Positions 1 to 64,000 of a DNA stretch of 64,000 nt are shown piece by piece. Source of the DNA: Candidatus Fermentibacterota bacterium (GTDB taxonomy: Bacteria > Fermentibacterota > Fermentibacteria > Fermentibacterales > Fermentibacteraceae). Both the position numbers and the translations under genes were made by a program. How positions within the stretch are numbered: position 1 is the first letter of the stretch; each line of letters starts with the position of its first letter. The stretch spans positions 1,479,904 to 1,543,903 of the forward strand of contig OY970370.1 of assembly GCA_963718745.1 (NCBI GenBank), read 5' to 3'. Below the pieces are notes generated by a model. The model saw only the letters and a list, made by a program, of their open reading frames with translations, ran no database searches and was not told where the DNA came from.

Positions 1-87
1 CGCGAACGCTCCTGCCAGGAAGTGCAGCCCGGGGAGAGCCGTAGCAATCCCGAGCGCGATCTTTCGCAGAATCCGGCCCTTGTTCAT
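1..87 (-). CDS. partial gene (5' end only): hypothetical secreted protein, N-terminus MNKGRILRKIALGIATALPGLHFLAGAFA... running off window edge
   Basis: ATG at 85-87 on minus strand opens a frame with a signal-peptide-like N-terminus that is open to position 1; downstream of rpsR. Confidence 0.3.
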   Translation of the reverse strand, partial: MNKGRILRKIALGIATALPGLHFLAGAFA

Positions 88-142
88 CGCCCGCTCCAGC
101 CGAAGCCCTGGAATCCGTCCAGGCAACCCCTGCGGTCCAGTC

Positions 143-427
143 CTACCGGAAATGTTCTCTTACGTAGGGGATTATCGCAAGGAAGCGCGCCACTTTCACC
201 GAGCGGGCCACTGCCCTCTGATGCCTGGCGCAGTTTCCCGACACCCTCCTCGGGACGATCTTTCCCCTGTCGGAGACATAGCGGCCCAGCAGACGCTCGT
301 TCTTGTAGGAGATGACGAGCTCGGGGGATATGCAGAACCTGCACTTCTTCTTCTTCATCACCTTCAGGTTCGTGCGCTTCTTCTTGATCAAGAGTTCCCT
401 TCCTTTCTCTTCGCCACGGTTTGACAT
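143..427 (-). CDS. rpsR: 30S ribosomal protein S18
   Basis: 94 aa; CRFC...ISYKN...RGKI.PRR.SG.CARHQR motif typical of S18. Confidence 0.9.
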   Translation of the reverse strand: MSNRGEEKGRELLIKKKRTNLKVMKKKKCRFCISPELVISYKNERLLGRYVSDRGKIVPRRVSGNCARHQRAVARSVKVARFLAIIPYVREHFR

Positions 428-441
428 ACGGATCTGCGGCC

Positions 442-789
442 TCAGCCGCCGAGTATCTCGAGCCTGGACGCCTTCAGGACCATCCGCCTCCGGACCGCCC
501 TGCCGGTCACCTCGAACTCTCTGCTCGAGAGGGTTCCCTCCGCGAAGACACAGGTGCCGGCGACAAGGGCTCGATCAGAGTCACGGGCCTGGTCTCCCCA
601 GATCTCCACGTCGAAGACCTCGATCGTCTCCCCGCCCGCATCGTCCCTTCTGGGCATGGCCAGCTCGAACTCGAGCACATACAGCCCCTTCTGGGTCACC
701 TTGATGTGCTGTCTGCTCTGGACTCTGCCTGACAGGAAGAACCGGTTGAGCAGGGGAGGATATGCGTCCCGGCCTGCCTCCATCAACAC
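442..789 (-). CDS. OB-fold PriB/SSB-like protein between ssb and rpsR
   Basis: 115 aa, pattern NRFFLSGRV...LEFELA...VFDVEIWG resembles PriB/SSB OB fold; position rpsF-ssb-X-rpsR matches priB locus. Confidence 0.5.
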   Translation of the reverse strand: MLMEAGRDAYPPLLNRFFLSGRVQSRQHIKVTQKGLYVLEFELAMPRRDDAGGETIEVFDVEIWGDQARDSDRALVAGTCVFAEGTLSSREFEVTGRAVRRRMVLKASRLEILGG

Positions 790-792
790 CGC

Positions 793-1242
793 CTAGAATG
801 GGATGTCGTCATACTCCGCATCGCTGTCCGGAGGTTCCTCCGCCTGCGTGTAGGGCGCCTTCTCCTCCCGGGCGGTCGATTCGACCTTCTGCTGCTGTCC
901 CGGACGCTCGAGGAACTGGACCCGCCTGGCGACGATCTCCACCCTGCTCCGCGGCGAGCCGTCCTGAGCCTGCCAGGAGCTCGTCTGGAGCTCCCCTTCG
1001 ACGAGGACCGGACTGCCCTTGCGGAGATACTCTGCCACGAGCTCGGCAGTCCTCCTCCAGGCGACCACGTCGACGAAACACGTCTTCTCGTGCCATTCTC
1101 CGTCGCGTCCCCTGAAGGACTGGCTGCTGGCCAGGCGGAAGTTGGCGACATGCGTGCCGTTCTCCAGCAGGTCCGTCCTGGGTTCGTCGACGAGGTTCCC
1201 GGAGATCATGACGCGATTGATGCTCGGCATTCTGATGTTCAT
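793..1242 (-). CDS. ssb: single-stranded DNA-binding protein
   Basis: 149 aa, N-terminal OB fold (VMISGNLVDEPR...), acidic tail ending DDIPF. Confidence 0.9.
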   Translation of the reverse strand: MNIRMPSINRVMISGNLVDEPRTDLLENGTHVANFRLASSQSFRGRDGEWHEKTCFVDVVAWRRTAELVAEYLRKGSPVLVEGELQTSSWQAQDGSPRSRVEIVARRVQFLERPGQQQKVESTAREEKAPYTQAEEPPDSDAEYDDIPF

Positions 1243-1251
1243 TCTTGGAAC

Positions 1252-1659
1252 CTACTCCTCCGCGTCCTGCTCGGATTCGTCCTCTGAGTCGAACTCGTCG
1301 GTGAAGGCCGGTTCTTCCGGCATCGCAGCCTCGTCCTGGATCCTGTCCTCTCCAGCCGTCACCCGGCTGTCGTCGAGCCTGAGGTTCAGATGGCGGAGGC
1401 AGTTCTCGTCTATCTTCAGGTTCCAGTCGATGGCGGCGCTCACCTCTTCGGTCCCGTTCCAGCGGATGAAGTAGTAGACGCCCTCGGTCTGCTTCTTCAG
1501 CGGGAAGGTGAGCAGCCTCCTGCCCCACTGCTGGGTTCCCGTGTGGACTCCATGCGCCTTCCCGATCAGATCGACGATCTTGGAGACTTCCTGCTCCAGT
1601 TCCGTCTCCGACAGGGAGGCGCTGAGGATCACGGCGGTCTCGTAACTGCGCAAAAGCAT
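1252..1659 (-). CDS. rpsF: 30S ribosomal protein S6
   Basis: MLLRSYETAVIL... S6 signature, acidic C-terminal tail; start at ATG 1659 preceded by GAGGAGG; ORF-track start 1908 is an upstream extension. Confidence 0.9.
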   Translation of the reverse strand: MLLRSYETAVILSASLSETELEQEVSKIVDLIGKAHGVHTGTQQWGRRLLTFPLKKQTEGVYYFIRWNGTEEVSAAIDWNLKIDENCLRHLNLRLDDSRVTAGEDRIQDEAAMPEEPAFTDEFDSEDESEQDAEE

Positions 1660-1928
1660 TCCTCCTCTTTGTGGAGAGACTGTTGACAGATGCGAAGCCG
1701 CCCGGAAAAACAGGGACTCCCGCAGCATGTGCGGGAATGCAGGCAGGTGTCGCTTCCGGACGGGTGACGCATCGATCACCACGGCCGCGCATCCGACAGC
1801 GCGGCAAACGACAGCCCGTTTATCGCCCGGCACGCGCACCCGGTCAAGCCCCGTGCGGGAGTTGACCCCCTGCTCCGGGGGGGAGATACTCGAAATGGAA
1901 TAGGACACCCGGACCCTGGAGGGATGAT

Positions 1929-2420
1929 GTGAGAACTGTTTTCCCGCTCCTGGCGCTGCTCCTGCTCCCGGCAGTCCTGCCCTCCGTCGCCTTTGCGCAG
2001 CTCGACGGTCTGGGGGTCGGGATCATCGCCGGCGATCCCACCGGCCTCTGCCTGAAGAGCTGGCTCTCCCAGAAGTCGGCACTCGAAGTGGCGGCGGCAT
2101 GGTCGTTCGAGGGCGAAGGGGGATTCTTCCTGGCGGCAGATTACGTACTGCACTCCTTCGGCATAATGAATGAACCCGAAGCCGATCTCGACGGCCTGAT
2201 GTTCACGTACGGCCTCGGAGGGAAGGTCTACTTCCGCGACGGGAACGACGAAGACGACGACGGAGAGGTCGTACTGGGGCTGCGCATCCCCCTGGGCCTC
2301 TGCTACCCCTTCGAGGGGGCTCCTGTAGACATGTTCGTGCAGCTCGCCCCGGTGATGGATGTCGTCCCGGAGACGGAGCTGGGATTGAACGGCGGCATCG
2401 GGGCGAGGCTCTACTTCTAG
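1929..2420 (+). CDS. small outer-membrane beta-barrel-like protein
   Basis: GTG start after GGAGGG; signal peptide MRTVFPLLALLLLPAVLPSVAFA; ends in aromatic F; alternating hydrophobic strands. Confidence 0.5.
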   Translation: MRTVFPLLALLLLPAVLPSVAFAQLDGLGVGIIAGDPTGLCLKSWLSQKSALEVAAAWSFEGEGGFFLAADYVLHSFGIMNEPEADLDGLMFTYGLGGKVYFRDGNDEDDDGEVVLGLRIPLGLCYPFEGAPVDMFVQLAPVMDVVPETELGLNGGIGARLYF

Positions 2421-3922
2421 CCCGTCTGCCCGATCCACAGGTTGCCCGAGGGATAGCCGGGGTCGCTCGTGACATTGACGCCCAGCTCCCTCAGCCCCAT
2501 CGCATCCCCTGCGCCGGGCAGCGACGTGATGTGCGCGTCACAGTTCCGCAGCCGCGATAGCGATTTCATCGCGAGATCCGCTGCAGGGCTGGTCATGGCG
2601 CTGACCGAGAGGGCTATCAGGACCTCCTGCAGATCCAGTTCCGGCGACACGGTTCCGAGGATGGTCTGCTTGAGCCTCGCGATCGACGAGATGGTGCCCG
2701 GCGACAGGAGGTGCATCTCCTGCGGCAGGCCGGAGAGGACCTTCGACGCGTTCAGCACGAGCGCCGCCGAGGCCGACATCAGAGCCGACGTCTTGCCCCT
2801 GACTACCGTTCCGTCGGCAAGTTCGAGCGCGGCGCCCTGGGGATTCGGTCCGTTCGACCCGGCCTTCTCCTCCCTGGCGGGGAGGACGACGATCCGCCTC
2901 TCCGGGGACAGCCCGTACTGCTCGAGGAGGGACTCGGCCTTGGCTACCGCGTTGCTCTCCACCAGACCCGTGACGTACTCGCACCTGTACCTGAAGTACC
3001 TCCGGATCAGCTCCTGGCCGGCCGCCTCCCTGAGGACTCCGTCGTCCAGTATGCCCTCTGCGATCCTGTTGACTCCCATCTCGGTCGGTGACCGGTAGGT
3101 TATCGTCCTGCCCGTGATCTTCTCGAAGACCCGCTGCAGGAGAGGGAATGCCTCGACGTCCCTGTTGTAGTTCACGGCCTCGGTGCCTGTCGCCTCGAGA
3201 TGGAACGGGTCGATCATGTTGAAGTCCGCGATGTCCGCCGTAGCAGCCTCGTAGGCCGCATTCACGGGGTGGTCCAGGGGAAGGTTCCATACCGGGAAGG
3301 ATTCGAACTTCGCATAGCCCGCGGGGGTACCGAGCAAGTGCTCGTGGTAGATCTGCGAGAGGCAGGTGGCGAGCTTGCCGCTGCCCGGACCGGGCCCGGT
3401 CACGATGACCAGGGGTTTCGAGCAGGGGATGTAGGCGTTGCGTCCATAGCCCTCCTCGCTCGCTATCCGGTCGATCTCCGAAGGATACCCCATCGTCGGG
3501 GGATGGGCGCAGACGTTGACCCCCCTCCTCGACAGGCCCTTCATGAACGCCTCCGCCGCAGGCTGACCCCTGTACCGGGTCACGACCACGCTCTTCACGG
3601 GCAGGCCGTTCGATCTGAGCTCGTCGATCAGCTTCAGCGCGTCCACGTCGTATGTGATCCCGAAATCCCCGCGGAGCCGCCTCTTCTCTATGTCCCCGGC
3701 ATGGATGCAGACGAGTATCTCCGCATCCTCGCTCAGTTCCTTGAGAAGCCTCAGTTTGACGTTGGGATCGTAGCCCGGGAGGACTCTCGCGGCATGGAAG
3801 TCGTACAGGAGCTTCCCGCCGAACTCGAGATAAAGCCTTCCCTCCACGGCGGCTATCCTCTCGACGATGGCCCGCTTCTGGACCTCCAGGTACCTTTCGC
3901 AGTCGAATCCGACTCTGTGCAC
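2417..3922 (-). CDS. DUF1846 (UPF0371) family protein
   Basis: ~500 aa; N-terminus ...VGFDCERYLEVQKRAIVERI typical of DUF1846; GTG start at 3922 after GGGGAGG (ORF track TTG 3937). Confidence 0.6.
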   Translation of the reverse strand: MHRVGFDCERYLEVQKRAIVERIAAVEGRLYLEFGGKLLYDFHAARVLPGYDPNVKLRLLKELSEDAEILVCIHAGDIEKRRLRGDFGITYDVDALKLIDELRSNGLPVKSVVVTRYRGQPAAEAFMKGLSRRGVNVCAHPPTMGYPSEIDRIASEEGYGRNAYIPCSKPLVIVTGPGPGSGKLATCLSQIYHEHLLGTPAGYAKFESFPVWNLPLDHPVNAAYEAATADIADFNMIDPFHLEATGTEAVNYNRDVEAFPLLQRVFEKITGRTITYRSPTEMGVNRIAEGILDDGVLREAAGQELIRRYFRYRCEYVTGLVESNAVAKAESLLEQYGLSPERRIVVLPAREEKAGSNGPNPQGAALELADGTVVRGKTSALMSASAALVLNASKVLSGLPQEMHLLSPGTISSIARLKQTILGTVSPELDLQEVLIALSVSAMTSPAADLAMKSLSRLRNCDAHITSLPGAGDAMGLRELGVNVTSDPGYPSGNLWIGQTG

Positions 3923-3943
3923 TCGGAGCCTCCCCAATAAGGA

Positions 3944-3966
3944 GGGCGGGGCCGGGGGCCCCGCCC
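3944..3966 (-). terminator. GC hairpin (GGGCGGGGCC-ggg-GGCCCCGCCC) followed on minus strand by UCCUUAUU; candidate intrinsic terminator of the C25 peptidase gene
   Basis: 10-bp perfect GC stem 26 nt downstream of the 3992 stop, U-rich tail. Confidence 0.3.
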
Positions 3967-3991
3967 TGGACCTATGTCAGTCGAACCCTGT

Positions 3992-6271
3992 CTACCGGAT
4001 CACCATGACCTGGCGGGAGACCGAGCCCGACGGCGTGTTCAGCCTGAAGAAGTAAACGCCGTTGGAGACCGTGCCGGTCTGCCACTCGACCGAGTGTTCG
4101 CCCGCGGAGAGATCGGTTGCGATTATGCTCTCGACGAGACGCCCCGTGACATCGTAGACCGCCAGGTCCACCCTGCCGGCGACGGGGTTGGAGAAGGAGA
4201 GCATGGCCGAGGTTGTAACCGGGTTGGGGGAGGGAAGACCCATCCACAGCTCGGTCATGTCACCGGCATCTCCGTCCCCGATGCCCACGCCGATCGTCCA
4301 GAAGATCGAGGCGCTCCTGCAGTTGTGCATGGAGGCTCCGGCGTGGATCGTTCCCGAGGCTGGGAGCGTGACGTTGAAGGAGACCTGGCCCGAGGCGTTC
4401 GATACGGCCTCCTCGTAGAAGGTAGGCTCGACGGCCGTACCCATGACGCCGTCGGTCAGCACCACCGTGGCGCCCTCGACCGGAACGCCCTCGGAGGTGA
4501 CGGTCAGCGCTACGGTCTGGGTGCCCGGATCGAGCTGGGCAGGGCCGCCGATGCTCAGGATGCCGTATTCGTCCATGGAGTCGAAGGTCCATATATCCAT
4601 GGCCGGATCGCCGAACCAGAAGTACATCTTGGCGTTCGCTACGCCCAGGTCCGGGTGCTGGGCGATCGTGATCTCGGTGGTCGCGCAGACGGCCTCGCCT
4701 ATCGCGAAGACGCCCGTGTCATAGATTGCCTTGTAGAGTTCCTTCATGTAGGTGTGGTTGGCCTCGGTGTAGGACGGGTCGTTCGCCGCGAGGTTGCCGG
4801 AGGAGCCGTTCGTCGCGAACTGCCAGCTCTCGGCGAGGCATTCGGACGCCTCCTGGTAGCGGCCGCAGTAGCAGGCGATGTTGAACACCGGAGGCATGAA
4901 CGTGTTGGTCAGGGCGTTGATGTTGGCTGCGTTCCAGCCGGGGCTCCACGACCACACCGTCACGTCTCCGTGACCGCGGTATCCTACCGTCCCGACGGAG
5001 TTGTTGATGGCGTCGGACACCATCTGTGCGGTTCCGCCCTCGGGAGGGTAGACCTTCGTGAATGTGATCTCGCAAAGCCCGTAGTCGTAGGATGCTATCT
5101 GGTTGCAGCAGAGCGTGTACTTGTTCGGGTACTGCTCCTCGTGGGCCGCGAGAACCGTCTCGCTCGGGGTTATGCCGGTCGTGTTCGCGTCATCGAAGGA
5201 GTACTGGAGATAGCCGTCGACGATCTTGTCGACCTGGTGCTCGATCTGTGCCACCGTGCCCGTCAGGCGGCCGACGGCGATCTCGGGGAGGAAGTCACCG
5301 CCGGTGAGGCATGCATAGTAGTGGTCTCCCACATGGGAGCCGTAGTTGTAGGAGGGCAGCTCCGCGTGGGAGCCCACGATGAGGGCGAACCGGGTGATGC
5401 CCGTTTCGTAGTTGTCGGCTATCGCGCCGTAGATCGCTCCGGGGTTCGAAGGTGTCGCCAGGACTTCGACCTGGACCTTGAGCCCCAGCCAGTTGTGCAT
5501 CTCGTAAAGAGGGGCCACTGCGGCCTGGTTCTCGGCCGTGCATACCACGATGTACTCGGCTCCGCTCCTCGTGCCGTCCGTGCGCGCGGTCGAGCGGAAG
5601 GTGCCGAAGTTGACGAGGGCATCGGACATGGCGCGCTCCATGCCCGGGGTGACGGTCTGAGAGATCATCTCGGCGTCACCTGTGAAGTCGACCCTGATCC
5701 TCATGCTGGAAGCGGCGCGAAGCTCGCCCGAGGCGACGTCGTAGCTGAACGGGTTGACCACCAGCCTGGCGCAGTGCATGCCCGCCCACGAGGCGTCCAT
5801 GTCCGTGGAGGCCCACGCGTCGGGAGTCGTCGCTCCGCGGGCGCTGTAGATCCTGTCGTTCCTCTCGAAGGGCCAGGGTGCGTGGGGCATGTCTATCTCG
5901 GCCGGCTGCCTCGGCAGGATGGAGAGGTCCTGGAAGGTGGAGTATTCGACACTCTCGACGGTCACCTCGGCGCGCGTGCCGAAGGGCAGCGCGAACATCA
6001 CCGGATAGGCGGGGAGTTCAGGGAAGCCGACCTCGCCCTGGGGGGTGCATCCGGGCATCTCCAGCCTGTCCCAGGTGGTTCCTCCGCCCGGGAAGGAGTA
6101 GAGCCAGAACCCTCCGAACGTCACGTCGGCGACGATGTGTTCCTGATCGGACTCGACGAGGCTGAAGCCAGGCGCTGCGCCTATGGCTCCGCCGGTCGAC
6201 TGCCACTGGTAGGAATCTCCCGCTGCTAGAACGAGAGTGAAAGGAATCAAGGCCAGAAGCAGATGCTTCAT
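3992..6271 (-). CDS. peptidase C25 (gingipain-like) with T9SS C-terminal sorting domain
   Basis: signal peptide MKHLLLALIPFTLVLAAG; catalytic-region motifs YRGHGD... and NIACYCG resemble RgpB His/Cys sites; C-terminal ~80 aa T9SS-type CTD (LAVYDVTGRLV...GVYFFRL). Confidence 0.8.
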   Translation of the reverse strand: MKHLLLALIPFTLVLAAGDSYQWQSTGGAIGAAPGFSLVESDQEHIVADVTFGGFWLYSFPGGGTTWDRLEMPGCTPQGEVGFPELPAYPVMFALPFGTRAEVTVESVEYSTFQDLSILPRQPAEIDMPHAPWPFERNDRIYSARGATTPDAWASTDMDASWAGMHCARLVVNPFSYDVASGELRAASSMRIRVDFTGDAEMISQTVTPGMERAMSDALVNFGTFRSTARTDGTRSGAEYIVVCTAENQAAVAPLYEMHNWLGLKVQVEVLATPSNPGAIYGAIADNYETGITRFALIVGSHAELPSYNYGSHVGDHYYACLTGGDFLPEIAVGRLTGTVAQIEHQVDKIVDGYLQYSFDDANTTGITPSETVLAAHEEQYPNKYTLCCNQIASYDYGLCEITFTKVYPPEGGTAQMVSDAINNSVGTVGYRGHGDVTVWSWSPGWNAANINALTNTFMPPVFNIACYCGRYQEASECLAESWQFATNGSSGNLAANDPSYTEANHTYMKELYKAIYDTGVFAIGEAVCATTEITIAQHPDLGVANAKMYFWFGDPAMDIWTFDSMDEYGILSIGGPAQLDPGTQTVALTVTSEGVPVEGATVVLTDGVMGTAVEPTFYEEAVSNASGQVSFNVTLPASGTIHAGASMHNCRSASIFWTIGVGIGDGDAGDMTELWMGLPSPNPVTTSAMLSFSNPVAGRVDLAVYDVTGRLVESIIATDLSAGEHSVEWQTGTVSNGVYFFRLNTPSGSVSRQVMVIR

Positions 6272-6403
6272 CCCGACGCCCCTTTCCATAAGGGTACTAC
6301 ACCCGTTCGACCCGGTCACGGTCCATCGACAGATTCAACGTACATTCTGACTCCACCGTTCCCCGGGGTCAAGGCTTCGTTGACTTGCGCCACGGGGTGC
6401 TCC

Positions 6404-7132
6404 ATGTTGCAGCACACCAAAAAGGAGGTCGCCTTGAGAAATCTGATTCTTGTCCCGATCATGGTCGCAGCGGCTCTCGCCGGACCCAGATTCGGCGGAA
6501 GGGTCGGCTACTACAGCGGCAACGATCCCAGGACCGAGGACGGAGGCAGCAGCCCGATCTTCGGAGGCCAGATCCTCCTTCCGCTCATGGAGATGGTGTC
6601 GGTCGAGCTCAGCGCGGGCTATGCCTCCACCGAGACGGACATCATGATGCAGGACTATCTCCTCAACTACATCGAGCAGGAGGAGGGCGTGAGCTTCGGG
6701 GGCGACATCGACTCCCTCAGGAGCTACCTCGAGGAGGAATGGGGCTGGACGGCTCCCGAGGAGGCCGATCTCCTCGAGAACTACACCGCGACCTTCCACG
6801 ACCTCGATCTCGCGGCCACGCTGAAGATCAACCTGCCCGTCGGCAGCATCCCCATCGAGCCATACATCGGCGGCGGCGGCGGAGCGCACATCATAGTCAG
6901 CGACGCCGACCTGCTGATCCAGTACGTGGAGCAGCAGACCGGACAGGGTTCGCCCCTGGACGTCTACGACAAGGTGCATCCCTCGGTACACGGCGTGATC
7001 GGAGCCAACTTCCAGCCCGCCATGCTGCCCCTGGGATTCTTCGCCGAGTACAGGTATGCCAGGGCGCTCGGAAACGAGGCTGCCTCCGGAGCGATCAGCA
7101 CGGTATACGCAGGTTTCAACCTGGGGTTCTGA
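6404..7132 (+). CDS. outer-membrane beta-barrel (porin-like) protein
   Basis: signal peptide MLQHTKKEVALRNLILVPIMVAAALA, C-terminal ...YAGFNLGF aromatic end; opposite-strand 630-aa ORF judged spurious. Confidence 0.5.
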   Translation: MLQHTKKEVALRNLILVPIMVAAALAGPRFGGRVGYYSGNDPRTEDGGSSPIFGGQILLPLMEMVSVELSAGYASTETDIMMQDYLLNYIEQEEGVSFGGDIDSLRSYLEEEWGWTAPEEADLLENYTATFHDLDLAATLKINLPVGSIPIEPYIGGGGGAHIIVSDADLLIQYVEQQTGQGSPLDVYDKVHPSVHGVIGANFQPAMLPLGFFAEYRYARALGNEAASGAISTVYAGFNLGF

Positions 7133-7246
7133 GGGGCCGGCAGGCATCCCCCGGCTCGGCAGGGGATTGGACGCGGCAGCGTTTATGAGCGATGATTTCA
7201 ATGTGTTTTGGATGATCGTTCGATTGAGTCCGAAGGGGGGTGCAGC

Positions 7247-8218
7247 GTGAACAGGTTTGTTCAGGTGATGTTCCTGGTCCTGTCCGTCGCCTCCGCCCAG
7301 ACCGTGATCGGGACCCTGGATGCTCCCGACACGAACATAAGCGGCCTCGCCTACGGCGGAGGATCGCTCTGGGCGGTGGACGGCGTGACCAACTATCTCC
7401 ACAGCGTCGATCCGGTCACCGGTGAAGTACTCGGCTCCTGGTACGTGGCTCCGGTATCGGGCGAAACCCCGACCGGATGCGCCTTCGGGAACAACACGGT
7501 CTACGTCGGCCTGTCCAACGACTATGTCAACATGTACAACATCTCCGGGGAGTATCAGGGCCAGTTCACCGTAGCCTGTTGAGGAAGCCAACTCTCGTCG
7601 GTGACGGGACTGGGTTCTGATGCAAGCAAGCTCTATGCGATAGGTGCAAGCAGCTACGGCTACTCGGTGGAGACATACACCTGGACGGGGACCGTCGGCT
7701 CCACTCCATATGTGAACAGCTTCACGGGTCTCGTGACCCCCTACGACTGCGACTTCAGTGGTGGACTCATCTGGACGGCATGCGACGGAGCGGACAGCCC
7801 TGTGAAGGCCTTCAACACCTCGGGCACCCTCATGAACATGATCCCCGGCGAACTCGTCGCCAACGCCGCCAGGGGTGTCGCCTTCGAGTCTGAGAACATT
7901 GTGTGGGTGAGCAATCCCGAGACGGACAAGCTCTACAGGATCGATCTCAGCCTCGGCACCGGCGGTGAGGAGGGCGGCATGGAGCCCGTCACTCTCGGCG
8001 CCAGCGCCAATCCCTTCTCGGCAACCGTCGAGATCGAGGGTTCGGGTTTCGGCGACGGAGCGACCCTCGAGATCTTCGACATGAGCGGTCGCATGATCGA
8101 GAGTGCCGCTTTCGACGGCGCTTTCTTCTGGAACGGCTCGAACGCCCCGTCGGGCGCCTACATCGTCAGGGTCGCCGACGGCGAATCGCTGGAGAGCCTC
8201 AGGCTCGTCAAGTTCTAG
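7247..8218 (+). pseudogene. secreted beta-propeller-like protein with T9SS CTD, interrupted by a single in-frame TGA at 7580-7582
   Basis: ORFs 7208..7582 and 7601..8218 are in the same frame separated only by TGA + 6 codons; N-part has signal peptide, C-part has T9SS CTD (LEIFDMSGRMIE...GAYIVRV). Confidence 0.55.
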
Positions 8219-8272
8219 ATCCGGCATCCGCCGGTCCGGGGGGCTGCGCCACAGGGCGCGGCCCCTTCCTTA

Positions 8273-9052
8273 TCAGACCCGGGGCATCCCCTCGAGCAGC
8301 GCGTCCATGATCCCGGGCGCCGCCGCCAGCGCGCCGCCCGACTCTACCGTCCACCTCCGCCCGCCCCATCCGAGCGCCAGTCCGCCGGCCTCCTTCACCA
8401 GGAGGACCCCTGCGGCCATGTCCCAGGGCCGCAGGTGCTCCTCCCAGAACCCGTCGAGCCTGCCGCACGCGACATAGGAAAGGTCCAGGGCGGCCGACCC
8501 TGACCTCCGGATGCCTCTCACCCGCCCGAGGAGGTACAGGAGCGGGGCGACGTCGAAGCCGAGATCCTCCACGGATCTCCTGTACGGGAAGCCTGTCGCG
8601 AGTATCGATTCTTCCAGGCATGATGCAGCGCTCACGGAGATCCGCCGGCCCGAGAGGAAGGAACCCTGCTCCCTGGCGGCGGTGAAGGTCTCCCCGCGGA
8701 CGGGGTCGTGCACGCATGCTGCAGCCGGACCTCGTTCGTCCACGAATGCTATCGATACGGAGAAGAACGGATAACCGTGGGCATAGTTCGCCGTTCCGTC
8801 CAGCGGATCGACGAGCCAGCAGGGTTCACCCTCTCCCGGCGCCGCCGCCCCGCCCTCCTCGCCGATGAACGGGACTCCGGGCAGCCCTGTCCCGAGAATC
8901 GAGCGGATGCGGTCCTCACTCTCGAGATCGGCCTCCGTCACGAACTCGCGCCATGCCTTGCCCTCGATCCTGTGCTGCCGCCCGAACTTCGACATCAGGA
9001 GGATGCCCGCCTCCTCCGCCGCTCTCCTTGCCAGGTCGAGAATACCGTCCAA
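8273..9052 (-). CDS. inositol monophosphatase family protein
   Basis: WLVDPLDGTANYAHGYPFFSVSIA and WDMAAG motifs of IMPase/SuhB. Confidence 0.8.
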   Translation of the reverse strand: MDGILDLARRAAEEAGILLMSKFGRQHRIEGKAWREFVTEADLESEDRIRSILGTGLPGVPFIGEEGGAAAPGEGEPCWLVDPLDGTANYAHGYPFFSVSIAFVDERGPAAACVHDPVRGETFTAAREQGSFLSGRRISVSAASCLEESILATGFPYRRSVEDLGFDVAPLLYLLGRVRGIRRSGSAALDLSYVACGRLDGFWEEHLRPWDMAAGVLLVKEAGGLALGWGGRRWTVESGGALAAAPGIMDALLEGMPRV

Positions 9053-9177
9053 GCGAACTCCTTCCTCCCGTGCTCCGGTATCATATTCAAATGCATTCCC
9101 GTACCGGGTCCGGTCGGGATGCGGGCTGATCTTGCGGACGGACGGGGAGGTGCCTCCTGAGAGCTACCATCATCAGA

Positions 9178-9915
9178 GTGCTCGGGCTGGCAGGGATTGC
9201 GCTCGGTCTCGTCTCGACGGTGACGGGCGTCTTCCTGATGGGGGTCTCGGGCGACTGGGGGCGCCGGGTCTCGGCCTCGGCGACGGGTCTCGCCCAGGGC
9301 ATCGAAGGCGCGGAACGGGCGATCGCAGTTCTGAGCGACGACCTCGAGGGGACCACCTCTCTCCTGGGGAGAGTCAGCCTCACAGTCAGGCAGACATCCG
9401 CCGTAGTCCAGCAGACCCGGACCACGCTGGACAGGGTGGATGAGGCCGGAGTCGAGATGATCGAGTTCTCCCTGCTGCTCTCGGACGATCTCGACGCGGT
9501 CTCCGGACTCCTCGGACCCGTGGGCGGGGGGCGTCTGCAGCAACCTGCGTCCAGGCTCAGGCTCGCAGCGGCTTCCGGGGACTCGGCCGTCGCGAGCTTC
9601 TCGAGTCTCAGGTCGAGGATGGGCTCACTCTCGGGAACGCTTGCCGATGTGGCCGACTCCGTCGACTCCCTGTCGATTGATCTTGGGGCGACGAGCTCTG
9701 CGATCGCGGAGGCAAGAGGGGGGCTCTCCAGCATAAGGGAGGCGATGGAGATCCTGTCGACGACAGAGATCGCATCGACCGTCCTGTTCCTCTTCGGAGT
9801 GCTGCTGTTCTTCCTCGGAGTGCAGGAGATACTCCTGGGGGCTATCCTCGGGCGGACGGGGCCGGACCGCCTGCAGCGACCCTCCCGGACCGGGGCAGGG
9901 ATCCGGAATCCCTGA
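9178..9915 (+). CDS. hypothetical membrane protein (N- and C-terminal TM helices, S/L-rich coiled region)
   Basis: ORF with TM segments at both ends; no recognisable family. Confidence 0.4.
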   Translation: MLGLAGIALGLVSTVTGVFLMGVSGDWGRRVSASATGLAQGIEGAERAIAVLSDDLEGTTSLLGRVSLTVRQTSAVVQQTRTTLDRVDEAGVEMIEFSLLLSDDLDAVSGLLGPVGGGRLQQPASRLRLAAASGDSAVASFSSLRSRMGSLSGTLADVADSVDSLSIDLGATSSAIAEARGGLSSIREAMEILSTTEIASTVLFLFGVLLFFLGVQEILLGAILGRTGPDRLQRPSRTGAGIRNP

Positions 9916-10996
9916 CGAGTCCGGGGTCGTCGTCCACCGGGACAGCCTCCCTCTCCAGCAGGTGCTCGTCGGCCGGAATGCTCCCGAGCCGTGCGATGGT
10001 GTTCGTCTCCCTGTGCCTGATCGCCAGATTCATCCAGTTGTACTGGCCCGGGAAGTCCGTCCCGAGCCGGGTTATCCTGTCGAACAGGGACTGCGCCGCA
10101 GCCTCCCTTTCCCCGGGGAGCCGGAGCCGTTCGAGCGAGATCCTGTATCTGAAGCCAGGCAGGGTGTGGTTCACGGCCAGCAGGAGTGCGCACCCCGCGG
10201 CCTCCCTCAGCCTGTGGAAGGTCGCAGGCGCCAGCACGGGGACTCCGAAGCTCCGGGTCCAGATGCCGTGAGCTCCTCCGTAACCAGTGGGCGCTGTCTG
10301 GACTATCGCGCCCGATTCCAGCGCCCTGTACATCCACCTGGGGTTGTCGGACGGGAAGGCCATGTGATGCGTCCTCTCCGAGACCGACAGCCTCGCACGC
10401 CTCACCGCCTCGGGGGCGCCCGCGTAGTCGGTCGAAAGGACGTGCATGTCGTATCCGGACCTTGCCATGACGATGTGCATGGTTCGCTCGTCCCCGAAGT
10501 GCGGCGCCAGGAGGAGGACCCCCCTGCCTTCCGAAACGGCCTGGTCGAGTTCCGTGCGCCCCTCCCACTCGACGGCCGACTGCAGGTCCGCCTCCGACAT
10601 CTCCTCGGCGTGGAAGAGCCCCAGCATCGCTCTCTGGTGGGTCCTCCAGTATTCCGCGAGGACGGTCCGTCTCCATGAATGGCTGCGATCGGGGAAGATC
10701 CGCTCCAGATGGCCGAGGTAGATTCTCCTCCGGCCGTTCCTGCCGCGGGAGTCCGCTGCGAGCCGGACGCGCGCCAGCACTGCCGTCAGGAGATCCGGAT
10801 GCGCTCTCCCCACAGAGTTGTAGAGCCGTTCTACGACCGCATAGTACGTGCTTCTGACCAAATCCGCTCCATCCGAGGTCTGTGCCGGACCGGCAAGTGC
10901 CCTATAATATGAACGGGAGGTATGCCGTGAGAACGCCGCTATTGCTGTTGCTTGCGGTTTCCCTGTCCGCGCCGGGAGGATCCTTCGAGCTGGCAC
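9842..10996 (-). CDS. lipid A biosynthesis (Kdo2-lipid IVA) lauroyl/myristoyl acyltransferase family (LpxL/HtrB-like)
   Basis: LLAPHFGDERTMHIV... LPLAT/LpxL-like core; start uncertain; 3' end overlaps convergent ORF 9178..9915 by ~74 nt. Confidence 0.5.
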   Translation of the reverse strand: MPARRILPARTGKPQATAIAAFSRHTSRSYYRALAGPAQTSDGADLVRSTYYAVVERLYNSVGRAHPDLLTAVLARVRLAADSRGRNGRRRIYLGHLERIFPDRSHSWRRTVLAEYWRTHQRAMLGLFHAEEMSEADLQSAVEWEGRTELDQAVSEGRGVLLLAPHFGDERTMHIVMARSGYDMHVLSTDYAGAPEAVRRARLSVSERTHHMAFPSDNPRWMYRALESGAIVQTAPTGYGGAHGIWTRSFGVPVLAPATFHRLREAAGCALLLAVNHTLPGFRYRISLERLRLPGEREAAAQSLFDRITRLGTDFPGQYNWMNLAIRHRETNTIARLGSIPADEHLLEREAVPVDDDPGLVRDSGSLPRSGRVAAGGPAPSARG

Positions 10997-11484
10997 GGGA
11001 TACGCTCGACATCCCGGTGGGACAGTACCGCTGGATCGGATTCACCGTGGACATCGCCCAGCAGGAGCAGTCACGGGTCGAGGGATTCCTGTCGCTGTCG
11101 CCGGACTCGGCCGGGATAGAACTGGTCCTCATGCACCGGGACGACTTTGCGCGCTGGTCGGCCGGGCTCCCGGATGTCGACACCCTCTTCTACTCCCGGA
11201 CGGGGAGCGGAGAGGTGCTCATACCGATCGAAGGAATGGGCGACATGGCCCTGGTCCTGTCGAACAGGGGCAACTACCACCGCACTGGCGTCATCGCCTC
11301 CCTGGACTTCGCCTTCGCTGGCGACGGAGTCCCTTACAATCCCCTCCTGACCGGGAGCAGGATCGTAGTAGCCGTGCTCGCGGGCGGAGTGGCCCTGGCC
11401 CTTCTGCTGGGCATAGTCGTGAGGGAGAGCGGCAGGAGGCGCCGACGGCGCCGGGGGGTTGACGGTCCGGAGGCGCGGGCATAA
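10927..11484 (+). CDS. hypothetical secreted/membrane-anchored protein
   Basis: GTG after GGGAGG; signal peptide VRTPLLLLLAVSLSAPGG; C-terminal TM + R-rich tail. Confidence 0.4.
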   Translation: MRTPLLLLLAVSLSAPGGSFELARDTLDIPVGQYRWIGFTVDIAQQEQSRVEGFLSLSPDSAGIELVLMHRDDFARWSAGLPDVDTLFYSRTGSGEVLIPIEGMGDMALVLSNRGNYHRTGVIASLDFAFAGDGVPYNPLLTGSRIVVAVLAGGVALALLLGIVVRESGRRRRRRRGVDGPEARA

Positions 11485-11509
11485 TTTCCTACAAATAAAG
11501 GGGAGAAAT

Positions 11510-11977
11510 ATGCTGGTCTCCACGAGGAGCAGATACGGTCTGAGGGCGCTGGTCGGAATAGTCCGCGGCGGGTGGACCAACCCCCTGTCTCTTGCAGAGC
11601 TTGCGGAAGCCGAAGAGGTTTCCCAGCGCTATCTCGAGCAGATCTTCATCAGGCTCCGCGAGGCCGGCATCGTCAGGGGGAGGCGGGGTCCGGGCGGTGG
11701 CTACGTCCTGTCCCGAGACCCCTCCGAGATATCCCTGCTCGAGGTCATAAGAGCTCTGGAAGCCGATTTCATGGTCACCGACTGCTCGGAGGACTCCCCG
11801 AAATGCTCGGGCTCCAGGGAGGTGCTGCGCGTGCCCTGCCACAGGCAGGAGGGCTGCGCGACACGCCTGCTATGGAAGCATCTCCGCAACTGCTGCTTCA
11901 GGTATCTGGGAGAAAGGTCGCTTCACGATCTCGTCAACGGCACGCTAAGCGAGGATGAAAATGTGGAAGTATTCTGA
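11510..11977 (+). CDS. Rrf2 family transcriptional regulator (IscR-like, 3 Cys Fe-S ligands)
   Basis: MLVSTRSRYGLRAL HTH start typical of Rrf2; CSGSREVLRVPCHRQEGC cluster-ligand cysteines; RBS GGGGAG. Confidence 0.8.
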   Translation: MLVSTRSRYGLRALVGIVRGGWTNPLSLAELAEAEEVSQRYLEQIFIRLREAGIVRGRRGPGGGYVLSRDPSEISLLEVIRALEADFMVTDCSEDSPKCSGSREVLRVPCHRQEGCATRLLWKHLRNCCFRYLGERSLHDLVNGTLSEDENVEVF

Positions 11978-12527
11978 CAAGCTGATGGATCACTTCGTCA
12001 ATCCCAGGAACGTCGGCACCATCGAGAACGCCGACGGGCACGCCCAGGTCGGCTCCCCCGTGTGCGGGGATGCCATGACCCTGGACATATCCGTCTCGGA
12101 TGACGGCAGGATCAGTGAAGTCAAGTTCCGGACGTTCGGCTGTGCGGGCGCGATAGCCTCCGCGTCCGCCCTGACCGAGATGGTCGCGGGCAAGACGCTG
12201 GAAGAGGCTCTGGCGGTGAAGAACAAGGATATAGCCGACTATCTCGGCGGCATGCCTGAAGAGAAGTACCACTGCTCCGTCATGGGCCACGAAGCCCTCC
12301 ATGACGCCATCGAGGACTTCAGGGCCAGGACCGCCGAAGTCGAGAAGGAGGCGGGGGCGATCCCCGGCGCGTTCCCCGGAGCCCGGGGTCTGTCCTTCCT
12401 CAGGGCGAGACCCGGAGCTGTAGTATTCAGGACGGATGGCGAGCCGCCCGAGGGTCTCGCGGAGAAGATTGCTGAAGCCCTCTCTGCAACCCTGGGCCGC
12501 AGGATAGAGGTGGAGCTGTCAAGATGA
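11955..12527 (+). CDS. nifU: Fe-S cluster assembly scaffold NifU/IscU-like
   Basis: YSDKLMDHFVNPRNVG...GSPVCGD...GCAGAIAS...HC scaffold motifs plus C-terminal extension. Confidence 0.8.
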   Translation: MKMWKYSDKLMDHFVNPRNVGTIENADGHAQVGSPVCGDAMTLDISVSDDGRISEVKFRTFGCAGAIASASALTEMVAGKTLEEALAVKNKDIADYLGGMPEEKYHCSVMGHEALHDAIEDFRARTAEVEKEAGAIPGAFPGARGLSFLRARPGAVVFRTDGEPPEGLAEKIAEALSATLGRRIEVELSR

Positions 12528-13684
12528 GGGTCTATCTCGACAACAACGCCACCACGCCACTGGATCCCCGGGTCCTCGACAGGATGCTCCCGTTCCTGCG
12601 CGAGCTCTTCGGCAACCCGTCGAGCTTCCACTCCTTCGGCAGCTCCGTCATGGAAGCCGTGGAGGAGGCGAGGGGACATACAGCCGCTCTTCTCGGCGCC
12701 GAGCCCGACTCCTCCCGGACCCCTTCCGTCGTCTTCACGAGCGGAGGGACCGAGAGCGACAACTGGGCGCTCGAGGGAGCCCTCGAGCTGACGGGTCGGA
12801 AGACGATAGTGACCACTCCCGTCGAGCATCCGGCCGTCCTGGAGACCGCGAGGCAGCTCGAGAGAGAGGGTTTCGGCCTTCGCCTGCTCCGCGTGACGTG
12901 CGACGGAGCACTCGACATGGACAGCCTGAGCGATGCCCTGGACGAAACTGTGGCGGTTGTCTCCGTCATGGCGGCCAACAACGAGACCGGCGTGATCATG
13001 CCGATCGCAGAGTGCGCGTCGCTGGCACACGGCAGCGGAGCCCTCTTCCACACGGATGCCGTTCAGGCCGCGGGCAAGATCCCTCTCCATGCGGCCGCGG
13101 ACGGGATAGACCTCCTGAGCATGTCAGCGCACAAGATCCATGGGCCCAAGGGGGTGGGAGCGCTCTACATCAGGCCGGGGCTGAATTTTCCCGCCCTTAT
13201 CCATGGCGGGCACCACGAGAAGGGTCTTCGAGCGGGCACCTACAACGTACCCGGCATAGTGGGTCTGGGTGAGGCCGCCCGACTTGCATCCGCAGAGCTG
13301 GAGTCGGGCATCCGGCCCGTCGCGGCGATGCGCGACAGGTTCGAGAGGGAGATGCTCGCGACCTGCCCGGGAGCAAGCATAGCTGGAGCCCTCGCCCCGA
13401 GGCTACCCAACACTACGACGGCACTGTTCAGCGGGGTCGAGAGCGAGGCGATCCTCACCCTGCTGGACATGCGCGGCATAAGCGTCTCCTCGGGATCGGC
13501 CTGCAGCACCGGCAGCAAGGATCCGAGCCATGTGCTGAAGGCGATGGACATCGACCGGAACCTCGCCAACAGCGCCGTCCGGTTCAGCCTCAGCCGCTTC
13601 AACACGGAAGCCGAGATCGACTACACGCTCGAGGTCCTGTCCGGAGTGATTGAGAAGCTGAGGATGATCTCGCCCTACACCTGA
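12524..13684 (+). CDS. nifS: cysteine desulfurase NifS/IscS
   Basis: SAHKIHGPKGVGALYIR PLP lysine and SSGSACS active-site Cys loop. Confidence 0.85.
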   Translation: MRVYLDNNATTPLDPRVLDRMLPFLRELFGNPSSFHSFGSSVMEAVEEARGHTAALLGAEPDSSRTPSVVFTSGGTESDNWALEGALELTGRKTIVTTPVEHPAVLETARQLEREGFGLRLLRVTCDGALDMDSLSDALDETVAVVSVMAANNETGVIMPIAECASLAHGSGALFHTDAVQAAGKIPLHAAADGIDLLSMSAHKIHGPKGVGALYIRPGLNFPALIHGGHHEKGLRAGTYNVPGIVGLGEAARLASAELESGIRPVAAMRDRFEREMLATCPGASIAGALAPRLPNTTTALFSGVESEAILTLLDMRGISVSSGSACSTGSKDPSHVLKAMDIDRNLANSAVRFSLSRFNTEAEIDYTLEVLSGVIEKLRMISPYT

Positions 13685-13706
13685 CGGGCCGCCATCCGGG
13701 GGTCCG

Positions 13707-14474
13707 TCAGATGAGGCCCGGCAGCACCGACGCAGAAACTTCGAACCCGAAACCCGGGTCGTCCGCCATCTCCACCTCGGCCGACGCAGAGGCATGGAGC
13801 CAGTCCAGCGGTGCCGCCACGGCTCCGAAGGCGAGGAGCGGATCGTGTGCGGTGCGCGCTCCCGCCGCGAGGAAGATCTGTACGTCGGGAAGCACGAAGC
13901 TCGCACAGCCCACCCCGATATCCAGTCCGTCCCGGATCCTGGCATCGAGTGGATCCTGCCCGCCTTCGGCATAGTAGTCGAAATCCATCGTGAGCCTGAC
14001 GAGCCGGTAGACCGTACTCGTGCAGAAGCCCGCCCGCAGTTCGGCACCCCGGTCGCGCGGAGCATCGCCGGTGGGGAGGGAGAGGGAACTCTTGAGGGCC
14101 AGCGCCGTGCCGCCCCGTGTGGTCTCATAGAGGTATTTCACTCCCAGAGACAGGTCGCCCGGCAGGCCGCCTTCGTAAGCGGAGTCGTGGAGGTAGACGG
14201 GGAGGCGCGCCCCCGCCTCGAGACCTTCGCCTGCGCCCCAGGTCGCGGCGAGGGACAACGGAACGGCTCCGAAGTCGCCTCCGGGCATGTCCGAGCCCAG
14301 GCCGACCCCCAGGCGCAGTTCCCCACGAGGGACGAAATCAGCTGATTCCACATGCCAGTAGCCGGACAGCCCGGACTCGGTCCAGGCCGTGCACGGAAAG
14401 TCCGAAGGCGGCGTGGAGGCCATTCCCGCGGACATTATCAGAATCGTGATCATCGCGGGCATCGAAACCTCCAT
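13707..14474 (-). CDS. outer-membrane transporter-like beta-barrel protein
   Basis: signal peptide MEVSMPAMITILIMSAGMASTPP; beta-strand periodicity, aromatic-rich; start chosen at 14474. Confidence 0.45.
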   Translation of the reverse strand: MEVSMPAMITILIMSAGMASTPPSDFPCTAWTESGLSGYWHVESADFVPRGELRLGVGLGSDMPGGDFGAVPLSLAATWGAGEGLEAGARLPVYLHDSAYEGGLPGDLSLGVKYLYETTRGGTALALKSSLSLPTGDAPRDRGAELRAGFCTSTVYRLVRLTMDFDYYAEGGQDPLDARIRDGLDIGVGCASFVLPDVQIFLAAGARTAHDPLLAFGAVAAPLDWLHASASAEVEMADDPGFGFEVSASVLPGLI

Positions 14475-14553
14475 GATGCTGTTGACCGGCGGGGAAGATA
14501 GGCAGAGAATAGACTGCCGGCCAAACCGCCGTCGGAAGGGAGCGTCGCCTGAG

Positions 14554-14946
14554 ATGAGCACCGGGTCCACTGCCGCGATCCTGCTGGCTCTCCTGTCCCT
14601 CGCGGGGCTCGCGGTGCTCCTGTTCACCGACCCGCCCGTTCCGCCGCCCCCAAGGGAGCCGGAGGTCGGAGAAGCCCCGGCCATCGAGGCCCTCTGCGGC
14701 CGGGTGGCGCTCGGAGGGATGCCCAGGGTGCAGATGCGGTCGGATACCACCGTCCTGGTCCTCGACCTCGACGGCGGCCTCTACACGATGACCCAGGCCA
14801 ACCAGTTCCTCACCAGGGCTCTTGCATCCGCCCGCTGCGCTCATGCCGAGACCAGGGCGAGGCCCGACGGCGGACTGACCTTCTTCGCGTCATATCCGGA
14901 CGGCAGACCGCTCCGGATGGAGTTGAAACCGGTCGGCTCCAGCTGA
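14554..14946 (+). CDS. hypothetical membrane-anchored protein
   Basis: ATG 14554 followed by TM helix AAILLALLSLAGLAVLLF. Confidence 0.3.
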   Translation: MSTGSTAAILLALLSLAGLAVLLFTDPPVPPPPREPEVGEAPAIEALCGRVALGGMPRVQMRSDTTVLVLDLDGGLYTMTQANQFLTRALASARCAHAETRARPDGGLTFFASYPDGRPLRMELKPVGSS

Positions 14947-15104
14947 AGGATCGTTGACAGCGGCAAGCTGATGCGGTTATTGATCGCCTTCCGGCATAAC
15001 CGTCAAGACAGTGGGTAACCGCTCCGATCTGGGGCCTCCGGCCCCTCGACGCGTCCGGCACACGGGGGCTGGAGCGGGGGACATTACAGGAGGTTGCCAG
15101 AGTT

Positions 15105-17996
15105 ATGAAGCGTTCCTCCCTGGACTGGAGGCTGCTGAGTTCAGCCGCCCTCTTCATCCTCGCCGCAGTGCTGATATGGCCGACGATCAACTGGTACTCC
15201 ATGCCCGAGTCGGAGCGCGACAGGGCCGAGGCCAGCGTGCAGCCCGAGACGGACAACCCACACTTCCTGGCGCTTCTCGATGAGATGAGGGCGGAAGGGG
15301 GAGAGGAGACTCTCGCCCGCTACCGTGACGTCTACGAGCAGAGCAAGGGGACCATCAAGCTGGGGCTCGACCTCCAGGGAGGCATGTACCTCTCCTACAT
15401 AATCGAGCCGGTCGGCGGCCTCGAACCTTCCGAAGCCATCGAGCAGGCTCTCGAGACCATCCGAAACAGGGTGGACGAGTTCGGCGTCTCCGAGCCGTCC
15501 ATCACCCGCCAGGGCGACGACCGCATGGTCGTGCAGCTTCCCGGCATCAGGGACCCGGCGCGCGCCCGCTCGATCGTCGAGAGGCAGGCGCTCCTCGAGT
15601 TCAAGATAGTCGCCTACCCGACCCCCAGGGTGGGGATCCCCTCCGATGTGCCGGTCCTTGCCGAGATCGACGGGCTGCTTGCAGCGGAGATCACGCAAAT
15701 GCCGGTCGAGATCGACAGCACCCTCGTCTCCCCGTCCATGGACGTGGAAACCATGCAGGAGGTCCTGGATACCGCCGAGGGAACGAGTCCGGTCGAGGAC
15801 TCCGTCCCGGCGGAAGAGGATTTCTCCCTGCCGGAGGCCGTGCCTGTCGACCAGGATCTTGCGCTGCCAGTCCCCGGAGACTCGCTGCTCACGATACCCG
15901 AGATCCCCGTCGCCGGGACGGGCGGGATGTTCACCGGGCTGATCGAGGGTGCGGACGAGTATTCCGCTCTCTCCCTGAGCATCTCCCCCGGAGACTGGAT
16001 GATCGCCTCTGGCGAGAACTACGAACTCTTCGTCAGCTACTCCTCGAGGGCCGACGTCGAATCCCTCCTCGTCAGCCGGAATCTGCAGATCGTCCTCGGC
16101 CGCGAGGCCGAGACCCCCTCCGGGATGTACAGGTCGATCTTCCTCGTGCCGCTGGACGTAACCCGCGGCTATGACGAGAACACCGGGCTTGTCAGGGAAT
16201 ACTACTCCCTCACCGGCGCTTCGCTCACAGATGTCTATGTCAGGATGGGCGACGGCCAGTCCCTGAGCAACGCCCCCTACCTGATCCTCGAGTTCGACTC
16301 CGAGGGTGCCTCGAACTGGGAGCGCATCACGGGCGAGAACGTCGAGGAGCGCGTCAGCGTCATCCTCGATGGCACGATGTACTCCGTCGCCACCATCCGC
16401 GAGAGGATCTCCGGATCCAGCACGAGGCTGTCCGGGGGATTCTCCGTCCAGGAGGCGCGCGATCTGAGGCTCGTACTCAAGGCGGGTTCGCTGCCCGCGC
16501 GGCTCGTCCTCGCCGAGGAGCAGACGATCGGCCCGAGCCTGGGCCGGCAGGCGCTCGACAGGGGACTCCTCGCCGCCCTGATCGGATTCGCAGTAGTCGC
16601 GGTGTTCATGATGGTCTACTACGGGACCGGCGGTGTGATTGCCACTGTCGGCCTGCTCCTCAACATGCTCCTGATCCTGGCCGTCCTCTGCTTCCCCGGC
16701 CCGCTCGCGCGCCTGGGCCTGGCAGGGCTCGGAGCAACGCTCACCCTCCCGGGCATCGCGGGCATCGTCCTGACCATAGGCATGGCGGTGGATGCGAATG
16801 TCCTCATCTTCGAGCGCATACGCGAGGAGCGCCGGTCCGGCAAGAGCATCCGTCCGGCCGTCGATGCCGGTTTCTCCCGCGCCTTCACGACGATCCTCGA
16901 CTCCAACCTGACCACGCTCATCACCGCCCTGATCCTCTACAGGTTCGGGACCGGCCCGATACGCGGCTTCGCCGTAACCCTGTCGATCGGTATCCTCGCG
17001 AGCCTCTTCTGCTCGCTGGTGTTCGGCCGCGGGATGTTCGCACTCCTCCTGCAGAAGAAGTCACGGACCGACATCAACCTTGGCAGGCTCGCGTTCTTCC
17101 TGAACTCGGCCATAAGGTTCGTGAGCGTCCGGAAGATCTCCTACATCGCCTCCCTCGCACTGATCATGCTCGGAGTGGTCGCGTTCGCGGTCTCCGGCGG
17201 GTTCAGGATGTCGATCGACTTCACGGGCGGGCTGGAGACGAATGTCACCGGTCCTGACGGGATGTCGGTCGAACAGCTCCGTGGAGCCCTGTTCGATGCG
17301 GGTCTCGAGGGAGTCCAGGTCCAGGAGCTGGAGGACTACGTCGGGGAAGGCGAGGCTTTCGTCATCAGGACCTCCACGATGGATTCAGAGCAGGTGAACG
17401 CCACCCTCGTCGAGAACGGATGCTCGCCCATGGGCAGCGACGAGGAGGGAGTCTCCTACATCCGGCAGATCGGCCCCAGGGTAGGCTCGGAGCTTCGGTC
17501 CAAGGCCATAAGCGCAGTCCTGCTCTCCTGGGCCGCGATCATCCTCTACGTCTGGTACAGGTTCCAGCTGAAGTGGGGCATCGCCGCCGTCGCGGCCCTG
17601 GTCCACGACACTCTCATAACGCTGGGCTTCCTGGCCTTCACTCGGATAGAGATCTCCCTCACGATCATCGCGGCCATCCTCACGATCATCGGCTACTCGA
17701 TAAACGACACGATAGTCGTGTTCGACCGGATCAGGGAGAACCGCCGGCTTCGCAAGGGCAGGACATTCGAGGAGACCGTGGACCTGAGCGTCAACGAAAC
17801 CCTCAGCAGAACGGTGATAACGGCCCTGACGACGTTCCTGGCCGTCCTGTCGCTGTTCATCTTCGGCGTGGGCGAGATCGCGGACTTCGCGCTGACGATG
17901 TGCCTTGGTCTCGTGGTCGGCACCTACTCCTCGATCTTCGTCGCCAGCATGCTCCTCGTGGACTGGAAGAGCCGCAGGGACCGCGCGAACCAGTAG
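15105..17996 (+). CDS. secDF: protein-export membrane protein SecDF (fused)
   Basis: 963 aa; SecD N-terminal TM + periplasmic domain + 6 TM, then SecF-like second half (FVSVRKISYIASLALIMLGV...). Confidence 0.9.
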   Translation: MKRSSLDWRLLSSAALFILAAVLIWPTINWYSMPESERDRAEASVQPETDNPHFLALLDEMRAEGGEETLARYRDVYEQSKGTIKLGLDLQGGMYLSYIIEPVGGLEPSEAIEQALETIRNRVDEFGVSEPSITRQGDDRMVVQLPGIRDPARARSIVERQALLEFKIVAYPTPRVGIPSDVPVLAEIDGLLAAEITQMPVEIDSTLVSPSMDVETMQEVLDTAEGTSPVEDSVPAEEDFSLPEAVPVDQDLALPVPGDSLLTIPEIPVAGTGGMFTGLIEGADEYSALSLSISPGDWMIASGENYELFVSYSSRADVESLLVSRNLQIVLGREAETPSGMYRSIFLVPLDVTRGYDENTGLVREYYSLTGASLTDVYVRMGDGQSLSNAPYLILEFDSEGASNWERITGENVEERVSVILDGTMYSVATIRERISGSSTRLSGGFSVQEARDLRLVLKAGSLPARLVLAEEQTIGPSLGRQALDRGLLAALIGFAVVAVFMMVYYGTGGVIATVGLLLNMLLILAVLCFPGPLARLGLAGLGATLTLPGIAGIVLTIGMAVDANVLIFERIREERRSGKSIRPAVDAGFSRAFTTILDSNLTTLITALILYRFGTGPIRGFAVTLSIGILASLFCSLVFGRGMFALLLQKKSRTDINLGRLAFFLNSAIRFVSVRKISYIASLALIMLGVVAFAVSGGFRMSIDFTGGLETNVTGPDGMSVEQLRGALFDAGLEGVQVQELEDYVGEGEAFVIRTSTMDSEQVNATLVENGCSPMGSDEEGVSYIRQIGPRVGSELRSKAISAVLLSWAAIILYVWYRFQLKWGIAAVAALVHDTLITLGFLAFTRIEISLTIIAAILTIIGYSINDTIVVFDRIRENRRLRKGRTFEETVDLSVNETLSRTVITALTTFLAVLSLFIFGVGEIADFALTMCLGLVVGTYSSIFVASMLLVDWKSRRDRANQ

Positions 17997-18041
17997 CCGC
18001 AACGGGATCGGTTCCCAGGGACCGGTTCCGACATGGTACGG

Positions 18042-18080
18042 AAAAGGCCGGGAGCTCCACAGGGGCTCCCGGCCTTTCGA
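18042..18080. terminator. bidirectional intrinsic terminator between convergent secDF and histidine kinase genes
   Basis: AAAA-GGCCGGGAGC-loop-GCTCCCGGCC-TTTC: 10-bp GC stem flanked by A-run and T-run. Confidence 0.6.
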
Positions 18081-18091
18081 TCAGGACCTCG

Positions 18092-19333
18092 TCAGGAGCG
18101 GTCCGGCCCGTCGCCCCGTAGCGGCAGGCAGAGTCTCACGCAGGCGCCTCCCTCGGGCGCACGGGCGTATTCGACCCACCCTCCGTGAAGGGCCGCGACT
18201 CTCTCGACTATCGCAAGACCCAGGCCCGAGCCAGTGCTGGCGGGATCCCTTACGAAGGGTCGCCCCAGCTTTGCCGCGATCACCGGATCGAACCCGGGGC
18301 CGTCGTCCATCACCGAAGCGCACGCATGACCGCCTTCGAGCGACAGGGAGATCCTGACCCTGCCGGATGCGTGCTTCACTGCATTCCTGACCAGGTTGGA
18401 AAGCGCCCGGGCAACGAGGCCCGCATCGGCCCGGCACATCGCCGAACCCTCGATGCCCAGCTCGATCCCGGGTCTGCTCCAGCTCTCCGCCGCGGCCACC
18501 TCGGACGCCACTACCTCCAGGTCGATCGGGGTGACTGTGATGCCGTCCGACCTCGAGAGCCTGTTGAATGCAAGCAGTTCGGTCAGCAGCATGTCCATCC
18601 GGGAGAGGTCCTCCTCCATCCTGGCGAGCCTGCCGTCATCAGTCGTACTGGTTGCATCCTTGAGCAGTTCGAGGGCGAACCGCATCCTGGCGAGGGGGGT
18701 CCTTATCTCGTGGGCAACCATGCCGAGAAGCTCCTGATGGGAAGAGATCAGAGCCTGAATCCTCCCCGCCATCTCGTTGAAGGTCCTGCCCAGGGAGTCC
18801 ACGAGGTCTCCCTGCGGGGCGGTTTGCACCCTGGCGGCGAGATCCCCCGAGGCTATGGCCGCTGCCGCTCCCTCCAGGCGGGAGAGCCTCTTCTTCAGGG
18901 GTCTCAGGGAGGTCATCAGGACTGCGCCTTCTGCTACCACGAGAAGCCCGACGAAGAGCCACGGGATGAGCCAGCCCAGCCCGTGCCTGCCCCTCGGGAT
19001 GACGGGGACCTCGACCTGGAACCCCAGTTCGGCAGGAAGCCCCGGGATGAAGATGTGTCCGGGTCTCGGGGGTTCGAACGGCATCCCGCTCCGCGCTCCC
19101 GGGAATGGGATTATCCTGGCGTCGATGTCCATCGAGTCGGCGATGGCAAGGATCCCTCCGGGCGACTGCGGTTCGTGCCGGAGGATCTCCTCCCTGAACT
19201 CGGTCAGGGTGTTCCTGTAGTAATCCCCGGCCCTCTCCGGGATGAACTTGAAGGCCAGGATGAAGGCGATGCACAGGACAGCGAGGATCGTAGCTGCAAG
19301 CGGGAGGTAGATGTGCAGGAAGAGCCTGTTCAA
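18092..19333 (-). CDS. sensor histidine kinase (TM-HAMP-HisKA-HATPase)
   Basis: HEIRTPL H-box, HATPase N/G boxes (DDGPGF, GSGLGL); TTG start after GGAGGGAGG overlapping RR stop; ORF-track 733-aa ORF is an upstream read-through. Confidence 0.8.
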   Translation of the reverse strand: MNRLFLHIYLPLAATILAVLCIAFILAFKFIPERAGDYYRNTLTEFREEILRHEPQSPGGILAIADSMDIDARIIPFPGARSGMPFEPPRPGHIFIPGLPAELGFQVEVPVIPRGRHGLGWLIPWLFVGLLVVAEGAVLMTSLRPLKKRLSRLEGAAAAIASGDLAARVQTAPQGDLVDSLGRTFNEMAGRIQALISSHQELLGMVAHEIRTPLARMRFALELLKDATSTTDDGRLARMEEDLSRMDMLLTELLAFNRLSRSDGITVTPIDLEVVASEVAAAESWSRPGIELGIEGSAMCRADAGLVARALSNLVRNAVKHASGRVRISLSLEGGHACASVMDDGPGFDPVIAAKLGRPFVRDPASTGSGLGLAIVERVAALHGGWVEYARAPEGGACVRLCLPLRGDGPDRS

Positions 19334-20034
19334 GATCCTCCCTCCAGCACGAGCATGTAGCCCAGACCCCGGACTGTCCTTACAAGGTCGGCGCCACCCT
19401 CCACGGCTGCCAGCTTGCGCCGCAGCCTCGATACGACGACATCCACGGATCTGTCGAAGGAGTCGAAGTCTATGCCACGGAGTTCCTCGACGAGTCTGGC
19501 CCTCTCCTGGACCCTTCCCGCCCTCCTCGCGAGCAGGACGAGCAGGTCGAACTCGGTCGTCGTCAGGGTCAGTTCGGTTCCCGACAGCCAGACCCTGCGG
19601 CTGGAGATGTCCAGCCTGAGGCCGCCCGTCAGGAGAGTCTCGGCCTCCGAGTCCCCCGCAGCACGCCGGAGGAGGGCCCTGATCCGCGCGAGCAGGACCC
19701 TGGGGGACACCGGCTTGGTTATGTAGTCGTCGGCTCCGAGCTCCAGACCGACCACCACGTCCGTCTCGTCGCCCAGCGCCGTGAGGAAGAGGACGGGTCC
19801 GCGCCAGGTCTTCCTTATCGACCTGCAGACGTCCAGCCCGCTGCCGTCCGGCAGCATTATGTCCAGGATGACCAGGTCCGGACTCCACCTGGAGACCGTC
19901 TGCTCTGCCCCTTCGGCGCGGGGGGACAGCCTCGTCTCCATGCCCTGACCGGTCAGGTACTCGGAGAGCAGGGAACCGAGTGCGGGATCGTCCTCTATAA
20001 CCAGTATCCGAGGAGCGGCCGGAGGCAGTCTCAT
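19330..20034 (-). CDS. OmpR-family response regulator
   Basis: REC domain (ILVIEDD...DLVILDIMLPDGSG) + winged-helix (VRTVRGLGYML). Confidence 0.85.
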   Translation of the reverse strand: MRLPPAAPRILVIEDDPALGSLLSEYLTGQGMETRLSPRAEGAEQTVSRWSPDLVILDIMLPDGSGLDVCRSIRKTWRGPVLFLTALGDETDVVVGLELGADDYITKPVSPRVLLARIRALLRRAAGDSEAETLLTGGLRLDISSRRVWLSGTELTLTTTEFDLLVLLARRAGRVQERARLVEELRGIDFDSFDRSVDVVVSRLRRKLAAVEGGADLVRTVRGLGYMLVLEGGS

Positions 20035-20115
20035 GCTTTCCCCGTTCGGATTGACGAAGACTCTGTCGATCGTATTCTATCGCCCGGAGACGATGGCACC
20101 AATACCGGAGGAGAG

Positions 20116-20664
20116 ATGACCACAATCCTTCTGATCCTTGCTGGCGCGCTGGCCCAGTCGAACAACACGGAGACCGCGCAGCCCTTTGTGCTCGAGCACC
20201 CCGGATTCGTGTTCGAGTGGCTCCCGCCTTCCATGCAGCCGCCTGTCGAAGGCACGCTCGACGAGGAGAGCGGAGCAGTCGCGAGCAGCCCATCCAGCGA
20301 CGGGACCGAGTACCGCCTCCACTACTGGCTGGAGGAGATACCTACCGAGGGCATGGAGGCCTGGCTGCTCCAGAGGCTCCAGTCGGAACTTCCTCCCGAT
20401 GTTCTCGAGGGGCTGGTCACGGGAGACGTGATCTGGACCGAAGGCGGGATGGAGAGCGGCGAGCGGGGCGGGAGATCGATCGGTCTCGTCGTGTCCGTGA
20501 ACTTCAACATCCTCACCGAAACCGGCAACATAAGGGGCCGCGGACGGGCGGTCGGCGTCTTCCGGAACGGATACTCGCTGCTCGTGTTCGGGATCGCCCC
20601 GTTCGAGTCCTCGGAGATACTGGGCTCCTCCGTGGACGCGATCATCTCCCACATGCACATCTAG
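20116..20664 (+). CDS. hypothetical secreted protein
   Basis: ATG after GGAGGAG; N-terminal signal-like MTTILLILAGALA; antisense ORF is R/G-rich and rejected. Confidence 0.45.
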   Translation: MTTILLILAGALAQSNNTETAQPFVLEHPGFVFEWLPPSMQPPVEGTLDEESGAVASSPSSDGTEYRLHYWLEEIPTEGMEAWLLQRLQSELPPDVLEGLVTGDVIWTEGGMESGERGGRSIGLVVSVNFNILTETGNIRGRGRAVGVFRNGYSLLVFGIAPFESSEILGSSVDAIISHMHI

Positions 20665-20839
20665 CGCGCGGCCGGACCTTCCCGGATCCTGCTCCGACCG
20701 GCAGCCCGGCTGCCGGTCGGAGCGTATTTCCTCCCTTTGGAGCCCGCCTGATCGCATCATCTGATGCAATCCCGCAGAGGCGATCGTTGACTTCCATCCA
20801 CTCCCCCGAGATTATCTGACCGGTACAGGCAGATCATCA

Positions 20840-22531
20840 GTGGAGGATGGTGGAAAAATGATCCTTTCATCTTCTCGGTTTCTTTTGCTTCCCGCCTTGT
20901 CGATTATCCTCTCGGGGGTGCCGGACGCTCAGCAGGACGGCGTGAGCGAGTCCTGGGTCGCCCGCTACAACGGTCCGGCTAACAATGAGGACGAGGCGAC
21001 CGCGATGGTCCTGGACGCCTCCGGCAACATCCTCGTGACGGGACACAGCATCGGCAGCGGGACCGGTATCGACTTCGCAACCGTCAAGTACAGCGCCGTC
21101 GGCGGCCAGATGTGGGTCGCCCGCTTCAACAGCACGGGCAACAGGGACGACCGCGCGGCTGCGATAGGGGTCGACGGCGCCGGCAATGTCTATGTGACCG
21201 GCTACATCGCGGGCGGAAGCATGGGTGACGACTACGTAACCGTCAAATACAACTCGTCCGGGGTCGAGCAGTGGATCAACGTGTACAACGGCCCCGGAAA
21301 CGGCAGCGACCGCGCCACGGCCATAGCGGTCGACGCCGCGGGGAATGCATTCGTGACCGGGTTCAGCTGGGGAGGCGCCGGCACGGGGACGGACTACGCG
21401 ACAATTATGTACAGCCCGACGGGCTCGGTGCAGTGGGTGACCCGCTACGGCTGCGTCGGGAACTACCCCGACACACCCTCTGCAATTGCGCTGGATGCCG
21501 CAGGCAACAGCTATGTGACCGGGATGAGCAGGTGGTACAGCTACAGCGGCATGCCCCCCTCGACCGGAGACTATGCAACCATCTGCTACAGCCCGGCCGG
21601 GGAGCAGCAGTGGGTGGCCCGTTACATGGGCACGGGCATCGGCGAGGACAATGCGCATGACATAGCCCTCGATGCCGGCGGGAGGGCGCATGTGACCGGA
21701 GAGGGCTTCTGCCTCGAAGGGAGCGAGAGTACCTTCGACTATGTGTCCATCGCCTACGACGACGGCGGAGACACTCAGTGGATGGCCATCTACGACGGAA
21801 CGAGGGACCAGGCCGTCGATCGCGCCTTCGCCCTGGCCGTCGACGCTGCCGGCAGCCTCCGTGTGACCGGGACCAGCGACGGCGCCTCATGGAGCCAGGA
21901 CTACGCCACGATCAGATACAACTCGGCCGGCTCGCAGCAGTGGGCAGCGAGATACGACGGAACCGGCAGCGGTTCTGACGAGGCGCTCGACATAGCGCTC
22001 GACGCCGCCGGGAATGCCTATGTGACCGGGAGGAGCCAGGGGATCGGCACCAGCAATGACTACGCCACCCTGATGTACGATCCCGCCGGCGCGGTGCAGT
22101 GGGTTGCCAGGTATGACGGTCCGGAGCATGCGGAGGATTGTGCGGTCGCTCTTGCCGCCGGCATACCGGGGATCGTCTACGTGACCGGGTACAGCCCGGG
22201 CATCGGCACCGGAGCTGACTACACCACGATCAAGTACGTGCAGACGACCGGCATCGAAGAGGAGCAGGGGGCGCCGTTCGGGCTCGAAGTCTCCCCCAAT
22301 CCGGCGTTCTCGAATGCTACGATAGCGTTGGAGTTGCCGGAACCCTCCCACTGCTCGATCCTGGTCTACAGCCTCGATGGAAGGCTGGTGGAGACGCTCC
22401 ACGACGGCGAAGCCCCTGCAGGGGCGTCTTCGTTCGGCTGGAGTGCGGCGGGCTTCCCGGAAGGCGTCTACTTCGTCCGGGCCAGGGCCGGGAACAGTGA
22501 GGAGACCGCCCGGGTGGTGCTCGTCCGGTAG
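20840..22531 (+). CDS. SBBP beta-propeller-repeat protein with T9SS C-terminal sorting domain
   Basis: ~9 repeats of GN.YVTG.S...DY.T.KY...G..QWVARYNGPGN..D.A.A; CTD LVYSLDGRLVETL...GVYFVRA. Confidence 0.75.
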   Translation: MEDGGKMILSSSRFLLLPALSIILSGVPDAQQDGVSESWVARYNGPANNEDEATAMVLDASGNILVTGHSIGSGTGIDFATVKYSAVGGQMWVARFNSTGNRDDRAAAIGVDGAGNVYVTGYIAGGSMGDDYVTVKYNSSGVEQWINVYNGPGNGSDRATAIAVDAAGNAFVTGFSWGGAGTGTDYATIMYSPTGSVQWVTRYGCVGNYPDTPSAIALDAAGNSYVTGMSRWYSYSGMPPSTGDYATICYSPAGEQQWVARYMGTGIGEDNAHDIALDAGGRAHVTGEGFCLEGSESTFDYVSIAYDDGGDTQWMAIYDGTRDQAVDRAFALAVDAAGSLRVTGTSDGASWSQDYATIRYNSAGSQQWAARYDGTGSGSDEALDIALDAAGNAYVTGRSQGIGTSNDYATLMYDPAGAVQWVARYDGPEHAEDCAVALAAGIPGIVYVTGYSPGIGTGADYTTIKYVQTTGIEEEQGAPFGLEVSPNPAFSNATIALELPEPSHCSILVYSLDGRLVETLHDGEAPAGASSFGWSAAGFPEGVYFVRARAGNSEETARVVLVR

Positions 22532-22551
22532 CGGTCCTGAGGGGGGATCTG

Positions 22552-22875
22552 ATGGCCGGGAGGAAGTCCTTTTCCTGCAGCCAGTGCGGCGGTCCGGACC
22601 TGGAGCGGTCGGGGGAGGGCAAGCTGCGCTGCTCCTACTGTGGCAGCCTCTACGGCTACAGCGTCAGAGGCCCGGCTGTGGTCATCCGGAAGGGTGCAAG
22701 CGTCGTCTTCGGCAGGAATGCAAAAGTGGTGATCAGGGGCGGTCTGGAGATAGAGGACGAGGCCGATGTACGGATGGACGGAGAGATAACCCTCCTCGAG
22801 CGGGCCCCGGAGGAGGACGTCACCGCGGCCAGACTGCGGCTCCTGGAGAGTGGGCGGGCGGACGGGGAATCCTGA
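22552..22875 (+). CDS. hypothetical zinc-ribbon protein (CxxC...CxxC)
   Basis: CSQCGG ... CSYCGS N-terminal pair. Confidence 0.4.
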   Translation: MAGRKSFSCSQCGGPDLERSGEGKLRCSYCGSLYGYSVRGPAVVIRKGASVVFGRNAKVVIRGGLEIEDEADVRMDGEITLLERAPEEDVTAARLRLLESGRADGES

Positions 22876-22918
22876 ACCGCCGGCTGCATGGGAATGGGTG
22901 AAGAGGAGAGCTGAAGCG

Positions 22919-23707
22919 ATGAAGGTTGTCGATCTCCCCGAGGACAGGAAGGATCTGTTCTGCCTCTGTCTCGAGGACTGGTCGGAGGAAGCCAGGGAAG
23001 CCGGCCCGCGGCGCCGCCAGTGGCTCGACCGCGGTCGCAGTCGTCTCGGGCTGCGAGCCATGCTCGCCATCGACGACTCGGGTATCGAGGGGGGGATGAT
23101 CCAGTACGGACCCATCGAGCACTCGCACGTCCATGGATCGGGCCTCTACTTCATCTACTGCATCCATGTGCACGGCTACAGACAGGGCCGGGGCGACTTC
23201 CGGAAGCGTGGGATGGGCGAGGCCCTGCTGGCGGCCGCCGAGGAGGACGCGCGCGGTCTGGGGGCGGGCGGCATGGCCGCATGGGGTGTCTCCCTGCCTT
23301 TCTGGATGAAGGCCTCGTGGTTCCGGAAGCATGGCTACCGGAAGGCTGACCGCCGGGGCATCTCGGTACTGCTCTGGAAGCCCTTTACGGACGGCGCAGA
23401 ACCTCCTCGATGGATTCCGAAGGCTTCGAAGCGCCCTGATCCCATCCCCGGGAAGGTCGTCGTCACTGCGTTCTCCAGCGGGTGGTGCATGGCGCAGAAC
23501 CTCGTCCTGGAGCGCGCCCGGCGTGCTGCTGCCGAGTTCGGCGACAAGGTCGCCTTCTGCGAGATCGACACGTCTTCGAGGGATGCCGTAGCCCTGTGGG
23601 GCATCTCCGACGCCGTCCTGGTGGATGGCAGGAATCTGCAGAAGGGCCCGCCGCCCAGCTACGAAGCGATCCGCAAGGCGATTGCACGGCGCGTCGCCAG
23701 GCTGTAG
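22919..23707 (+). CDS. GNAT-like acetyltransferase fused to thioredoxin-like C-terminal domain
   Basis: central ...GYRQGRGDFRKRGMGEALL GNAT motif-A-like; C-terminus VVVTAFSSGWCMAQN...ISDAVLVDG thioredoxin-fold-like; start at ATG 22919 after GAGGAGAG. Confidence 0.45.
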   Translation: MKVVDLPEDRKDLFCLCLEDWSEEAREAGPRRRQWLDRGRSRLGLRAMLAIDDSGIEGGMIQYGPIEHSHVHGSGLYFIYCIHVHGYRQGRGDFRKRGMGEALLAAAEEDARGLGAGGMAAWGVSLPFWMKASWFRKHGYRKADRRGISVLLWKPFTDGAEPPRWIPKASKRPDPIPGKVVVTAFSSGWCMAQNLVLERARRAAAEFGDKVAFCEIDTSSRDAVALWGISDAVLVDGRNLQKGPPPSYEAIRKAIARRVARL

Positions 23708-23923
23708 CCGTCCGTCCGGTTCCCATTGTAGGAGAACGCAACCCCGTTTGCAGTATCCATGCAGTTTGAACGTGACCGTGTCTTCCTGTGGTCCAGTCGA
23801 CCGGAGGAGCAGCAGATGGAAGCGCTGCAGGGTCGACCGATGCACTGGGGTCTGGTTGCCGGCACAAGTTGACATACTTCATCCACAGGGTGATTTTCAA
23901 TAGGAAAACACCGGAGGGGGGAC

Positions 23924-25132
23924 ATGAACGGACGGGGCATCGGGGTATTGCCGAAGATCGTTCTGTTATTTGTCATGGCGGGGACCGTCCATGCGCAGAC
24001 CGACGGCTCGATAGTCGCCTGGGGGAGCAACGGGTCCGGCCAGTGCGACGTTCCGCCGCCCAACGAGGGATTTGTCGACGTCTCCGCGGGATACTCCTTC
24101 ACGGTCGCCCTGAAGGATGACGGCACGGCGGTGGCCTGGGGCAGCAACAGCTTGGGCCAGTGCGACGTACCATTTCCGAACAACGGTTTTGTCGAACTGT
24201 CCTGTGGCGCTTTCCACACCCTGGCACTGAAGGCGGACAGCTCCATCGTCGCCTGGGGGTTCAATTCGAGCGGCCAGTGCAACATCCCGCTCCCGAACAG
24301 TGATTTCATCGCCGTGGCCGGAGGTGAGCAGTACAGCATGGCGCTCAGGGCCGACGGCACAATTGAGGCCTGGGGATCGAACAGTCATGGACAGCTGAAC
24401 ATACCCTCTCCCAACCAGGACTTCGTTGCCATTGCAGCCGGGATCAATCACTCCATGGGCCTGAAGGCGGACGGCTCCATCGTATGCTGGGGTAACAACA
24501 ACTACTACCAGTGCATGGTCCCCGACCCCAACACCGGTTTCGTCGCGATGGCCGCCGGAGGCAACCACAGCCTCGGCCTGAAGGCGGACAGCACCGTTAT
24601 TGCCTGGGGCAGCAACCAGTCCGGGGCTTGCGAAGTACCCGCCCCGAACCAGGATTTCACTGCTATCGACGCTGGAATCGGCCACAGTCTGGGCCTCAAG
24701 GCTGACGGGTCCATCGTGGCGTGGGGTTGGGACGAGTACGGCCAGAGCACCGTTCCCCAGCCAAGTCAGGATTTCACCGCGGTGGCAGCGGGCAGCACCC
24801 ACAGCCTTGGCCTGCACATATTCGAAACAGGAATAGAGGAAACCTCTCCCGGCATGACCGATCTTGCGATTCTCTCCGTTGCCCCGAATCCCTGCTGCCG
24901 CACCGCCTCGCTGATGCTCCGGATGCAGCAGCCCGGCAGCCTCCTGCTGGAGGTCTTCGACATGTCCGGAAGGCTCGTGGAGGAATCCGATCTCGGGGCA
25001 TTCCCCGCAGGCACTCACTCCTTGATGTGGACGGGAGTGGATGTCGGCGGCAGGCCCCTGTCACACGGCGTCTACATAATCCGCATCTCGTCGTCATCGC
25101 GGAGCGCAGCCGCCAGGGTGATGCTGCTGTAG
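23924..25132 (+). CDS. RCC1-repeat beta-propeller protein with T9SS C-terminal sorting domain
   Basis: 7 repeats G(S/T)IVAWG.N..GQC.VP.PN..F; CTD LEVFDMSGRLVE...GVYIIRI. Confidence 0.75.
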   Translation: MNGRGIGVLPKIVLLFVMAGTVHAQTDGSIVAWGSNGSGQCDVPPPNEGFVDVSAGYSFTVALKDDGTAVAWGSNSLGQCDVPFPNNGFVELSCGAFHTLALKADSSIVAWGFNSSGQCNIPLPNSDFIAVAGGEQYSMALRADGTIEAWGSNSHGQLNIPSPNQDFVAIAAGINHSMGLKADGSIVCWGNNNYYQCMVPDPNTGFVAMAAGGNHSLGLKADSTVIAWGSNQSGACEVPAPNQDFTAIDAGIGHSLGLKADGSIVAWGWDEYGQSTVPQPSQDFTAVAAGSTHSLGLHIFETGIEETSPGMTDLAILSVAPNPCCRTASLMLRMQQPGSLLLEVFDMSGRLVEESDLGAFPAGTHSLMWTGVDVGGRPLSHGVYIIRISSSSRSAAARVMLL

Positions 25133-25281
25133 CAGCCGGGACATCCGAACCTGCCTGGAAAGACCCGGGCAGCAATCCTCATCGAACAATGCCCGTTCGG
25201 CACGGGTGGGATGGGGAGTCAGCCTACAAATCCGGTATCACGCAACCCCCCTGAGATCCCGGATCGCCCCGGGCGTCACGC

Positions 25282-26457
25282 TCAGGCGGCTGACGGGAAC
25301 CAGCCGCGGGTCTTCAGGCAGATCTTCACGAGCATCAGCATCACGGGCACCTCGATGAGCACGCCGACCACGGTCGCAAGCGCTGCCCCGGAGGAGAGCC
25401 CGAACAGCATCGTCGCCGTCGCGATGGCCACCTCGAAGTGGTTCGAGGCTCCGATCATGGCCGCCGGTGCGGCGTCCTCGTACCGCAGTCTCAGCAGTCT
25501 GGCAAGCCAGTATCCGAGCCAGAAGATCAGGTTGGTCTGGATGAAGAGCGGGATGGCGATCCAGAGGATCGTCAGGGGATTGGACAGGATGGTCTCCCCC
25601 TTGAAGCTGAAGAGCAGCACCAGGGTGGTCAGCAGGGCGACTATCGTGACGGGGGTGAGGGTGTGCAGGAACTTATCCCGGAACCACTGTTCGCCCTTCG
25701 AACGGATGATCCACCTGCGCGAAAGGTATCCGGCAACCAGTGGCAGGGCGACGTAGATGGCGATCGACAGCACCAGTGCCTGCCACGGGACGGGGAGTCT
25801 GCCGACACCCAGCAGGAACCCGCCGAGCAGGCCGTACAGGACCAGCATGGAGAGAGAGTTGATGGCTACCATCACAAGCGTCAGCCCGTCGTTCCCGCGG
25901 GCCAGGTAGCCCCAGACCAGGACCATCGCCGTGCACGGGGCGATCCCCAGCAGGATGCAGCCGGCGAAGTAGCTCCTCCAGAGAGGCACCTGGAGCATCT
26001 TCACGCCGTCCTGCATGACTACGGTCCCGGCCCCGTGAGTCGCGCCGACGGGGAGATCCAGCCCGAAGGGCATCTTGACGAGATCGATGGCGTCAGGGCC
26101 GATGAATCCCCTGAACAGGATGCCGAGGAACAGGGCGGCGATCGCGTACATGGTGAAAGGCTTGATGGCCCAGTTCACGAACAGCGTAAGCCATACCGGT
26201 CTGCCGCTTCTTCCAGCCTGGACGACCGAGGCGAAGTCGATCTTCACCATGATGGGATACATCATGAAGAAGAGACAGATGGCTATCGGTATGGATACGA
26301 CCGGGGCGCCGTTCACGAAGATCGAGAGCCCGTCGAGCCTCGAAGCCAGTGTCGGCGCAAGCTTGCCGAGGAGGATGCCGCCGCCTATGCAGAGCAGGAC
26401 CCACAACGTCAGGTTCCGCTCGAAGCCGCTTATCCTGCGGGAGGTTTCCACACCCAT
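25282..26457 (-). CDS. acr3: arsenite efflux transporter ACR3 family
   Basis: 10-TM BART-superfamily protein with [18 protein letters not shown] motif typical of Acr3; start at ATG 26457. Confidence 0.8.
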
Positions 26458-26480
26458 TCCCCGACACCGCCTTTCAACCA

Positions 26481-26507
26481 AGATCGGTTTTAACTATTGA
26501 TCCTAAC
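26481..26507 (+). repeat. AT-rich 27-bp palindromic repeat (A/G)GATCGGTTTTAACTATTGATCCTAAC, copy 1
   Basis: identical to copy at 54461 and inverted (1 mismatch) at 26693. Confidence 0.7.
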
Positions 26508-26692
26508 TTTTCCCGTACGAATCCAGCCAGCATTTCCCATGCACTCGAAACGGCCTCGCTTCCTCGCCGCTGCCCTTCGCCAGGTCACGGTGCTCAGGAT
26601 CAGTGCTTCATGCGCTTGAACCGTTGCGGGACAGCGCATCGGACTTCATCTGAGAACGGCTCTGAGTGATGAGCCGGGGCATCCGTCAGATA

Positions 26693-26719
26693 GTTAGGAT
26701 CAGTAGTTAAAACCGATCC
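26693..26719 (-). repeat. AT-rich 27-bp palindromic repeat, copy 2 (inverted; CTACTGATCC variant)
   Basis: reverse complement of copy 1 with 1 mismatch; the pair flanks ~185 bp between ccdA stop and acr3 start. Confidence 0.7.
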
Positions 26720-26725
26720 TGACAG

Positions 26726-27424
26726 TCAGACCGCCTTGCGAAGAAGATAGATGCCCGCCAGGATCACGAGCGCCCCGGCGATACGCCTCAGGATCAGTAG
26801 AGCCTTTGACTTCTCGTTCCAGTTCAGGAGCCTGCAGACTGATCCGGAGAAGGTCCCTGCGAGCAGTATGACACCGCAGTGCCCTGCGATGAAGGCCCCC
26901 ATCATCCCTGCTGCGAATACGGGCCGGGCTGCCTGCGCCGCCAGGATCACGCCGAGGAGCGGAGCGATGAAGGCGAATGTGCAGGGGCCGGCGGCTGCGC
27001 CGAAGACGAGCCCGCATATGGCGGCTCCTGCGAGCCCGGACCTCCTCCCCGGCATCGAGAGTGCCGGGACGGGGATGGTGAAGACCTCCATGAGATTGAG
27101 GCCGAACAGGATCATCAGTACAGAAAGGATGATCCCGCCGGTGCGGCCGATGTCTCCCGCTATCCTGCCTGCACCGAGGGTTATGACCCCAAGTGAGGCA
27201 ACCGCCAGGAAGACTCCCCCGGCGAAGGCTGCCGAGATCCGGAAGGCCTTCTTCGTCGATGTCCCCGGGTCCCTGGATATGTACCCCACCAGCAGGGGTA
27301 TGCTGGCGAGGTGGCACGGGCTGAGGATGATGCTCAGGATGCCCCAGAGAAGTGCTGCGGCGAGTCCGACGGCCGGGGCGGAGCTTTCGACGGCCCTTCC
27401 CAGACCGGTCAGGAATTCACTCAC
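26726..27424 (-). CDS. ccdA: cytochrome c biogenesis / thiol-disulfide transporter CcdA (DsbD TM-domain family)
   Basis: 6-TM protein with SPCHLASIPLL and second TM Cys (AAGPCTF). Confidence 0.75.
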   Translation of the reverse strand: MSEFLTGLGRAVESSAPAVGLAAALLWGILSIILSPCHLASIPLLVGYISRDPGTSTKKAFRISAAFAGGVFLAVASLGVITLGAGRIAGDIGRTGGIILSVLMILFGLNLMEVFTIPVPALSMPGRRSGLAGAAICGLVFGAAAGPCTFAFIAPLLGVILAAQAARPVFAAGMMGAFIAGHCGVILLAGTFSGSVCRLLNWNEKSKALLILRRIAGALVILAGIYLLRKAV

Positions 27425-27836
27425 CGGGCTCCTCCGGGATCACATCGTATCCCAGCTCGACCCACTTTGCGACCATGTCCTCGGCCGAAACGACACCCTC
27501 GTGTCTCCACAGCTCGATTCCGGTCTCGGACAGGAAGATCTGCGTCGGGATCACCCTGATGCCGTAGGTGCTCGCCGCAGCCTGGTTCTCGTTCACATCG
27601 ATGAAGGAGATATCGAGGCTCCCCTGCGTCATGTCCTCGAGACGATCGAGCTCGGTCATCATGGTCTGGCACGGGATGCACATCTGCGAACCGAGGTCTA
27701 TCACCCTCGGCAGCGAGGTGGTCGATGTCGAATCCGGAGCCTGGACCGGATCGCCCCCCTTGTCCCGGGTAAGTACCGCTGCGGCCGCTATGCCGGCTAC
27801 GGCTGCGATTATCGCAATCCTCCCAAGTGTCTTCAT
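27419..27836 (-). CDS. membrane-anchored thioredoxin-fold protein (CIPC active site)
   Basis: N-terminal TM MKTLGRIAIIAAVAGIAAAAV then Trx fold with C-I-P-C; ATGA overlap with ccdA start. Confidence 0.65.
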
Positions 27837-27853
27837 CGGTGTGATCTCCAGCT

Positions 27854-28108
27854 TCAGTTGAGCTTCTGTTTGTTTCCCGTCAGGATGTCCACGATCTCGT
27901 CGACACCCGGGACTCTGCCCATGACACTGACGACACCGTCCACCACTAGCGCCGGAGTCATCATCACGCCGAACTTCATGATCTCCATGATGTCGGTGAC
28001 CTTCTCGACCCTGACGTCCGCGAGCCCTGTCCTCTCGACGGCCTGATGCACGTGCTCCGAGAGCTTCACGCACTTCGGGCATCCTGTCCCCAGCACCTGG
28101 ACGAGCAT
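27854..28108 (-). CDS. redox-active disulfide protein 2 (small thioredoxin-like, TIGR00412 type)
   Basis: MLVQVLGTGCPKCVKL...VTDIMEIMKFGVMMTPALVVDG matches the ~80-aa GCPKC family. Confidence 0.75.
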   Translation of the reverse strand: MLVQVLGTGCPKCVKLSEHVHQAVERTGLADVRVEKVTDIMEIMKFGVMMTPALVVDGVVSVMGRVPGVDEIVDILTGNKQKLN

Positions 28109-28127
28109 CTTCCTGCCTCCGGTCCGG

Positions 28128-29423
28128 TCAGCCGGCAAAGGAGCCGAACACGAACCCGGTTAGAGTTGCGAGAACGATTACGAGCAGCACGAATACCGCG
28201 GTCTTCCTGGTCCCCATGATGCTCTTCAGGACCAGCATGCTGGGCAGTGAGAGCGCCGGGCCGGCCAGGAGCAGCGCAAGGGCCGGTCCGCTGCCCATGC
28301 CGGAGCCTATGAGCCCCTGGAGTATGGGGACCTCCGTCAGGGTAGCGAAGTACATCAGCGCGCCGGAGAAGGATGCGAAGAGATTGGCGAGGATGGAGTT
28401 CCCTCCGACCGCTCCGGCGATCCAGCCCGAGGGGATCATCGCCTCGTGTCCGGGCCTGCCCAGGAGGAAGCCCGCGACCAGGACACCGCCCAGGAGGAGA
28501 GGGATGATCTGTCGCGCGAAGCCGACCGTGGCGTCGAACCATTCCCTGAGCTGGGGTCCGCCCCGGGCGGAGATGGCGCCGACTGCGACGATACCGGCCG
28601 AAAAGGCATAGACCGGGTGCCCTGGCCAGATCACCGCAAGCGTCCCGACAGGGATGCTTCCGAGCAGCACCTTCCTCCAGCCCACCTTGAAATCGAGCAC
28701 CAGCATGAGCGCCAGGAGGATGGCGAAGGCCGATGTGATCTGCCACTTGATGCCTGCGATGAACGCCCACAGGGGAGCAGCTCCCTCGGGGCTGCCCCAG
28801 TTGGCGAAGACCAGGATCCCGACCATCGAGGCGAAGTACAGGACGGTTCTCCACAGAGGGCGCTGAGGCTCGGCTGGTCCCGTCGCAATGGCCGTCCTCG
28901 CGATCTCGGACTTCGACTTCCTGAAGAAGAGGCTCATGAGCAGGCCGATCACTATGCTGAAGACAACCGCCCCGACGGCCCTGGCGATTCCTATCTCGAG
29001 CCCGAGCACCCTGGCCGTCATCACGATGGCCAGGATGTTGATGGCGGGGCCGCTGTACAGGAAGGCCGTGGCGGGGCCGAGTCCGGCACCCATCGTATAG
29101 ATGCCCGCGAAGATGGGCAGTACGGTGCAGGAGCAGACCGCCAGGATCGTACCGGACACCGAGGCGACTCCATAGGCCTTCATCCTGTTTGCCCCCGGAC
29201 CGAGGTACTTGAGGACCGAGTCCTTGTTGAGGAAGACTCCGATCGCTCCTGCGATGAATAGGGCCGGCACGAGGCAGAGCAGAACGTGGAGTCTCGCGTA
29301 CTCGTTGAGCATGTAGAAGGCCTCGAGCACCGCGCCCTCGAATCTGGCGGAACCGGCGGGTATGAACCATGCCGCGAGGAGAACTGCGGCAAGGAGCAGC
29401 AGGGTCCGGGTCGTCGAGGTCAT
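28128..29423 (-). CDS. permease of DUF318/ArsP family (vicinal-Cys CSC motif)
   Basis: multi-TM; AVCSCTVLP resembles ArsP TPFcSCS motif; ATG overlaps arsR stop (ATGA). Confidence 0.65.
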   Translation of the reverse strand: MTSTTRTLLLLAAVLLAAWFIPAGSARFEGAVLEAFYMLNEYARLHVLLCLVPALFIAGAIGVFLNKDSVLKYLGPGANRMKAYGVASVSGTILAVCSCTVLPIFAGIYTMGAGLGPATAFLYSGPAINILAIVMTARVLGLEIGIARAVGAVVFSIVIGLLMSLFFRKSKSEIARTAIATGPAEPQRPLWRTVLYFASMVGILVFANWGSPEGAAPLWAFIAGIKWQITSAFAILLALMLVLDFKVGWRKVLLGSIPVGTLAVIWPGHPVYAFSAGIVAVGAISARGGPQLREWFDATVGFARQIIPLLLGGVLVAGFLLGRPGHEAMIPSGWIAGAVGGNSILANLFASFSGALMYFATLTEVPILQGLIGSGMGSGPALALLLAGPALSLPSMLVLKSIMGTRKTAVFVLLVIVLATLTGFVFGSFAG

Positions 29424-29752
29424 ACCTTCGAATTCTCTCTGAGACAGAGGGCGCTGGTGCACTCCTCACCGTTCATGACCCGCTCGATGCACTCGAAGAA
29501 ATCGGTTATGCATGGTGCTGCAAGGGAGTAGAAGACCCTGTTCCCCTCCTTGCGATCCCTTACAAGCCCGGCGTTCCGGAGCACCACGAGGTGCCTCGAG
29601 ACAGTGGAGATGTCCTGCCCGACAGCGGCTGAAAGATCTCCGACACAAAGCTCACGGTCCGTCAGGAGATCCACCATGTGGAGCCTGGCCGGATTCGCCA
29701 TCGCAGAAAGAACAGATGCCCTCCTGCGGAAGAGTTCGTTCTGTTCGGTCAT
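29420..29752 (-). CDS. arsR: ArsR/SmtB family metalloregulator
   Basis: HTH ...ELCVGDLSAAVGQDISTVSRHLVVLRNAGLV...; extra C-terminal Cys cluster CITDFFEC...EEC. Confidence 0.8.
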   Translation of the reverse strand: MTEQNELFRRRASVLSAMANPARLHMVDLLTDRELCVGDLSAAVGQDISTVSRHLVVLRNAGLVRDRKEGNRVFYSLAAPCITDFFECIERVMNGEECTSALCLRENSKV

Positions 29753-29760
29753 ATGGTCAG

Positions 29761-29808
29761 CCTCCTTGCTTATTTTGTAAAATAGACAAACGTATGGTCT
29801 TGGTCAAG
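29761..29808 (-). promoter_or_regulatory. arsR operon promoter/operator: -35 TTGACC, 18-nt spacer, -10 TATTTT overlapped by palindrome TTTGT-N7-ACAAA; RBS GGAGG
   Basis: read on minus strand: cTTGACCaagaccatacgTTTGTcTATTTTACAAAataagcaaGGAGGctgaccatATG. Confidence 0.45.
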
Positions 29809-29913
29809 CATCGGTTGACTTTCGACTTGTTCTCCTGGGTGTTTCGAGGAAACCACGAGGCACGGAGGATGATCCGTCTGTTCAACAATGCATTTACCGC
29901 ATGCAGGCTGGCT

Positions 29914-30345
29914 TCAGGGCAGCCCCACGCCCGCGCCCAGGCTGAATAGCCAGTCGTCGGACACGTCTCCAGATAAACGCCTGTACGCACCGCCGAAGAC
30001 GGATATCAGCCGCACGGACACCATGCCTCTGGCTCCGAGGTAGGAGGCGTCGGACCCCTCCCAGAGATAGAGACCTGAGGCGCTTATCCCGGCGGTCGCC
30101 AGCGGTGCGATCATCATTATCGACCCCTTGACCCCTGCGTTGAGCCCGATCCCGTCCCGGCCCGCTGAAGCCGACGCGAAAGGCCCTGCCTCGGTGACGA
30201 ATCCCGAGAAGTCGAAGAAGTTGACTCCCAGCTCGCCGCCCAGCCGGAGCGGCCAGGAGTACTGGATCTGCGCGGTCGGATAGGCGCCCTGTGCAAGCGG
30301 AGCGACAACCAGCAGGATGACTGCCAGAAGACACCTGCGGCTCAT
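29914..30345 (-). CDS. small outer-membrane/secreted hypothetical protein
   Basis: signal peptide MSRRCLLAVILLVVAPLAQGA; Gly/Ser-rich beta-strand pattern. Confidence 0.4.
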   Translation of the reverse strand: MSRRCLLAVILLVVAPLAQGAYPTAQIQYSWPLRLGGELGVNFFDFSGFVTEAGPFASASAGRDGIGLNAGVKGSIMMIAPLATAGISASGLYLWEGSDASYLGARGMVSVRLISVFGGAYRRLSGDVSDDWLFSLGAGVGLP

Positions 30346-30457
30346 GCCTGTTCTCCTTCCGGCCCCCGAAGCCCCCGAACGCATCGATCGCAACCCGGCT
30401 CTGCTCAAGCTATCGGAGGCGAAGCTCGAGGCGATCGCCGGGAGGGAGGACCCGGCT

Positions 30458-32263
30458 CTACTCTACTACCGCGAACCTGCCGGTCGCCGAGCTTATGCCG
30501 GACATCACCCTGCATACATAGACCCCCGGAGCCAGGTCGCTGACCGTGAACTGCGGACTGCCCGCTTCGAGGATCATCTCCATGGAGTCGTACACCCGCC
30601 TGCCGGAGATGTCGAATATGCAGAGCCGGACCTGGGCCTGCGCCTCCAGGCAGAGCCTGATGACCGCGACGCCGCATGCGGGATTCGGGCTTACAGGGAG
30701 GAGGGTCACACCGCTGCCTCCCGGTTCGCCTGGCGCCATACCCTGCTGGTTCCAGGTCACCCACACCTCGTCCAGATAGGGCTCCGCTCCGGGGGCGGAT
30801 ATGTCGAGGAGAGCTCGATACTGGAACAGGCTGTCCCCTGGCGCAAGAATCTGCGAGAGGCGGAGCGGAGCTTCGAAGGGTTCCGACCATTCGCCCATCT
30901 GCAGGATGTCGTCCGATGCCCTCACCTGGAACACCAGCGAAGAGCCCGATGGGATCTCGGCGATGCAGTCGAGGACATCCCATTCCGGGGCCGCTCCGGT
31001 GTCCAGCACGCTGGACTCCAGGTAACCGGAGTTCTGGCGCCTGTCCCACCACGCAATCTCCGCCGCTCCCATTGCGGCGAAAACGGGATCTATCTCGCCG
31101 TCGCCATCCATGTCCGCTGCACAGACGGACATCGCACCGTCGAGAACAACGATCGAGTGACGTCTCCAGGACCCGTCGCTGTTCTCCCACCACACGACCT
31201 CGTCGGCAACGGCGGCGGCCCCGACCAAGTCCATGTCGCCGTCGCTGTCGAAGTCACCGGGGACTATCGAGACAGCTCCGTCGAAGTCCGTGTCCAATTC
31301 GTGTCCGGTCCAGCTTCCCGACCGCCCGTCCCACCAGCCGACCACGCCATCGATCGCGGCTGCGCCCAGGATGTCCATGCTCCCATCGCCGTCGATGTCG
31401 GCAGAGCTGGCGAAGTAGGCGCCATCGAAACCGGTTGCGATGTCCTCCATCGTCCAGGCGGTCCCTGTTCCATCGGTATTGTTCCACAAAGCGACGGCAT
31501 CCAGGTAGTAGGCCGTTCCGATGACGTCCAGGTCGCCGTCCGAATCCATGTCGGATGCACTCACGGACCATGCACCATCGAAGGATTCGCCTATGGTGTG
31601 CCTGGTCCACTCGATGGCGGAACCGTCAATGTTCTCCCACCATGCGATCTCGTCGGAATAGGCGGCCGCTCCGAGGATATCAAGGTCGCCATCGCCGTCG
31701 ACATCGCCCGTGCATACGGACCTCGCGCCGTCGAAGCCGCCGTCGATGACAAGGGCGGACCAGCTCTGTCCGAGTCCGTCCCCGTTCATCCACAGGGTGA
31801 TGTCGAAAGCCTCGAACTGTGTCTTCGAGGCGCCCAGCACGTCGATGTCCCCGTCACCCTCGATGTCGGCGGCCCAGACTGAGCTCGCCCCCGTGAACAG
31901 GGAATCGATGGAGTGCCTGTTCCACTCCGTGGCGGCCTCGTCGATCCTCTCCCACCAGGAGACCTCGCCGGTCTCCACCGAGGTGCCGACAAGGTCGATA
32001 TCGCCATCACCGTCGATGTCCGCCGGGAAGATGGAAGTCGCTCCGGCAAAGGTGTCGTCGACTACTATTGTGCTGGCCTGAAGACTGATGCCTATGAACC
32101 CGGGCACTTCCGCATAATCGATGCCGGAACTGAGGTAGAAGGTGTTTCTGAACTGCATGACCGGTCCGGAGATCCCTGGGCCGCCAGACCAGTCCGCCTG
32201 CACAGCAACATCCCCACTCGGCGCAGATGCAATAACCATCAGTACAACGAGAATCCGGTACAT
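30458..32263 (-). CDS. FG-GAP/VCBS beta-propeller protein with T9SS C-terminal sorting domain
   Basis: repeats D.DGDGD.D..G; signal peptide; CTD VRLCIFDISGRRVYD...GVYVCRV. Confidence 0.75.
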   Translation of the reverse strand: MYRILVVLMVIASAPSGDVAVQADWSGGPGISGPVMQFRNTFYLSSGIDYAEVPGFIGISLQASTIVVDDTFAGATSIFPADIDGDGDIDLVGTSVETGEVSWWERIDEAATEWNRHSIDSLFTGASSVWAADIEGDGDIDVLGASKTQFEAFDITLWMNGDGLGQSWSALVIDGGFDGARSVCTGDVDGDGDLDILGAAAYSDEIAWWENIDGSAIEWTRHTIGESFDGAWSVSASDMDSDGDLDVIGTAYYLDAVALWNNTDGTGTAWTMEDIATGFDGAYFASSADIDGDGSMDILGAAAIDGVVGWWDGRSGSWTGHELDTDFDGAVSIVPGDFDSDGDMDLVGAAAVADEVVWWENSDGSWRRHSIVVLDGAMSVCAADMDGDGEIDPVFAAMGAAEIAWWDRRQNSGYLESSVLDTGAAPEWDVLDCIAEIPSGSSLVFQVRASDDILQMGEWSEPFEAPLRLSQILAPGDSLFQYRALLDISAPGAEPYLDEVWVTWNQQGMAPGEPGGSGVTLLPVSPNPACGVAVIRLCLEAQAQVRLCIFDISGRRVYDSMEMILEAGSPQFTVSDLAPGVYVCRVMSGISSATGRFAVVE

Positions 32264-32826
32264 TCCGCACCTCCATCGATGTGATTCTGCCCTGAAACAG
32301 TATCTGAGTCAATGGCATCGATTTCGGACCGCAGACCATCCTGTTCCTGGAGCGTCGACCAGGCACGACCCTGAGATGTGGTGCAGGAGGGGTGGCAAAC
32401 CCGGGCATCTGACCGGCTGACACCGGATCCTCGTCATTTGTCTTCCGCCGATGCTCCCGGGGGGACCTCGGAAACAGCTCCAGGTCGGTGACATTCTCCA
32501 GGGTGACCGGATCAGCTGCATCTGGTGCAGGCTGTCAGGTAGTCCTGAGCGCCCGGGATTTGGTGATCCACGGCCACCCCTCACAGTCAGTGTGTTCCTG
32601 CGCCAATCGAGCGGAGCTACTTCACGAGGTCTTCCACGAAAGAATAAGTATTATCTCTAGAAGAGGCGATGGTTTCAGGAACTTCGAGAACTACAGACTG
32701 AGAGTGCGAGCACTGTGCTGCTAAACTGGACCAGTGCCCCTGTTAATGGTGTAGATCCTGCAGATCTACCTGATTGAGTGGTACACCGGCCTTTGGTCCA
32801 GTCGAACCAGCTCAGAGTCATCCTTC

Positions 32827-33111
32827 ATGCTGCGTATCCCCAGACCTGACATCAGGATAGCACAGCAGAAGACCCGCTGCTACCGCAACCCGGTCATCTT
32901 CGCGATGGAGCTCCAGGCCGAGATGAGCACGGACCATCTGACAAGGCAGCAGCTCGCGGACAGGCACGGGATCTCCCTCGACCGGGTGATCCAGTGGCTA
33001 GCTCTGCTCAAGCTTCCCCAGGCACAGCTCGAGGAGATCAAGGTGCTGGGGGATCACTGGGAGCATCGGGTCGTGACGGAGCGGGAGCTGCGGAGAAGAA
33101 GATCCAACTGA
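32827..33111 (+). CDS. small ParB-type HTH protein, cassette 1
   Basis: LTRQQLADRHGISLDRVIQWLALLKLPQAQLEEI matches ParB/Spo0J HTH (LT.EELA.R.G.S...V.N.LRLL.LP); paralogs at 34825 and 41345; true start uncertain (conserved core begins MELQAEM). Confidence 0.5.
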   Translation: MLRIPRPDIRIAQQKTRCYRNPVIFAMELQAEMSTDHLTRQQLADRHGISLDRVIQWLALLKLPQAQLEEIKVLGDHWEHRVVTERELRRRRSN

Positions 33112-33284
33112 CTCCGTGATGGAAGCCAGTCAACTCATTGATCTAGGACGGTATCTCTCCCAGTCGAAGAAACCAGTGCGGGTACTGTCTTCCCCTCTTC
33201 CTAGCTCCGGATCGTGTTTCGGATCAGAGGTTGCCTCGTCCGAGGCGGTGGGCTATCTCTTTGCATCATGACTGGAGGGTGTGA

Positions 33285-34562
33285 ATGAAGCCGTTGCTCG
33301 CACTCGCGCTCATCTTCTCCCTCTCCCATGCGGAAATCGAAGTGGCGGAGCTGTTCCGGGCCGAGACGCTGGAGGAGCTCGAAGCCGCCCTTGTCGATGG
33401 CTACCCGATGCCGTGGCTGGCTGAAGTCCTCGCCGACTCCACAATCCCCGAGGATGACCGCTACTGGCTGGACTGCAGGATGAGGGCAGTCATCGCCCAG
33501 GACATGCACCTGTTCTTCGACAGAAATGGTGATCCAGTTCACGTTGAGGCTGAATGGATCGCACCCGGCGAAGACTACTGGCGTGAGAACTTCATGGTAA
33601 ATGCAGATGGAGCCGAATCCCTGTACGACCGATCAGATCAGCCGACCAATGTAGTTTCTGAACCCGGTGTTCTGGTCGATCGCTTCGGAGAGGAGATCGG
33701 CGAGCTTGCGATGATACACCGGGGGGTCAGGTTGAGCAGGGATGCCAGCATCGGTGTTACCCTATCCGGACGACACAACGAACCCGGCTGCCCGGTAACA
33801 ATGCCGCGCCTGTGTTTTGCCTGCCTTCTCTTCCCCGATGGTTCCTTCAGGGAAACGCAAATCGGTTACGCTGGGTACTCCAATTTCGCGATCAGCAACG
33901 ATGGTAGCCGGATCGTCGTTGAGACTGAAGTCCCTCGAGATTCGGATCTCGGAGAGGCGTACACCGGGTTGGTCTTCCTGCTCGATCGGGAAGGAAGCAT
34001 CGTAGCCCGTTTCCCGATGGCGGACGGGATCATGGGTGGAGCGCCTGCTGTCTCGGCTACCGGCAGATACGTGGCGTGCAGACAGAACTCGATACCCGAA
34101 AGAGGGGTCTTCCTCCTCGATGGGGAAACTGGTCAACTCCTCTATCGATTCAGAGAAGACGTGGTCGGGCACGACTTAACGTTTTCTCCCAACGAACAGT
34201 ATCTGTGCATCGGAGGTCTCTATAGGCCAGTAGTCTTCGACTGTCTTGATCGTGAGGAGATATGGTCTGTTACCCCCTCCGATCTTGATGTTGACGAGCC
34301 TGTTCTTCGCCCTGGCTATTGTGCAGATGATGGGCAAACGTTTGTGTTCAGTTCACTACAAACTCACCCGATGCGTTTCGGTACGATGATCTTCAGAGGA
34401 GACAGTCGCCCTATTGAATGGGATTCTACTAGAGGGGTCATCCAGGTATCCCCTAACGGCGCTTGCACCTTCGCTCAGTGCTACGATGCGGTAGAGCCCA
34501 ACTCCTGGAACGACTTCCTGTGCGTTCCAGTGATCGTGAACCAGCTCGAAGGTGGTGAGTAG
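33285..34562 (+). CDS. secreted PD40/TolB-like beta-propeller protein, cassette 1 (conserved N-domain, variable C-region)
   Basis: RBS GGAGGGTG; signal peptide MKPLLALALIFSLSHA; first ~90 aa near-identical to 35742 and 41860 paralogs. Confidence 0.7.
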   Translation: MKPLLALALIFSLSHAEIEVAELFRAETLEELEAALVDGYPMPWLAEVLADSTIPEDDRYWLDCRMRAVIAQDMHLFFDRNGDPVHVEAEWIAPGEDYWRENFMVNADGAESLYDRSDQPTNVVSEPGVLVDRFGEEIGELAMIHRGVRLSRDASIGVTLSGRHNEPGCPVTMPRLCFACLLFPDGSFRETQIGYAGYSNFAISNDGSRIVVETEVPRDSDLGEAYTGLVFLLDREGSIVARFPMADGIMGGAPAVSATGRYVACRQNSIPERGVFLLDGETGQLLYRFREDVVGHDLTFSPNEQYLCIGGLYRPVVFDCLDREEIWSVTPSDLDVDEPVLRPGYCADDGQTFVFSSLQTHPMRFGTMIFRGDSRPIEWDSTRGVIQVSPNGACTFAQCYDAVEPNSWNDFLCVPVIVNQLEGGE

Positions 34563-34565
34563 AGG

Positions 34566-34745
34566 ATGAAGACGACCATCATCGCTCTCGTTCTATGCGG
34601 AACTGCCTTCTGCATCCCCTGCCACTGGGTGCGACTCCCGATGCCCAGGACTCGACGCACACGATCATGCCCGTCTACGGCGATTAACACGCTCCATTCG
34701 GAATCGACCTGACGGACAGACCCATCAGGTGTCGACGATCCGCTT
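34566..34745 (+). pseudogene. degraded 5' remnant of a paralog of the 37061 large surface-protein gene
   Basis: MKTTIIALVLCGTAFC... aligns to 43079 remnant but with indels/frameshifts; THT..H.YGDY..PFGIDLTD similarity to N-terminus of 37061 protein lost to frameshift. Confidence 0.4.
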
Positions 34746-34824
34746 GTCAGCTTGGACCAGTGCCCCACTTAATGGCGGAGAACCAGAACCTAAATCCCTG
34801 TATGGCAACTATTTGTAAGGAATA

Positions 34825-35160
34825 ATGTGGTACACCGGCCTTTGCTCCAGTCGAACCAGCTCAGGGCCATCCTTCATACTGCGTATCCCGAGACCTGACA
34901 TCAGGATAGCCCCGCCCAGGACCCGTCTCTACCGCAACCCGGTCATCCTCTCGATGGAGCTCCAGGCCGAGATGAGTACGGACCAACTCACGAGGCAGCA
35001 GCTGGCCGATAGACACGGGATCTCCCTCGATCGTGTGATCCAGTGGCTGGCCCTGCTGAAGCTGCCCGAGACGAAGATCAAGGAGATCGTGGCGCTGGGA
35101 GACTACTGGGAGCGGCGTCTTGTGACGGAGAGGGAGCTGCGGAGAAAGAGAACCAACTGA
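34825..35160 (+). CDS. small ParB-type HTH protein, cassette 2
   Basis: paralog of 32827 and 41345 (MELQAEMSTDQLTRQQLADRHGISLDRVIQWLALLKLPETKIKEI). Confidence 0.5.
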   Translation: MWYTGLCSSRTSSGPSFILRIPRPDIRIAPPRTRLYRNPVILSMELQAEMSTDQLTRQQLADRHGISLDRVIQWLALLKLPETKIKEIVALGDYWERRLVTERELRRKRTN

Positions 35161-35572
35161 CTCCGTGACGGAAGCCAGTCATCTCTTTGATGTAGGACGG
35201 CATCTCTCCCAGTCGAAGAAACAAGACGTTTCCTTCGGATTGTTGCAGCACGAGCGCAAGTCTGTTTTATACCTGTCTTCGTATACGAAATTCACCATCT
35301 CAGCACAGTTGGATGAAATGCGGAATTGGGAGTGCGTATCCTTCAGTGGCATGCCGCTTCTCTAGCCTTCCTGTGTGGTGTTGTAAATGTAGACAAGGTA
35401 AAATTTTATCTGGACTCTGCGACCGCGCTGGGTCAAAGACTCGAAGCAGTCTATCTTGCATGACGGCCCTTGACGCGGATACATGAGTGAATGAGCATAC
35501 CCCTGTCTTGTCTGACATGCTCGAAGGAGAGTGCGTGAGACGGCACGAAAACAGCATCATCCATGAAAGCGC

Positions 35573-35642
35573 CTACCTACCTACCTACCTACCTACCTAC
35601 CTACCTACCTACCTACCTACCTACCTACCTACCTACCTACCT
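35573..35642. repeat. tetranucleotide simple-sequence repeat (CTAC/TACC)x~17
   Basis: 70 nt of perfect CTAC units ~100 bp upstream of the 35742 start; single TACC in equivalent position of cassettes 1 and 3. Confidence 0.9.
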
Positions 35643-35741
35643 GTCTTCCCCTCTTACTAGTTCCGGATCGTATCCAGCATCTGTGTTTGCCTCGAAGGAG
35701 GCCATGGGGTATCTCTGTACAGACGGACCTGGAGGGTATGA

Positions 35742-37061
35742 ATGAAAGCATTTCTCGCCCTGGCAGTTCTCTTCTCCCTCTCCCATGCAGACATCGAAGT
35801 GACGGAGCTGTTCCGGGCGGAGACGCCCGCCGAGCTCGAAGCTGCCCTTGTCGACGGCTACCCGATGCCATGGCTGGCTGAGGTCCTCGCAGACTCCACC
35901 ATCCCGGAGGAGGACCGCTACTGGCTGGACTGCCGGATGAGAGCGGCGATTGCCCGCGATCTCAACCTCTTCTTCGATCGGGACGGGAACCGTGTCGAGG
36001 TCGAGTGTGACTATATGCATCCGGGTGAGAGCTACTGGCGCGAGCACTTCATCGTGAATCCTCTCGGCGAGTCGTTCCGATACGACACTCAAGATCGCCC
36101 TGCTGACGTTCCATACCTGGAGATGGAGGCGCAGCCGGGGTACATCCTGAACTTGTACGGTGAACGAGTGGGAGACATCGCTATCACCCGCGACAGGGTG
36201 TGGCTGTCGCGGGACGCCTCGGTGGGGATCTTCAGGACTGGTAATACCGATGGAATCAGCTACAATCGTGCCTGCTTCCTGTACCCCGACGGATCGTTCC
36301 GGGAGCAGCCGATTGATCCGGTGTTCGTCCAGTACGCTCTGAGCCAGGACGGGAATGTAGCTGTATTCTGCTCAAGATCGCAACATGTGCCTGAAGAGAG
36401 AAACCAGGAGGAATGGGAGTGGATGGTGTATGCCTTCGACCATGAAGGCGATCTCATTTTCGAGAAACTCGCACCATATGATCCGCTATCTGGTTCGGCT
36501 ACGCCAGCGATCTCGCCGGACAGCCGGTATATAGCTATCCCCTTCGGGACAGGCTCTGTCTGGTTGCTCGATGCTCGTACCGGAGATGTGATCCATATGT
36601 GGGGTGGGACTCCTGAAAACATGGTTAGCGGGAGCAACCTCTACTTCACACAGGACAGCAGATACCTTTGTGCCGGTAGCGTGATGGTCTTCGACTGCGA
36701 GACAGGAGAACGGATTCTCAAGGTCGGCACAAGCGCGCCGTACACACAGACTTCCGAAGGCTTCCTAGAGAGAGGGCGCAACACTTGTATGGCCAGCAAC
36801 GGAGCTAGGCTGGTTAGCAACATCTTCTGGACGAACTTCCGCCCAATCGAATTTGCCCCTTACATTTACACTTCGACTGTCGAGCTGCGGGACCAGAATG
36901 CCAACCTGTTCTATTCGGAATCGTGCGACTGGCTGCCGTTCATGTCGCCGAACGGAGAATTCCTCTTAGGGGAGAAGTACAATTCCCTCTTCTTCGGAGG
37001 TTCTGGATCAGACGCTTCGTCCACTCCGCTTGCGATCATGCGCCTCCTGGAGGTGGAGTAA
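35742..37061 (+). CDS. secreted PD40-like beta-propeller protein, cassette 2
   Basis: RBS GGAGGGTATGA; signal peptide MKAFLALAVLFSLSHA; 5' ~270 nt near-identical to 41860 copy; stop overlaps start of 37061 gene (TAATG). Confidence 0.7.
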   Translation: MKAFLALAVLFSLSHADIEVTELFRAETPAELEAALVDGYPMPWLAEVLADSTIPEEDRYWLDCRMRAAIARDLNLFFDRDGNRVEVECDYMHPGESYWREHFIVNPLGESFRYDTQDRPADVPYLEMEAQPGYILNLYGERVGDIAITRDRVWLSRDASVGIFRTGNTDGISYNRACFLYPDGSFREQPIDPVFVQYALSQDGNVAVFCSRSQHVPEERNQEEWEWMVYAFDHEGDLIFEKLAPYDPLSGSATPAISPDSRYIAIPFGTGSVWLLDARTGDVIHMWGGTPENMVSGSNLYFTQDSRYLCAGSVMVFDCETGERILKVGTSAPYTQTSEGFLERGRNTCMASNGARLVSNIFWTNFRPIEFAPYIYTSTVELRDQNANLFYSESCDWLPFMSPNGEFLLGEKYNSLFFGGSGSDASSTPLAIMRLLEVE

Positions 37062-40000
37062 TGAAACTGTTCTATGCACTCACCACAGCGGCGCTGATCT
37101 TCTCTGCTTCAGCCTTCGCCACTGATCCCGTGATTTGGCCGATGAGCCCTCAGGGAGGGACTCATACACTCTTCCACAGCTTTGGAGACTACCATACGCC
37201 ATGGATGAATGCATGTGCCGACTCAACGAATTTCCACTTCGGCATCGACCTCACCGATCCGACGCCCTCGGCTGTCGATGATGCTGCTGAAGCAGTCTAT
37301 AGCGTGCGTACCGGATATGTGCGAGATGTGTTCTATCCCGAAGGAGTAACCCCTGATGCCCCGATGGCGCACGACAACTATGGGATCGTGATCTGCGACG
37401 AGTACCAGCAGCAGACCGGTTTCGGCTGGTGCCTCCAGCACATTGAGGACTACCTGTACACCGGAGGGGGCTTGGAAAACAACCCCTGGTCGCCAGACAG
37501 TATGTACACTAACAACTTCTTCGTTGAAACGGCACGTCTTGGCGACATCGACAACGATGCCTTCAGCCAGGGTGGCGCCACCTGGACTGACGATCACCTG
37601 CACTTCATGAGAAGCGCCTACACATACAATCCCGCACATCCAGGATACCTAAACCCTCTCTTCTATCTCGACCCTGCGCCGGTCGAGGGCAGCAGTCCCT
37701 TCTTCGACTGGTCATGGGATAGCGGGACTGGAATTCCCTACGGGTTCTTCGTGATCCCTCAGTACTCGGCTCTTAACGACTGGGAAACCGAGTGGGCGAC
37801 ACCTGCTGCGTGCAAGAGCGAGATTGACTCATTCGAGAGCATAATCAGCGGAGCTGTCGATCTGGTTCTTTTGATGCATGTGGAAGGTGAAGGTGTAACG
37901 GGAAGCACTCCTCCCTTCAGCTGCATGCCGCAGCGACTGGAGTGGTGGGTGGAGAGATGGGACGCATCCACGAACGCCTGGGTTGAGGTCGAGGACATCA
38001 ACGGAATCCCGTATCACAGATATCCTTTCGACTTCGGGGATATCGAGCTGGGAGGCTCCTCGGACTGGGAGCGGTACAAGCAGATCTATTTCAGGTTCGA
38101 TGCTTTCGACTTTTTCAGTAGTGCCTCTGCAGGGAGCATGTGCTGCCTCACGAACTGCAGTGATAATGATTCTTGGGACGGTATAGAGAACATCGAGGAG
38201 AACTGGTGGCAGACCAACGTCGATAAGGAGCAGGTCGGACCGACGATTGTGGCGGAGGAGATGCTGTTTCCTGATGGGCAGTACAGGATTGCAATCAGGC
38301 CCTGGGTATTCAATGGAACGACACCAGTCGCACTGACTCCGGCCTATGCGCTTGTCGATCTTCACAACAGCAGCCCGGTCGCGCATGCGGCCGAGATTCT
38401 GAGCCCTGCGAAGGGCACGATTTGGTCAGCGCACTGGGAGGCTGTGGAGGTCGTCGACGGTCTTGAGGTCGAGTTCGTCGTCCAGGAGGATGAGCCCGTA
38501 GAGGCAGGGCAGACGCTGGCAGCGACGATCGTGTTTTCGGAGCCGATGAACACCGCGTCGGGAAGCTATTCGATAACGGCTGGCAAGGCTCCGGATTATG
38601 ACGATCTGGAGGTCACGACTACGGGTTGGAGTTGCACTAACAACCCTGCACCGTACTACGATACCTGGTCAGGAACGATCGAGGTCCCCGAGACAGGGAT
38701 ATCGGGGAGGATCATCCTGCGTATCGAAGCAGAGGATACTGATGGCAACTGCTTGAAGGATCCCGCGGATGCCTTCCCGTCGGATGACGAGTATTCCGAT
38801 CTCTACCATGGCTTCGGGATAGCGTTTGGTGCGGAGCCTGGGTGGAGTGCAACGCTCCACGGTGGAGTCTATGGTTCTCCGTGTCTTGGGGATCTCGACG
38901 GCGATGGGGACCTGGACGTGGTTATCCAGAGCAAGGATGGGTGGATCAACTGCCTGGACGACACCGGGGCGCAGTTCAGCGGTTGGCCTCAGAATGGCGG
39001 CTGGGTGCCTTCTTGGACGAAGACATACAGCTCGGTTTCACTATCCGATCTGGATCAGGACGGATCACTCGAAATCCTTGCGACCAATCCCTATGGATGC
39101 AGGGCATACGAACTGGACGGGACGTATACCAGCTATCTCAATTCGAACTACTCTCACTTCAGCAAGGCATCACCTGCTGTGGGCGACGTAGACGGTGACG
39201 ATTTGCTGGAAGTCGTGCTCGGCCGGGTGGATGACGGGCAGGGCTCGGCCATGCCGTCAGTAATCTGCCTGGAGAACGACCTTACATTGAAGTGGACGAA
39301 GCTCTACTCGGGGCTGTTCGGAGAGATGCCGATACTGGCGACACCTGCTGTCGGTGACATCTCGAGCAGCCACACGGGTAACGAGATAGCAATTGCGACA
39401 GGGCAGGATTTCATCGAGGGTTATCCTTACCTGGAGACTGACACGGGGTATCCCAACTGGGTCCGACTTCTCGACGGTTCGGGGAACACGCTCTGGACGT
39501 CGGCGGACTACCTGTGCCAGTTCTGGGCGTCGCCGGTGGTGGGAGACATCGACGGGGACGAGATAAACGAGGTGGTAATAGGAAGCACCACCAACTGGGA
39601 CGACGGGAAGAAGGTGTTCGTGCTTAACGGGAACACCGGGGCGCTTGAACACACATGGACCGTTGGCAACTGGGTACTGCATCCGGCGGCACTCGCCGAT
39701 CTTGACGATGACGGCGTGCTTGATGTGATCGTGGCCTGCAACGACCACAAGGTGTACGCCTGGTCGGGCGACACTCATCAAGCCTTGTCAGGATATCCGG
39801 TGGATCTCGGATCACTAGTAGGAAGTCCTTCGGTGGCTGACATAGATGGCGACTTTGACCTTGAGGTTGTGGTAGGCACGTCGGCAGGAGAGCTTTGGGC
39901 GTTGAATCCAGATGGATCGACCTGCACAGGATTCCCGGTAGCTGATGGGACCTATTTCAGAGGGTCACCTGCGATGGGCGATCTGGATGGAGACGGGTGC

Positions 40001-41185
40001 CTGGAGGTTCTGATCGCCGACCAGACTGATGCAACCGCGTACTGCTACGACATGGGCTCGGGTTCGTTCCCGTGCGAGATGCCGTGGCGTCAGTTCCAGC
40101 ATGATTCGTGGCACAGCGGGTGCTTCGAGGCGGATAACACGGTACCTGAGGCTCCGACGGATCTGGACGCGATAGTGACGTACAACGAGTACGGCTACAC
40201 AGCAGACCTGACATGGGACCTGTCGGTGAATGATCCGTACTCGCCCGATCCGGAGGATCCTGCGGATGTTGTCAGTTACCAGATCTACAGGGCGTTTCCT
40301 CCGAGTACGTACACGATCCTCAGCCGCAGTCATGCGGGTGAGGGATACTACACGGACGAGTGCCCCGACCCGCAGGGCACGGTGGTCAGATATGTGGTTA
40401 CCGCCTCCGACGGGACGAACGAGTCGGAGTACAGCAACGAGGTGAGGTTCAGGACGGTGCCTGGGCTTAACCTCGCGGCCGGCTGCCATGTGACCGAGGA
40501 GCTGACCAGCGGAGTACGCACCAGTGTTGAGGTATCTGCTGGCTCGCACGGCATGGCGAGGATCAGTGATACCGGATCCATGTCGACGGCAGGTACTGCA
40601 ACCGGAGCGAAGCTCCTCACGGACGGAGAGACGGAAGACGTCTACATCCCCGGTGCCGGTGTGCGGGCTGTCGTGATAGACCTGGGCTGCAGCTGCCTCA
40701 TCGGGCAGGTTGATCTGATGGAGGCACGCGCTGAGGCGTCTGCCTCGATGGCCGATCCTTCGGTGATCGAGGTATCGGCCGACGGGACGGCCTGGGCGGC
40801 GCTGGGCGCGCAGAGGGCGACTGCCGGAACGGCGGGCAGATATGTCAGGATAAGCCCTGCGCCGATCACGTCCGAGGTCTTCGTCTGGGGTAACTGGACA
40901 GCGGAAGAGGATGAAGAGTCAGTGATCGGCATGGAGAGGATCGATGGCCGCTGGAACCTCGAGATGCCCGTGCTTGACGATGCTTCCTCGGGAGAGATCG
41001 GAACCTTGAGTTTGTATGACGTAACGGGTCGCGTTCTGAGGAGCTGGAGCGCCCGCCCGGGCGAGGAAGTGGACTGGGACGGCCGGACGGCATCAGGCAT
41101 GCAGGTCACTCCCGGCTGCTACTTCGTTCGCTATGAGCAGGGCGGTGAAGCCGTCACGAGGAGGCTCCTGGTAACTGCGGAGTAG
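37061..41185 (+). CDS. large surface protein: N-terminal M23-like domain (HFGID...HLH), FG-GAP repeats, FN3-like domain, T9SS C-terminal sorting domain
   Basis: 1375 aa from ATG 37061 (signal peptide MKLFYALTTAALIFSASAFA); >=8 D.DGDG FG-GAP repeats; CTD LSLYDVTGRVLRS...GCYFVRY. Confidence 0.8.
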   Translation: MKLFYALTTAALIFSASAFATDPVIWPMSPQGGTHTLFHSFGDYHTPWMNACADSTNFHFGIDLTDPTPSAVDDAAEAVYSVRTGYVRDVFYPEGVTPDAPMAHDNYGIVICDEYQQQTGFGWCLQHIEDYLYTGGGLENNPWSPDSMYTNNFFVETARLGDIDNDAFSQGGATWTDDHLHFMRSAYTYNPAHPGYLNPLFYLDPAPVEGSSPFFDWSWDSGTGIPYGFFVIPQYSALNDWETEWATPAACKSEIDSFESIISGAVDLVLLMHVEGEGVTGSTPPFSCMPQRLEWWVERWDASTNAWVEVEDINGIPYHRYPFDFGDIELGGSSDWERYKQIYFRFDAFDFFSSASAGSMCCLTNCSDNDSWDGIENIEENWWQTNVDKEQVGPTIVAEEMLFPDGQYRIAIRPWVFNGTTPVALTPAYALVDLHNSSPVAHAAEILSPAKGTIWSAHWEAVEVVDGLEVEFVVQEDEPVEAGQTLAATIVFSEPMNTASGSYSITAGKAPDYDDLEVTTTGWSCTNNPAPYYDTWSGTIEVPETGISGRIILRIEAEDTDGNCLKDPADAFPSDDEYSDLYHGFGIAFGAEPGWSATLHGGVYGSPCLGDLDGDGDLDVVIQSKDGWINCLDDTGAQFSGWPQNGGWVPSWTKTYSSVSLSDLDQDGSLEILATNPYGCRAYELDGTYTSYLNSNYSHFSKASPAVGDVDGDDLLEVVLGRVDDGQGSAMPSVICLENDLTLKWTKLYSGLFGEMPILATPAVGDISSSHTGNEIAIATGQDFIEGYPYLETDTGYPNWVRLLDGSGNTLWTSADYLCQFWASPVVGDIDGDEINEVVIGSTTNWDDGKKVFVLNGNTGALEHTWTVGNWVLHPAALADLDDDGVLDVIVACNDHKVYAWSGDTHQALSGYPVDLGSLVGSPSVADIDGDFDLEVVVGTSAGELWALNPDGSTCTGFPVADGTYFRGSPAMGDLDGDGCLEVLIADQTDATAYCYDMGSGSFPCEMPWRQFQHDSWHSGCFEADNTVPEAPTDLDAIVTYNEYGYTADLTWDLSVNDPYSPDPEDPADVVSYQIYRAFPPSTYTILSRSHAGEGYYTDECPDPQGTVVRYVVTASDGTNESEYSNEVRFRTVPGLNLAAGCHVTEELTSGVRTSVEVSAGSHGMARISDTGSMSTAGTATGAKLLTDGETEDVYIPGAGVRAVVIDLGCSCLIGQVDLMEARAEASASMADPSVIEVSADGTAWAALGAQRATAGTAGRYVRISPAPITSEVFVWGNWTAEEDEESVIGMERIDGRWNLEMPVLDDASSGEIGTLSLYDVTGRVLRSWSARPGEEVDWDGRTASGMQVTPGCYFVRYEQGGEAVTRRLLVTAE

Positions 41186-41217
41186 AACAGACAGAACGGG
41201 TGAAGACCCGCAATAAC

Positions 41218-41243
41218 AGCCGGGCGGCCTTCGGGCCGCCCGG
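41218..41243 (+). terminator. GC hairpin GCCGGGCGGCC-TTCG-GGCCGCCCGGC downstream of large gene (no U-tract)
   Basis: 11-bp stem with UUCG tetraloop 33 nt after stop. Confidence 0.35.
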
Positions 41244-41344
41244 CCTGCATCAGGGAAATCCCGGAGAGAAAGGCTCAGCACGAAAGCCGGCGTGTTCAGC
41301 CAAGGCAAGATCATTCTTACTGGCTGTCTGGCAACAACATATAT

Positions 41345-41716
41345 ATGATTTGCTGGTACACCGGCCTTTGGTCCAGTCGAACCAGCTCAGGGTCATCCTT
41401 CATGCTGCGTATCCCGAGACCTGACATCAGGATAGCACAGCAGAAGACCCGCTGTTACCGCAATCCGGTCATCTTCGCGATGGAGCTCGAGGCCGAGATG
41501 AGCACGGACCAACTGACCAGGCGGCAGCTCGCGGATCGACACGGGATCTCCCTCGACCGGCTGATCCAGTGGCTGGCTCTGCTGAAGCTGCCGACGGAAC
41601 AGCTCGAGGAGATCGCCGCTCTGGGGGATTACTCGGGAAAGCCGGTGGTTACGGAGAGGGAGTTGAGGAGAAGAAGATCCAACCGTCTCCGTGATGGAAG
41701 CCAGTCAACTCATTGA
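41345..41716 (+). CDS. small ParB-type HTH protein, cassette 3
   Basis: paralog of 32827 and 34825. Confidence 0.5.
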   Translation: MICWYTGLWSSRTSSGSSFMLRIPRPDIRIAQQKTRCYRNPVIFAMELEAEMSTDQLTRRQLADRHGISLDRLIQWLALLKLPTEQLEEIAALGDYSGKPVVTERELRRRRSNRLRDGSQSTH

Positions 41717-41859
41717 TCTAGGACGGGATCTTTCCCAGTCGAAGAAACCAGTGCGGGTCCTGTCTTGCACTCTTCCTAGCTCCGGATCGTGTCCAGCATC
41801 GTGATTGCCTCGACGGAGGCCATGGGGTATCTCTGTACAGACGGACCTGGAGGGTATGA

Positions 41860-43077
41860 ATGAAAGCATTTCTCGCCCTGGCAGTTCTCTTCTCCCTCTC
41901 CCATGCAGACATCGAAGTGACGGAGCTGTTCCGAGCGGAGACGCCCGCCGAGCTCGAAGCTGCACTCGTCGACGGCTACCCGATGCCGTGGCTGGCTGAG
42001 GTCCTCGCAGACCCCTCGATCCCCGAGGAGGACCGCTACTGGCTGGACTGCAGGATGAGGGCGGTCATCGCCCAGGACCTGCACCTGTTCTTCGACGAGG
42101 AAGGTAGTCCTGTACGGATTGATGCCGACTGGATCTGGCCTGGGGAGGACTACTGGCGTGAATGTTTCAGCATCAACAGGGACGGGGTTGATGACCCATT
42201 CGATGTGTCAAATCAACCCACCGGCAATTGGGGAGGTCAGGGCTACGTATCTGACAGATACGGAAACAACCTCGGACCTCTCGCTATCTGTCCAATTCCG
42301 AGGTACAACTCATGCATGTCCCGCGACGGATCTGTATCGATCACGCTTAGCGGTATACAGGACAATAACTTCGGGCCCGGACTCATGAACCTGTGCTTTC
42401 TAGGGGAAGACGGCAGTTTCAGCGAATTCCAATTGCATGGATGGTTCACCAAGTATGCGATGAGTCAGAGTGGTAATCTGGTCGTTGCATCATGTTACGA
42501 CAGACGGCGTGAAGTGGCCAGAGACCAACGAATACACCGTATCCTTGTATTCGATGGAGAAGGAAGTCTCCTTTACGAACTGAACCAGCCTGACTCACCG
42601 CACTTTGAACAGGGTTCGCCACTGATCTCGCCAGATGACCGATACATAGCGATTCCTTTCCGTGGATCAAGACCGATGGTTCTTCTCGACGCCGCTTCTG
42701 GAGAGGAGCTTCACGTATGGCCCGACATGCTGGGAGCGACCAAGCATTTCTCAGCCAATTCGAGGTATCTGAGCTTCTGCAACACATCATCGGGGATGGT
42801 CGTGGATTGCATATCGGGTGAAGTCGTATGGAGAGGCTATGACGGGGTAAGAGAGATCTTTTCTTCCAATGACGGTCGACTCGTCTGCTGGATGGGAGAA
42901 GGTTCCTGGACCAACCTCGTGGATCTGGAAGAGGGTATCTCCATCGACAGCATCTGCCAGGGAAGACCGACTCTGTCTCCGAATGCGTTCTTCCTAATCG
43001 CACAGAGAAGCGTGTCTGGCAGCCTGATCCCTGACGACCTCTCGTTCTTCGCCGCCCGCATCGAAGCAGGTGAGTAG
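41860..43077 (+). CDS. secreted PD40-like beta-propeller protein, cassette 3
   Basis: signal peptide MKAFLALAVLFSLSHA; conserved N-domain then divergent repeats (ISPDDRYIAIPF..., FSANSRYLSF...). Confidence 0.7.
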   Translation: MKAFLALAVLFSLSHADIEVTELFRAETPAELEAALVDGYPMPWLAEVLADPSIPEEDRYWLDCRMRAVIAQDLHLFFDEEGSPVRIDADWIWPGEDYWRECFSINRDGVDDPFDVSNQPTGNWGGQGYVSDRYGNNLGPLAICPIPRYNSCMSRDGSVSITLSGIQDNNFGPGLMNLCFLGEDGSFSEFQLHGWFTKYAMSQSGNLVVASCYDRRREVARDQRIHRILVFDGEGSLLYELNQPDSPHFEQGSPLISPDDRYIAIPFRGSRPMVLLDAASGEELHVWPDMLGATKHFSANSRYLSFCNTSSGMVVDCISGEVVWRGYDGVREIFSSNDGRLVCWMGEGSWTNLVDLEEGISIDSICQGRPTLSPNAFFLIAQRSVSGSLIPDDLSFFAARIEAGE

Positions 43078-43078
43078 G

Positions 43079-43335
43079 ATGAAGACGACCATCATCGCTC
43101 TCGCTCTATGCGGAACTGCCTTCTGCTTTCCCTGGCCGCTGGGTGCGTCTCCCGATGCCCAGGACTCTACGCACACGATCATGCACGTCTACGGCGACTA
43201 TCACACTCCATTCGGAATCGACCTGACGGACAGACCCATCGGGTGTCGACGATCCGCGTGTCAGCTTGGACCAGTGCCCCAGTTAATGGCAAAGAACCTA
43301 AATCCCTGTATGGCAACAAGTTGTAAGGAATTTTG
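43079..43335 (+). pseudogene. 5' remnant (signal peptide + ~60 aa) of a paralog of the 37061 large-protein gene, truncated at the tRNA junction
   Basis: MKTTIIALALCGTAFCFPWPLGASPDAQDSTHTIMHVYGDYHTPFGIDLTD... similar to N-terminus of 37061 protein; ORF runs into tRNA sequence. Confidence 0.4.
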
Positions 43336-43412
43336 TGGTACGCCCGCCAGGAGTTGAACCCGGAACCTTCTGGTCCGTAGCCAGACGCTCTATCCAGTTG
43401 AGCTACGGGCGC
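43336..43412 (-). tRNA. tRNA-Arg (anticodon ACG)
   Basis: 77 nt GCGCCCGTAGCTCAACTGGATAGAGCGTCTGGCTACGGACCAGAAGGTTCCGGGTTCAACTCCTGGCGGGCGTACCA folds into cloverleaf; anticodon loop CUACGGA; encoded CCA. Confidence 0.8.
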
Positions 43413-43474
43413 ACCGACATGATTGGACCGGTAGTCTACGCCAGAACCGGCCGGGGGTCAAGGCGGATATCCTC

Positions 43475-44407
43475 TCAGCGCCTGCCGGAGTAGCGGATCG
43501 TTCCCGCGAAGGTGAACGAGGAGCCGATATCATCCCCGAGGGGGATCGGTCCGTCGACGTCGAACCCGGCCGAGGCCCCGCTCGGCAGGACTTCCGGATA
43601 GCGCAGCAGGACCGAAACCGGTTCCCCGGATGAGTTCGTGACAGTTGTGCTCGTCTCGTAACCGTACGGCGTCTGGGTCGAGCTCCCGGTCACCTCCAGG
43701 CCCGGCGCGGGGATCCAGAGAGTATCACCCGTCACGATGGGCCAGGACCCGGAGTCTCCGTCCGGAAGGATCACGGGCCCCATGCCGCTCGTCACCACGG
43801 GGACCATGGCGCTCCAGGCAGCGGGGACGGGCCAGGAGTAGGCCAGAACCGGGTCCAGGGGAACCCCTGAAGCACTCCACCATGGGATGACCATGTCCCC
43901 CGGCGGGAGGTCGATCCGGCCGGTAGTCGAAGCCAGGGAGAGGCCGTCGCGGTCGATTATCCTCATGGACACCCCTCTGAAGGTCTGGCTCGTCGAGTTG
44001 TGCAGGATCACGTTGGCCTCGAAGCGTATGCCGCCGGCCTCGGAAGCCCAGGAATACCTGGGAGACCATGATATCCCTTCCAGGTCCACAATGAGTCTGT
44101 TGGTGTCGGAAACCCTGACCATCGAGGGGATGCCCGCCGCCCCCTCGATGAGGAAATCCGCGACTGACGCCGAATCCTCCCTGGAGCAGTGGAGTTCGAG
44201 CCTGCGGACTCCAGAGGTGCTCGAGAGCAGAGCTATCTCGAGAAGGTCGAGGCCTCGTCCGGGAACCCCCTCGATGCTGGCCGGTCCGTCGACTGCGACC
44301 GTCACCGAGACGGAATCGAGATCGTTGCTGAGGAGGCCTGTCGGCCTGGTGCCGCAGCCCGCGGAGATCACCGCCAGAAGTGCAAGGGTGGTCGCGAAAA
44401 GCCTCAT
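43475..44407 (-). CDS. hypothetical lipoprotein
   Basis: lipobox LLAVISAGC; S/T/G-rich beta-rich body. Confidence 0.5.
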   Translation of the reverse strand: MRLFATTLALLAVISAGCGTRPTGLLSNDLDSVSVTVAVDGPASIEGVPGRGLDLLEIALLSSTSGVRRLELHCSREDSASVADFLIEGAAGIPSMVRVSDTNRLIVDLEGISWSPRYSWASEAGGIRFEANVILHNSTSQTFRGVSMRIIDRDGLSLASTTGRIDLPPGDMVIPWWSASGVPLDPVLAYSWPVPAAWSAMVPVVTSGMGPVILPDGDSGSWPIVTGDTLWIPAPGLEVTGSSTQTPYGYETSTTVTNSSGEPVSVLLRYPEVLPSGASAGFDVDGPIPLGDDIGSSFTFAGTIRYSGRR

Positions 44408-44458
44408 GGGCTATTTATGCACATCCGACCGAGCCGGAGGGAGGCCAGAAGCGTCCGG

Positions 44459-45061
44459 ATGATAAGAGTGACGGATCTTCGCATCGGAAATGCCGGCCGG
44501 AGCCTGGGCTTCGAGGTCCGGACCGGCGAGCTGCTCGTGGTCACCGGCTTCCCCGGAGGAGAGGGCGAGGAACTCCTGCAGATCCTGTCCGGGCTGAGAA
44601 GACACCGGGAGGGCTTCGTCGAGGTCGGAGGGATGGCGCCTCAGGCATCCGGGTCGCCCGAGGGCGCCGTTTTCCTGTCTGCCGTGTCGAGCATCGATCC
44701 CTCGCGGACCGTCTTCAGGCAGCTCGTCGCAAGACACGCCGCGTCTTCAGGCGGTTCAACCGTAGACAAGGCCCGCCTGGACGGATGGATTTCCGTGCAC
44801 GGCCTCCTGAAGGAGTCGCGGGCGCGTGCCGGATCACTCCCCGCCTGGATTCCCCGGTTCCTCGAACTCTCTCTCCCCGCTCTGCTCGAGCCCTCCGTGC
44901 TCGTTGTCTCCGAGCCTCTCACGGGGCTGCCCGCGCGCTGGTCGCGCTTCGCCTCCGGCATCCTGGCGCATGCCAGGGAGCATGGTGCCGTGCTGGCCAT
45001 TTCCTCGAACCCCGCCGGCCTCGAGGAGATCGCCGACCGGACCGTATGGATCGAGGACTGA
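44459..45061 (+). CDS. ABC-transporter ATPase-like protein with degenerate Walker A/signature motifs
   Basis: ABC fold (LRIGNAGRSLGFEVRTGELLVVTG...) but GFPGGEGEE replaces GxxGxGKS/T; stop 1 nt before permease start. Confidence 0.45.
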   Translation: MIRVTDLRIGNAGRSLGFEVRTGELLVVTGFPGGEGEELLQILSGLRRHREGFVEVGGMAPQASGSPEGAVFLSAVSSIDPSRTVFRQLVARHAASSGGSTVDKARLDGWISVHGLLKESRARAGSLPAWIPRFLELSLPALLEPSVLVVSEPLTGLPARWSRFASGILAHAREHGAVLAISSNPAGLEEIADRTVWIED

Positions 45062-45062
45062 G

Positions 45063-45779
45063 ATGAGTGGTTTCCACTTCCATGAGGCGATGGAGAAGCT
45101 CATCCAGTCCTTCCTGTCCCCCTACTTCCTGCTGCCCGTCGTTCTGGTGGGGGTCGTGTCGTTCCTCCATCCGGTGCAGACATCGTACATGACCGGGATG
45201 GGAGGCGTCCAGGTCGCATTCTCCAGTTCGATCTTCGCGGTGTGCATCATCTCCGCGGCTTCAGGCGCGAGGTTCTTCTCGTGTTTCTGGGGAGCGGGCT
45301 GGTTCAGATCGACCCTTCTCCTGCCGGTCCGCAGATCGGCGGGATTCTGGCAGGCGCTGCTCGCCCAGATGTTCTTTTCTGCCCTGCTTCTGATCATGAC
45401 CTGGACCGCCGTGGCCGCCGCCCTGGTCGGAGAGCCGATGGGAGGCGTATTCCCTACGGTCGCTGCAGGGCTGGCAATCATCGTATGGACGTCGGGGCTG
45501 GCCGCGCTCGCCGGCCTGCTGACCACGCCGGTAGCCGCATCCATCCTCGCCGCCTCGGTCACCGGTTACTCCATGATCCCACTCGTGGATCCGGGCGGCA
45601 CCCTTTTCTCATCCACACTCAGCATGACCGCGATGGCGCTGCCTTCTCCGGACGGAGCGGGATGGCCCGCTGCCGGAGACATCCTGCTGCTCCTGGGCGA
45701 AGGGTTGGGATTTGTATGCCTGGCGGCGCTTGCGTACCACATCTCCCTGAGGATGGGGATCGGCACCAACCGGCAGTGA
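45063..45779 (+). CDS. ABC-2-type membrane permease-like protein
   Basis: 6 predicted TM helices; tightly linked to upstream ABC-like gene. Confidence 0.45.
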   Translation: MSGFHFHEAMEKLIQSFLSPYFLLPVVLVGVVSFLHPVQTSYMTGMGGVQVAFSSSIFAVCIISAASGARFFSCFWGAGWFRSTLLLPVRRSAGFWQALLAQMFFSALLLIMTWTAVAAALVGEPMGGVFPTVAAGLAIIVWTSGLAALAGLLTTPVAASILAASVTGYSMIPLVDPGGTLFSSTLSMTAMALPSPDGAGWPAAGDILLLLGEGLGFVCLAALAYHISLRMGIGTNRQ

Positions 45780-45898
45780 GCCGGGCGTTTGCGGGTGTTC
45801 CCATCCCTCCCCGTGTTGCACGGCCGGGGACCGACTTCAGTATTATCCTGTCATCCCTTCGGGATAGGGTTCGATCCAGCCACCGGGAGGAGAGCCTC

Positions 45899-47263
45899 AT
45901 GCGTGAAAAGCTCAGGAGCATGGTCTCGAAGGAGCCCGCCGACTTCGCGGACATCCGGTACGAGATCAGACGCCAGACCGTCGTCTCCTTCAGCGGCAGG
46001 GAGATCAAGCAGGTGAACGCAAGCGCCACGGACGGCTATGTCGTCAGGGCTCTTCGCGGTACCGGATTCTCCTCCGCGGTTGTCACGAAGGAGGAGGACG
46101 TCCCCAGGGCGCTGAAGCTGTCCTGCGAGGGTGCATCCACGATGATGAAGTTCGGCGGCAAGAAGATAGAGCTTGCCCCCGTTCCCGTGATCGAGGACGA
46201 CGTGGAAGCGGTGCTCGATGTTGATCCGAGGAAGATCCCCATATCGCAGAAGATCTCCACCGCGAGGGCCTACAACGATCTGATGCTCTCCCAGCCGGGC
46301 ATAGCGACGACCAATGTCGCCTATCACGAGGTCTGCCGCGAGAAGTTCTACGTCAACTCCGAGGGGACGGCCATACGCGAGGAGCTGGTGACGGTGGCCG
46401 TGGCTGGAGAGGTGATCGCCAGGAAGGGGGATCTCCTGCAGAACATCCGGGTCGCGGTCGGCGGCTCGAACGGGTGGAGGTCTCTCGAGGGCAGGGAGGA
46501 AGTCTTCCTCCAGAGGGCCGGCCTGGCCGGCCGGCTGCTCGATGCCGAGCCCGTGAAGGGCGGCACGTACGACGTGATCCTCAACCCGAGCATGGCGGGC
46601 GTCTTCACGCACGAGGCCTTCGGCCACTTCAGCGAAGCCGACATCATCGAGGACAATCCCTCCATGCGCGAGAGGATGGCGATCGGATCCGTCCTCGGGT
46701 CCAGGGCGGTCAGCATGGTCGCCGATTCCACCATGCCCTCCCAGCTCGGCTACTACAGGTACGACGACGAGGGTGTCGCCGTAAGGCGCGTGCAGCTCAT
46801 CAAGGAAGGCGTCCTCACCGGCAGGCTCCATTCCAGGGCGACGGCCGCCGCGTTCGGCGAAGCCCCCACGGGGCACGACGTCGCGGAAGACTACAGGTAC
46901 GAGCCCATCGTGAGGATGGGTACGATATTCATCGAGCCCGGAACCGTGAGCGTCGACGACCTGTTCGCCTCCCTGGGGAACGGGCTCTACCTCCTCGATG
47001 CGAAGGGCGGGCAGACCAGCGGCGAGAACTTCACCTTCGGAGCGCAGTACGGCTTCGTCGTGGAAAACGGCAGGATCGGCCCCATGGTCAGGGACATCAA
47101 CATCATGGGCAACCTCTTCAGCACTCTCGGGAACATCAGGCAGGCCGCATCCGACTTCGAGCTGTCGGAGCGCGGCGGGTGCGGGAAGGGCCAGACCAAC
47201 ATCAAATCGAACTACGGCGGCCCGCATGTGCTCATCTCGGGCATGGTAGTGGGGGGTGTGTGA
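45899..47263 (+). CDS. tldD: metalloprotease TldD
   Basis: HEAFGH motif, GG.TSGENFTFG C-terminal region; RBS GGGAGGAG. Confidence 0.85.
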   Translation: MREKLRSMVSKEPADFADIRYEIRRQTVVSFSGREIKQVNASATDGYVVRALRGTGFSSAVVTKEEDVPRALKLSCEGASTMMKFGGKKIELAPVPVIEDDVEAVLDVDPRKIPISQKISTARAYNDLMLSQPGIATTNVAYHEVCREKFYVNSEGTAIREELVTVAVAGEVIARKGDLLQNIRVAVGGSNGWRSLEGREEVFLQRAGLAGRLLDAEPVKGGTYDVILNPSMAGVFTHEAFGHFSEADIIEDNPSMRERMAIGSVLGSRAVSMVADSTMPSQLGYYRYDDEGVAVRRVQLIKEGVLTGRLHSRATAAAFGEAPTGHDVAEDYRYEPIVRMGTIFIEPGTVSVDDLFASLGNGLYLLDAKGGQTSGENFTFGAQYGFVVENGRIGPMVRDINIMGNLFSTLGNIRQAASDFELSERGGCGKGQTNIKSNYGGPHVLISGMVVGGV

Positions 47264-48567
47264 TGGAGAAACTCCTTCAGATGGCGATGGATGCCGCGGA
47301 CCAGGCCGAGGTCTTCTACCAGGAGTCGAACCAGACTTCCCTGTCGATGCGGAACGGCTCCGTCACCGAGATGTCGACATCGATGAACTCGGGCTATTCC
47401 CTCAGGCTGATCCGGCAGGGGATCCTCGGCACCGCCTACACCCAGAACCTCATCGATCGCAGGGATCTGCTCTCCAACGCAATAGCATCCATGGAAGGCG
47501 GGGTGGACGCAGGCTACAGGTTCCCGGAACCCCATGAGCCCGTCCAGCTGGACACGCTTCATCGCTCGGTCGAGGACCTGAGCTATTCGGACGCCGTCGC
47601 CTCCTGCAGGCACGCCCTCGAGAAGCTCTCCGGCAGGGTTTCAGGCCAGATCGACAGCAGGAGCGGGTTCTACCGCTCGTTCACCCGGATCATCAACTCG
47701 AACTCGATGGACGTATCCTCTTCGAAGGGCGGCTTCTACATCGGAACCGACGTCCTCTTCCCCGGCACGGAGACATCCATCGGAGAGTTCTGCCATTTCC
47801 TGGACAAAGGCGATATCCCGGACGAGAGGCTCGACGAGCTCGTCGACCTCTACTCGCGGGGCCTCCCTGAAGTTGATGCGCCCACCGGGCGGATGAAGGT
47901 CCTCTTCCACCCCGATGCCATGAACACGCTCACCTGGAGGCTGCGGTCGGCCCTCAGCGCCCGGTCCTTCTACTACGGCACCTCTCCGCTCATGGACAGG
48001 CTGGGCGAGAAGGTCCTCTCCGAGAAGATCACGTTCTTCGACGACCCCCACGCCGGAGGCGCGATGGGCGCCACGGCAGTCGACGACGAGGGCATGCCGA
48101 CTCATCTGCTCTCCATGATCGAGGGCGGGGTCTTCAGGAACCGCTACACCAACCTGGACTACGCCGTCCGGCTGGGCATCGAGCCGACCGGCAACGGCTA
48201 CCGCGGAGGCGACGCCATCGCCGGCCTGCCTGCCGCGGACCTGGCAGTCGAGTCGCTGGCCACGGGGGATGCGAGCTTCGCAGAGATGATATCCTCCATC
48301 GACGAGGGCGTGATCATCCTGGGCGCGCTGGGCGCGCATTCCGGGAACATCCTGAACGGCGACTTCTCCGTGGGCATGAACCCGGGCCTTCTGGTCAGGG
48401 ACGGCCTCGTCGTTGGCCGGGTCCGTGACGGGATGGTGGCCGGGAACGTATGGGACGTCCTCCAGAGGGTCGTCTCGGTGGAGAACACCATCCACAATCC
48501 GGCGGGCTGGGCCAGGTATCCGAGCGTGCTCCTCGAGGGGGTGAGCGTCTCGGCCAGGCGGGCCTGA
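47263..48567 (+). CDS. pmbA: metalloprotease PmbA/TldE
   Basis: TldD/PmbA family second subunit; start overlaps tldD stop (TGATG). Confidence 0.8.
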   Translation: MEKLLQMAMDAADQAEVFYQESNQTSLSMRNGSVTEMSTSMNSGYSLRLIRQGILGTAYTQNLIDRRDLLSNAIASMEGGVDAGYRFPEPHEPVQLDTLHRSVEDLSYSDAVASCRHALEKLSGRVSGQIDSRSGFYRSFTRIINSNSMDVSSSKGGFYIGTDVLFPGTETSIGEFCHFLDKGDIPDERLDELVDLYSRGLPEVDAPTGRMKVLFHPDAMNTLTWRLRSALSARSFYYGTSPLMDRLGEKVLSEKITFFDDPHAGGAMGATAVDDEGMPTHLLSMIEGGVFRNRYTNLDYAVRLGIEPTGNGYRGGDAIAGLPAADLAVESLATGDASFAEMISSIDEGVIILGALGAHSGNILNGDFSVGMNPGLLVRDGLVVGRVRDGMVAGNVWDVLQRVVSVENTIHNPAGWARYPSVLLEGVSVSARRA

Positions 48568-48724
48568 TGCCGCGCCAGGTTGACGCAACCCGGGGGAGTG
48601 CTTGTTTGAATCTGCTGTCCTGCTTCAGTATGCAGCGTCGGTTCTGCTGGCAAGGCCGTTGCTACTCCATGTGGCGGAAAGCCGGACTGGACGGCTTGGA
48701 TACTGAAGGAGGAGGAGAAGAGAA

Positions 48725-49168
48725 ATGGCAAACCTGCCGGACAGAAGACGCGAGAGATACCTCACCCCCGTGGACTGGGCGAGCTACACCATGAACAGGA
48801 TGCTCGAGGACTTCTTCCCGGGCAACTCGAACGGCTTCGACTGGATCCCCGCCGTCGACGTGATCGAGACGAAGGACACGATCGAGGTCAGGCTCGAGCT
48901 TCCGGGGCTCTGCAAGGAGGAGATCGAGATACAGGTCTCCAACGGCGTGCTGACGATCAAGGGCGAGAAGAAGGAGGCGAAGGAGGAGAAGGTCGAGAAG
49001 CGCTACCACCACCGTGAGATGCGCTATGGCTCCTTCGTGCGCTCCATCGCCCTGCCGGTCGACGTGAAGGCCGAGGAGGCCAACGCCCAGTGCAGGGACG
49101 GCGTCCTCTCCATCGTCCTCCCCAAGGAGGACAGGGCGATCCACAAGAAGATCGAGATCCAGGGCTGA
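48725..49168 (+). CDS. small heat-shock protein Hsp20/alpha-crystallin family
   Basis: alpha-crystallin domain ...PAVDVIETKDTIEVRLELPG...GVLTIKGEK...GSFVRSIALP. Confidence 0.85.
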   Translation: MANLPDRRRERYLTPVDWASYTMNRMLEDFFPGNSNGFDWIPAVDVIETKDTIEVRLELPGLCKEEIEIQVSNGVLTIKGEKKEAKEEKVEKRYHHREMRYGSFVRSIALPVDVKAEEANAQCRDGVLSIVLPKEDRAIHKKIEIQG

Positions 49169-49300
49169 TCCGGGTTCCCCGATCACGGGGAGCCGCAGGG
49201 GCCGCCTCTGGGCGGCCCCTTTCCGTCTGCTTCCACCTCCCGGCGCTCGAAGGCATGTTCAGGGTTCCGGAAGCTTCTTCCGGTGAACACGGGGGGTAGG

Positions 49301-49873
49301 ATGGACCTTTTCGATCTCTGCACCAGGGCAAGGACCGTCAGGCGCTTCAGGGAGGCGCTCGGAGCGGATCCTGCAACCATCCTCGAACTGGTCGAGGCCG
49401 CGGGGATGGCTCCGTGCGCGGCGAACCTCCAGGAGCTGCGCTACATGATCGTGCTGGAGAACAGCCGCAGGGAAGCCCTCTTCCCGCTCCTGTCATGGGC
49501 AGGCTATCTCGAGGACTGGCCCGGACCCGTGGAGGGCGAGAGACCCGCCGGGTACGTCGTCATCCTGGTTCCGTCGGAGGAGAAGCCGTACACCAGGATA
49601 GACGCCGGGATCGCGGCGGGTTACATCACCCTCGACGCATCTGCCCACGGCCTCGGCGCCTGCATCCTGATGAGCTTCGACTCTCAGCGGATGCACTCTC
49701 TGCTGGGGGCTCCCGAAGGCCTGAAGCCCCTTCTGGTGATAGCGCTGGGAGAGCCCGCAGAGGAGGTCGTGCTCGAGACGGTCGGACCGGACGGAGGAGT
49801 GGAGTACTGGCGCGATGGGCAAGGCGTGCATCATGTTCCCAAGCGAGCAGTTTCGGATCTGATCGTCACCTGA
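49301..49873 (+). CDS. nitroreductase family protein
   Basis: nitroreductase fold (RTVRRF...; GYITLDASAHGLGACI); start after GGGGGGTAGG. Confidence 0.7.
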   Translation: MDLFDLCTRARTVRRFREALGADPATILELVEAAGMAPCAANLQELRYMIVLENSRREALFPLLSWAGYLEDWPGPVEGERPAGYVVILVPSEEKPYTRIDAGIAAGYITLDASAHGLGACILMSFDSQRMHSLLGAPEGLKPLLVIALGEPAEEVVLETVGPDGGVEYWRDGQGVHHVPKRAVSDLIVT

Positions 49874-49889
49874 CCCACGGAGGTTCCCA

Positions 49890-51143
49890 ATGCTATCCGC
49901 CCAGGACTATTCAGCAAGACGGGCCGCGCTGATGGGCAGGCTCCCGGAACGCAGCCTCGCAGTCATACCTCCCTCGAGCGTGAAGCACTCGAGCGCCGAC
50001 GCGGTGCACCCGTATGTCCCGTCGAGGAACCTCTTCTATCTCACCGGGATGACCCAGGAGAACACATGGCTCGTACTGTGCCGCACCCCCTCCGGTGATA
50101 TCCAGGAGACGCTCTTCACGGATCCGTTCGATCCGCTGTACGAGAAGTGGTGGGGCAGGAAGCTGACGCCGGAGGAGGCCTCGACCACCTCGGGGATCAG
50201 GGACGTCAGGACCGACCAGGCCTGGAAGAGGCACCTGGACGGCATGATGCTGCGCAACGGCGTCGAGCGCGTTTACGTAGACTATCCGGCAAGCGGCCTG
50301 GAGACCCCCCGGGGGGAAAGGCAGCGATTCGCCGGGAAACTGGCGAAGGCCTGGCCCGACAGGGCTCACGGGCGCCTCTCCCCGCACATACATGCGATGA
50401 GGATGATCAAGGACGAGAAGGAGATCGAGCTCATCCGCGAGGCCGCCCGGATCACCGGGGAGGCTTTCGGAGCCGTCCTCTCGATCCTCCGCCCCGGCAT
50501 CAGGGAGTATGCCGTCGAGGCCGAGATAATGAAGACCATGATCGCCGCCGGCGCAAGGGACGCCTTCCCTGTGATAGCCGCGGGCGGTGGAAGAGCGACC
50601 TGCCTGCACTACACGAGCAATGATGCAGTGCTCGAAGAAGGCGAACTGCTCCTCATCGACTTCGGAGCAGCATGGGAGCTTTACAGTTCGGACATCACAC
50701 GGACGGTCCCTGTGAGCGGCAGATACTCCGGCAGGCAGCGCGAGCTGGTCGATATCGTGCTGGACACACAGAAGGACGCGATACGCCTTCTCACGCCCGG
50801 CAAGACGCATTCCGCCTGGAACCTGGAGGTCGCGGCGGCATATGCCGAGAGGCTCGCATCCGCAGGGGTGATCCCCGACCCTGCATCCATCGACACCGTC
50901 TACTACCACCGGACGGGGCACCACCTCGGACTGGACACTCATGACGAAGCGGTCCCGGATGCACCGATCGCACCCGGGATGGTCTTCACAGTGGAGCCAG
51001 GGCTCTACATCGCTGCGGAGTCGACCGGGATCAGGATCGAGGACGACGTGCTGGTGGGGGCGGACGGTTGCGTCATCCTCTCGGAGACAATCCCGAGGAC
51101 CCCGGACGAGATCGAAGCCCGGATGGGCCGGATGAAGGGATGA
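49890..51143 (+). CDS. pepP: Xaa-Pro aminopeptidase (M24B)
   Basis: creatinase N-domain + M24 motifs DFGAAWELYSSDITRT, HRTGHHLGLDTHD, EPGLYI. Confidence 0.8.
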   Translation: MLSAQDYSARRAALMGRLPERSLAVIPPSSVKHSSADAVHPYVPSRNLFYLTGMTQENTWLVLCRTPSGDIQETLFTDPFDPLYEKWWGRKLTPEEASTTSGIRDVRTDQAWKRHLDGMMLRNGVERVYVDYPASGLETPRGERQRFAGKLAKAWPDRAHGRLSPHIHAMRMIKDEKEIELIREAARITGEAFGAVLSILRPGIREYAVEAEIMKTMIAAGARDAFPVIAAGGGRATCLHYTSNDAVLEEGELLLIDFGAAWELYSSDITRTVPVSGRYSGRQRELVDIVLDTQKDAIRLLTPGKTHSAWNLEVAAAYAERLASAGVIPDPASIDTVYYHRTGHHLGLDTHDEAVPDAPIAPGMVFTVEPGLYIAAESTGIRIEDDVLVGADGCVILSETIPRTPDEIEARMGRMKG

Positions 51144-51604
51144 TCCCGGACCGGGAGCTCATGGAGATGGCCCTCGAGGAGGCCCGTTTCGCCATGCTCG
51201 AGGACGAGGTCCCGGTGGGAGCGGTCCTTGCAATGCCGGACGGGCGCATCTACCGGGCTCACAACACGACGTCCGCCTCGCGCCTGCCTCAGGCGCACGC
51301 CGAACTCCTCGCCATAGAAGCCGCCGCCCGCGGGACGGGTGACTGGCGCCTCGAAGGCTCCGTCCTCGCGACCACGGTCGAGCCCTGTCTCATGTGCGGC
51401 GGCCTGTGCGTGCTGGCGCGGGTGGGGAGGATAGTCTACGGGGCTCCCGATCCCCGCTTCGGAGCCTTCGGATCGGTGGCCGACATTCTCGGCATGCAGG
51501 GGCTGAACCACTATCCGGAGGTGTCCGGAGGGCTCCTCGGAGACGAGGCGGCCGGGATGATGCAGTCATTCTTCAGGATGAGGCGCACGGCGCCCGCGAT
51601 CTAG
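51140..51604 (+). CDS. tadA: tRNA-specific adenosine deaminase
   Basis: HAE...PCLMCGG zinc-binding CDA motifs; 4-nt overlap with pepP. Confidence 0.8.
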   Translation: MIPDRELMEMALEEARFAMLEDEVPVGAVLAMPDGRIYRAHNTTSASRLPQAHAELLAIEAAARGTGDWRLEGSVLATTVEPCLMCGGLCVLARVGRIVYGAPDPRFGAFGSVADILGMQGLNHYPEVSGGLLGDEAAGMMQSFFRMRRTAPAI

Positions 51605-51619
51605 CAACGGGAGGCGACC

Positions 51620-52024
51620 ATGGCAAAGTTCGTTCCGGATCCGGGGGAGAAAGTTGTCAAGTCCGGCACCATCAGCACTCTGCAGGGATCGAAGATGAAG
51701 TTCCCGGTGTACTCCGGATTCTGCCTGACCGACCGCAGGTTCGTCTGGCACGACATGGGCAGGTGGGCTTTCCTCCAGAGCCAGGGGGCGCTGTGGATGC
51801 TGCTGGTGAAGGGCAAGCCGGTCTCCATGCCGTATTCCGAGCTGAAGATAACCCACGGCAAGTATGCGATGAACAAGGACCTGCTGCTCTTCTCCACCCC
51901 GGACGGCCGCGGGGTCCTGGTGTCCAGGAGGGAGAAGACGCTCCAGATGTTGAAAGAGGCCCTGGGTCTGGCCGGTATCAGCCTGGTGCAGAACTCATCC
52001 GAGGAGTGGTGCATCCGCGCATAG
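51620..52024 (+). CDS. hypothetical protein (bacterial PH-like fold?)
   Basis: 134-aa ORF in operon-like spacing; no strong family call. Confidence 0.4.
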   Translation: MAKFVPDPGEKVVKSGTISTLQGSKMKFPVYSGFCLTDRRFVWHDMGRWAFLQSQGALWMLLVKGKPVSMPYSELKITHGKYAMNKDLLLFSTPDGRGVLVSRREKTLQMLKEALGLAGISLVQNSSEEWCIRA

Positions 52025-52066
52025 GTCGGACCCGGGCGGAAGCGTGACCTGGGACGGAGGTGGGAC

Positions 52067-52951
52067 ATGGACGGCAATCTCTCGCCCGAGGAGGAACGGG
52101 TGATCGTCCGGGGGGGAACCGAGCCGCCCTTCTCCGGCCGATACTGCGATCACTTCGAGGAGGGCACCTATCTCTGCCGCAGGTGCGGTGCCGCCCTCTT
52201 CCCTTCCGTCAGCAAGTTCCACTCCGGATGCGGCTGGCCTTCCTTCGACGACTCGATTCCCGGCGCTGTCGACCGCAGGCCGGACCCCGACGGGGTCAGG
52301 GTGGAGATAACCTGCGCAGCATGCGGAGCCCATCTCGGCCATGTGTTCAGGGGCGAGGGCTTCACCCCCAGGGAAACCCGGCACTGCGTGAACTCCCTTT
52401 CCATGACATTCGAGCCGTCGTCATCCCCGCCGGCAGACACCCCGGTCACGAGCGGGAGGGCGGTCTTCGCAGGAGGCTGCTTCTGGGGGATGGAGCAGCA
52501 GTTCAGGGCGCATCCCGGCGTCATCGGGACTACGGTCGGCTACACCGGTGGCGGCGAGCCCGATCCCACATACGAACTGGTCTGCTCTGGCGCGACGGAC
52601 CACGCCGAGGCGATAGAAGTCCTCTTCGATCAGTCGATTACGAACTTCACCGAACTCGCCCGGCTGTTCTTCGAGATCCACGACCCGACGCAGAGGGACG
52701 GCCAGGGACCCGACAGGGGCCGCCAGTACCGGTCCGCCGTCTTCTACACGGATGAGGCACAGAAAAAGGAAGCGGAGAGACTTGTCGGAATCCTCATCGG
52801 CAGAGGTTTCGCCGTTGTCACGGAGATTGTCCCGGCCGGGCTCTTCTGGCCTGCCGAGGACTACCATCAGGACTACTATCTGAAGACCGGCGGAAGGTCA
52901 TTCTGCCATGTCAGGCGGGACCGGTTCGGCGACTCGCTCCGGGAAGGGTGA
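52067..52951 (+). CDS. msrAB: bifunctional methionine sulfoxide reductase MsrB-MsrA
   Basis: N-terminal MsrB (CRRCGAALF...GCGWPSF...CAACGAHLGHVF...RHCVNS), C-terminal MsrA (AVFAGGCFWGME). Confidence 0.85.
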   Translation: MDGNLSPEEERVIVRGGTEPPFSGRYCDHFEEGTYLCRRCGAALFPSVSKFHSGCGWPSFDDSIPGAVDRRPDPDGVRVEITCAACGAHLGHVFRGEGFTPRETRHCVNSLSMTFEPSSSPPADTPVTSGRAVFAGGCFWGMEQQFRAHPGVIGTTVGYTGGGEPDPTYELVCSGATDHAEAIEVLFDQSITNFTELARLFFEIHDPTQRDGQGPDRGRQYRSAVFYTDEAQKKEAERLVGILIGRGFAVVTEIVPAGLFWPAEDYHQDYYLKTGGRSFCHVRRDRFGDSLREG

Positions 52952-53952
52952 CCATGACTCTGCCATACCTCCTCGTGACGTTCCTGCTGGCAGGATCCAC
53001 TTCGAACGGGATCGGACCGGACGCTGGAGCCTATGTAAGAGAGTGCGTCGACCATGCAATCCTCAGGGGGATCGAGGACCTCCCCGACTCGCTGCTCCCG
53101 CCTGGTTTCGACGATCTCCTGATCGTGCCCGAGGAAGAGTACTGGGAGGATGCCGTCCTGCATCTGGTGGGAGCGGGTGAGGACACGACGGATTTCGGGC
53201 TGTTCGAGTATGGCGGGATGTACAATCCGGCCAAGACCGACTGGAACTGGGACGCGGAACAGGAGCTCGTGGAGGTGTACTCCCAGATGCCCGGCAGCGC
53301 CTTTTCGTTCTGGGCCGAGTACACGCTCATGGCGGACCCTCCGGCTCTGGTGCTCCTCCGGGAGGGAACGGTCGATCCCTCGCAGGACGCTGTGACAGCC
53401 GCATGGAATCTTATCGACCAGGGGATGATCGCCCAGGCGATCGAAACCCTCTCCATGATCTTCTACCCCCAGAACTACTTCGAGCCGGAGGAGATGGGGG
53501 CGGCTCTGCTGGCGAGGAGCCACGAGCTCGCACTCGGCTTCTACCGGGAAGGCGACGGGATGGCCGCATGCTCCGTGATGACCGTGGTATTCGAGAACGA
53601 TTACCTGTTCAACCTGGATTACAGCTGGATACTGGATTGCTACTCTGAGGAGGAGTATCAGGCCGGAGACTATTCCGAGCGCATGCCCTTCGACGAAGCT
53701 CTCGTAATCGCCAACGACTACGGATTCTTCCTCCTCGAGGCGGGGTCCACCTCGGAAGCCCTGCCCCTGCTCCGCCATGTCGTAGCGCTGGATCCATGCA
53801 GGGCGGTCGCACGCCTGAACATGGCCGACGCCCTCTGGGCGCTGGGCCGGTTCGGCGAGGCCAGACCCCAGTATGGAGAATACCTCAGGCTGCTGGACGA
53901 TGATGGTCTGCTCGACCGCGCCCCTGCCCGCGCATTCGAGAGAGGGGACTGA
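52948..53952 (+). CDS. hypothetical secreted protein with TPR-like C-terminus
   Basis: signal peptide MTMTLPYLLVTFLLAGS; helical repeats near C-terminus; antisense ORF rejected. Confidence 0.4.
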   Translation: MTMTLPYLLVTFLLAGSTSNGIGPDAGAYVRECVDHAILRGIEDLPDSLLPPGFDDLLIVPEEEYWEDAVLHLVGAGEDTTDFGLFEYGGMYNPAKTDWNWDAEQELVEVYSQMPGSAFSFWAEYTLMADPPALVLLREGTVDPSQDAVTAAWNLIDQGMIAQAIETLSMIFYPQNYFEPEEMGAALLARSHELALGFYREGDGMAACSVMTVVFENDYLFNLDYSWILDCYSEEEYQAGDYSERMPFDEALVIANDYGFFLLEAGSTSEALPLLRHVVALDPCRAVARLNMADALWALGRFGEARPQYGEYLRLLDDDGLLDRAPARAFERGD

Positions 53953-54473
53953 TGCCCGCAGCAGGCGGACCGGCACCCCTCGACGGATACTGCGGGCTCT
54001 ACTGCGGAGCGTGCGAAGTGCTGAGAGCCGTACGCGACGGCACCGTGGAGGAGGCGGCCAGGGCTTTCGGCGTGGACCCGAAGGATGTCCGCTGCGAGGG
54101 TTGCAGGTCCGGGGATGTGTTCTGCAACTGCGAGAGTTGCGCCATGAGGGCCTGTGCTTCCTCCCGGGGCTTCGAGTTCTGCAGCGGGTGCGGGGACTTC
54201 CCCTGCGGCGAGTACGAAAGGGTCGCCTCTTTCGGCAAGAGGCTCCCGACGCATTTCATGATCACGATGAAGAACCTGTCCGAGATCCGGGAGAAGGGCG
54301 CGGAAGAGTGGAGGCGTCTTCAGGTGGAGAGATGGGCCTGCCCCTCGTGCGGAGCCCCGTTCTCCTGGTATGCCGTAAACTGCGCGTGCGGCTGCGACCT
54401 GCAAGGCAGGAAGGACTGGGAGATGCTCTCGGAGGAGGACACCGCCTTCTTCCGCGGGAAGGATCGGTTTTAA
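53952..54473 (+). CDS. DUF3795 family cysteine-rich protein
   Basis: YCGLYCGACEV...CEGCRSGDVFCNCESCAMRAC... Cys pattern of DUF3795; last 4 codons + stop lie inside the 27-bp AT-rich repeat. Confidence 0.6.
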   Translation: MPAAGGPAPLDGYCGLYCGACEVLRAVRDGTVEEAARAFGVDPKDVRCEGCRSGDVFCNCESCAMRACASSRGFEFCSGCGDFPCGEYERVASFGKRLPTHFMITMKNLSEIREKGAEEWRRLQVERWACPSCGAPFSWYAVNCACGCDLQGRKDWEMLSEEDTAFFRGKDRF

Positions 54474-54487
54474 CTATTGATCCTAAC
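54461..54487 (+). repeat. AT-rich 27-bp palindromic repeat, copy 3 (identical to 26481 copy)
   Basis: GGATCGGTTTTAACTATTGATCCTAAC. Confidence 0.7.
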
Positions 54488-54567
54488 TCGCCGAACAGCT
54501 CCGACCACGCGCTGGCTCGAACGCGCATCGCATTCTCTGATCGAGGCTTGCAGCCCCCCCGTCGAAG

Positions 54568-55602
54568 CTACAGGAAAAGGCTGCTCAGGCTCTGCCCGGA
54601 GTGTATCCGCTTGATCGCCTCGGCGAAAACAGGGGCGACCGACACCGTTTCGATCTTGGTGACCGGACCCCCGACGACCTCGGCTGCTGCCACGGGATCG
54701 AACTCGATCGTATCGGTGATGAAGAGCCGCGTGATCGGGCTCTCCTCTATCAGCTTCACCGCCTGCCCCGAGAGGACGCCGTGTGTCACGAACGCGAACA
54801 CCTCCTCCGCGCCGCGGTCCCTGGCCGTCTCGGCCGAGAGTACTATGCTGCGCCCGGAGAGGATCTCGTCGTCGCACATGATCACGGTGCGGTTCTCGAT
54901 GTTGTCTACCCCCTCGACGGACCTGACGTGCGGCCTTTCCGAGTCATCGAAGCGGACCTTCTTCACGTAGCCGGTCACCACTTCGGGTGAACCGCCGGCC
55001 TCCTTGATGGCGCGGGACACATAGACCGCCATGGCGTCGTTCTCGAGGATGCTGCCCGAGTCCGGAGCCAGGAATGCTATCCGCTCCCTGCCCAGCTCGA
55101 GGATCTTCTTCATGAATGTTCCCTGGGCATGGAGCTGGTCCACCGGGATGTTGCTGAATCCCTGGCTCTGGGGGCAGTGAAGGGTCATGGTCAGCACCCG
55201 CCCGGCCCCGACTGCAGCCATCATGTCGAACATCATCTTGGCCGATATCGCGATGCGGGGCTTGTCCTTCTTGTCGCTCCGGGCGTAGGGGAAGTAGGGC
55301 GTCACCGCCGTTATCCTCCCGGCGCTGTCCCGTATCGCATAGATCATCTGGAGCATCTCTATGATGTCCCCGGAGACCTTGCCGAAGGCCTTGCTCCTGT
55401 CCTGGAAGGTCGATCTCTCGCCGGACTGGATCACGAAGACGTCCTTCTCGCGGACGGTTCCTCCGACGAAGTTCACCATCAGGTTCCCGTTGGAGAACTC
55501 GACGAACTCGACGGGCTCGGGCTCGACCCCGAGCAGTTCGCAGATCCTTCTTGTGAGAGCCTCGCTGGCCCTTCCGGAACAGATCGCAATGTTCCCGAAC
55601 AT
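54568..55602 (-). CDS. prs: ribose-phosphate pyrophosphokinase family protein
   Basis: LTMTLHCPQSQGFSNIPVDQLHAQG and VIMCDDEILSGRS PRPP-binding loop; start ATG 55602 after GGAGG. Confidence 0.65.
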   Translation of the reverse strand: MFGNIAICSGRASEALTRRICELLGVEPEPVEFVEFSNGNLMVNFVGGTVREKDVFVIQSGERSTFQDRSKAFGKVSGDIIEMLQMIYAIRDSAGRITAVTPYFPYARSDKKDKPRIAISAKMMFDMMAAVGAGRVLTMTLHCPQSQGFSNIPVDQLHAQGTFMKKILELGRERIAFLAPDSGSILENDAMAVYVSRAIKEAGGSPEVVTGYVKKVRFDDSERPHVRSVEGVDNIENRTVIMCDDEILSGRSIVLSAETARDRGAEEVFAFVTHGVLSGQAVKLIEESPITRLFITDTIEFDPVAAAEVVGGPVTKIETVSVAPVFAEAIKRIHSGQSLSSLFL

Positions 55603-55780
55603 GTAAAGACCTCCGGAAGAACAGCTTTGCTGAAAAGTCGGAACGAGTGGGTGATCGTACGTGGGGAATATGTCAGGCTGGCACTCCAGGGGAAAGCGCC
55701 GCGTCTTGACTTGCCGTCGGGGGTTTAGTTGATTCCGCAGGACCGTCTTGTTTCCAACAAAGCAACCGGAGGCGCTACGG

Positions 55781-56197
55781 ATGGGTGACAGGAAGATCAG
55801 GATTCTGATCGCCAAGCCCGGCCTCGACGGGCACGACCGAGGCGCGAAATACATCGCCCGGGCCCTTCGTGACGCAGGGATGGAAGTCGTCTATACCGGA
55901 ATCAGGCAGACACCCGAGGCCATCGCCGCCGCGGCGATCCAGGAGGATGTTGATTTCGTGGGGCTCTCCCTGCTTTCAGGGGCTCACAACCACCTGTTCC
56001 CGGAGGTCGCCCGTATCCTGGCGGACCGCGGAGCCGCAGACATCGTCCTATTCGGCGGTGGAGTCATCCCGGACGAGGACATACCGGGTCTCGAGGCGGC
56101 CGGCTTCAGGGCCATCTTCACCCCGGGCACCCCGGCTTCGGAAGTGATAGAGTTCGTCGAGAAGGAGTTCGCAGCCCGAACCGGAAACAGGGCCTGA
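55781..56197 (+). CDS. methylmalonyl-CoA mutase B12-binding (small/C-terminal) subunit
   Basis: cobalamin-binding [25 protein letters not shown] motif; 139 aa stand-alone. Confidence 0.75.
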
Positions 56198-56215
56198 CCG
56201 GAGCCGGAGGTTTGC

Positions 56216-57175
56216 TTGTCGGCGTTTGATCCCGGGCGCCTCGCCGCACTTGTCAGGAACAGGGACACCCGGGGGCTCGCCCGTGCGCTTTCGGTCGTCG
56301 AGAACGGCGGACCGGAGGCTTCGGCGCTGCTGCACGAACTCTACGACCCATCCCCGGCTTCCCGATCCGTGGGGATCACCGGGCCGCCGGGTGCGGGGAA
56401 GAGCAGCCTGGCCGACGTCCTCCTCGCTCACTGGAGAGGTGCGGGCAGACGCCCCGGAGTCATAGCGGTGGATCCCTCCTCCCCCTTCTCGGGCGGAGCC
56501 ATCCTGGGCGACAGGCTGAGGATGCAGCGGCATGCATGCGATCCGGACATCTTCATCCGGAGCATGGGCAGCAGGGGGCACATCGGCGGGCTGGCCGGGA
56601 CGACGGCGCAGGCCGTCGAGGTGCTGGCAGCCGGCGGATTCGACCCCGTGCTGATAGAGACTGTCGGTGTGGGCCAGGGAGAGGTCGAGGTGGCCGCGAT
56701 CGCCGACCTGACCGTGCTGGTCCTGGTTCCAGGGCTCGGGGACGATGTCCAGATGATGAAGGCCGGGATCATGGAGATCGGTGACCTCATCATCCTGAAC
56801 AAGTCCGACAGGAACGGCATAGACCAGCTGGAATCGGTCGTGCGGGCCGGACTCGAGCTGGCGCCCGAGGGTACGGTCACGCCGTCCGTCCTCAGGTGCT
56901 CGGTCGTCACCGGTGAAGGGCTCGAGGAGGTCTTCACCGAGATAGACAGGCTGCTCGCCTCCGGAAGGGATTTCGAGGGGGCGAGGCGCGGAAGAGTGAA
57001 GGAGAACCTCCTCAGGGTTGCGGCTGAGCAGGGCGCCAGAGCGGCGCTCGGAATCCTGGAGAGGGTTTACGGAATTGAGAAGGCCGTCGACATGGTGCTT
57101 TCCGGCGAGACCACTCCATACGAGATAGGTGAACGGCTGGCCTCGCTGGCGGGAAAGGTCGTGGTGCAGGGATGA
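56216..57175 (+). CDS. meaB: methylmalonyl-CoA mutase-associated GTPase MeaB/ArgK
   Basis: P-loop [13 protein letters not shown]; ETVGVGQ; NKSD. Confidence 0.8.
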
Positions 57176-57597
57176 TAGAGCGCATAGACCACATCGGCAT
57201 TGCAGTGGAGAGCCTCGAGTCGTCGGCCCCCTTCTACAGGGACGTGCTCGGCCTCGAGGACCTCGGCAGGGAGGAGGTCCCCGCCCAGAAGGTGCGGGTG
57301 GCCATGTTCCGGGTCGGCGAAGCGAGGATAGAGCTTCTCGAGCCGACCTCGCCCGACAGCCCGATAGCCCAGTTCCTGGAGAAGAAGGGCCCCGGCATCC
57401 ACCATATCGCCTATTCGGTCACGGATGCGTCGGGAGCCGTACGGAGCCTCGTCGGGAACGGCATCGAAATGATCGACCGCGAACCGCGGATGGGTGCAGG
57501 CGGCAGCATGATAGCCTTCATCCACCCCAGGTCCAGCGGCAGGGTATTGACGGAGATATGCGAACACGGAACCAGCGAAAAGGAAGAGGGCCTATGA
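57172..57597 (+). CDS. mce: methylmalonyl-CoA epimerase (VOC/glyoxalase family)
   Basis: IDHIGIAV...; 4-nt overlap with meaB; sits in mmd operon. Confidence 0.75.
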
Positions 57598-59144
57598 CAT
57601 CGGCAGAAAAAGTCGAGAAGCTCCTCAAGCAGCGGGAGAAGGCCCAGGAGGGCGGCGGGCTCGATCGCATCGAGAAGCAGCACGCCCTGGGCAAGCTGAC
57701 CGCCCGCGAGAGGATCGAGCTGCTGCTCGACGAGGGGAGTTTCGAGGAGTTCGACATGTTCGTCACCCACAGGTGCACGAAGTTCGGGCTCGACTCGAAG
57801 CACATTCCCGGTGACGGAGTCGTGACCGGATACGGCACCATCGACGGCCGTCTGGTCTATGTGTTCGCTCATGACTTCACTGTTTTCGGAGGCTCCCTGT
57901 CGGAGACGTTCGCCGAGAAGGTCATCAAGATCATGGAGATGGCCGCCGAGAACGGCGCCCCCGTGATAGGCCTCAACGACTCGGGCGGAGCGAGGATCCA
58001 GGAGGGCATCGAGAGCCTCGCGGGATACGGCGAGATCTTCCTCCGGAATGTCGTCTACTCCGGGGTCATCCCGCAGATTTCAGTCATAATGGGCCCCTGC
58101 GCCGGCGGAGCGGTCTACAGCCCCGCGATCACCGACTTCACCATCATGGTGGAGAACTCGAGCTACATGTTCGTCACCGGCCCCAAGGTCGTGAAGACCG
58201 TCACGGGCGAAGACGTCACGGTGGACCAGCTCGGCGGGGCGCACATACACGCCACCCGTTCGGGCGTCGCCAGCCTCACCTGCAAGAGCGAGCAGGAGGC
58301 CCTGCTGTTCGTCCGGAAGCTGGTCAGCTACATCCCCCAGAACAACATGGAGGATCCGGTCCCCGCCACGCCAACGGATCCCCACGACAGGATGGAGGAG
58401 TGGCTGGACGACTTCATCCCGGACAATCCCAACAAGCCCTATGAGATGCGCCGGATCATCTCCGCGATCGTCGACGACGGCGAGTTCCTCGAGATCCAGA
58501 GGATGTTCGCCCCCAACATCATCGTGGGGTTCGCCAGGATGAACGGCAAGTCGGTGGGCATCGTCGCCAACCAGCCTTCCTTCCTGGCCGGCGTCCTGGA
58601 CAACGACGCCTCCATCAAGGGTGCACGGTTCGTACGCTTCTGCGACGCCTTCAACATCCCGGTGATGACGCTCGTCGACGTCCCCGGCTTCATGCCAGGA
58701 ACCAAGCAGGAGTATGCCGGCATCATCCGGAACGGCGCCAAGCTGCTCTATGCGTTTGCCGAGGCCACGGTCCCGAAGGTCACCGTCATCGTGCGAAAGG
58801 CCTACGGCGGCGCCTATGACGTGATGAGCTCGAAGCACCTCAAGTCGGATGTGAACTATGCCTGGCCCAGCGCCGAGATCGCGGTCATGGGTCCCGAGGG
58901 AGCGGTGGAGATCATCTTCAGCAAGGATCTCGAGAAGGCCCAGTCCCCCGTCGAGAAGAAGAAGGAGCTGGTCGAGGACTACAAGGAGCACTTCGCCAAT
59001 CCCTTCACGGCCGCCGAGCGCGGATACGTGGATGATGTGATAGTGCCTTCCACCACCAGGTTCAGGGTCATCAGGGCGCTCGAGATGCTGTCGGGCAAGA
59101 GGCGCTTCATGCCCTCCAAGAAGCACGGGAACATCCCGCTATGA
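57594..59144 (+). CDS. mmdA: methylmalonyl-CoA decarboxylase alpha subunit / carboxyltransferase (propionyl-CoA carboxylase beta family)
   Basis: 516 aa 12S carboxyltransferase fold (...[12 protein letters not shown]..., ...AYGGAYDVM...). Confidence 0.85.
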
Positions 59145-59551
59145 CGGCGGCAGCGGTCCTGATCGCTGCAGTCGCGCAGACGGGTGGACACGCCACTGCG
59201 CAGGGGGCCAGGGTATCCGTCGTGGGGATGGTGATCGTCTTCATCGGCCTGGTGGTCCTGACGCTCATCCTGCCCCTCCTCAGGAAGATCATCGAGCGGT
59301 CCGACAGCAGGAGGGCTTCCGTGGAGAGCAGGCTGGAGCCCGTGCAGCCCGCCGCTCCCACCGAGGAGGAGATGGCGGCCGTCGTGAGCGCGCTGAACGC
59401 GCATCTGCACAGCCTGGAACAGATCGAGCACGTACGGCTCACCCTGGGCCTCTATGACAAGCCCTACAGACCGTGGCGCCTCGCTGGCCGGGCCGAGGTG
59501 CTCCTCGGCAGGCAGGCTCTCGGGGGACGCCCGCGGAACAGGAGTCTCTGA
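59141..59551 (+). CDS. Na+-decarboxylase small membrane subunit (OadG/MmdD-like)
   Basis: single N-terminal TM ([21 protein letters not shown]), position between alpha and biotin-carrier genes. Confidence 0.5.
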
Positions 59552-59997
59552 TGCCAGAGTACAAGGTAGTGGTGAACGGGAAGCACTACGACGTCAACAT
59601 CGGCAGGATGATCGACGACCGTGTCGACGTGGTGGTGAACGGGAAGAACTTCAACGTGGAGGTCGAGGCCCCCCGCAAGGCCGCCTCGAAAACCCCGCGC
59701 ATCGAGACCAAGCCCCATGTGGTGAGCGCCGCCGAAGCCCCCGACAAGACCTCCCCTCCGGGAGTCGCCTCTTCGGTGGGCAGGGGGGACGTGCTCGCTC
59801 CGCTGCCAGGTCTGATCCTGAAGCTCCTCGTCAAGGAGGGCGACACGGTCGCCGAGGGCCAGACCGTCGCGATCATGGAAGCGATGAAGATGGAGAACGA
59901 GATAGAATCGCCGTTCCGCGGCACCGTAACCAGCATCCCTGTCAAACAGGGGGAAACCGTGCTCGAAAACGCACTCTTGATGAAGATAGGGAGTTGA
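59551..59997 (+). CDS. biotin carboxyl carrier subunit (MmdC-like)
   Basis: EAMKMENEIESP biotinylation motif. Confidence 0.75.
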   Translation: MPEYKVVVNGKHYDVNIGRMIDDRVDVVVNGKNFNVEVEAPRKAASKTPRIETKPHVVSAAEAPDKTSPPGVASSVGRGDVLAPLPGLILKLLVKEGDTVAEGQTVAIMEAMKMENEIESPFRGTVTSIPVKQGETVLENALLMKIGS

Positions 59998-59998
59998 T

Positions 59999-61210
59999 AT
60001 GCCTCCGGCCGGCCGCCTCCTCGGCGTGCTGACGGCCGCAGCAGGTTCACAGCCCCAGGCCGCGTCCGATCTCTCGAGCATCTTCCGGGTCACTGGATTC
60101 GGGAACATCGAAATCGGAAACCTGATCATGATCGCGGTCGGGCTGGCAATGATCTGGCTCGCCGTCAGGAAGAACTACGAACCTCTCCTGCTCGTCCCGA
60201 TAGGCTTCGGGATAATCGCGGGGAACATCCCCTACGATCCCAGCCTGATGCCGATAGGCTACCAGGATGTCCTCGGCGGGCAGCAGTCCGTCTTCAAGCT
60301 CTACTATTTCGGAGTCTCCAGCGGGCTCTTCCCTCCCCTGATCTTCCTCGGGATCGGGGCCATGACCGACTTCAGCGCCCTCCTCTCCAACCCCAAGCTG
60401 CTTCTGCTGGGGGCCGCCGCACAGATAGGGATCTTCCTCACGCTGATGGGGTCGCTGGTGCTGGGGTTCGACCTGAAGGAGGCCGCCGCCATCGGGATCA
60501 TCGGAGGCGCCGACGGCCCCACCGCGATCTTCGTCGCGAGCCAGATGGCGCCGCATCTGCTCGGAGCCATCGCGATAGCCGCATACTCCTACATGGGCCT
60601 CGTCCCGGTGATCCAGCCTCCCATAATGAAGCTCCTCACCACACCGGCGGAGCGGCGCATCAGGATGAAACCCGCACGGAAGGTCTCCAGGGCGGAGAAG
60701 ATCCTTTTCCCGATAGTGGCCTTCATAGTCACCGCCTTCATAGCACCCGGGGCGATCACCCTGCTCGGCATGCTCTTCTTCGGCAACCTGCTGAAGGAGA
60801 GCGGCGTCACCAACCGCCTCTCCGACAGCGCCCAGAACGCGCTCAACAACATAGTGGTGATGCTCCTCGGCTTCTCGGTGGGCACCAGCACCCAGGCGAG
60901 CTTTTTCCTCACTCCGCAGTCCATACTGATCTTCGCACTGGGAGCGGCCAGCTTCGCCACGGCTTCCGCCGGCGGCGTGCTCTTCGCCAAGATCATGAAT
61001 CTCTTCCTCAAGGAAGGCGACAAGATCAATCCTCTCATCGGCTCTGCCGGCGTCTCCGCCGTGCCCGACTCTGCCCGGGTCTCCGAGATCGTCGGCAGGG
61101 AGTACGACCCAAAGAACCACCTGCTCATGCATGCGATGGGCCCGAACGTTGCAGGCGTAATCGGGAGCGCGATCGCCGCGGGCGTGCTGCTGGGCATGAT
61201 CCCTCACTAG
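59999..61210 (+). CDS. Na+-translocating decarboxylase beta subunit (OadB/MmdB)
   Basis: ~400 aa polytopic membrane protein with OadB family conserved segments. Confidence 0.8.
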   Translation: MPPAGRLLGVLTAAAGSQPQAASDLSSIFRVTGFGNIEIGNLIMIAVGLAMIWLAVRKNYEPLLLVPIGFGIIAGNIPYDPSLMPIGYQDVLGGQQSVFKLYYFGVSSGLFPPLIFLGIGAMTDFSALLSNPKLLLLGAAAQIGIFLTLMGSLVLGFDLKEAAAIGIIGGADGPTAIFVASQMAPHLLGAIAIAAYSYMGLVPVIQPPIMKLLTTPAERRIRMKPARKVSRAEKILFPIVAFIVTAFIAPGAITLLGMLFFGNLLKESGVTNRLSDSAQNALNNIVVMLLGFSVGTSTQASFFLTPQSILIFALGAASFATASAGGVLFAKIMNLFLKEGDKINPLIGSAGVSAVPDSARVSEIVGREYDPKNHLLMHAMGPNVAGVIGSAIAAGVLLGMIPH

Positions 61211-61217
61211 GAGGACA

Positions 61218-62204
61218 GTGGGCATTCTCAAGATACGCGGATACGACTACCTCGTGACCGGGGGGGCGGGCTTCATCGGCTCTCACCTCTGCGATGCGCT
61301 ACTCTCGAGGGGGAAGAGCGTCCTCGTACTCGACGACCTCTCCACGGGCAACCTCGCCAACCTCGAGAAGTGCGTTTCGGACAGCGGGTTCAGCTACACG
61401 ATCGGCTCCGTGTGCGACGAGCCTCTTGTAGCCGAGGCCGTGGACCTCTGCAGCACCGTGGTGCACCTTGCCGCAGCGGTCGGTGTGGAGACGATAATCC
61501 GCCATCCCGTGGAGACCATCGAGGTGAACGTCCGGGGAACCGAGAACGTCCTGAGGGCTGCTGCGAAGAAGGGCCGCAGGACATTCATCGCATCCACCTC
61601 CGAAGTCTACGGGAAGGGCGAGGCGGTTCCGTTCAACGAGGAGGGCGACCTCGTCTTCGGGGCCACCAGCCGCAGCAGGTGGAGCTACGCCTGCTCGAAG
61701 ACGATAGACGAGTTCCTCGCCCTCGCCTACTCCAAATCCAGGGGCCTGCCCGTCACCATCGGCCGGCTCTTCAACACGGTCGGCCCGAGGCAGTCCGGGC
61801 GGTACGGGATGGTCCTGCCTCGGTTCATCAGGCAGGCTCTTGCCGGCGAACCGATAACGGTCTACGGCGACGGGACCCAGACCAGGTGCTTCAGCCTGGT
61901 CTATGAAGTCGTGGGTTGCATCCTCGCACTCCTCGACACTCCTTCCTCCGTCGGTCTCGCCGTGAACATCGGCTCGACCGACGAGATCTCCATCCTCGAC
62001 CTCGCCCGCATAGTCAGGGAGAAGACCGGGTCCTCGTCGGAAACAGTCATAGTCCCCTACGACGAGGCATATCCGAAGGACTTCGAGGACATGCAGCGAA
62101 GGGTCCCGGACATCTCGCGCCTGATGGGGCTCATCGGTTTCTCCCCGCAGGCGGGCATCGGGGAGATCATCGACAGGATCCTCGCTTCGGAACCGCCGGT
62201 CTGA
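61218..62204 (+). CDS. NAD-dependent epimerase/dehydratase (UDP-sugar)
   Basis: TGGAGFIGSH Rossmann motif; YxxxK (YACSK). Confidence 0.8.
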   Translation: MGILKIRGYDYLVTGGAGFIGSHLCDALLSRGKSVLVLDDLSTGNLANLEKCVSDSGFSYTIGSVCDEPLVAEAVDLCSTVVHLAAAVGVETIIRHPVETIEVNVRGTENVLRAAAKKGRRTFIASTSEVYGKGEAVPFNEEGDLVFGATSRSRWSYACSKTIDEFLALAYSKSRGLPVTIGRLFNTVGPRQSGRYGMVLPRFIRQALAGEPITVYGDGTQTRCFSLVYEVVGCILALLDTPSSVGLAVNIGSTDEISILDLARIVREKTGSSSETVIVPYDEAYPKDFEDMQRRVPDISRLMGLIGFSPQAGIGEIIDRILASEPPV

Positions 62205-62209
62205 GCATC

Positions 62210-63001
62210 TTGGAGAGGATCGAATCCCCCCAGAACCGGTCCGTCCGCAGGGCGGTCGAGCTGGGAACGCCCCGGGGGGTCGAGAAGCACGGGGCCTTCC
62301 TCGTGGAGGGCCCCCGTTTCGTTGCGGACATACTGCGCCTGCGCGGCGGCCTCGTCATGGAAGTTTTCCTCTGTGAATCGACCGAGCCACCGCCTGCTCC
62401 CGGCGGAAGCTTCAACGGCCGTTTCCTCAGGCTTCCGGACGAGATCTTCCGGCTTGTTTCCGATACGGCCCACTCCCAGGGAGTCGTGGCCGTCTGCAGG
62501 CTGCCCGTGCATCCCGAAACGCTCGAAACCGGCCGGGAGCCGGCTTCGGTCCTGGTGCTGGACGGGATCGCGGATCCGGGCAACGCCGGAACCCTCCTGA
62601 GGTGCGCGGCCGCCTTCCGCTTCCGGGCGGTCCTCGCGCTGGAGGGGACGTGCAACCTCTTCACGACGAAGGTCACGAGGGCATCCGCGGGAACCAACGC
62701 CTTCGTTTCCATCATGTCCGGGCTCACTGCATCCGCAGCCTCTGCGCTGCTCGTCTCCGCGGGATACGAGGCCATCGCAGCCGAGACCTCGGGGATCCCG
62801 GTCTATACCGCTCCAATACCGGCGCGGTGCGCGCTGGTGCTTGGCTCGGAGGCACACGGGCTCTCACGCGGGACGAAGGCGATCTGCCGCAGGTCGATAT
62901 CCGTTCCGCAGTCGCCCGAAGTCGAATCCCTGAACGTCGCCACGGCGGGAGCGGTCCTCATGAGCTGGATCGGCTCGTTCCGCCGGCCTCCCCGGATCTA
63001 G
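62210..63001 (+). CDS. SpoU/TrmH-family RNA 2'-O-methyltransferase
   Basis: SPOUT motifs VLVLDGIADPGNAGTLLR, LVLGSEAHGLS; TTG start assumed. Confidence 0.6.
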   Translation: MERIESPQNRSVRRAVELGTPRGVEKHGAFLVEGPRFVADILRLRGGLVMEVFLCESTEPPPAPGGSFNGRFLRLPDEIFRLVSDTAHSQGVVAVCRLPVHPETLETGREPASVLVLDGIADPGNAGTLLRCAAAFRFRAVLALEGTCNLFTTKVTRASAGTNAFVSIMSGLTASAASALLVSAGYEAIAAETSGIPVYTAPIPARCALVLGSEAHGLSRGTKAICRRSISVPQSPEVESLNVATAGAVLMSWIGSFRRPPRI

Positions 63002-64000
63002 CCCCTGCCCAGTATCCCCCCGAGGAGCCCCCTGAAGATCGAACGGCCGACCTGGCTGCCCACCGTTCTTACAGTCTGCTTGGCGAATGTCTCCACCATG
63101 CCCTGGCGCCTGCCCGTGCCCCAGAGCATCTCCCCGAGTCGGCCCCTTCCCTCGGACTTCTCTTCGGTGCCCTTTTCGCCGGCCTTTCCGTCCTGCCTGC
63201 CGCCCGCCGACTGCTCCGTGCGCCTGGTGAGGATCTCGAAGGCGGACTCCCTGTCCGCCGGCTGATCGTACCTGGTCCCGAGCGGGCTCCGCCTGCGTAT
63301 CTCCTCCCGTTCGGCGTCCGTGATGGAGCCCATCCTGCATCGCGGGGGGCAGATGATGGTCCTTTCGACGGGCATCGGGACGCCCTTCTCCTGAAGGGTC
63401 GATACGAGGGCTTCGCCTACTCCGAGCTGCGAGATGACCTCCGCGACGTCGAGGGTGGGATTCGAGACGAAGGTTTCCGCCGCTGTCCTGACAGCCTTCA
63501 TGTCCCGCGGGGTGAAAGCCCTCAGGGCGTGCTGGATGCGGTTGCCCATCTGCCCCAGGATCTCGTCGGGGACGTCGTCCGGGAACTGGGAGCAGAAGTA
63601 GACCCCCACGCCCTTGGAGCGGATTATCCGGACGACCTGTTCGACCCTCTGACGCAGGGAGGGCGTGGCGTCGGCGAACAGGAGGTGCGCCTCGTCGAAC
63701 ATGAAGACGAGCCTGGGCTTCTCCTGGTCGCCAACCTCCGGGAGGTTTTCGTAGAGCTCCGAGAGGAGCCACAGGAGGAAGCTCGAGTAGAGGCGCGGCT
63801 TGAGGACCAGCTGGTCCGCGGCCAGTATGCTGATGACCCCCTTGCCGTTCAGATCGGTGCGCATCAGGTCGGCAAGCTCCAGCGCCGGTTCGCCGAAGAA
63901 GCCGCCGCCGCCCTCTCTGTCGAGCGTCAGGAGCGCCCGCTGGATCGCCGCGACGGATTGGGGTGAGACAAGTCCGTACTCGGTTGAGATGACCTTCCTG
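62998..64000 (-). CDS. DUF853/HerA-like ATPase (partial, N-terminus beyond window)
   Basis: C-terminal region ...LVFMFDEAHLLF...VGVYFCSQ...; frame remains open to window end. Confidence 0.6.
   Translation of the reverse strand, partial: RKVISTEYGLVSPQSVAAIQRALLTLDREGGGGFFGEPALELADLMRTDLNGKGVISILAADQLVLKPRLYSSFLLWLLSELYENLPEVGDQEKPRLVFMFDEAHLLFADATPSLRQRVEQVVRIIRSKGVGVYFCSQFPDDVPDEILGQMGNRIQHALRAFTPRDMKAVRTAAETFVSNPTLDVAEVISQLGVGEALVSTLQEKGVPMPVERTIICPPRCRMGSITDAEREEIRRRSPLGTRYDQPADRESAFEILTRRTEQSAGGRQDGKAGEKGTEEKSEGRGRLGEMLWGTGRRQGMVETFAKQTVRTVGSQVGRSIFRGLLGGILGRG

Follow-up and report, generated by a model that had tools for sequence, protein, structure and literature searches.

What are thiol-redox proteins doing beside arsenic exporters? 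The window, the whole 64-kb stretch of DNA analyzed here, carries six co-oriented open reading frames on the minus strand at positions 25282-29808, in which two arsenic exporters (Acr3 and a PF03773 permease) are paired with thiol-redox helper proteins. This is a genuine six-gene arsenic-resistance cluster of a Fermentibacter-like bacterium, and its gene number, strand and position agree with a preliminary description of the locus. We consider it rather probable that the cluster detoxifies arsenic under ArsR control, belongs to a type widespread in anaerobes and comprises three functional units: Acr3, the permease with a small thioredoxin, and a CcdA-like membrane protein with an anchored thioredoxin. 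The analysis supports the gene content that had been described, and with it the idea of an arsenic cluster under ArsR control that has CcdA and a secreted thioredoxin as a pair among its products.

Organization of the cluster

The arsR gene (29420-29752, minus strand) encodes a 110 amino acid ArsR/SmtB metalloregulator (PF01022, E 1e-13) that scores 87.6 bits against the NF033788 cut-off of 55 and is 43% identical to E. coli ArsR. The canonical ELCVCDL is replaced by ELCVGDL, and the protein also has Cys81 and Cys88. In 43 cluster-linked ArsR orthologues examined for cysteine conservation, the As(III)-type CVC motif is retained in 77%. The CVG of the window protein makes its inducer less certain, and to that extent weakens our main explanation. 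A consensus scan places a promoter-like site, TTGACC-17-TATTTT, upstream of arsR (29779-29807, minus strand). It is overlapped by the palindrome TATTTTACAAAATA, read directly from the sequence, which is a candidate ArsR operator. A TTGT.TAT.TT block and the ribosome-binding region AAGCAAGGAGG are partly kept in three relatives within the Fermentibacteria.

The genes from arsR to the CcdA-like gene are closely packed. arsR and the permease gene overlap by the ATGA (29423-29420) that had been described, followed by gaps of 19 nt from the permease to the small thioredoxin and 17 nt from there to the anchored thioredoxin. The last of these and the CcdA-like gene were also thought to share an ATGA; the overlap is in fact the 8 nt GTGAGTGA with a GTG start (27424-27417). 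The related locus L001 shows the same overlaps. The spacing of 20 nt or less given for the cluster holds for the two short gaps but not for that between the CcdA-like gene and acr3, which is 268 nt (from an ATG at 26457) or 244 nt (from a TTG at 26481). The proposal of a single tightly coupled operon loses strength at its last junction, since this distance and a repeat element set acr3 apart.

No homologue of ArsC (of either type), ArsH, ArsO, ArsA, ArsD or ArsB was detectable across the 64-kb window. The statement that the cluster lacks ArsC is correct and extends to the window; the search for arsC and arsH had been proposed for the genome, and over the window it detected neither.

The exporters and their redox partners

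acr3 (25282-26457, minus strand) encodes an ACR3-family arsenite efflux transporter (TIGR00832 equivalog, PF01758) of 391 amino acids from the ATG, or 399 from the TTG. It scores 371 bits against the TIGR00832 cut-off of 282.8, so that its assignment as an As(III) pump is secure at equivalog level. Acr3 proteins of the Fermentibacteria relatives are 84-92% identical to it.

The second exporter (28128-29423, minus strand) is an ArsP_1 permease of 431 amino acids. The profile search confirms it as PF03773 (227 bits, E 3e-67), which bears out the DUF318/ArsP family originally assigned. The cysteines taken to be vicinal are not adjacent, forming a C-S-C motif that is present in 48 of 49 orthologues. 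Aligned to a Staphylococcus ars-linked permease, it has about 117 additional residues compared with the 294 amino acid type, and the insertion looks hydrophobic. Among curated proteins it is closest to a Cu/Zn exporter and SaoE. It falls below the SO_0444 and SaoE cut-offs and far below every curated equivalog cut-off, and its substrate is correspondingly less certain.

The neighboring gene (27854-28108, minus strand) encodes a small cytoplasmic thioredoxin-fold protein of 84 amino acids with a CPKC motif (PF13192, 86 bits). It passes the TIGR00412 test that had been suggested for it (TIGR00412.2, 104.3 bits against a cut-off of 62), placing it in the MTH895/ArsE family, also called redox-active disulfide protein 2. 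CPKC is found in 55 of 71 orthologues. Its gene is the neighbor of the permease gene both in related loci and on annotated plasmids. The two occur together in the absence of the other redox pair in Leptolinea, Acinetobacter, Klebsiella and NT-25 plasmids, and lie within annotated ars islands of Acinetobacter, Klebsiella and Prevotella.

The other redox pair was described as CcdA plus a membrane-anchored CIPC thioredoxin. The thioredoxin is as described, a signal-anchored protein of 139 amino acids (27417-27836, minus strand; PF00085, 35.5 bits) with the N-terminal hydrophobic segment MKTLGRIAIIAAVAGIAAAAVL read directly; C(I/V)PC is present in 57 of 75 orthologues. It occupies the position of ArsF but does not belong to that family: NF040494 gives no match, and BLASTP finds no similarity between it and a true member of the ArsF family. 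The identity of its partner, a membrane protein of 232 amino acids with a GTG start (26726-27424, minus strand) and six predicted helices, is reached indirectly. The window protein has no Pfam match even at E<=10 and no PDB sequence match. Yet it has weak NCBIfam matches, PF02683 is present in an 85%-identical orthologue, hhalign aligns the protein with E. coli DsbD (91.8%) with both catalytic cysteines matched (Cys163 and Cys285 of DsbD), and an AlphaFold2 model (pLDDT 76.5) finds the electron transporter CcdA (5VKV) as its top PDB fold match in Foldseek. Together these suggest a CcdA/DsbD-like protein. Cys37, Cys148, His38 and His182-Cys183 are invariant in the subfamily. ArsG (NF040495) is the best NCBIfam match of the orthologues, but their 39-51 bits fall short of its cut-off of 200, and no NF040495 match is seen for the window protein; the subfamily profile aligns to true ArsG in hhalign (97.5%, E 6e-12). 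As both proteins fail the family thresholds, they are better regarded as analogues of ArsF and ArsG. As judged from their sequences, the pair has every hallmark of a periplasm-directed reductant relay.

A recurrent module and its known counterparts

The linkage of such a relay to arsenic transporters had been called non-standard. That view does not survive comparison: the combination of components is common in anaerobic bacteria, and the layout is not unusual. The CcdA-like subfamily is encoded in at least 599 stretches of species-representative genomes. Synteny was counted in 83 related loci from many phyla, most of which have the linkage, with denominators that vary with the count (75, 73, 57 or 47). 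In 69/75 loci the gene immediately before the CcdA-like one encodes a thioredoxin. Also upstream are the small thioredoxin (55/57), the permease (52/57) and ArsR (50/57), all three together in 47/57. Acr3 is within the locus in 34/47 and directly downstream in 14/73, low-molecular-weight ArsC is present in 12/47, and 13/47 well-covered loci are devoid of classical ars genes to a distance of 8 kb. Recurrence across so many phyla puts the arrangement far beyond chance. In locus L032 the thioredoxin and CcdA-like genes precede the permease and small thioredoxin, and this reversed order indicates that the two pairs move as units. In Sulfuricella the thioredoxin and CcdA-like pair occurs without the other, in an RND/CDF metal-efflux island, and in other lineages MerB-like, TRASH-like, DGC and rhodanese genes join the module.

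This linkage was already reported in 2010 by Castillo and Saier (PMC2963123, section 3.9), who found the same three redox components inside ars operons with ArsP homologues, in 8 instances from 7 organisms. They distinguished ArsP types of about 300 and 400 amino acids, suggested that CcdA might carry electrons across the membrane, and tied the redox genes to ArsC reduction. Seven of their instances have arsC, unlike the window cluster. Their component list supports our main explanation, and a module seen in a few organisms in that survey is now known from hundreds of species-level genomes.

Counterparts in cultured organisms carry the NCBI names ArsE (TIGR00412.2), ArsF (NF040494) and ArsG (NF040495). 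In Prevotella nigrescens F0103 (NZ_CP072340.1) the order is ArsR-ArsF-ArsG-small thioredoxin-permease-ArsC-ACR3. The window cluster shares the ArsR regulator, PF03773 permease and Acr3, but has a different gene order and no ArsC. As in ArsE/ArsF/ArsG, there is a small cytoplasmic CxxC thioredoxin-fold protein, and the gene for a signal-bearing CxxC thioredoxin-fold protein immediately precedes that for a six-helix member of the DsbD superfamily, which has two cysteines in the membrane. The anchored protein is, unlike ArsF, a PF00085 thioredoxin, and the membrane protein is of PF02683 type where ArsG is PF13386, with an extra invariant His-Cys.

The six-helix fold and aligned cysteines are those of CcdA/DsbD relays, and the presence of a signal-anchored CxxC thioredoxin gene just before the membrane protein gene recalls CcdA with secreted thioredoxins of the ResA/CcsX/TlpA type. 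Unlike these, the window gene has no linkage to genes of cytochrome c maturation but lies under an ArsR regulator beside arsenic exporters, and unlike DsbD its product has the additional invariant His38 and His182-Cys183. A transmembrane reductant relay is also used by ScsB/ScsC, in copper stress.

A possible mechanism and its alternatives

From its equivalog-level family membership, Acr3 would export arsenite from the cytoplasm. The permease and the small CPKC protein, always encoded adjacent, would form a second export route. This route probably carries a trivalent organoarsenical or some other thiol-reactive arsenic species, by analogy with ArsP of Campylobacter jejuni, given as a methylarsenite/roxarsone(III) efflux permease in the part of PMC6205960 that draws on Chen et al. 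2015. Both are PF03773 proteins whose first half carries a conserved cysteine motif, and both are encoded beside Acr3 under ArsR; the window protein differs in its 431 amino acid length and insertion, and in its constant pairing with the small thioredoxin-fold protein. The latter may maintain CSC in its reduced form or pass substrate on. The CcdA-like protein would draw electrons from cytoplasmic thioredoxin through the membrane-embedded Cys37 and Cys148 and pass them to the CIPC thioredoxin outside the membrane, a step suggested by the fold, by the alignment of the catalytic cysteines, and by the translational coupling of the two genes and their conserved proximity. The small thioredoxin tracks the permease and not the CcdA-like gene, so that the cytoplasmic donor is an assumption, which counts against the scheme. 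Such a relay could keep or restore envelope thiols in the reduced state while thiol-binding As(III) species leave. The periplasmic handling of (organo)arsenicals proposed earlier would be a reasonable reading. Besides the distance of the permease from the curated equivalogs, two further features weaken this explanation. Of the curated families, ArsG stands nearest to the CcdA-like protein, and NCBI names it an efflux permease, not a carrier of electrons; and the extra invariant His-Cys, which has no counterpart in DsbD or ArsG, would be needless for a pure electron relay.

These features lead to an alternative. ArsE, ArsF and ArsG of Shewanella putrefaciens 200 reportedly act as a reductase and efflux permease for substituted nitro-aromatic trivalent arsenicals. 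Both window thioredoxins might similarly reduce such compounds, with the CcdA-like protein exporting the product. The ArsE-family score, the match to ArsG and the equal component set of the PGAP-annotated Prevotella cluster all point this way, and the His-Cys with His38 could make a membrane-embedded arsenic-binding site. However, the ArsG and ArsF thresholds are missed as described above, and true ArsF also has a signal peptide and CxxC, so that both systems look like periplasmic thiol relays, which is awkward for cytoplasmic nitro-reduction. Nor can synthetic nitro-aromatic arsenicals account for spread over hundreds of environmental lineages, and we regard this function as improbable. The genes from arsR to the CcdA-like gene might instead provide a general defense, not specific for arsenic, that merely adjoins acr3 and is directed at thiol-reactive soft metals such as Cu, Zn and Hg or at reactive sulfur species such as sulfane sulfur. 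The curated relatives of the permease, the Sulfuricella island, the MerB-like and other accessory genes, the incomplete CVC site and the loci with no classical ars gene would all fit. We nevertheless think this very unlikely, given the frequency of Acr3 and ArsC in the loci, the prevalence of CVC in linked ArsR proteins and the placing of the permease pair in annotated ars islands; the window cluster, moreover, has no copper or mercury resistance gene.

Our preferred reading, an ArsR-controlled arsenic cluster, leaves a choice in how acr3 is expressed. arsR through the CcdA-like gene most likely form one transcript from the promoter-like site, while the length and repeat element of the spacer mean that acr3 may be co-transcribed, attenuated or separately expressed. 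The element (26479-26721) has two 30-nt arms (26479-26508 and 26692-26721), 93% complementary, around 183 nt, and is predicted to form a strong long-range hairpin (-109 kcal/mol, z = -5.3). This disfavors simple co-translation of acr3. With the weak terminator-like hairpin at 26733-26714, and a gap that contrasts with the overlaps and 17-19 nt elsewhere, it makes two transcription units, with acr3 expressed or processed apart, a possibility to be taken seriously, if not the one we would choose. In close relatives, too, acr3 and the CcdA-like gene lie 88-117 nt apart or have a DGC gene between them. On the other hand, the consensus scan finds no promoter-like site in the spacer, and gene order and orientation are conserved, with Acr3 following directly in 14/73 loci. 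Repetitive extragenic palindrome (REP)-type elements within operons, moreover, usually modulate transcripts and seldom abolish read-through. The element has no Rfam match. In the 85%-identical relative the gap measures 88 nt and lacks the element. The arm recurs as a third copy elsewhere in the window, at 54460-54488.

Organization of the gene cluster and its surroundings

Six open reading frames, all transcribed from the minus strand as the preliminary description had stated, follow one another head-to-tail from position 29752 down to 25282. They encode an ArsR regulator (29420-29752), a permease (28128-29423), a small cytoplasmic thioredoxin-fold protein of 84 aa (27854-28108), a signal-anchored thioredoxin of 139 aa (27417-27836), a CcdA-like membrane protein (26726-27424) and Acr3 (25282-26457). 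The junctions were read base by base. The arsR and permease genes have a common ATGA at 29423-29420, in agreement with the overlap described previously. The permease and small thioredoxin genes are separated by 19 nt, with GGAGG preceding the start of the latter, and the two thioredoxin genes by 17 nt. The anchored thioredoxin and CcdA-like genes had also been described as joined by ATGA; the junction is in fact an 8-nt overlap (GTGAGTGA), and the start codon of the CcdA-like gene is GTG, not ATG. Nor are all the gaps 20 nt or less as had been claimed, as the spacer between the CcdA-like and acr3 genes is 268 nt, or 244 nt if acr3 starts with the TTG at 26481. Just 5' of arsR there is a sigma-70-like site (TTGACC-17-TATTTT, 29807-29779) that overlaps a short palindrome, and this block is kept in part in three Fermentibacteria relatives.

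The long spacer raises the possibility that acr3 is a separate or attenuated transcript, a question that is independent of how the mechanism is read. We regard this as possible, though less likely than not. It is favored by two 30-nt inverted arms that flank 183 nt within the spacer, giving a predicted fold of -109 kcal/mol (z = -5.3), and by a weak terminator-like hairpin. No promoter-like site was found in the spacer, and in the 85%-identical relative the same junction is only 88 nt and the repeat is missing.

The arms are copies of a 29-30-nt motif, AGGATCGGTTTTAACTAYTGATCCTAACT, that occurs three times in the 64 kb (26479-26508, 26692-26721 and 54460-54488), against a chance expectation of none. 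The motif on its own forms a hairpin with a 6-bp stem. Two copies make up the inverted pair in the spacer, and the third is found in a convergent intergenic region, at the 3' end of a plus-strand ORF. There is no Rfam match at E ≤ 1 between 25000 and 30200. A transposable element was considered and rejected, since there is no target-site duplication directly beside the arms and none of the 89 related loci checked contains a copy. The sole metagenome match falls within a pdxH-like coding sequence and can be accounted for by chance. On these grounds the repeat looks like a genome-specific element of the REP/BIME type (repetitive extragenic palindrome).

The flanking genes code for repeat proteins (FG-GAP, SBBP) that bear Por_Secre_tail sorting domains and for a protein with RCC1 repeats, next to ORFs that lack Pfam matches; none is related to arsenic. 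The preliminary description had noted the lack of ArsC and called for a search for arsC and arsH. On tblastn with verified ArsC of both types, ArsH, ArsO, ArsA, ArsD and ArsB nothing significant was found in the 64-kb window, so that neither arsC nor arsH was detected there and the lack of ArsC holds for the whole 64 kb. In two Fermentibacteria-like loci (L009 and L010) acr3 is preceded by a DGC-domain gene and followed by one for a low-molecular-weight ArsC. The absence of ArsC is therefore lineage-specific, or arsC lies elsewhere in the 2.5-Mb genome. Two ORFs near the cluster, at 22850-23707 (plus strand, 285 aa) and 29914-30408 (minus strand, 164 aa), have no Pfam match at E ≤ 0.001; the end of the former is thioredoxin-like by eye (SSGWC...).

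Family assignments of the encoded proteins

The families assigned in the preliminary description are largely right, that of the CcdA-like protein by indirect evidence. Acr3 scores 371 bits against the TIGR00832 equivalog (cut-off 282.8), spanning model positions 2-327 of 327, and arsenite export is a secure prediction at the family level. ArsR scores above the cut-offs of winged-helix models, with 87.6 bits for NF033788 (cut-off 55) and 51 bits for PF01022. It lacks the R773/E. coli-type As(III) site ELCVCDL (Cys32 and Cys34), having ELCVGDL in its place. Among ArsR proteins encoded beside the permease (n = 43) the As(III)-type CVC motif is present in 77%, and the Fermentibacteria clade has glycine at residue 38 where these have the second cysteine. 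The conservation of Cys81 and Cys88 in 91% of the same set points to a second sensing site or an alternative one.

HMM checks had been proposed for the permease and the small thioredoxin, and both proteins passed. The permease belongs to PF03773 (ArsP_1), with 227 bits against a Pfam gathering cut-off of 32.3. Its cysteines had been called vicinal; the motif is C-S-C rather than an adjacent pair, and when the protein is aligned with an ars-linked permease from Staphylococcus, AVCSCTVLPIFAG pairs with PFCSCSTIPILAG. The substrates exported by ArsP of Campylobacter jejuni are MAs(III) and trivalent roxarsone, and not arsenite (reviewed in PMC6205960), and a passage of the operon survey of Castillo and Saier (2010; PMC2963123) distinguishes ArsP proteins of ~300 and ~400 aa. 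The small thioredoxin (PF13192) scores 104.3 bits with TIGR00412.2 (cut-off 62), the MTH895/ArsE family, also named redox-active disulfide protein 2. Its active site is CPKC, as in 55 of 71 orthologues. The motifs kept across orthologues are CPKC in the small thioredoxin, CSC in the permease and C(I/V)PC in the anchored thioredoxin.

A CcdA protein had been paired with a membrane-anchored CIPC thioredoxin. The thioredoxin stands (PF00085, active site CIPC, N-terminal MKTLGRIAIIAAVAGIAAAAVL), while the CcdA assignment holds only indirectly. The CcdA-like protein of the window has no Pfam match at E ≤ 10 and weak NCBIfam matches only, to TsoB (1e-5) and DsbD (0.007). A PF02683 match is precomputed for most of its homologues, including the 85%-identical orthologue of Candidatus Fermentibacter. 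Cys37 (SPCH) and Cys148 (GPCT) are invariant in 66 CcdA-like sequences, and when the profile of these is compared with E. coli DsbD (hhalign probability 91.8%) they align onto Cys163 and Cys285. An AlphaFold2 model (pLDDT 76.5, pTM 0.71) has its best PDB fold match, a weak one, with the CcdA NMR structure 5VKV (E 0.02, TM 0.49-0.50). The profile found nothing among PDB sequences at E ≤ 10, and CcdA was reached by the fold search only. The protein is predicted to have a six-helix fold with the P-C motif cysteines in helices 1 and 4. The assignment is further supported by the matches of its orthologues to the ArsG family model NF040495, described below.

The subfamily has further invariant residues located mid-helix, His38 and His182-Cys183, that are found neither in E. 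coli DsbD nor in true ArsG. The fifth helix has an invariant Gly-His-Cys where DsbD has LGMG, and His38 adjoins the first relay cysteine. These residues could form a metal(loid)-binding site.

Occurrence of the gene set in other genomes

We scanned one genome per species for the two CcdA-like motifs of the subfamily, obtaining at least 600 stretches of which 599 were confirmed by tblastn. The lineages represented among the best 80 of at least 599 stretches are Fermentibacteria, Aegiribacteria, Planctomycetota, Verrucomicrobiota, Kiritimatiellales, Lentisphaerae, WOR-3, Elusimicrobia, Latescibacterota, Hydrogenedentes, Aminicenantes, Thermodesulfobacteriota and others. We then searched 83 loci for counterparts of the six window proteins and of reference ars proteins. 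The loci were picked by similarity to the CcdA-like protein, so the resulting figures describe the CcdA-like subfamily and not all CcdA genes. In 69 of the 75 loci where the region is visible, the CcdA-like gene is preceded by a thioredoxin gene at a distance of no more than 150 nt. Where at least 4 kb is present upstream, the small thioredoxin is found in 55 of 57 loci, the permease in 52, ArsR in 50, and all three in 47. Where 4 kb or more is present on both sides, Acr3 is encoded in 34 of 47 loci and low-molecular-weight ArsC in 12.

The exact gene order of the window recurs in three Fermentibacteria loci (L001, L008 and L034), and with small additions in Aminicenantes (L044), Elusimicrobia (L068) and others. 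The permease-small thioredoxin and thioredoxin-CcdA pairs act as units. In one locus (L032) the thioredoxin-CcdA pair is placed ahead of the other. The permease-small thioredoxin pair occurs by itself in plasmid-borne ars islands of Acinetobacter, Klebsiella and NT-25 and also on a Leptolinea plasmid, and in Sulfuricella a thioredoxin-CcdA pair of the CcdA-like subfamily lies within a metal-efflux island. A tblastn search of plasmids using the window CcdA-like protein matched only Sulfuricella; the ArsG of Prevotella was reached only with a relaxed E-value and a Kiritimatiellia orthologue as query.

The layout had been considered unusual for an ars operon. That view does not survive, as the same linkage is present in most of the related loci and was published in 2010 (PMC2963123). 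The part of that survey dealing with redox components places them in eight operons of seven organisms, with arsC in seven of the operons, and considers transmembrane electron flow of the CcdA type (PMC2963123). The cluster adds a Fermentibacterota member to an ars-associated gene set that is already known and very widespread, and that was listed as such in 2010 and partly characterized as ArsEFG in 2019. As a Fermentibacterota example the window itself carries minor weight. Occurring in at least 599 stretches of species-representative genomes, the combination of ArsR, PF03773 permease, small thioredoxin, secreted thioredoxin and CcdA-like protein ranks with the most conserved ars-linked neighborhoods of uncultured anaerobic phyla. 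The biochemistry of the module is still thin, the roles of the permease-thioredoxin and thioredoxin-CcdA pairs having been examined essentially in one Shewanella study. At stake are how anaerobes shield envelope thiols from arsenic, and whether the NCBI names 'efflux permease' (ArsG) and 'nitroreductase' (ArsF) fit the native function.

Possible mechanism and additional components

On balance we favor a picture in which efflux by Acr3 is combined with a permease-small thioredoxin exporter and a relay formed by the CcdA-like protein and the anchored thioredoxin. The second exporter would comprise the permease and an inseparable thioredoxin-fold partner, with a thiol-reactive arsenic species as its probable substrate. 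The small thioredoxin might keep the CSC of the permease reduced, or it might hand over the substrate. The relay would carry reductant to the periplasm, and may guard or repair envelope thiols during the passage of As(III) species. The evidence for the relay consists of the adjacency of the thioredoxin gene (69 of 75 loci) and the predicted export signal of the anchored thioredoxin.

The main rival is a scheme based on ArsE, ArsF and ArsG of Shewanella putrefaciens 200, where the CcdA-like membrane protein would itself export the arsenical. The NCBI family names are 'MTH895/ArsE family' (TIGR00412.2), 'nitrophenyl compound nitroreductase subunit ArsF family' (NF040494) and 'aromatic aminobenezylarsenical efflux permease ArsG family' (NF040495). 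These names derive from Chen, Zhang and Rosen in 2019. In that work trivalent roxarsone and nitarsone reportedly have their nitro group reduced by ArsE and ArsF, and ArsG is said to export the amino products. The PGAP annotation of Prevotella nigrescens F0103 has an ArsR-like protein, ArsF (131.8 bits), ArsG (292.9 bits; PF13386), the small thioredoxin (108.3 bits), a PF03773 permease, ArsC and ACR3, i.e. the component set of the window plus ArsC, but in another order. True ArsF has a signal peptide and CATC, and is thus an exported CxxC protein like the anchored thioredoxin, which also shares with it a gene position directly upstream of that for a DsbD-superfamily membrane protein. The likeness extends to no other traits: the anchored thioredoxin has no match to NF040494 at E ≤ 10 (cut-off 60 bits), and no similarity to true ArsF by BLASTP. 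The CcdA-like protein of the window has no match to NF040495. For its orthologues this is the best curated NCBIfam model ('ArsG family transporter'), yet they reach only 39-51 bits against an equivalog cut-off of 200. The subfamily is clearly homologous to true ArsG (hhalign 97.5%). By these comparisons the anchored thioredoxin and CcdA-like protein fall outside the ArsF and ArsG families. The observation that best fits an ArsEFG-type exporter is the extra invariant His-Cys of the CcdA-like protein, and we consider this explanation unlikely. The invariant His38 and His182-Cys183, absent from DsbD and true ArsG, also prompt a reading in which the CcdA-like protein is more than an electron conduit. 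It would then offer As(III) or organoarsenicals a site, lined with thiols and imidazoles, for translocation or sensing, with the outer thioredoxin stripping or processing the arsenical in the periplasm. This seems to us rather improbable; if true, the very widespread module would be a new trans-envelope arsenical-processing pathway. A non-arsenic role for the module, directed at soft metals in general or at sulfur, is very doubtful.

In some related loci other genes are inserted among those for the permease, small thioredoxin and thioredoxin-CcdA pair. DGC-domain proteins (PF08859) are encoded in 19 of 57 loci and PF04060 'FeS' proteins in six; examples lie at 2410-2787 in L003, 3310-3690 and 2463-3260 in L006/L007, and 8769-9092 in L009. 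Both are absent from the window. An extra protein of ~430 aa is found in the module of 14 of the 57 loci (e.g. L007, 4071-5360), with full-length homologues in L017, L019, L038, L039, L041, L043, L045, L046, L049, L055, L056, L065, L075, L078, L079 and L081. Its N terminus is a membrane anchor and its C terminus a MerB-like domain (PF03243, 56.7 bits; cut-off 27), and it also contains a CxPC thioredoxin domain and two cysteine clusters (Cx2C...Cx3C and Cx2C...CCx2C) that are TRASH-like by motif reading and not by database match. In the reading of the CcdA-like protein as an arsenical site, this fusion of thioredoxin, TRASH (by motif reading) and MerB-like domains would be the outer partner in these other lineages. 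The occurrence of an apparently exported organomercurial-lyase-like domain in an ars-type cluster may be more novel than the window cluster itself. The MerB-like and acr3 genes are intact in L007 and fragmented in L006, two ENA assemblies with the same gene order, reflecting either pseudogenization or an assembly or frameshift error.

Follow-up and report, generated by a model that had tools for sequence, protein, structure and literature searches.

How three related gene cassettes came to lie in tandem against the 3' end of a tRNA-Arg(ACG) gene is the question raised by this locus of an uncultivated Fermentibacter genome. In the window, by which we mean the whole 64-kb stretch of DNA analysed, an initial annotation had described such an array, and we confirmed its core, with units of 2049, 6526 and 1982 bp starting at 32779, 34828 and 41354 and the tRNA gene at its end; the first start, previously placed at 32777, had to be corrected. 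The G+C content is 0.54-0.60 over 32-43 kb versus 0.59-0.68 in the flanks, and GC3 is 0.63-0.68 for the cargo versus ~0.8 for HTH and host genes. Features are listed in the table.

Table. Features of the tRNA-Arg(ACG) locus, in window coordinates.
Feature	Position	Strand	Remarks
Older tRNA-distal part of the same variable region	20840..32263	.	Pfam and NCBIfam matches
ISL3-family transposase C-terminal remnant	32590..32724	+	Ends ...GFRNFENYRLRVRALCC / ...ANRAELLHEVFHERISIISRRGDGFRNFENYRLRVRALCC; profile match, frame translation
Left-hand copy of right-end motif	32728..32749	+	GGACCAGTGCCCCTGTTAATGG; 51 nt left of site 1; contains palindrome ACTGGACCAGT
Site 1	32779..32811	+	Box 1 TGGTACACCG, spacer 10 nt, box 2 CAGTCGAACC; tRNA-distal boundary of unit 1
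HTH1	32827..33111	+	ParB-type HTH-only protein, 94 aa from first ATG; frame open back through site 1
Propeller 1	33285..34562	+	Signal peptide, conserved N-terminal helical domain, 7-bladed beta-propeller
Unit 1 tail	34566..34750	+	Frameshifted 5' fragment of giant-gene paralogue; translation and alignment
Unit 1 right end	34754..34827	+	GGACCAGTGCCCC..TTAATGG, GAGAACC/AGAACC boxes, CTGTATGGCAAC, then AAGGAATAATG directly before site 2
HTH2	34825..35160	+	MWYTGLCSSRT...; ATG abuts site 2
Site 2	34828..34860	+	1 mismatch, in spacer
Perfect microsatellite	35572..35642	+	(CCTA)17.8; upstream of propeller 2 and giant operon
Propeller 2	35742..37061	+	
Giant secreted FG-GAP protein	37061..41185	+	1375 aa from ATG; T9SS-like C-terminal domain
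G+C-rich hairpin	41219..41244	+	GCCGGGCGGCC-TTCG-GGCCGCCCGGC; 3' of giant gene; read from sequence
HTH3	41345..41716	+	MICWYTGLWSSRT...; usual stop lost, C-terminus 10 aa longer
Site 3	41354..41386	+	
Propeller 3	41860..43077	+	
Unit 3 tail	43078..43255	+	5' fragment of giant-gene paralogue; 92-95% identical to unit 1 tail
Unit 3 right end	43268..43335	+	Directly abuts tRNA 3' end
tRNA-Arg(ACG)	43336-43412	minus	Intact, 62.9 bits; 3' end GGCGGGCGTACCA, proposed target
Promoter-like site, tRNA-Arg	43461-43433	minus	

Every unit opens with TGGTACACCGGCC, and the pattern TGGTACACCGGCCTTTG[G/C]TCCAGTCGAACCAGC occurs three times in the window, at 32779, 34828 and 41354, where none is expected by chance. 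The consensus, TGGTAC[A/G]CCG-N10-CAG[T/A]CGAACC, describes a bipartite site of ~30 bp on the tRNA-distal side of the cassette. The homology shared by the units extends ~400 bp from this start and not ~80 bp as first estimated. In the window, 11 of the first 13 nt of the site agree with the tRNA end TGGTACGCCCGCC, the count originally reported; elsewhere in the window, matches of at least 11/13 occur at 4 sites among 127,974 positions, which is the chance rate. In other genomes we observed a match of 12/13 in L024 and of 9/9 in the distant L037. Perfect identity between site and tRNA is limited to TGGTAC, and box 2 matches the T-loop region of the tRNA only with a 5-nt shift. When 14 distinct modules were compared, the mean pairwise identity was 0.99 at positions 0-9 and 1.00 at positions 20-29 of the site, versus 0.09-0.34 in the 60 nt upstream, which are unrelated sequence. 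The site overlaps the 5' end of the ParB-type HTH gene, and third codon positions are identical at 0.92 within it versus 0.53-0.57 in the remainder of the gene, which shows synonymous variation. In more than 10 assemblies, TGGTAC marks a sharp boundary that is constrained at the DNA level; the HTH reading frame starts at the same point, which by itself would account for part of the sharpness.

Each unit carries a small HTH ORF, which the initial annotation had called a mini-ParB. The name holds at the level of the family, whose distant members exceed the Pfam HTH_ParB cut-off of 22.6 bits, and of the fold, while the window copies themselves score only 17-20 bits. Among the best-superposing matches of the predicted fold are Spo0J, Noc and ParB (rmsd 0.8-1.3 A over 51-53 residues, 23-35% identity), the alignment spanning Spo0J residues 118-170, which supports the assignment of the window proteins to a predicted ParB DNA-binding type. 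The HTH fold is thus shared with the DNA-binding domain of ParB, Noc and KorB, but the N-terminal ParB/Srx CTPase and C-terminal dimerisation domains of these proteins are absent from the 94-123 aa proteins described here, and we detected no parS-like 16-bp palindrome at this locus. The HTH gene is under purifying selection, with identities of 0.79, 0.86 and 0.57 at codon positions 1, 2 and 3.

In addition, each unit encodes one protein of ~405-439 aa with a signal peptide, earlier described as a PD40-like beta-propeller. The signal peptide and a predicted 7-bladed propeller fold stand, and the PD40 match is sub-threshold; the AF2 model of propeller 1 has a mean pLDDT of 86.5, with WD40/YVTN propellers as best Foldseek matches. 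The family comprises 118 clusters, and those named by organism are nearly all from Fermentibacteria. Pairwise identity among the three propellers is 41-44% when counted over the longer sequence and 45-49% at aligned positions; the N-terminal 100 aa are conserved (77-83%), whereas the body has diverged (34-38%). Since the units are too divergent for an assembly duplication and unequal in length, it is scarcely credible that the array is a collapsed or duplicated repeat: the presence of repeats is all that speaks for such an artefact, whereas the contig is a 2.52-Mb closed-size assembly and similar arrays occur in independent assemblies.

In unit 2 the propeller is followed by the giant gene, previously annotated as encoding an M23/FG-GAP/T9SS protein. 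FG-GAP was recovered (FG-GAP_3, E=5e-19), M23 was not detected by profile search, and FlgD_ig and TIGR04183, the latter representing the T9SS C-terminal domain, remained sub-threshold, the C-terminus being similar to those of T9SS cargo. The hairpin 3' of the gene is a likely terminator. Orthologous propeller and giant pairs are present in L001, L049 and L053, with the same CCTA tract, in ~10 copies, upstream of the operon in L049; the operon is ordinary cargo and is also found elsewhere without any HTH module. Judging from translation, units 1 and 3 are decayed forms in which the giant gene is reduced to a 5' stub: the unit 1 tail aligns with the N-terminus of the giant protein (THT..H..GDYHTP..FGIDLTD). 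Identity between units is patchy, the 5' part of the HTH gene relating units 1 and 3, the propeller leader units 2 and 3 at 99%, and the tail again units 1 and 3 at 92-95%. The units in the window are mosaics and not three clean independent acquisitions, and at least part of the array derives from internal duplication or gene conversion, because units 1 and 3 share this decayed tail.

This mosaic pattern is what would be expected if the array were a paralogous gene family kept by homologous recombination and grown through unequal crossing-over and gene conversion between the ~400-bp HTH modules. Strains would exchange cargo when double crossovers fell within these conserved modules, the HTH protein would simply be a transcription regulator acting on its own operator, and the likeness to the tRNA would be a relic or chance. 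Conserved propeller N-termini joined to divergent bodies, the operon lacking a module, the host-like GC3 of the HTH genes and the failure to find a recombinase are all consistent with this explanation, as is the position of the site at the ORF start, where an operator would also be constrained at the DNA level. We nevertheless consider it unlikely, since it leaves unexplained that the homology stops exactly at TGGTAC in every context and that TGGTAC with 5 of the next 7 nt (9/9 in the distant genus) corresponds to the tRNA-Arg 3' end. It also leaves unexplained how one right end can stand beside either the tRNA or a site.

The right-end motif GGACCAGTGCCCCNNTTAATGG occurs exactly three times in the window, at 32728, 34754 and 43268, including the copy that had been reported to the left of unit 1; the junction of a right end with the tRNA at 43336 is likewise as reported. 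A right end of ~90 bp had been attributed to units 2 and 3. We observed instead that units 1 and 3 have in common a long right end of ~270 bp with 92-95% identity (34563-34827 and 43076-43335), most of which is the 5' fragment of the giant-gene paralogue, and that unit 2 shares with it only CTGT.TGGCAAC. When the unit 1 right end/site 2 junction is compared with the unit 3 right end/tRNA junction, the sequences are homologous through TGGTAC and divergent beyond. A second, independent case is provided by the right end ...TGTGTCAGGGT, found before site b in L004 and before the tRNA in L046 and L054, where the evidence spans 21-29 nt. In these two cases, the same right end is joined to either a site or the tRNA end. 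Many cassettes have a conserved right end after the cargo.

The same cassettes had been suggested as a search target in related genomes, and the site with its HTH module was indeed found in more than 10 assemblies, with more than 30 modules in all and arrays of 3 or 4 modules in two other lineages. Cargo varies between genomes and includes T9SS proteins, an ABC transporter, CRISPR-Cas and AbiE; it may be of any kind and in either orientation relative to the HTH gene. The ABC transporter with MarR and the T9SS genes lie on the strand opposite to the HTH gene, CRISPR-Cas on the same strand. Such unrelated cargo, often on the opposite strand, makes the HTH protein unlikely as a dedicated regulator and further weighs against the homologous-recombination explanation. 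Type I CRISPR-Cas and AbiE adjoin modules elsewhere, defence cargo being typical of islands. At the same locus, a JGI contig has ~5 kb with one HTH module compared to ~22 kb in the window, and the cargo comprises C25 and BNR proteins, an ABC transporter with MarR, ArsR-ArsP-thioredoxin, or a propeller with a giant protein; cassette number and cargo thus differ between genomes at one locus, close relatives included. For one module, downstream of enolase, no tRNA is in view.

The island itself has a conserved position in Fermentibacter and relatives, from a left flank of SecDF, HK/RR and DUF6144 to tRNA-Arg(ACG). Between this flank and the array lies the tRNA-distal part, which encodes an SBBP T9SS protein, an RCC1 T9SS protein, ACR3, an ArsR-ArsP-thioredoxin cassette and an FG-GAP T9SS protein; no HTH module was found in it, and its content varies (L001, L002, L004 and a contig of P0027). 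The ISL3 remnant directly preceding the left-hand right-end motif covers positions 214-240 of the 240 of the DDE_Tnp_ISL3 profile (E=5e-4, 20.4 bits versus a cut-off of 23).

We then consider the source of the recombinase. In agreement with the initial annotation, none of the ~60 ORFs of the window matched an integrase, excisionase or relaxase family, and the window and ~25 related loci contained no tyrosine or serine recombinase, only IS3 transposases and the ISL3 remnant. We recovered neither an empty site nor a circular junction, nor a clean presence/absence pair with long flanks. The cassettes could be fixed relics of autonomous tRNA-Arg-specific integrative elements, each having lost its integrase, with nothing mobile today; the truncated, frameshifted gene in units 1 and 3, the IS remnants and the absence of a nearby integrase are in line with this. 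We hold this explanation to be quite doubtful, because none of the more than 30 modules, drawn from over 10 assemblies, keeps an integrase fragment, the site is near-invariant and the HTH gene under purifying selection across genera, and content at the same locus differs among close relatives.

An array of cassettes with one recombination site each and no adjacent integrase also recalls an integron-like array (CALIN), in which an IntI-type integrase acts on attC-type junctions as folded single strands. Compared with shuffled sequences, folding was inconsistent, with z = +1.96 and +1.20 at the unit 1/2 junction and -0.86 and -2.10 at the unit 2/3 junction, and no conserved hairpin was found at these junctions. 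Moreover, the cassettes are multi-gene, 2-6.5 kb long and equipped with their own promoters and terminators, and the site is bipartite and linear without an imperfect palindrome. This reading fails on site structure and is very improbable.

The best reading, to which we give slightly more than even credence, is that non-autonomous cassettes accreted in tandem at tRNA-Arg through a trans-acting recombinase. Repeated insertion at the tRNA, as first proposed, agrees with the boundary, cargo and junction evidence, with the qualifications that the units are mosaic and that mobility is inferred from sequence. A cassette would enter as a circle, in which the right end is followed by TGGTAC and then by the site and HTH gene, and this circle would recombine with the tRNA 3' end by a crossover in or beside TGGTAC. 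Each new arrival would displace the older cassettes away from the tRNA. The recombinase would come from another part of the genome or from a helper element. The most likely binding targets of the HTH protein are the GAACC / TGGNCCAGT boxes at the ends of the cassettes, where it may be an accessory or directionality factor, a repressor or both. Homologous recombination has since moved segments between the three units of the window. A locus for variation of secreted proteins, the alternative proposal, is compatible with accretion and not exclusive of it.

SCC and pseudo-SCC composite islands at rlmH and Xer-dependent IMEX arrays at dif are also tandem and bounded by short integration-site repeats, and several of their elements lack a recombinase and depend in trans on CcrAB or host XerCD. 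Unlike here, their target is the 3' end of a protein gene or dif, the sites are unrelated and no HTH gene is borne by the cassette. It went too far to say that this layout has no counterpart among described island types, the closest known systems being the ssrA islands of Dehalococcoides and CIMEs. CIMEs, known from ICESt1-type tandem accretion (PMC5704250, citing Pavlovic 2004 and Bellanger 2011), are likewise att-bounded, have no integration and transfer genes and form stacks against the 3' end of a target gene; the integrase of a related element is expected to excise or mobilise them (PMC5704250). A CIME is identified through att sites that match exactly the ones of a known ICE or IME from its own species, whereas here no cognate autonomous element is known, and every cassette retains a conserved, selected HTH gene that is no random product of decay. 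Prochlorococcus tycheposon islands lie beside tRNA genes where successive integrations push older elements inward, with scattered partial tRNAs, degenerate remnants and adaptive cargo, but they have their own tyrosine or large serine recombinase beside the tRNA and lack the site and ParB HTH module (10.1101/2020.12.28.424599).

The ssrA-specific islands of Dehalococcoides (McMurdie et al. 2011, PMC3146451) share the following features: several tandem islands downstream of one small-RNA gene, each bounded by a short repeat of the 3' end of that gene; one position consistently different between gene and repeats, with further conserved nucleotides around the repeat; a repeat inside the first gene of a conserved module that includes a ParB-domain protein; strain-specific cargo; and many islands without an integration module, proposed there to be cis-mobilizable (PMC3146451). 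In Dehalococcoides, the serine recombinases DsiB and DsiA adjoin the repeat in 16 islands (PMC3146451), whereas no recombinase is present in any of our more than 30 modules. Those islands target tmRNA and have a 20-bp repeat, while the target here is tRNA-Arg, with 6 nt matching perfectly and 9-13 nt similar; the ParB protein has a ParBc nuclease/CTPase-type domain there and the HTH domain only here. Phylum and cargo also differ, the latter consisting here of T9SS proteins and defence systems. Tandem t(m)RNA-bounded islands, many of them without an integration module, were already described for Dehalococcoides ssrA (PMC3146451).

The cassette-like architecture and its link to a tRNA 3' end are supported, and strengthened by the evidence from other genomes. 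As a whole, the stretch from 32.8 to 43.3 kb is best explained, at somewhat better than an even chance, as the tRNA-proximal part of a hypervariable accessory-gene island built from cassettes, in which a near-invariant site and purifying selection on the HTH gene, across genera that differ by 40% in the HTH protein and 15% in G+C, indicate a current function.

ARAGORN and Rfam both identified one intact copy of tRNA-Arg(ACG), as proposed in the initial annotation. The right end of unit 3 (by right end we mean the cassette sequence on the tRNA-proximal side, directly before the next site or the tRNA) adjoins the last base of this gene, and the intact tRNA 3' end therefore forms one boundary of the island. 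A 33-mer, TGGTACACCGGCCTTTGGTCCAGTCGAACCAGC, is present three times, once at the start of each unit and with 1 mismatch in unit 2, where none is expected by chance. Its first 13 nt are identical at 11/13 positions to the plus-strand image of the tRNA 3' end, TGGTACGCCCGCC; the resemblance noticed initially is thus borne out, and all three unit starts are confirmed, but the first one lies at 32779 and not at 32777. A match of 11/13 to the tRNA end was found at just 4 other positions out of 127,974 in the window. In this tRNA-end repeat TGGTAC alone is perfect in the window, and the match reaches 12/13 in L024, a related locus of another assembly, and 9/9 in L037, from a distant genus; the repeat is far above chance, yet shorter than typical att repeats. 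At E ≤ 5 over 32-44 kb, the tRNA was the sole Rfam match, which rules out a pseudo-tRNA or known RNA at the site, and ARAGORN detected no tRNA in any related locus examined. The G+C content is 0.54-0.60 over 32-43 kb and 0.59-0.68 in the flanks. The cumulative GC skew is minimal in the same part of the window and climbs steadily rightward, the giant gene contributing part of the rise.

Positions of the features of the array and its surroundings in the window
Feature	Position	Strand	Remark
ACR3 arsenite efflux gene and ArsR-ArsP permease-thioredoxin block	25282-29752	minus	
431-aa ORF	26751-28046	plus	spurious antisense ORF
ISL3-family transposase C-terminal remnant	32590-32724		last ~45 codons only
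33-mer, unit 1	32779	plus	
Hairpin overlapping HTH stop, unit 1	33104-33133		
Second box copy, unit 1	33160-33178		3' of HTH stop codon
Long right end, unit 1	34563-34827		
33-mer, unit 2	34828	plus	1 mismatch
Hairpin overlapping HTH stop, unit 2	35154-35181		
Second box copy, unit 2	35205-35223		3' of HTH stop codon
Perfect (CCTA)17.8 microsatellite	35572-35642		
33-mer, unit 3	41354	plus	
Long right end, unit 3	43076-43335		
tRNA-Arg(ACG)	43336-43412	minus	
Minimum of cumulative GC skew	about 32-37 kb		

The units differ in length (2049, 6526 and 1982 bp), and the identity of their large proteins is just 41-44% over the longer sequence; for these reasons the units are not an assembly duplication. 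The assembly artefact that had been put forward as a possible refutation of the array is, with units so unlike each other, extremely improbable.

Each unit begins with a bipartite site of ~30 bp (box 1, spacer, box 2), and we call module this site together with the gene of a small ParB-type HTH protein. We compared 25 module instances, 14 of them distinct, from the window and from contigs of >10 assemblies. The mean pairwise identity is 0.99 at positions 0-9 of the site (TGGTACACCG), 0.84 in the 10-nt spacer and 1.00 at positions 20-29 (CAGTCGAACC), and only 0.09-0.34 in the 60 nt upstream. At its 5' end, the HTH reading frame (W-Y-T-G...S-R-T) overlaps the site, and in several right ends TGGTAC is immediately preceded by an ATG or TTG with a Shine-Dalgarno-like AAGGA. 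Within the site, the identity at third codon positions is 0.92, versus 0.53-0.57 elsewhere in the HTH ORF. Outside the site, codon positions 1, 2 and 3 of this ORF are 0.79, 0.86 and 0.57 identical, indicating purifying selection on the HTH protein. Judged by these comparisons, the site is a real, constrained DNA element. Its variants retain both boxes, such as TGGTACGCCGGCC in L024 and TGGTACACCAAGCCTGACGCCAGACGAACC in L033, L035 and L036. L037 (49% G+C, 59% protein identity) contains three modules, 4.5-4.8 kb apart, every one of which begins with TGGTACGCC, the sequence of the 9/9 match to the tRNA-Arg end; at +20, two of them have CAGTCGAACC and the third CCTCGAACC. The W-x8-R-T pattern is kept even in remote members of the HTH family. 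When genome contigs were scanned with ACCGGCCNNNNNTCCAGTCGAACC, 13 of the 14 stretches retrieved were chance matches in unrelated phyla, L018 alone being relevant. We also observed a second box copy, CCCAGTCGAAGAAACCAG, 3' of the HTH stop codon in units 1 and 2, so that in window-type modules the HTH gene is bracketed by direct repeats CCAGTCGAA..ACCAG; in both units a hairpin overlaps the stop codon.

The window HTH proteins score 17-20 bits against Pfam HTH_ParB, below the cut-off of 22.6. A profile search gathered 420 clusters at 50% identity, all of small proteins, and distant members of this family pass the same cut-off with 24-46 bits. The fold predicted by AF2 (pLDDT 71.5) agrees with that of the Noc, Spo0J, ParB and KorB DNA-binding domains, with an rmsd of ~1 Å over 51-53 residues in the best-superposing matches. 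The ParB type assigned in the initial annotation is thus supported by the family members and by the predicted fold, but the window copies themselves are sub-threshold. The HTH region alone aligns, since neither the ParB/Srx CTP-binding N-terminal domain nor the dimerisation domain is present in these proteins of 94-123 aa. An exact look-up of propeller 1 (the secreted protein of unit 1) and of the HTH protein P0001 gave no record, no relative of the HTH family was found in the viral contig collection, a plasmid tblastn with a distant family member gave generic ParB matches only, and a PDB sequence search with the HTH profile gave nothing useful. Looking up the clusters of distant HTH relatives yielded neither names nor genomic context. 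In P0258, a distant member of 205 aa, the ORF runs ~90 residues upstream of the HTH (...IVVNRENIEIEYTIPI...); this extension, with no supporting database match, may resemble the C-terminal tail of large serine recombinases.

Alignment of the four window junctions revealed that the unit 1/unit 2 and unit 3/tRNA junctions are homologous on the left side of TGGTAC, and that what follows on the right is either a site or the tRNA. The right end thus has interchangeable partners, each of which always keeps its own bases at the two mismatched positions. The long conserved right end had been ascribed to units 2 and 3; it is in fact common to units 1 and 3 (92-95% identical). A second case, independent of the first, pairs ...TTGTGTCAGGGT, the right end found before site b in L004, with ...GGTGTCAGGGT or ...TTGTGTCAGGT, found before the tRNA in L046 and L054; this comparison extends over 21-29 nt only. 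Such a pattern is expected from a circular cassette (right end, TGGTAC, site) recombining with the tRNA end. Many right ends also share GGACCAGTGCCCC..TTAATGG, located 51-74 nt from the proposed crossover and following quite different genes, as well as GAGAACC/AGAACC boxes, and a terminal ...GTA[AG]G[AG]ATAA[CT]G is common among them; these elements would fit the arms of an attP-like site.

The ISL3 remnant (GFRNFENYRLRVRALCC*), overlooked in the initial annotation, is followed after 4 nt by the left-hand copy of the right-end motif, and a complete ISL3 DDE transposase with inverted repeats is not present. A reading of the motif as a terminal repeat of this remnant is not supported, since the motif also follows unrelated genes with no transposase fragment. 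A sigma-54 or Bacteroidetes-type promoter reading of TGGCAAC...TTGT was discarded on inspection, the spacing being unfit.

Two accounts of these junctions can be weighed here. In an integron-like array they would behave as attC hairpins; their folding z-scores are inconsistent (+1.96 to -2.9) with no conserved hairpin, and we regard this account as very improbable. We lean, by a small measure, towards tandem accretion of non-autonomous cassettes at the tRNA-Arg 3' end, with a recombinase supplied in trans. The circular cassette would recombine with the tRNA end by a crossover in or beside TGGTAC, and the ParB-type HTH protein may bind the boxes of the cassette ends (GAACC, TGGNCCAGT), serving as accessory factor, as regulator or in both roles. 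The array of the window would subsequently have been shaped by decay and by exchange between homologous segments.

Such a recombinase was sought in the window and the related loci. No Pfam or NCBIfam match to a tyrosine or serine recombinase, an excisionase or a relaxase was obtained in ~60 window ORFs and ~40 ORFs of related loci, and the initial statement that the array has no integrase, excisionase or relaxase holds for the window ORFs scanned. The only transposases among these ORFs are those of IS3 elements (L001, L029, L033) and the ISL3 remnant; the IS3 transposases are close to HTH modules. Two candidates were excluded: a recurring 477-aa module-adjacent protein, which has a signal peptide and a T9SS tail, and the 310-aa product of the gene beside the tRNA, a lipoprotein with no family match that belongs to the conserved flank. 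No autonomous relative of the cassettes was found in the related loci retrieved or in the viral collection. That the cassettes are immobile relics of once-autonomous elements appears to us decidedly unlikely.

The units are built of four parts: the site, the small HTH ORF, a secreted protein of 405-439 aa, and either a giant protein or a stub. In unit 2 the fourth part is an FG-GAP protein of 1375 aa, replaced in units 1 and 3 by a stub of ~180 bp. Translation of the stub gives a signal peptide and THT..H..GDYHTP..FGIDLTD, the N-terminal part of a giant-protein paralogue, and units 1 and 3 are therefore decayed HTH + propeller + giant cassettes; the stub of unit 1 is frameshifted. The three HTH copies are 76-86% identical over aligned positions. 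In a sliding comparison, units 1 and 3 proved 98% identical over the first 100 bp and 92-94% identical in their tails; units 2 and 3 share 99% identity in the propeller leader; and the propeller bodies are essentially unalignable between units. Likewise, the encoded propeller proteins are 77-83% identical over their N-terminal 100 residues and 34-38% over the remainder. We conclude from this mosaic that the units have swapped segments by homologous recombination; as read from the sequence, the array is at least partly not the product of three clean, independent acquisitions. One could go further and propose that homologous recombination and duplication alone keep the array, the HTH protein being a regulator and the likeness to the tRNA a relic. 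We consider this rather unlikely, and in the accretion model that we prefer such exchange would come after insertion.

The propeller is modelled with confidence by AF2 (pLDDT 86.5) as an N-terminal helical domain and a 7-bladed propeller whose nearest folds are WD40/YVTN. The beta-propeller of the initial annotation is thus borne out by the predicted fold, but membership of PD40 is not established, the single match being sub-threshold (propeller 2, 17.2 bits versus 20.9). The family comprises 118 clusters in the search, and those with an organism name are nearly all from Fermentibacteria. In the giant protein FG-GAP repeats are present; no catalytic domain corresponding to the M23 peptidase initially named was detected, with no Pfam match to M23 at E ≤ 1 in the N-terminal 258 aa and no PDB sequence match in the first 420 aa. 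Its C-terminus scores 18.2 against TIGR04183 (cut-off 23) and 18.7 against FlgD_ig (cut-off 27), and is 44% identical to the C-terminus of a T9SS-tail cargo from L024. The propeller + giant operon is also found at unrelated loci with no module, among them L049 (GCA_022703195), where the orthologous operon has the same (CCTA)n tract as the window, and it is therefore ordinary cargo. This tract lies just 5' of the operon's conserved promoter and leader (propeller 2 + giant), is present at the same place in L049 (about 9990-10030, ~10 copies) and is absent from units 1 and 3; it may serve as a phase-variable promoter spacer.

In other genomes the flanks of the locus are conserved: SecDF, a histidine kinase with its response regulator and DUF6144 on the left; tRNA-Arg, the lipoprotein of 305-310 aa, two genes of ~190-250 aa with no family match and TldD/PmbA on the right. 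The content between them is variable, from ~5 kb and one HTH module in a JGI contig to ~22 kb in the window, with different cargo and different sizes in L001, L002, L004 and the P0027 contig. In GCA_002363235 a C25 peptidase and a BNR T9SS protein lie between two modules, and overlapping contigs of this type sum to at least 4 successive cassettes. Logan contigs show the ArsR-ArsP-thioredoxin block, a module, an ABC transporter with MarR on the opposite strand, and then a second module. The same block is common to the window and L004, where it is directly left of the HTH module. Elsewhere (L025, 6551-6672; L026, 1234-10808), a module lies ~120 bp 3' of enolase and precedes a type I CRISPR-Cas system that comprises Cas3, GSU0053 and a Cas4-Cas1 fusion; this may represent a second insertion locus, or a rearranged one; another module adjoins AbiE and an IS3 element. 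The GC3 is ~0.8, host-like, for the HTH genes and 0.63-0.68 for the cargo genes. In L027 (about 150-700), four tandem, apparently structured repeats of ~75-110 nt (ATTCCGCGGAGCGGAATTGATGGGTAGCACAACAGCGGTTTCCCAGAGGGAAACTGCGAGTGTGCGTGC and diverged copies) sit between a right-end-like motif and the HTH module. Public contigs carrying the right-flank lipoprotein (L040-L048, L054-L056) all end inside tRNA-Arg, at its CCA or ≤29 nt beyond, except L055 and L056, which end 14-43 nt past the lipoprotein gene and before the tRNA; beyond the tRNA, 21-29 nt are visible in the right-flank contigs of other genomes. Such contig ends fit strain heterogeneity or repeats starting from the tRNA end, and a tRNA is also a common assembly break point.

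The layout had been said to match no described island type, but its logic is shared by several. The closest described system is the ssrA island array of Dehalococcoides, whose tandem islands each bear a repeat of the tmRNA 3' end as their mark, with one position at which gene and repeats consistently disagree; the repeat is embedded in the first gene of a module that includes a ParB-domain protein, and many of the islands lack an integration module and have been suggested to be cis-mobilizable (PMC3146451). CIMEs and accretion (PMC5704250) and tycheposon islands (10.1101/2020.12.28.424599) follow the same logic. As in CIMEs, the units are delimited by sites (32779, 34828, 41354) and the tRNA end and have no int, xis or mob genes; of the features of a classical tRNA island, the locus has atypical composition and a content that varies between relatives at the same place, but no integrase was found. 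Three features are different here: none of the cassettes seen carries a recombinase, the site is joined in each cassette to a gene under selection for an HTH-only protein of ParB type, and the tRNA identity is very short.

The cassette architecture is real, non-random and phylum-restricted, and the locus appears to be a collecting place for strain-specific surface proteins (T9SS cargo), transporters and defence systems. Fermentibacterota are uncultivated bacteria common in anaerobic digesters, and to our knowledge no mobile elements have been described in them. A bolder proposal, which we hold to be speculative and quite unlikely, is that of a chromosomally anchored platform for cassette capture in this phylum, integron-like from different parts: the tRNA-Arg 3' end as insertion point, a 30-bp site and a ParB-HTH gene per cassette, and a distant, phylum-conserved recombinase. 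The ParB-HTH protein would mark or activate the site, and the recombinase, whose gene would lie outside the array, would drive insertion, excision and shuffling of cassettes carrying mainly T9SS surface proteins and defence systems. The site + HTH module is an easy sequence tag for the variable gene pool in metagenomes and for cassette delimitation, and its pattern of co-occurrence could also lead to the recombinase. Should this enzyme be encoded by the host, with the HTH protein as an accessory factor carried by the cassette, the locus would represent a new way of exchanging cassettes without an integrase; otherwise, it would be one more case of decayed islands accreted at a tRNA gene.

Follow-up and report, generated by a model that had tools for sequence, protein, structure and literature searches.

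The opa genes of Neisseria are a multicopy family for surface proteins: their 5′ ends are conserved, the copies recombine with one another, and repeat tracts modulate their expression. The opa CTCTT repeats fall inside the sequence that encodes the leader peptide, and the proteins vary in short loops, whereas the (TAAA)n tetranucleotide tract of nadA is located 5′ of the promoter. In Helicobacter pylori, the paralogs babA, babB and babC each have a homology region at the N-terminus and a variable region that is specific to the type (PMC4552749). Intragenomic gene conversion in the bab 5′ region, some 60-240 bp from the start codon, yields chimeras, and a simple-sequence repeat of one paralog's 5′ region is moved to other paralogs by conversion (PMC4552749).

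Here, we describe a tandem array of secreted beta-propeller genes in a window of 64,000 nt, the whole stretch analysed, from an uncultured Fermentibacter-like bacterium. We consider it probable (roughly 0.85) that these genes are ancient duplicates whose 5′ ends were homogenised by segmental gene conversion between the tandem copies. The process is already known in kind; new are the protein family and the phylum.

Results

Paralogs and their partner gene

Paralogs A, B and C (Table 1) each carry a Sec-type signal peptide followed by the N-domain quoted in a sequence-only reading of this DNA, and the positions given there were reproduced. The same reading called the sequences downstream of the N-domain unalignable. 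Their DNA is indeed without BLASTN match, but the proteins align end to end with 35-39% identity past residue 105, and many indels are spread over the full length. As had been proposed, the predicted fold is a propeller: the AlphaFold model comprises an N-terminal alpha/beta domain and a multi-bladed propeller in one continuous structure (pLDDT 88, pTM 0.88). A Foldseek search with this model matched WD40 propellers at E about 1e-11, with TM-scores of only 0.4-0.5. Pfam matches to PD40 are sub-threshold, and none of the Pfam and NCBIfam models scored above cut-off against the paralog proteins.

The family is specific to Fermentibacteria and consists of secreted proteins in which a conserved N-domain of ~90 residues precedes a fast-evolving WD40-like beta-propeller. 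The N-domain was found in only 58 clusters among 1.84 billion representatives. Most are proteins of about 400-480 aa that carry it close to their N-terminus; the remainder are shorter entries and a few chance-level matches. Over 123 proteins, the consensus fraction is 0.84-0.87 in residues 31-75, 0.67-0.72 up to about residue 105 and 0.22-0.58 thereafter. The step from conserved to variable amino acids is thus a property of the whole family and, taken alone, no evidence for recombination. GC3 also steps down, from 0.78-0.84 in codons 1-67 to 0.58-0.67 in the propellers, for all paralogs of both species alike; this step lies at the same place as the identity break and was counted in favour of gene conversion.

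A, B and C are ancient paralogs in a direct tandem array. A recent tandem duplication, followed by very fast propeller divergence or by targeted hypermutation (e.g., by a DGR), would be compatible with the tandem arrangement and with a gene pair in L002 whose 5′ ends are identical and whose remainder is more diverged. We regard it as very improbable, because propeller orthologs in other species are far closer to B (82-89%) and A (70-81%) than the array neighbours are to one another, indels are many and occur along the whole length, downstream dS is high and not dN alone, and none of the propeller segments has a template-repeat copy in the region. The assertion that the pattern reflects recombination rather than ancient duplication is therefore not upheld; duplication came first and homogenisation of the 5′ ends later.

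As a rule, translation of a family gene is coupled to that of a gene for an FG-GAP surface protein of roughly 1400 aa. The single intact partner in the array matches Pfam FG-GAP_3 (3.9e-19) and, weakly, FlgD_ig and NCBIfam Por_Secre_tail; the pair of propeller and partner gene is also present in L003, L005 and L051. A second repeat, overlooked in the sequence-only reading, joins 34546-34840 and 43061-43348 (90% identity) and represents the 5′ remnant of a deleted partner gene. The intact version of remnant 1 was found in L001 and P0166.

Table 1. Coordinates of the features discussed, as positions in the window.
Feature	Position	Strand	Description
Paralog A	33285..34562	+	425 aa; signal peptide, conserved N-domain, A-type beta-propeller
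Paralog B	35742..37061	+	439 aa; B-type propeller; stop codon overlaps partner-gene start
Paralog C	41860..43077	+	405 aa; C-type propeller
Small-ORF element copy 1	32779..33176	+	begins TGGTACACCGGCC; 126-nt conserved leader, then 68-aa HTH ORF 32905-33111
Small-ORF element copy 2	34828..35225	+	ORF 34954-35160
Small-ORF element copy 3	41354..41751	+	ORF 41480-41716; usual stop lost, giving 78 aa
Putative promoter/5′UTR copy 1	33185..33284	+	GGATCGT, TTGCCT-N17-TATCTC, GCCTC..GAGGC hairpin and GGAGGG RBS conserved
Putative promoter/5′UTR copy 2	35641..35741	+	92% identity to copy 3, 76% to copy 1
Putative promoter/5′UTR copy 3	41759..41859	+	aligned among 8 loci
Copy-2-only segment	35226..35640	+	415 nt; ends in (CCTA)17
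Youngest conversion tract, B side	35652..35942	+	5′UTR to codon 67; C counterpart 41770-42060
Partner gene	37061..41185	+	only intact copy; 1374-aa FG-GAP repeat protein, weak T9SS-type C-terminal sorting domain
Remnant 1	34566..34827	+	decayed partner 5′ end, signal peptide to FGIDLTD, internal deletion, plus junction
Remnant 2	43079..43335	+	decayed 5′ end of C-type partner gene; intact in L001
tRNA-Arg(ACG)	43336..43412	-	right border of low-GC array; ARAGORN and Rfam

Extent of the shared module

The repeat had been limited to the first ~270 nt of the genes; another ~500 nt upstream belong to it, including the 5′UTR and a small HTH gene. The repeated DNA is a module of ~820 nt that comprises the small HTH gene, the putative promoter with its 5′UTR and the sequence for signal peptide and N-domain; it occurs in three copies and has a mosaic structure itself. 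By BLASTN, the modules of A (32771-33586) and C (41346-42161) show 85.8% identity over 818 nt, while copy 2 is split into 34828-35225 and 35640-35977. The junction of the small-ORF element is identical in all copies and the element itself is reticulate. Its ORF exhibits dN/dS of 0.15-0.28 and a weak match to HTH_ParB under the Pfam cut-off; in its leader, dN approximately equals dS, at dS 0.11-0.16. The conserved motifs of the upstream block were taken from an alignment of 8 loci and suggest a promoter, although the block was not listed in the promoter consensus scan. The (CCTA)17 tract (35572-35639) lies ~100 nt 5′ of the B start codon and goes along with one module version; (CCTA)n also occurs at the equivalent site in front of family genes of L008 (n=11), L005 (n=8) and L051 (n=6).

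Breakpoints and mosaic structure

The drop in identity along the genes is real, at another position than proposed. B and C had been described as virtually identical up to about codon 90. They show 99-96% nucleotide identity in the first ~45 codons and 95% in codons 1-67, and fall to 63% in codons 68-100, which places the break near codon 67-78. Near-identity of all three 5′ ends holds for B and C only, as A reaches just 86% with either in codons 1-67; the tract shared by A and C extends to about codon 100. In sum, the genes, the N-domain and the drop in identity were described correctly, the extent of the repeat, the breakpoint and the unalignability were not.

Between B and C, dS rises from 0.19 in codons 1-67 to 2.40 in codons 68-100, whereas B in the window and its ortholog B_L050 differ by 0.67 and 0.56, respectively. 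The B/C 5′ tract is hence younger than the species split and the propellers are older. In the youngest tract, B equals C at 40 of 49 informative sites, with 100% identity over about 100 nt. The longest run of B=C sites comprises 25 consecutive informative sites, compared to at most 12 in any of 5000 permutations (p<0.0002), and 84 runs were observed where 112 ± 6 are expected. This clustering is far beyond chance. Within the module, two A~C patches flank one with B=C.

Paralog A is not clearly homogenised with B and C. For A and B, dS is 0.54 in codons 1-67 and saturated thereafter; the A 5′ tract shows 85-87% identity, at dS about 0.5, to every tract compared, including those of the other species. 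This equidistance suggests that conversion of A is old or that its donor was not sampled.

A history with no recombination at all, in which very strong purifying selection has preserved signal peptide and N-domain since an ancient duplication, is hardly credible as the source of the 5′ identity. The N-domain is extremely conserved family-wide, as the consensus fractions above document, and its coding stretch is still matched by BLASTN at 68-74% in 46%-identical homologs from other genera. However, third positions are 90% identical between B and C compared to 58-67% between lineages, the 100 nt 5′ of both genes show 92% identity, and their signal peptides are 100% identical in spite of a consensus fraction of only 0.35 in the family. 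Synonymous-site and non-coding data thus already contradict an explanation by selection alone, as do the tree comparison and the sister strain below.

Trees and other genomes

Neighbour-joining trees (NJ, 1000 bootstraps) were computed from the 5′ region (-82 to +201) and from residue 68 to the end. The 5′ tree groups {B,C,C_L001,X_L008} and {A_L005,B_L050,D_L051}, each at 100%, i.e., by genome lineage; the second tree joins B with B_L050, A with A_L005 and C with C_L001, each at 100%, and leaves the lineage groups at 0%. The topology flips at about codon 67, from genome lineage to propeller type. L005, L050 and L051, which stem from different samples, probably belong to one species, judging by about 90% identity of their 5′ tracts. 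The propeller of A_L005 is 69% identical to its ortholog; that of B_L050 is 83% identical, yet codons 1-67 show only 85% nucleotide identity.

In the sister-strain contig L001, the propeller region is 98-100% identical to C per 100 nt and the module only 77-88%, i.e., modules differ by 12-23% between strains with nearly identical propellers. L008 carries a module of the copy-2 type, CCTA segment included (89.5% identity over 1144 nt), joined to a different propeller of type X (28% identical).

The homogenised 5′ pattern recurs in other Fermentibacteria genomes, where third positions show a background identity of 46 ± 10% from genome to genome. L016 and L033 share 97% identity between -359 and +40 and 35% in their propellers, L015 and L038 share 90% between -611 and +131, and L019 and L023 share 93%, with the tract clipped at the contig edge; in the tandem pairs of L009 and L026, dS is 0 up to codon ~100 and 0.4-1.6 afterwards. 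The downstream ends of shared tracts range from codon ~71 to codon ~102, their upstream ends from ~120 to ~510 nt 5′ of the start codon. In GLR63 and concoct47, N-domain subtypes follow the propeller subfamilies, which makes homogenisation local and occasional rather than genome-wide.

L001, L008, L016 and L033 are metagenome contigs, in which chimeras among paralogous modules are possible. An assembly artefact by collapsed or mis-joined repeats has a negligible probability for the array itself: all three copies lie on a single contig, reported at 2,522,402 bp, and differ by 5-15% with copy-specific indels, unlike collapse or duplication errors.

Discussion

Site-specific exchange of cassettes, or tandem integrative elements at the tRNA-Arg with the shared module as element end, would posit a unit of TGGTAC..., small HTH gene and propeller, inserted at the tRNA 3′ end. 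The array adjoins the tRNA, each small-ORF element starts exactly at TGGTACACCGGCC and matches the 3′ 13 nt of the tRNA at 11/13 positions, array GC is 0.55-0.58 compared to 0.64 with GC3 lower too, and in the sister strain the element also lies 5′ of other secreted-protein genes. We nevertheless consider this unlikely. The tRNA similarity is confined to these 13 nt and not significant (local alignment, p = 0.15), 0/14 related loci lie beside a tRNA, and low propeller GC3 is a family property in both species. Neither integrase, transposase nor recombinase domains were found in the array genes or in the flanks examined (roughly 20.8-30.4 kb and 44.4-47.3 kb), and the array shows no inverted repeats and no fixed breakpoints. 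The right tract ends are variable and lie inside coding sequence, and variable ends fit homologous rather than site-specific recombination. Of the earlier interpretation, gene conversion is retained, backed by synonymous and non-coding identity, the tree flip, the mosaic patches and the sister strain; cassette exchange and the denial of ancient duplication are given up.

The dS step, the upstream identity and the tree flip lead to ancient duplicates with 5′ ends homogenised by segmental gene conversion. The shared tract is young, grouped by genome lineage and variable in its ends. Promoter, signal peptide and first domain would be nearly alike in old paralogs because this stretch was repeatedly copied among them. 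Homologous recombination between copies, presumably RecA-dependent, may repeatedly overwrite a copy's 5′ module from one of its neighbours. Sufficient DNA identity to seed recombination could be preserved by purifying selection that acts on the N-domain; tracts end at the start of the propeller-coding DNA, which may be too diverged for strand exchange. As a result, the paralogs would retain a common module for expression, export and docking while their propellers diverge, which may be the selective reason. The two partner-gene remnants probably go back to deletions by the same recombination between direct repeats.

Compared to described protein families, the predicted fold and the Foldseek matches place the paralogs near PD40/WD40-like propeller proteins, from which they differ by scores under every Pfam and NCBIfam cut-off and by low TM-scores. 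Like in nadA, (CCTA)n lies 5′ of a putative promoter. Unlike in opa, the variable part is a whole domain. The H. pylori bab paralogs are the closest analogue: in both, leader and first domain fall within the tract, and the simple repeat belongs to one version of the 5′ region. The proteins themselves are unrelated, secreted beta-propellers here and Hop-family porin-like adhesins in bab, and the propeller paralogs have no conserved 3′ homology region. The bab repeat lies inside the coding sequence and not 5′ of a putative promoter, the bab copies are dispersed and not in tandem, and H. pylori is a host-restricted pathogen, whereas the array belongs to a free-living bacterium of anaerobic digesters.

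Organisation of the array

The three genes A, B and C were found at exactly the coordinates claimed by the sequence-only reading, each encoding a Sec-type signal peptide (MKAFLALAVLFSLSHA, followed by DIEV...) and the N-domain quoted there. They are part of an 11-kb low-GC stretch (0.55-0.58 versus ~0.64 in the flanks), which ends at a tRNA-Arg gene; the GC content of the window agrees with the ~64% of Ca. Fermentibacter daniensis (PMC5030696). The neighbourhood of the array is rich in surface proteins. Its flanks encode, at 20840-25132 and 30458-32263, additional secreted proteins of the repeat or propeller type that carry T9SS-type tails, in the domain combinations SBBP and Por_Secre_tail, RCC1 and FlgD_ig, and FG-GAP and Por_Secre_tail.

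Coordinates of the features of the array (positions in the window)
Feature	Position	Strand	Remarks
Paralog A	33285-34562	+	425 aa
Paralog B	35742-37061	+	439 aa
Paralog C	41860-43077	+	405 aa
Leader, 126 nt	32779-32904, 34828-34953, 41354-41479		conserved; from the module end at TGGTACACCGGCC to the small-ORF ATG
Small HTH ORF, 68-78 aa	32905-33111, 34954-35160, 41480-41716		weak ParB-type HTH match
(CCTA)17	35572-35639		perfect; ~100 nt upstream of the B start codon
Partner gene, 1374-aa FG-GAP repeat protein	37061-41185		weak T9SS-type C-terminal sorting domain; start overlaps the B stop
Remnant 1, partner-gene 5′ end	34566-34827		~260 nt, decayed; after A
Remnant 2, partner-gene 5′ end	43079-43335		~260 nt, decayed; after C
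tRNA-Arg(ACG)	43336-43412	-	end of the low-GC stretch

Self-comparison of the window revealed a module of ~820 nt in three direct copies. The common 5′ part of ~270 nt described earlier is hence real but was drawn too small, as the repeat includes an upstream small ORF and the 5′UTR. Copies 1 and 3 (32771-33586 and 41346-42161) are 85.8% identical over 818 nt. In copy 2 the module falls into two parts, 34828-35225 and 35640-36059, between which lies a 415-nt segment with (CCTA)17 at its end. The left end of the module is sharply defined by TGGTACACCGGCC, and on the right, after the 5′UTR, it takes in the propeller gene up to codon 67-100.

The leader is 88-97% identical among the copies, with dN ~ dS, and is more conserved than the synonymous sites of the small ORF; it is thus probably a conserved non-coding element. 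An Rfam scan of 32-44 kb (E≤1) returned the tRNA only, with no match for the leader. Folding of the 5′UTRs and the leader gave no convincing structure, the best being on the minus strand of the leader (z = -2.6). The small ORF evolves as a real gene, as judged from dN/dS values of 0.15-0.28. Its HTH product, which may be a regulator, has 39 homologs only, nearly every one of them in a Fermentibacter-like digester MAG. The small HTH gene also stands ahead of other secreted or T9SS protein genes in the sister strain (contigs L001, 3-218, and L008, 1-105). The 5′UTR of ~100 nt carries a conserved GGATCGT, the motif TTGCCT-N17-TATCTC, a GCCTC..GAGGC hairpin and a GGAGGG RBS. Sigma-70 and terminator scans gave nothing useful within the module.

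Protein family and partner gene

The family is confined to the Fermentibacterota (Aegiribacteria, Sabulitectum, Fermentibacter/Hyd24-12). It has 128 matches in a set of 5.8 billion proteins, and all 41 loci in GTDB species representatives belong to this phylum. No Pfam or NCBIfam model matched the family proteins above threshold. In an exhaustive phmmer search, the N-domain occurs in only 58 clusters of 1.84 billion representatives, mostly near the N-terminus of proteins of ~400-480 aa; the remainder are shorter entries, one protein of 546 aa and one of 894 aa with an internal domain, and a few chance-level matches. A modularity like that of polymorphic toxins was rejected on the lengths of these proteins and the position of the domain in them.

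The structure prediction proposed earlier was carried out with AlphaFold2 on a 58-sequence alignment (pLDDT 88, pTM 0.88). In the model, residues 17-107 form an alpha/beta N-domain, after which comes a multi-bladed propeller with ~28 beta-strands past residue 128. Foldseek against the PDB returned generic WD40 propellers (E ~1e-11, TM 0.4-0.5), and the predicted fold is accordingly that of a WD40/PD40-like beta-propeller.

In other genomes, too, a ~1400-aa FG-GAP gene is located directly 3′ of the propeller gene, which defines a two-gene surface module of propeller and FG-GAP giant. Here, there is a single intact partner gene for the three propeller genes, while the sister-strain contig L001 keeps an intact partner behind C. 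The repeat around the two remnants (34546-34840 and 43061-43348) is 90% identical; both remnants derive from a C-type partner gene and have an internal deletion in common. The conserved C-terminal GGE/VE codons of the propeller genes (GGTGGTGAG or GGTGAG, then stop) serve at the same time as ribosome-binding site for the partner gene. Such overlaps are found at 34548-34568, 37047-37063 and 43063-43081, and C-termini in ...GGE occur family-wide. With the RBS inside these codons and the partner start overlapping the stop or 0-3 nt past it, translational coupling is indicated. Behind the B-type ortholog in another metagenome (L050, 1488-2605), an IS3-family transposase (rve, HTH_Tnp_1) replaces the first ~1000 partner codons. 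The N-terminus of the partner (37061-37700) carries the conserved motifs NFHFGIDL and DHLHFMRS, which resemble the HxxxD/HxH of M23 peptidases. An M23-like assignment was dropped: phmmer against the PDB was empty, Pfam at E≤10 gave nothing relevant, and the AlphaFold model (8-sequence alignment, pLDDT 36) is unusable.

A step in identity is not proof of recombination

B and C are 99-96% identical in nucleotides over the first ~45 codons, 95% over codons 1-67 and 63% over codons 68-100. The sequence-only reading had rightly noticed the drop but placed it at about codon 90, whereas the break is nearer codon 67-78. A does share the tract, at a lower level than claimed (86% to B and C in codons 1-67; A/C 77% up to ~codon 100). 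An end-to-end alignment of the three proteins is still possible past residue 105, at 35-39% identity, and the downstream parts are unalignable in DNA only.

Such a step in protein identity is a property of the whole family. Among 123 members, the consensus-residue fraction is 0.84-0.87 for residues 31-75, 0.67-0.72 up to ~105 and 0.22-0.58 thereafter, and homologs of only 46% identity still give a BLASTN match of 68-74% over the conserved stretch. The locus is thus a cautionary case: the amino-acid step by itself can be explained by domain conservation, and recombination becomes visible only when synonymous and non-coding sites are considered along with orthologs of other species.

A second step, in GC3, coincides with the break in identity. 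In the family genes of the window and of L005, L050, L051, L001 and L008, GC3 is 0.75-0.88 in codons 1-67 and 0.49-0.68 in the propeller; flanking genes have 0.79-0.96. The step is present in all paralogs and in both species, where a comparison of the paralogs gave 0.78-0.84 for codons 1-67 and 0.58-0.67 for the propellers, and is compatible with GC-biased conversion or differing selection regimes. A foreign origin of the propeller cassettes, considered for their low GC3, is weakened by the identical step in every paralog of both species.

Evidence for segmental gene conversion

That selection alone, without recombination, preserved the 5′ tract is contradicted first by the synonymous and non-coding sites: the dS of B and C is 0.19 in codons 1-67 and jumps to 2.40 in codons 68-100, so the uniform divergence without breakpoint that would speak against a mosaic is not seen. 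Third-position identity falls from 90% in the tract to 39% beyond it (background in between-genome pairs with equally divergent propellers, 46 ± 10%), and the 100 nt upstream of B and C are 92% identical. B and C also have the same signal peptide, although conservation of this part across the family is poor (0.35). Between B and its ortholog on L050, dS over codons 1-67 is 0.67, which makes the B/C tract younger than the split of the species.

Selection alone is likewise contradicted by the trees (NJ, 1000 bootstraps; 5′ region versus residues 68 to end). The 5′ tract clusters by genome lineage and the remainder by ortholog type, in mutually exclusive splits. From -82 to +201, B, C, the C ortholog of L001 and the type X gene of L008 group together with 100%, as do the A, B and D types from the presumed other species (A_L005, B_L050, D_L051; 100%). 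For residues 68 to end, each of the pairs B and B_L050, A and A_L005, and C and C_L001 receives 100%, and the lineage groups 0%.

The third contradiction comes from the sister strain: compared with L001, the propeller region of C is 98-100% identical per 100-nt window, the module only 77-88%. On L008, a module of the copy-2 type including the CCTA segment (89.5% over 1144 nt) stands ahead of a propeller of type X. Within the module itself, the affinities change along its length: the small-ORF element of A is close to that of C, B and C agree from the 5′UTR to ~codon 50, and in codons 55-100 A is again close to C. In the middle patch, 40 of 49 informative sites have B=C, with a run of 25 versus a maximum of 12 in 5000 permutations (p<0.0002).

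Similar tracts occur in other Fermentibacteria. The loci L016 and L033 have 97% identity around the DRYW codon (359 nt upstream to 40 nt downstream) and 35% in their propellers; two further pairs of loci have alike 5′ tracts (L015/L038, 90%; L019/L023, 93%). In the tandem pairs of L009/L002 and L026, dS is 0 for ~100 codons and 0.4-1.6 thereafter.

A recent duplication followed by fast divergence is contradicted by the propellers, which are closer to relatives abroad (B 82-89% to P0017-P0020; A 70-81% to P0021/P0029) than to each other (35-39%). For the same reason, the earlier preference for recombination "rather than ancient duplication" was mistaken, as the propellers are ancient paralogs. 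The mosaic or gene-conversion signature itself is borne out by synonymous and non-coding sites, the tree flip, the mosaic patches and the sister-strain comparison. Segmental gene conversion is thus well supported here, and judging from the sequence comparisons A, B and C are ancient duplicates whose module of promoter, leader and N-domain appears to have been homogenised by it. Paralog A is an outlier: it is 85-87% identical to every 5′ tract compared, so either its latest exchange lies far back or the donor is not among the sequences sampled.

Tract ends and the adjacent tRNA gene

The array borders a tRNA gene, its GC is low, and the first 13 nt of each element agree with the tRNA 3′ end at 11 positions. 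These points would fit a site-specific or integrative-cassette system at the tRNA, from which the left end of the element would stem. We assign this explanation a low probability. In the array genes (33.3-43.1 kb), their two immediate neighbours (30.5-32.3 and 43.5-44.4 kb) and the flanking ORFs examined (~20.8-30.4 and 44.4-47.3 kb), Pfam scans gave no match to an integrase, resolvase, invertase or transposase; inverted repeats of ≥30 nt are absent from 32.0-44.5 kb; 14 related loci have no tRNA; and the 13-nt match is not significant by itself. Moreover, the right tract ends vary between codons ~71 and 102 in five genome pairs, which points to homologous exchange that stops as similarity runs out rather than to a fixed site. 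The term "cassette exchange" used in the sequence-only reading therefore finds no support in its site-specific sense.

The match itself lies between the 3′ 13 nt of the tRNA-Arg (TGGTACGCCCGCC, 43336-43348) and the element starts (TGGTACACCGGCC at 32779, 34828 and 41354). Homology of the A-to-module-2 and C-to-tRNA junctions ends exactly at these 13 nt, which could be a microhomology junction of a duplication or deletion, the better reading, or an old att site. The propellers were also considered as targets of a diversity-generating retroelement; this is unlikely, since the region holds no second copy of any propeller segment and the propellers diverge over their whole length, with indels and high dS.

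Under segmental gene conversion, purifying selection on the N-domain would maintain a seed of DNA identity. Exchanges would begin in the N-domain or the upstream element and end at the diverged propeller DNA, and the paralogs would thus go on sharing a single module for expression, export and docking, even as their propellers drift apart. The N-domain is marked as the constrained part, which probably binds a partner or machinery, and the propeller as the diversifying part. The direct repeats would also account for the structural instability of the locus, seen in the two partner remnants, the intact partner behind C in L001 and the IS3-mediated loss in L050.

A candidate phase-variation tract

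Apart from (CCTA)17, the 64 kb contain no such repeat. Tracts at like positions upstream of family genes were found in the sister strain (L008, 4760-4803, n=11) and in another species (L005, 9870-9901, n=8; L051, 795-818, n=6), where L005/6/7 and L051-53 each represent identical strains and their counts are uninformative on repeat variation. The count of 17 here compares with 11 in the homologous L008 module, and the two modules differ by ~10% elsewhere. A long perfect simple-sequence repeat near the promoter of a secreted-protein gene is a mark of phase-variable loci and is present at B. By its sequence and position, the tract is a candidate phase-variation tract specific to one version of the 5′ module, and it can be checked directly in existing long-read digester metagenomes.

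It is even conceivable, though in our view rather unlikely, that this free-living, uncultured anaerobe uses the array as a contingency system, in which gene conversion moves the module among deeply divergent propeller "specificity" cassettes. One module version would then bear the hypermutable (CCTA)n upstream of its promoter, all cassettes would dock via the shared N-domain onto the sole remaining giant FG-GAP surface partner, and the control circuit would include the 126-nt leader as well as the small HTH protein. A population so equipped could switch the displayed propeller, e.g., against phage or predators.

Comparison with known systems

The variable surface-protein repertoires of pathogens are characterised by a concerted evolution that is limited to the promoter, the leader and the first domain. 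Our analysis documents a known process, segmental gene conversion, in the Fermentibacterota, with a clean species-versus-type flip of the trees and in an unannotated protein family. The phylum (Hyd24-12) is uncultured and abundant in anaerobic digesters (PMC5030696).

Among known systems, the bab paralogs of H. pylori come closest. They combine an N-terminal homology region with a type-specific middle region; gene conversion acts on their 5′ parts, at 60-240 bp from the start codon, and the 5′ region of one paralog takes a simple repeat along with it (PMC4552749). The family of A, B and C differs from bab in its protein fold, in having no 3′ homology block, in the position of the repeat, which here is upstream of the putative promoter, in its tandem arrangement and in the lifestyle of its host.
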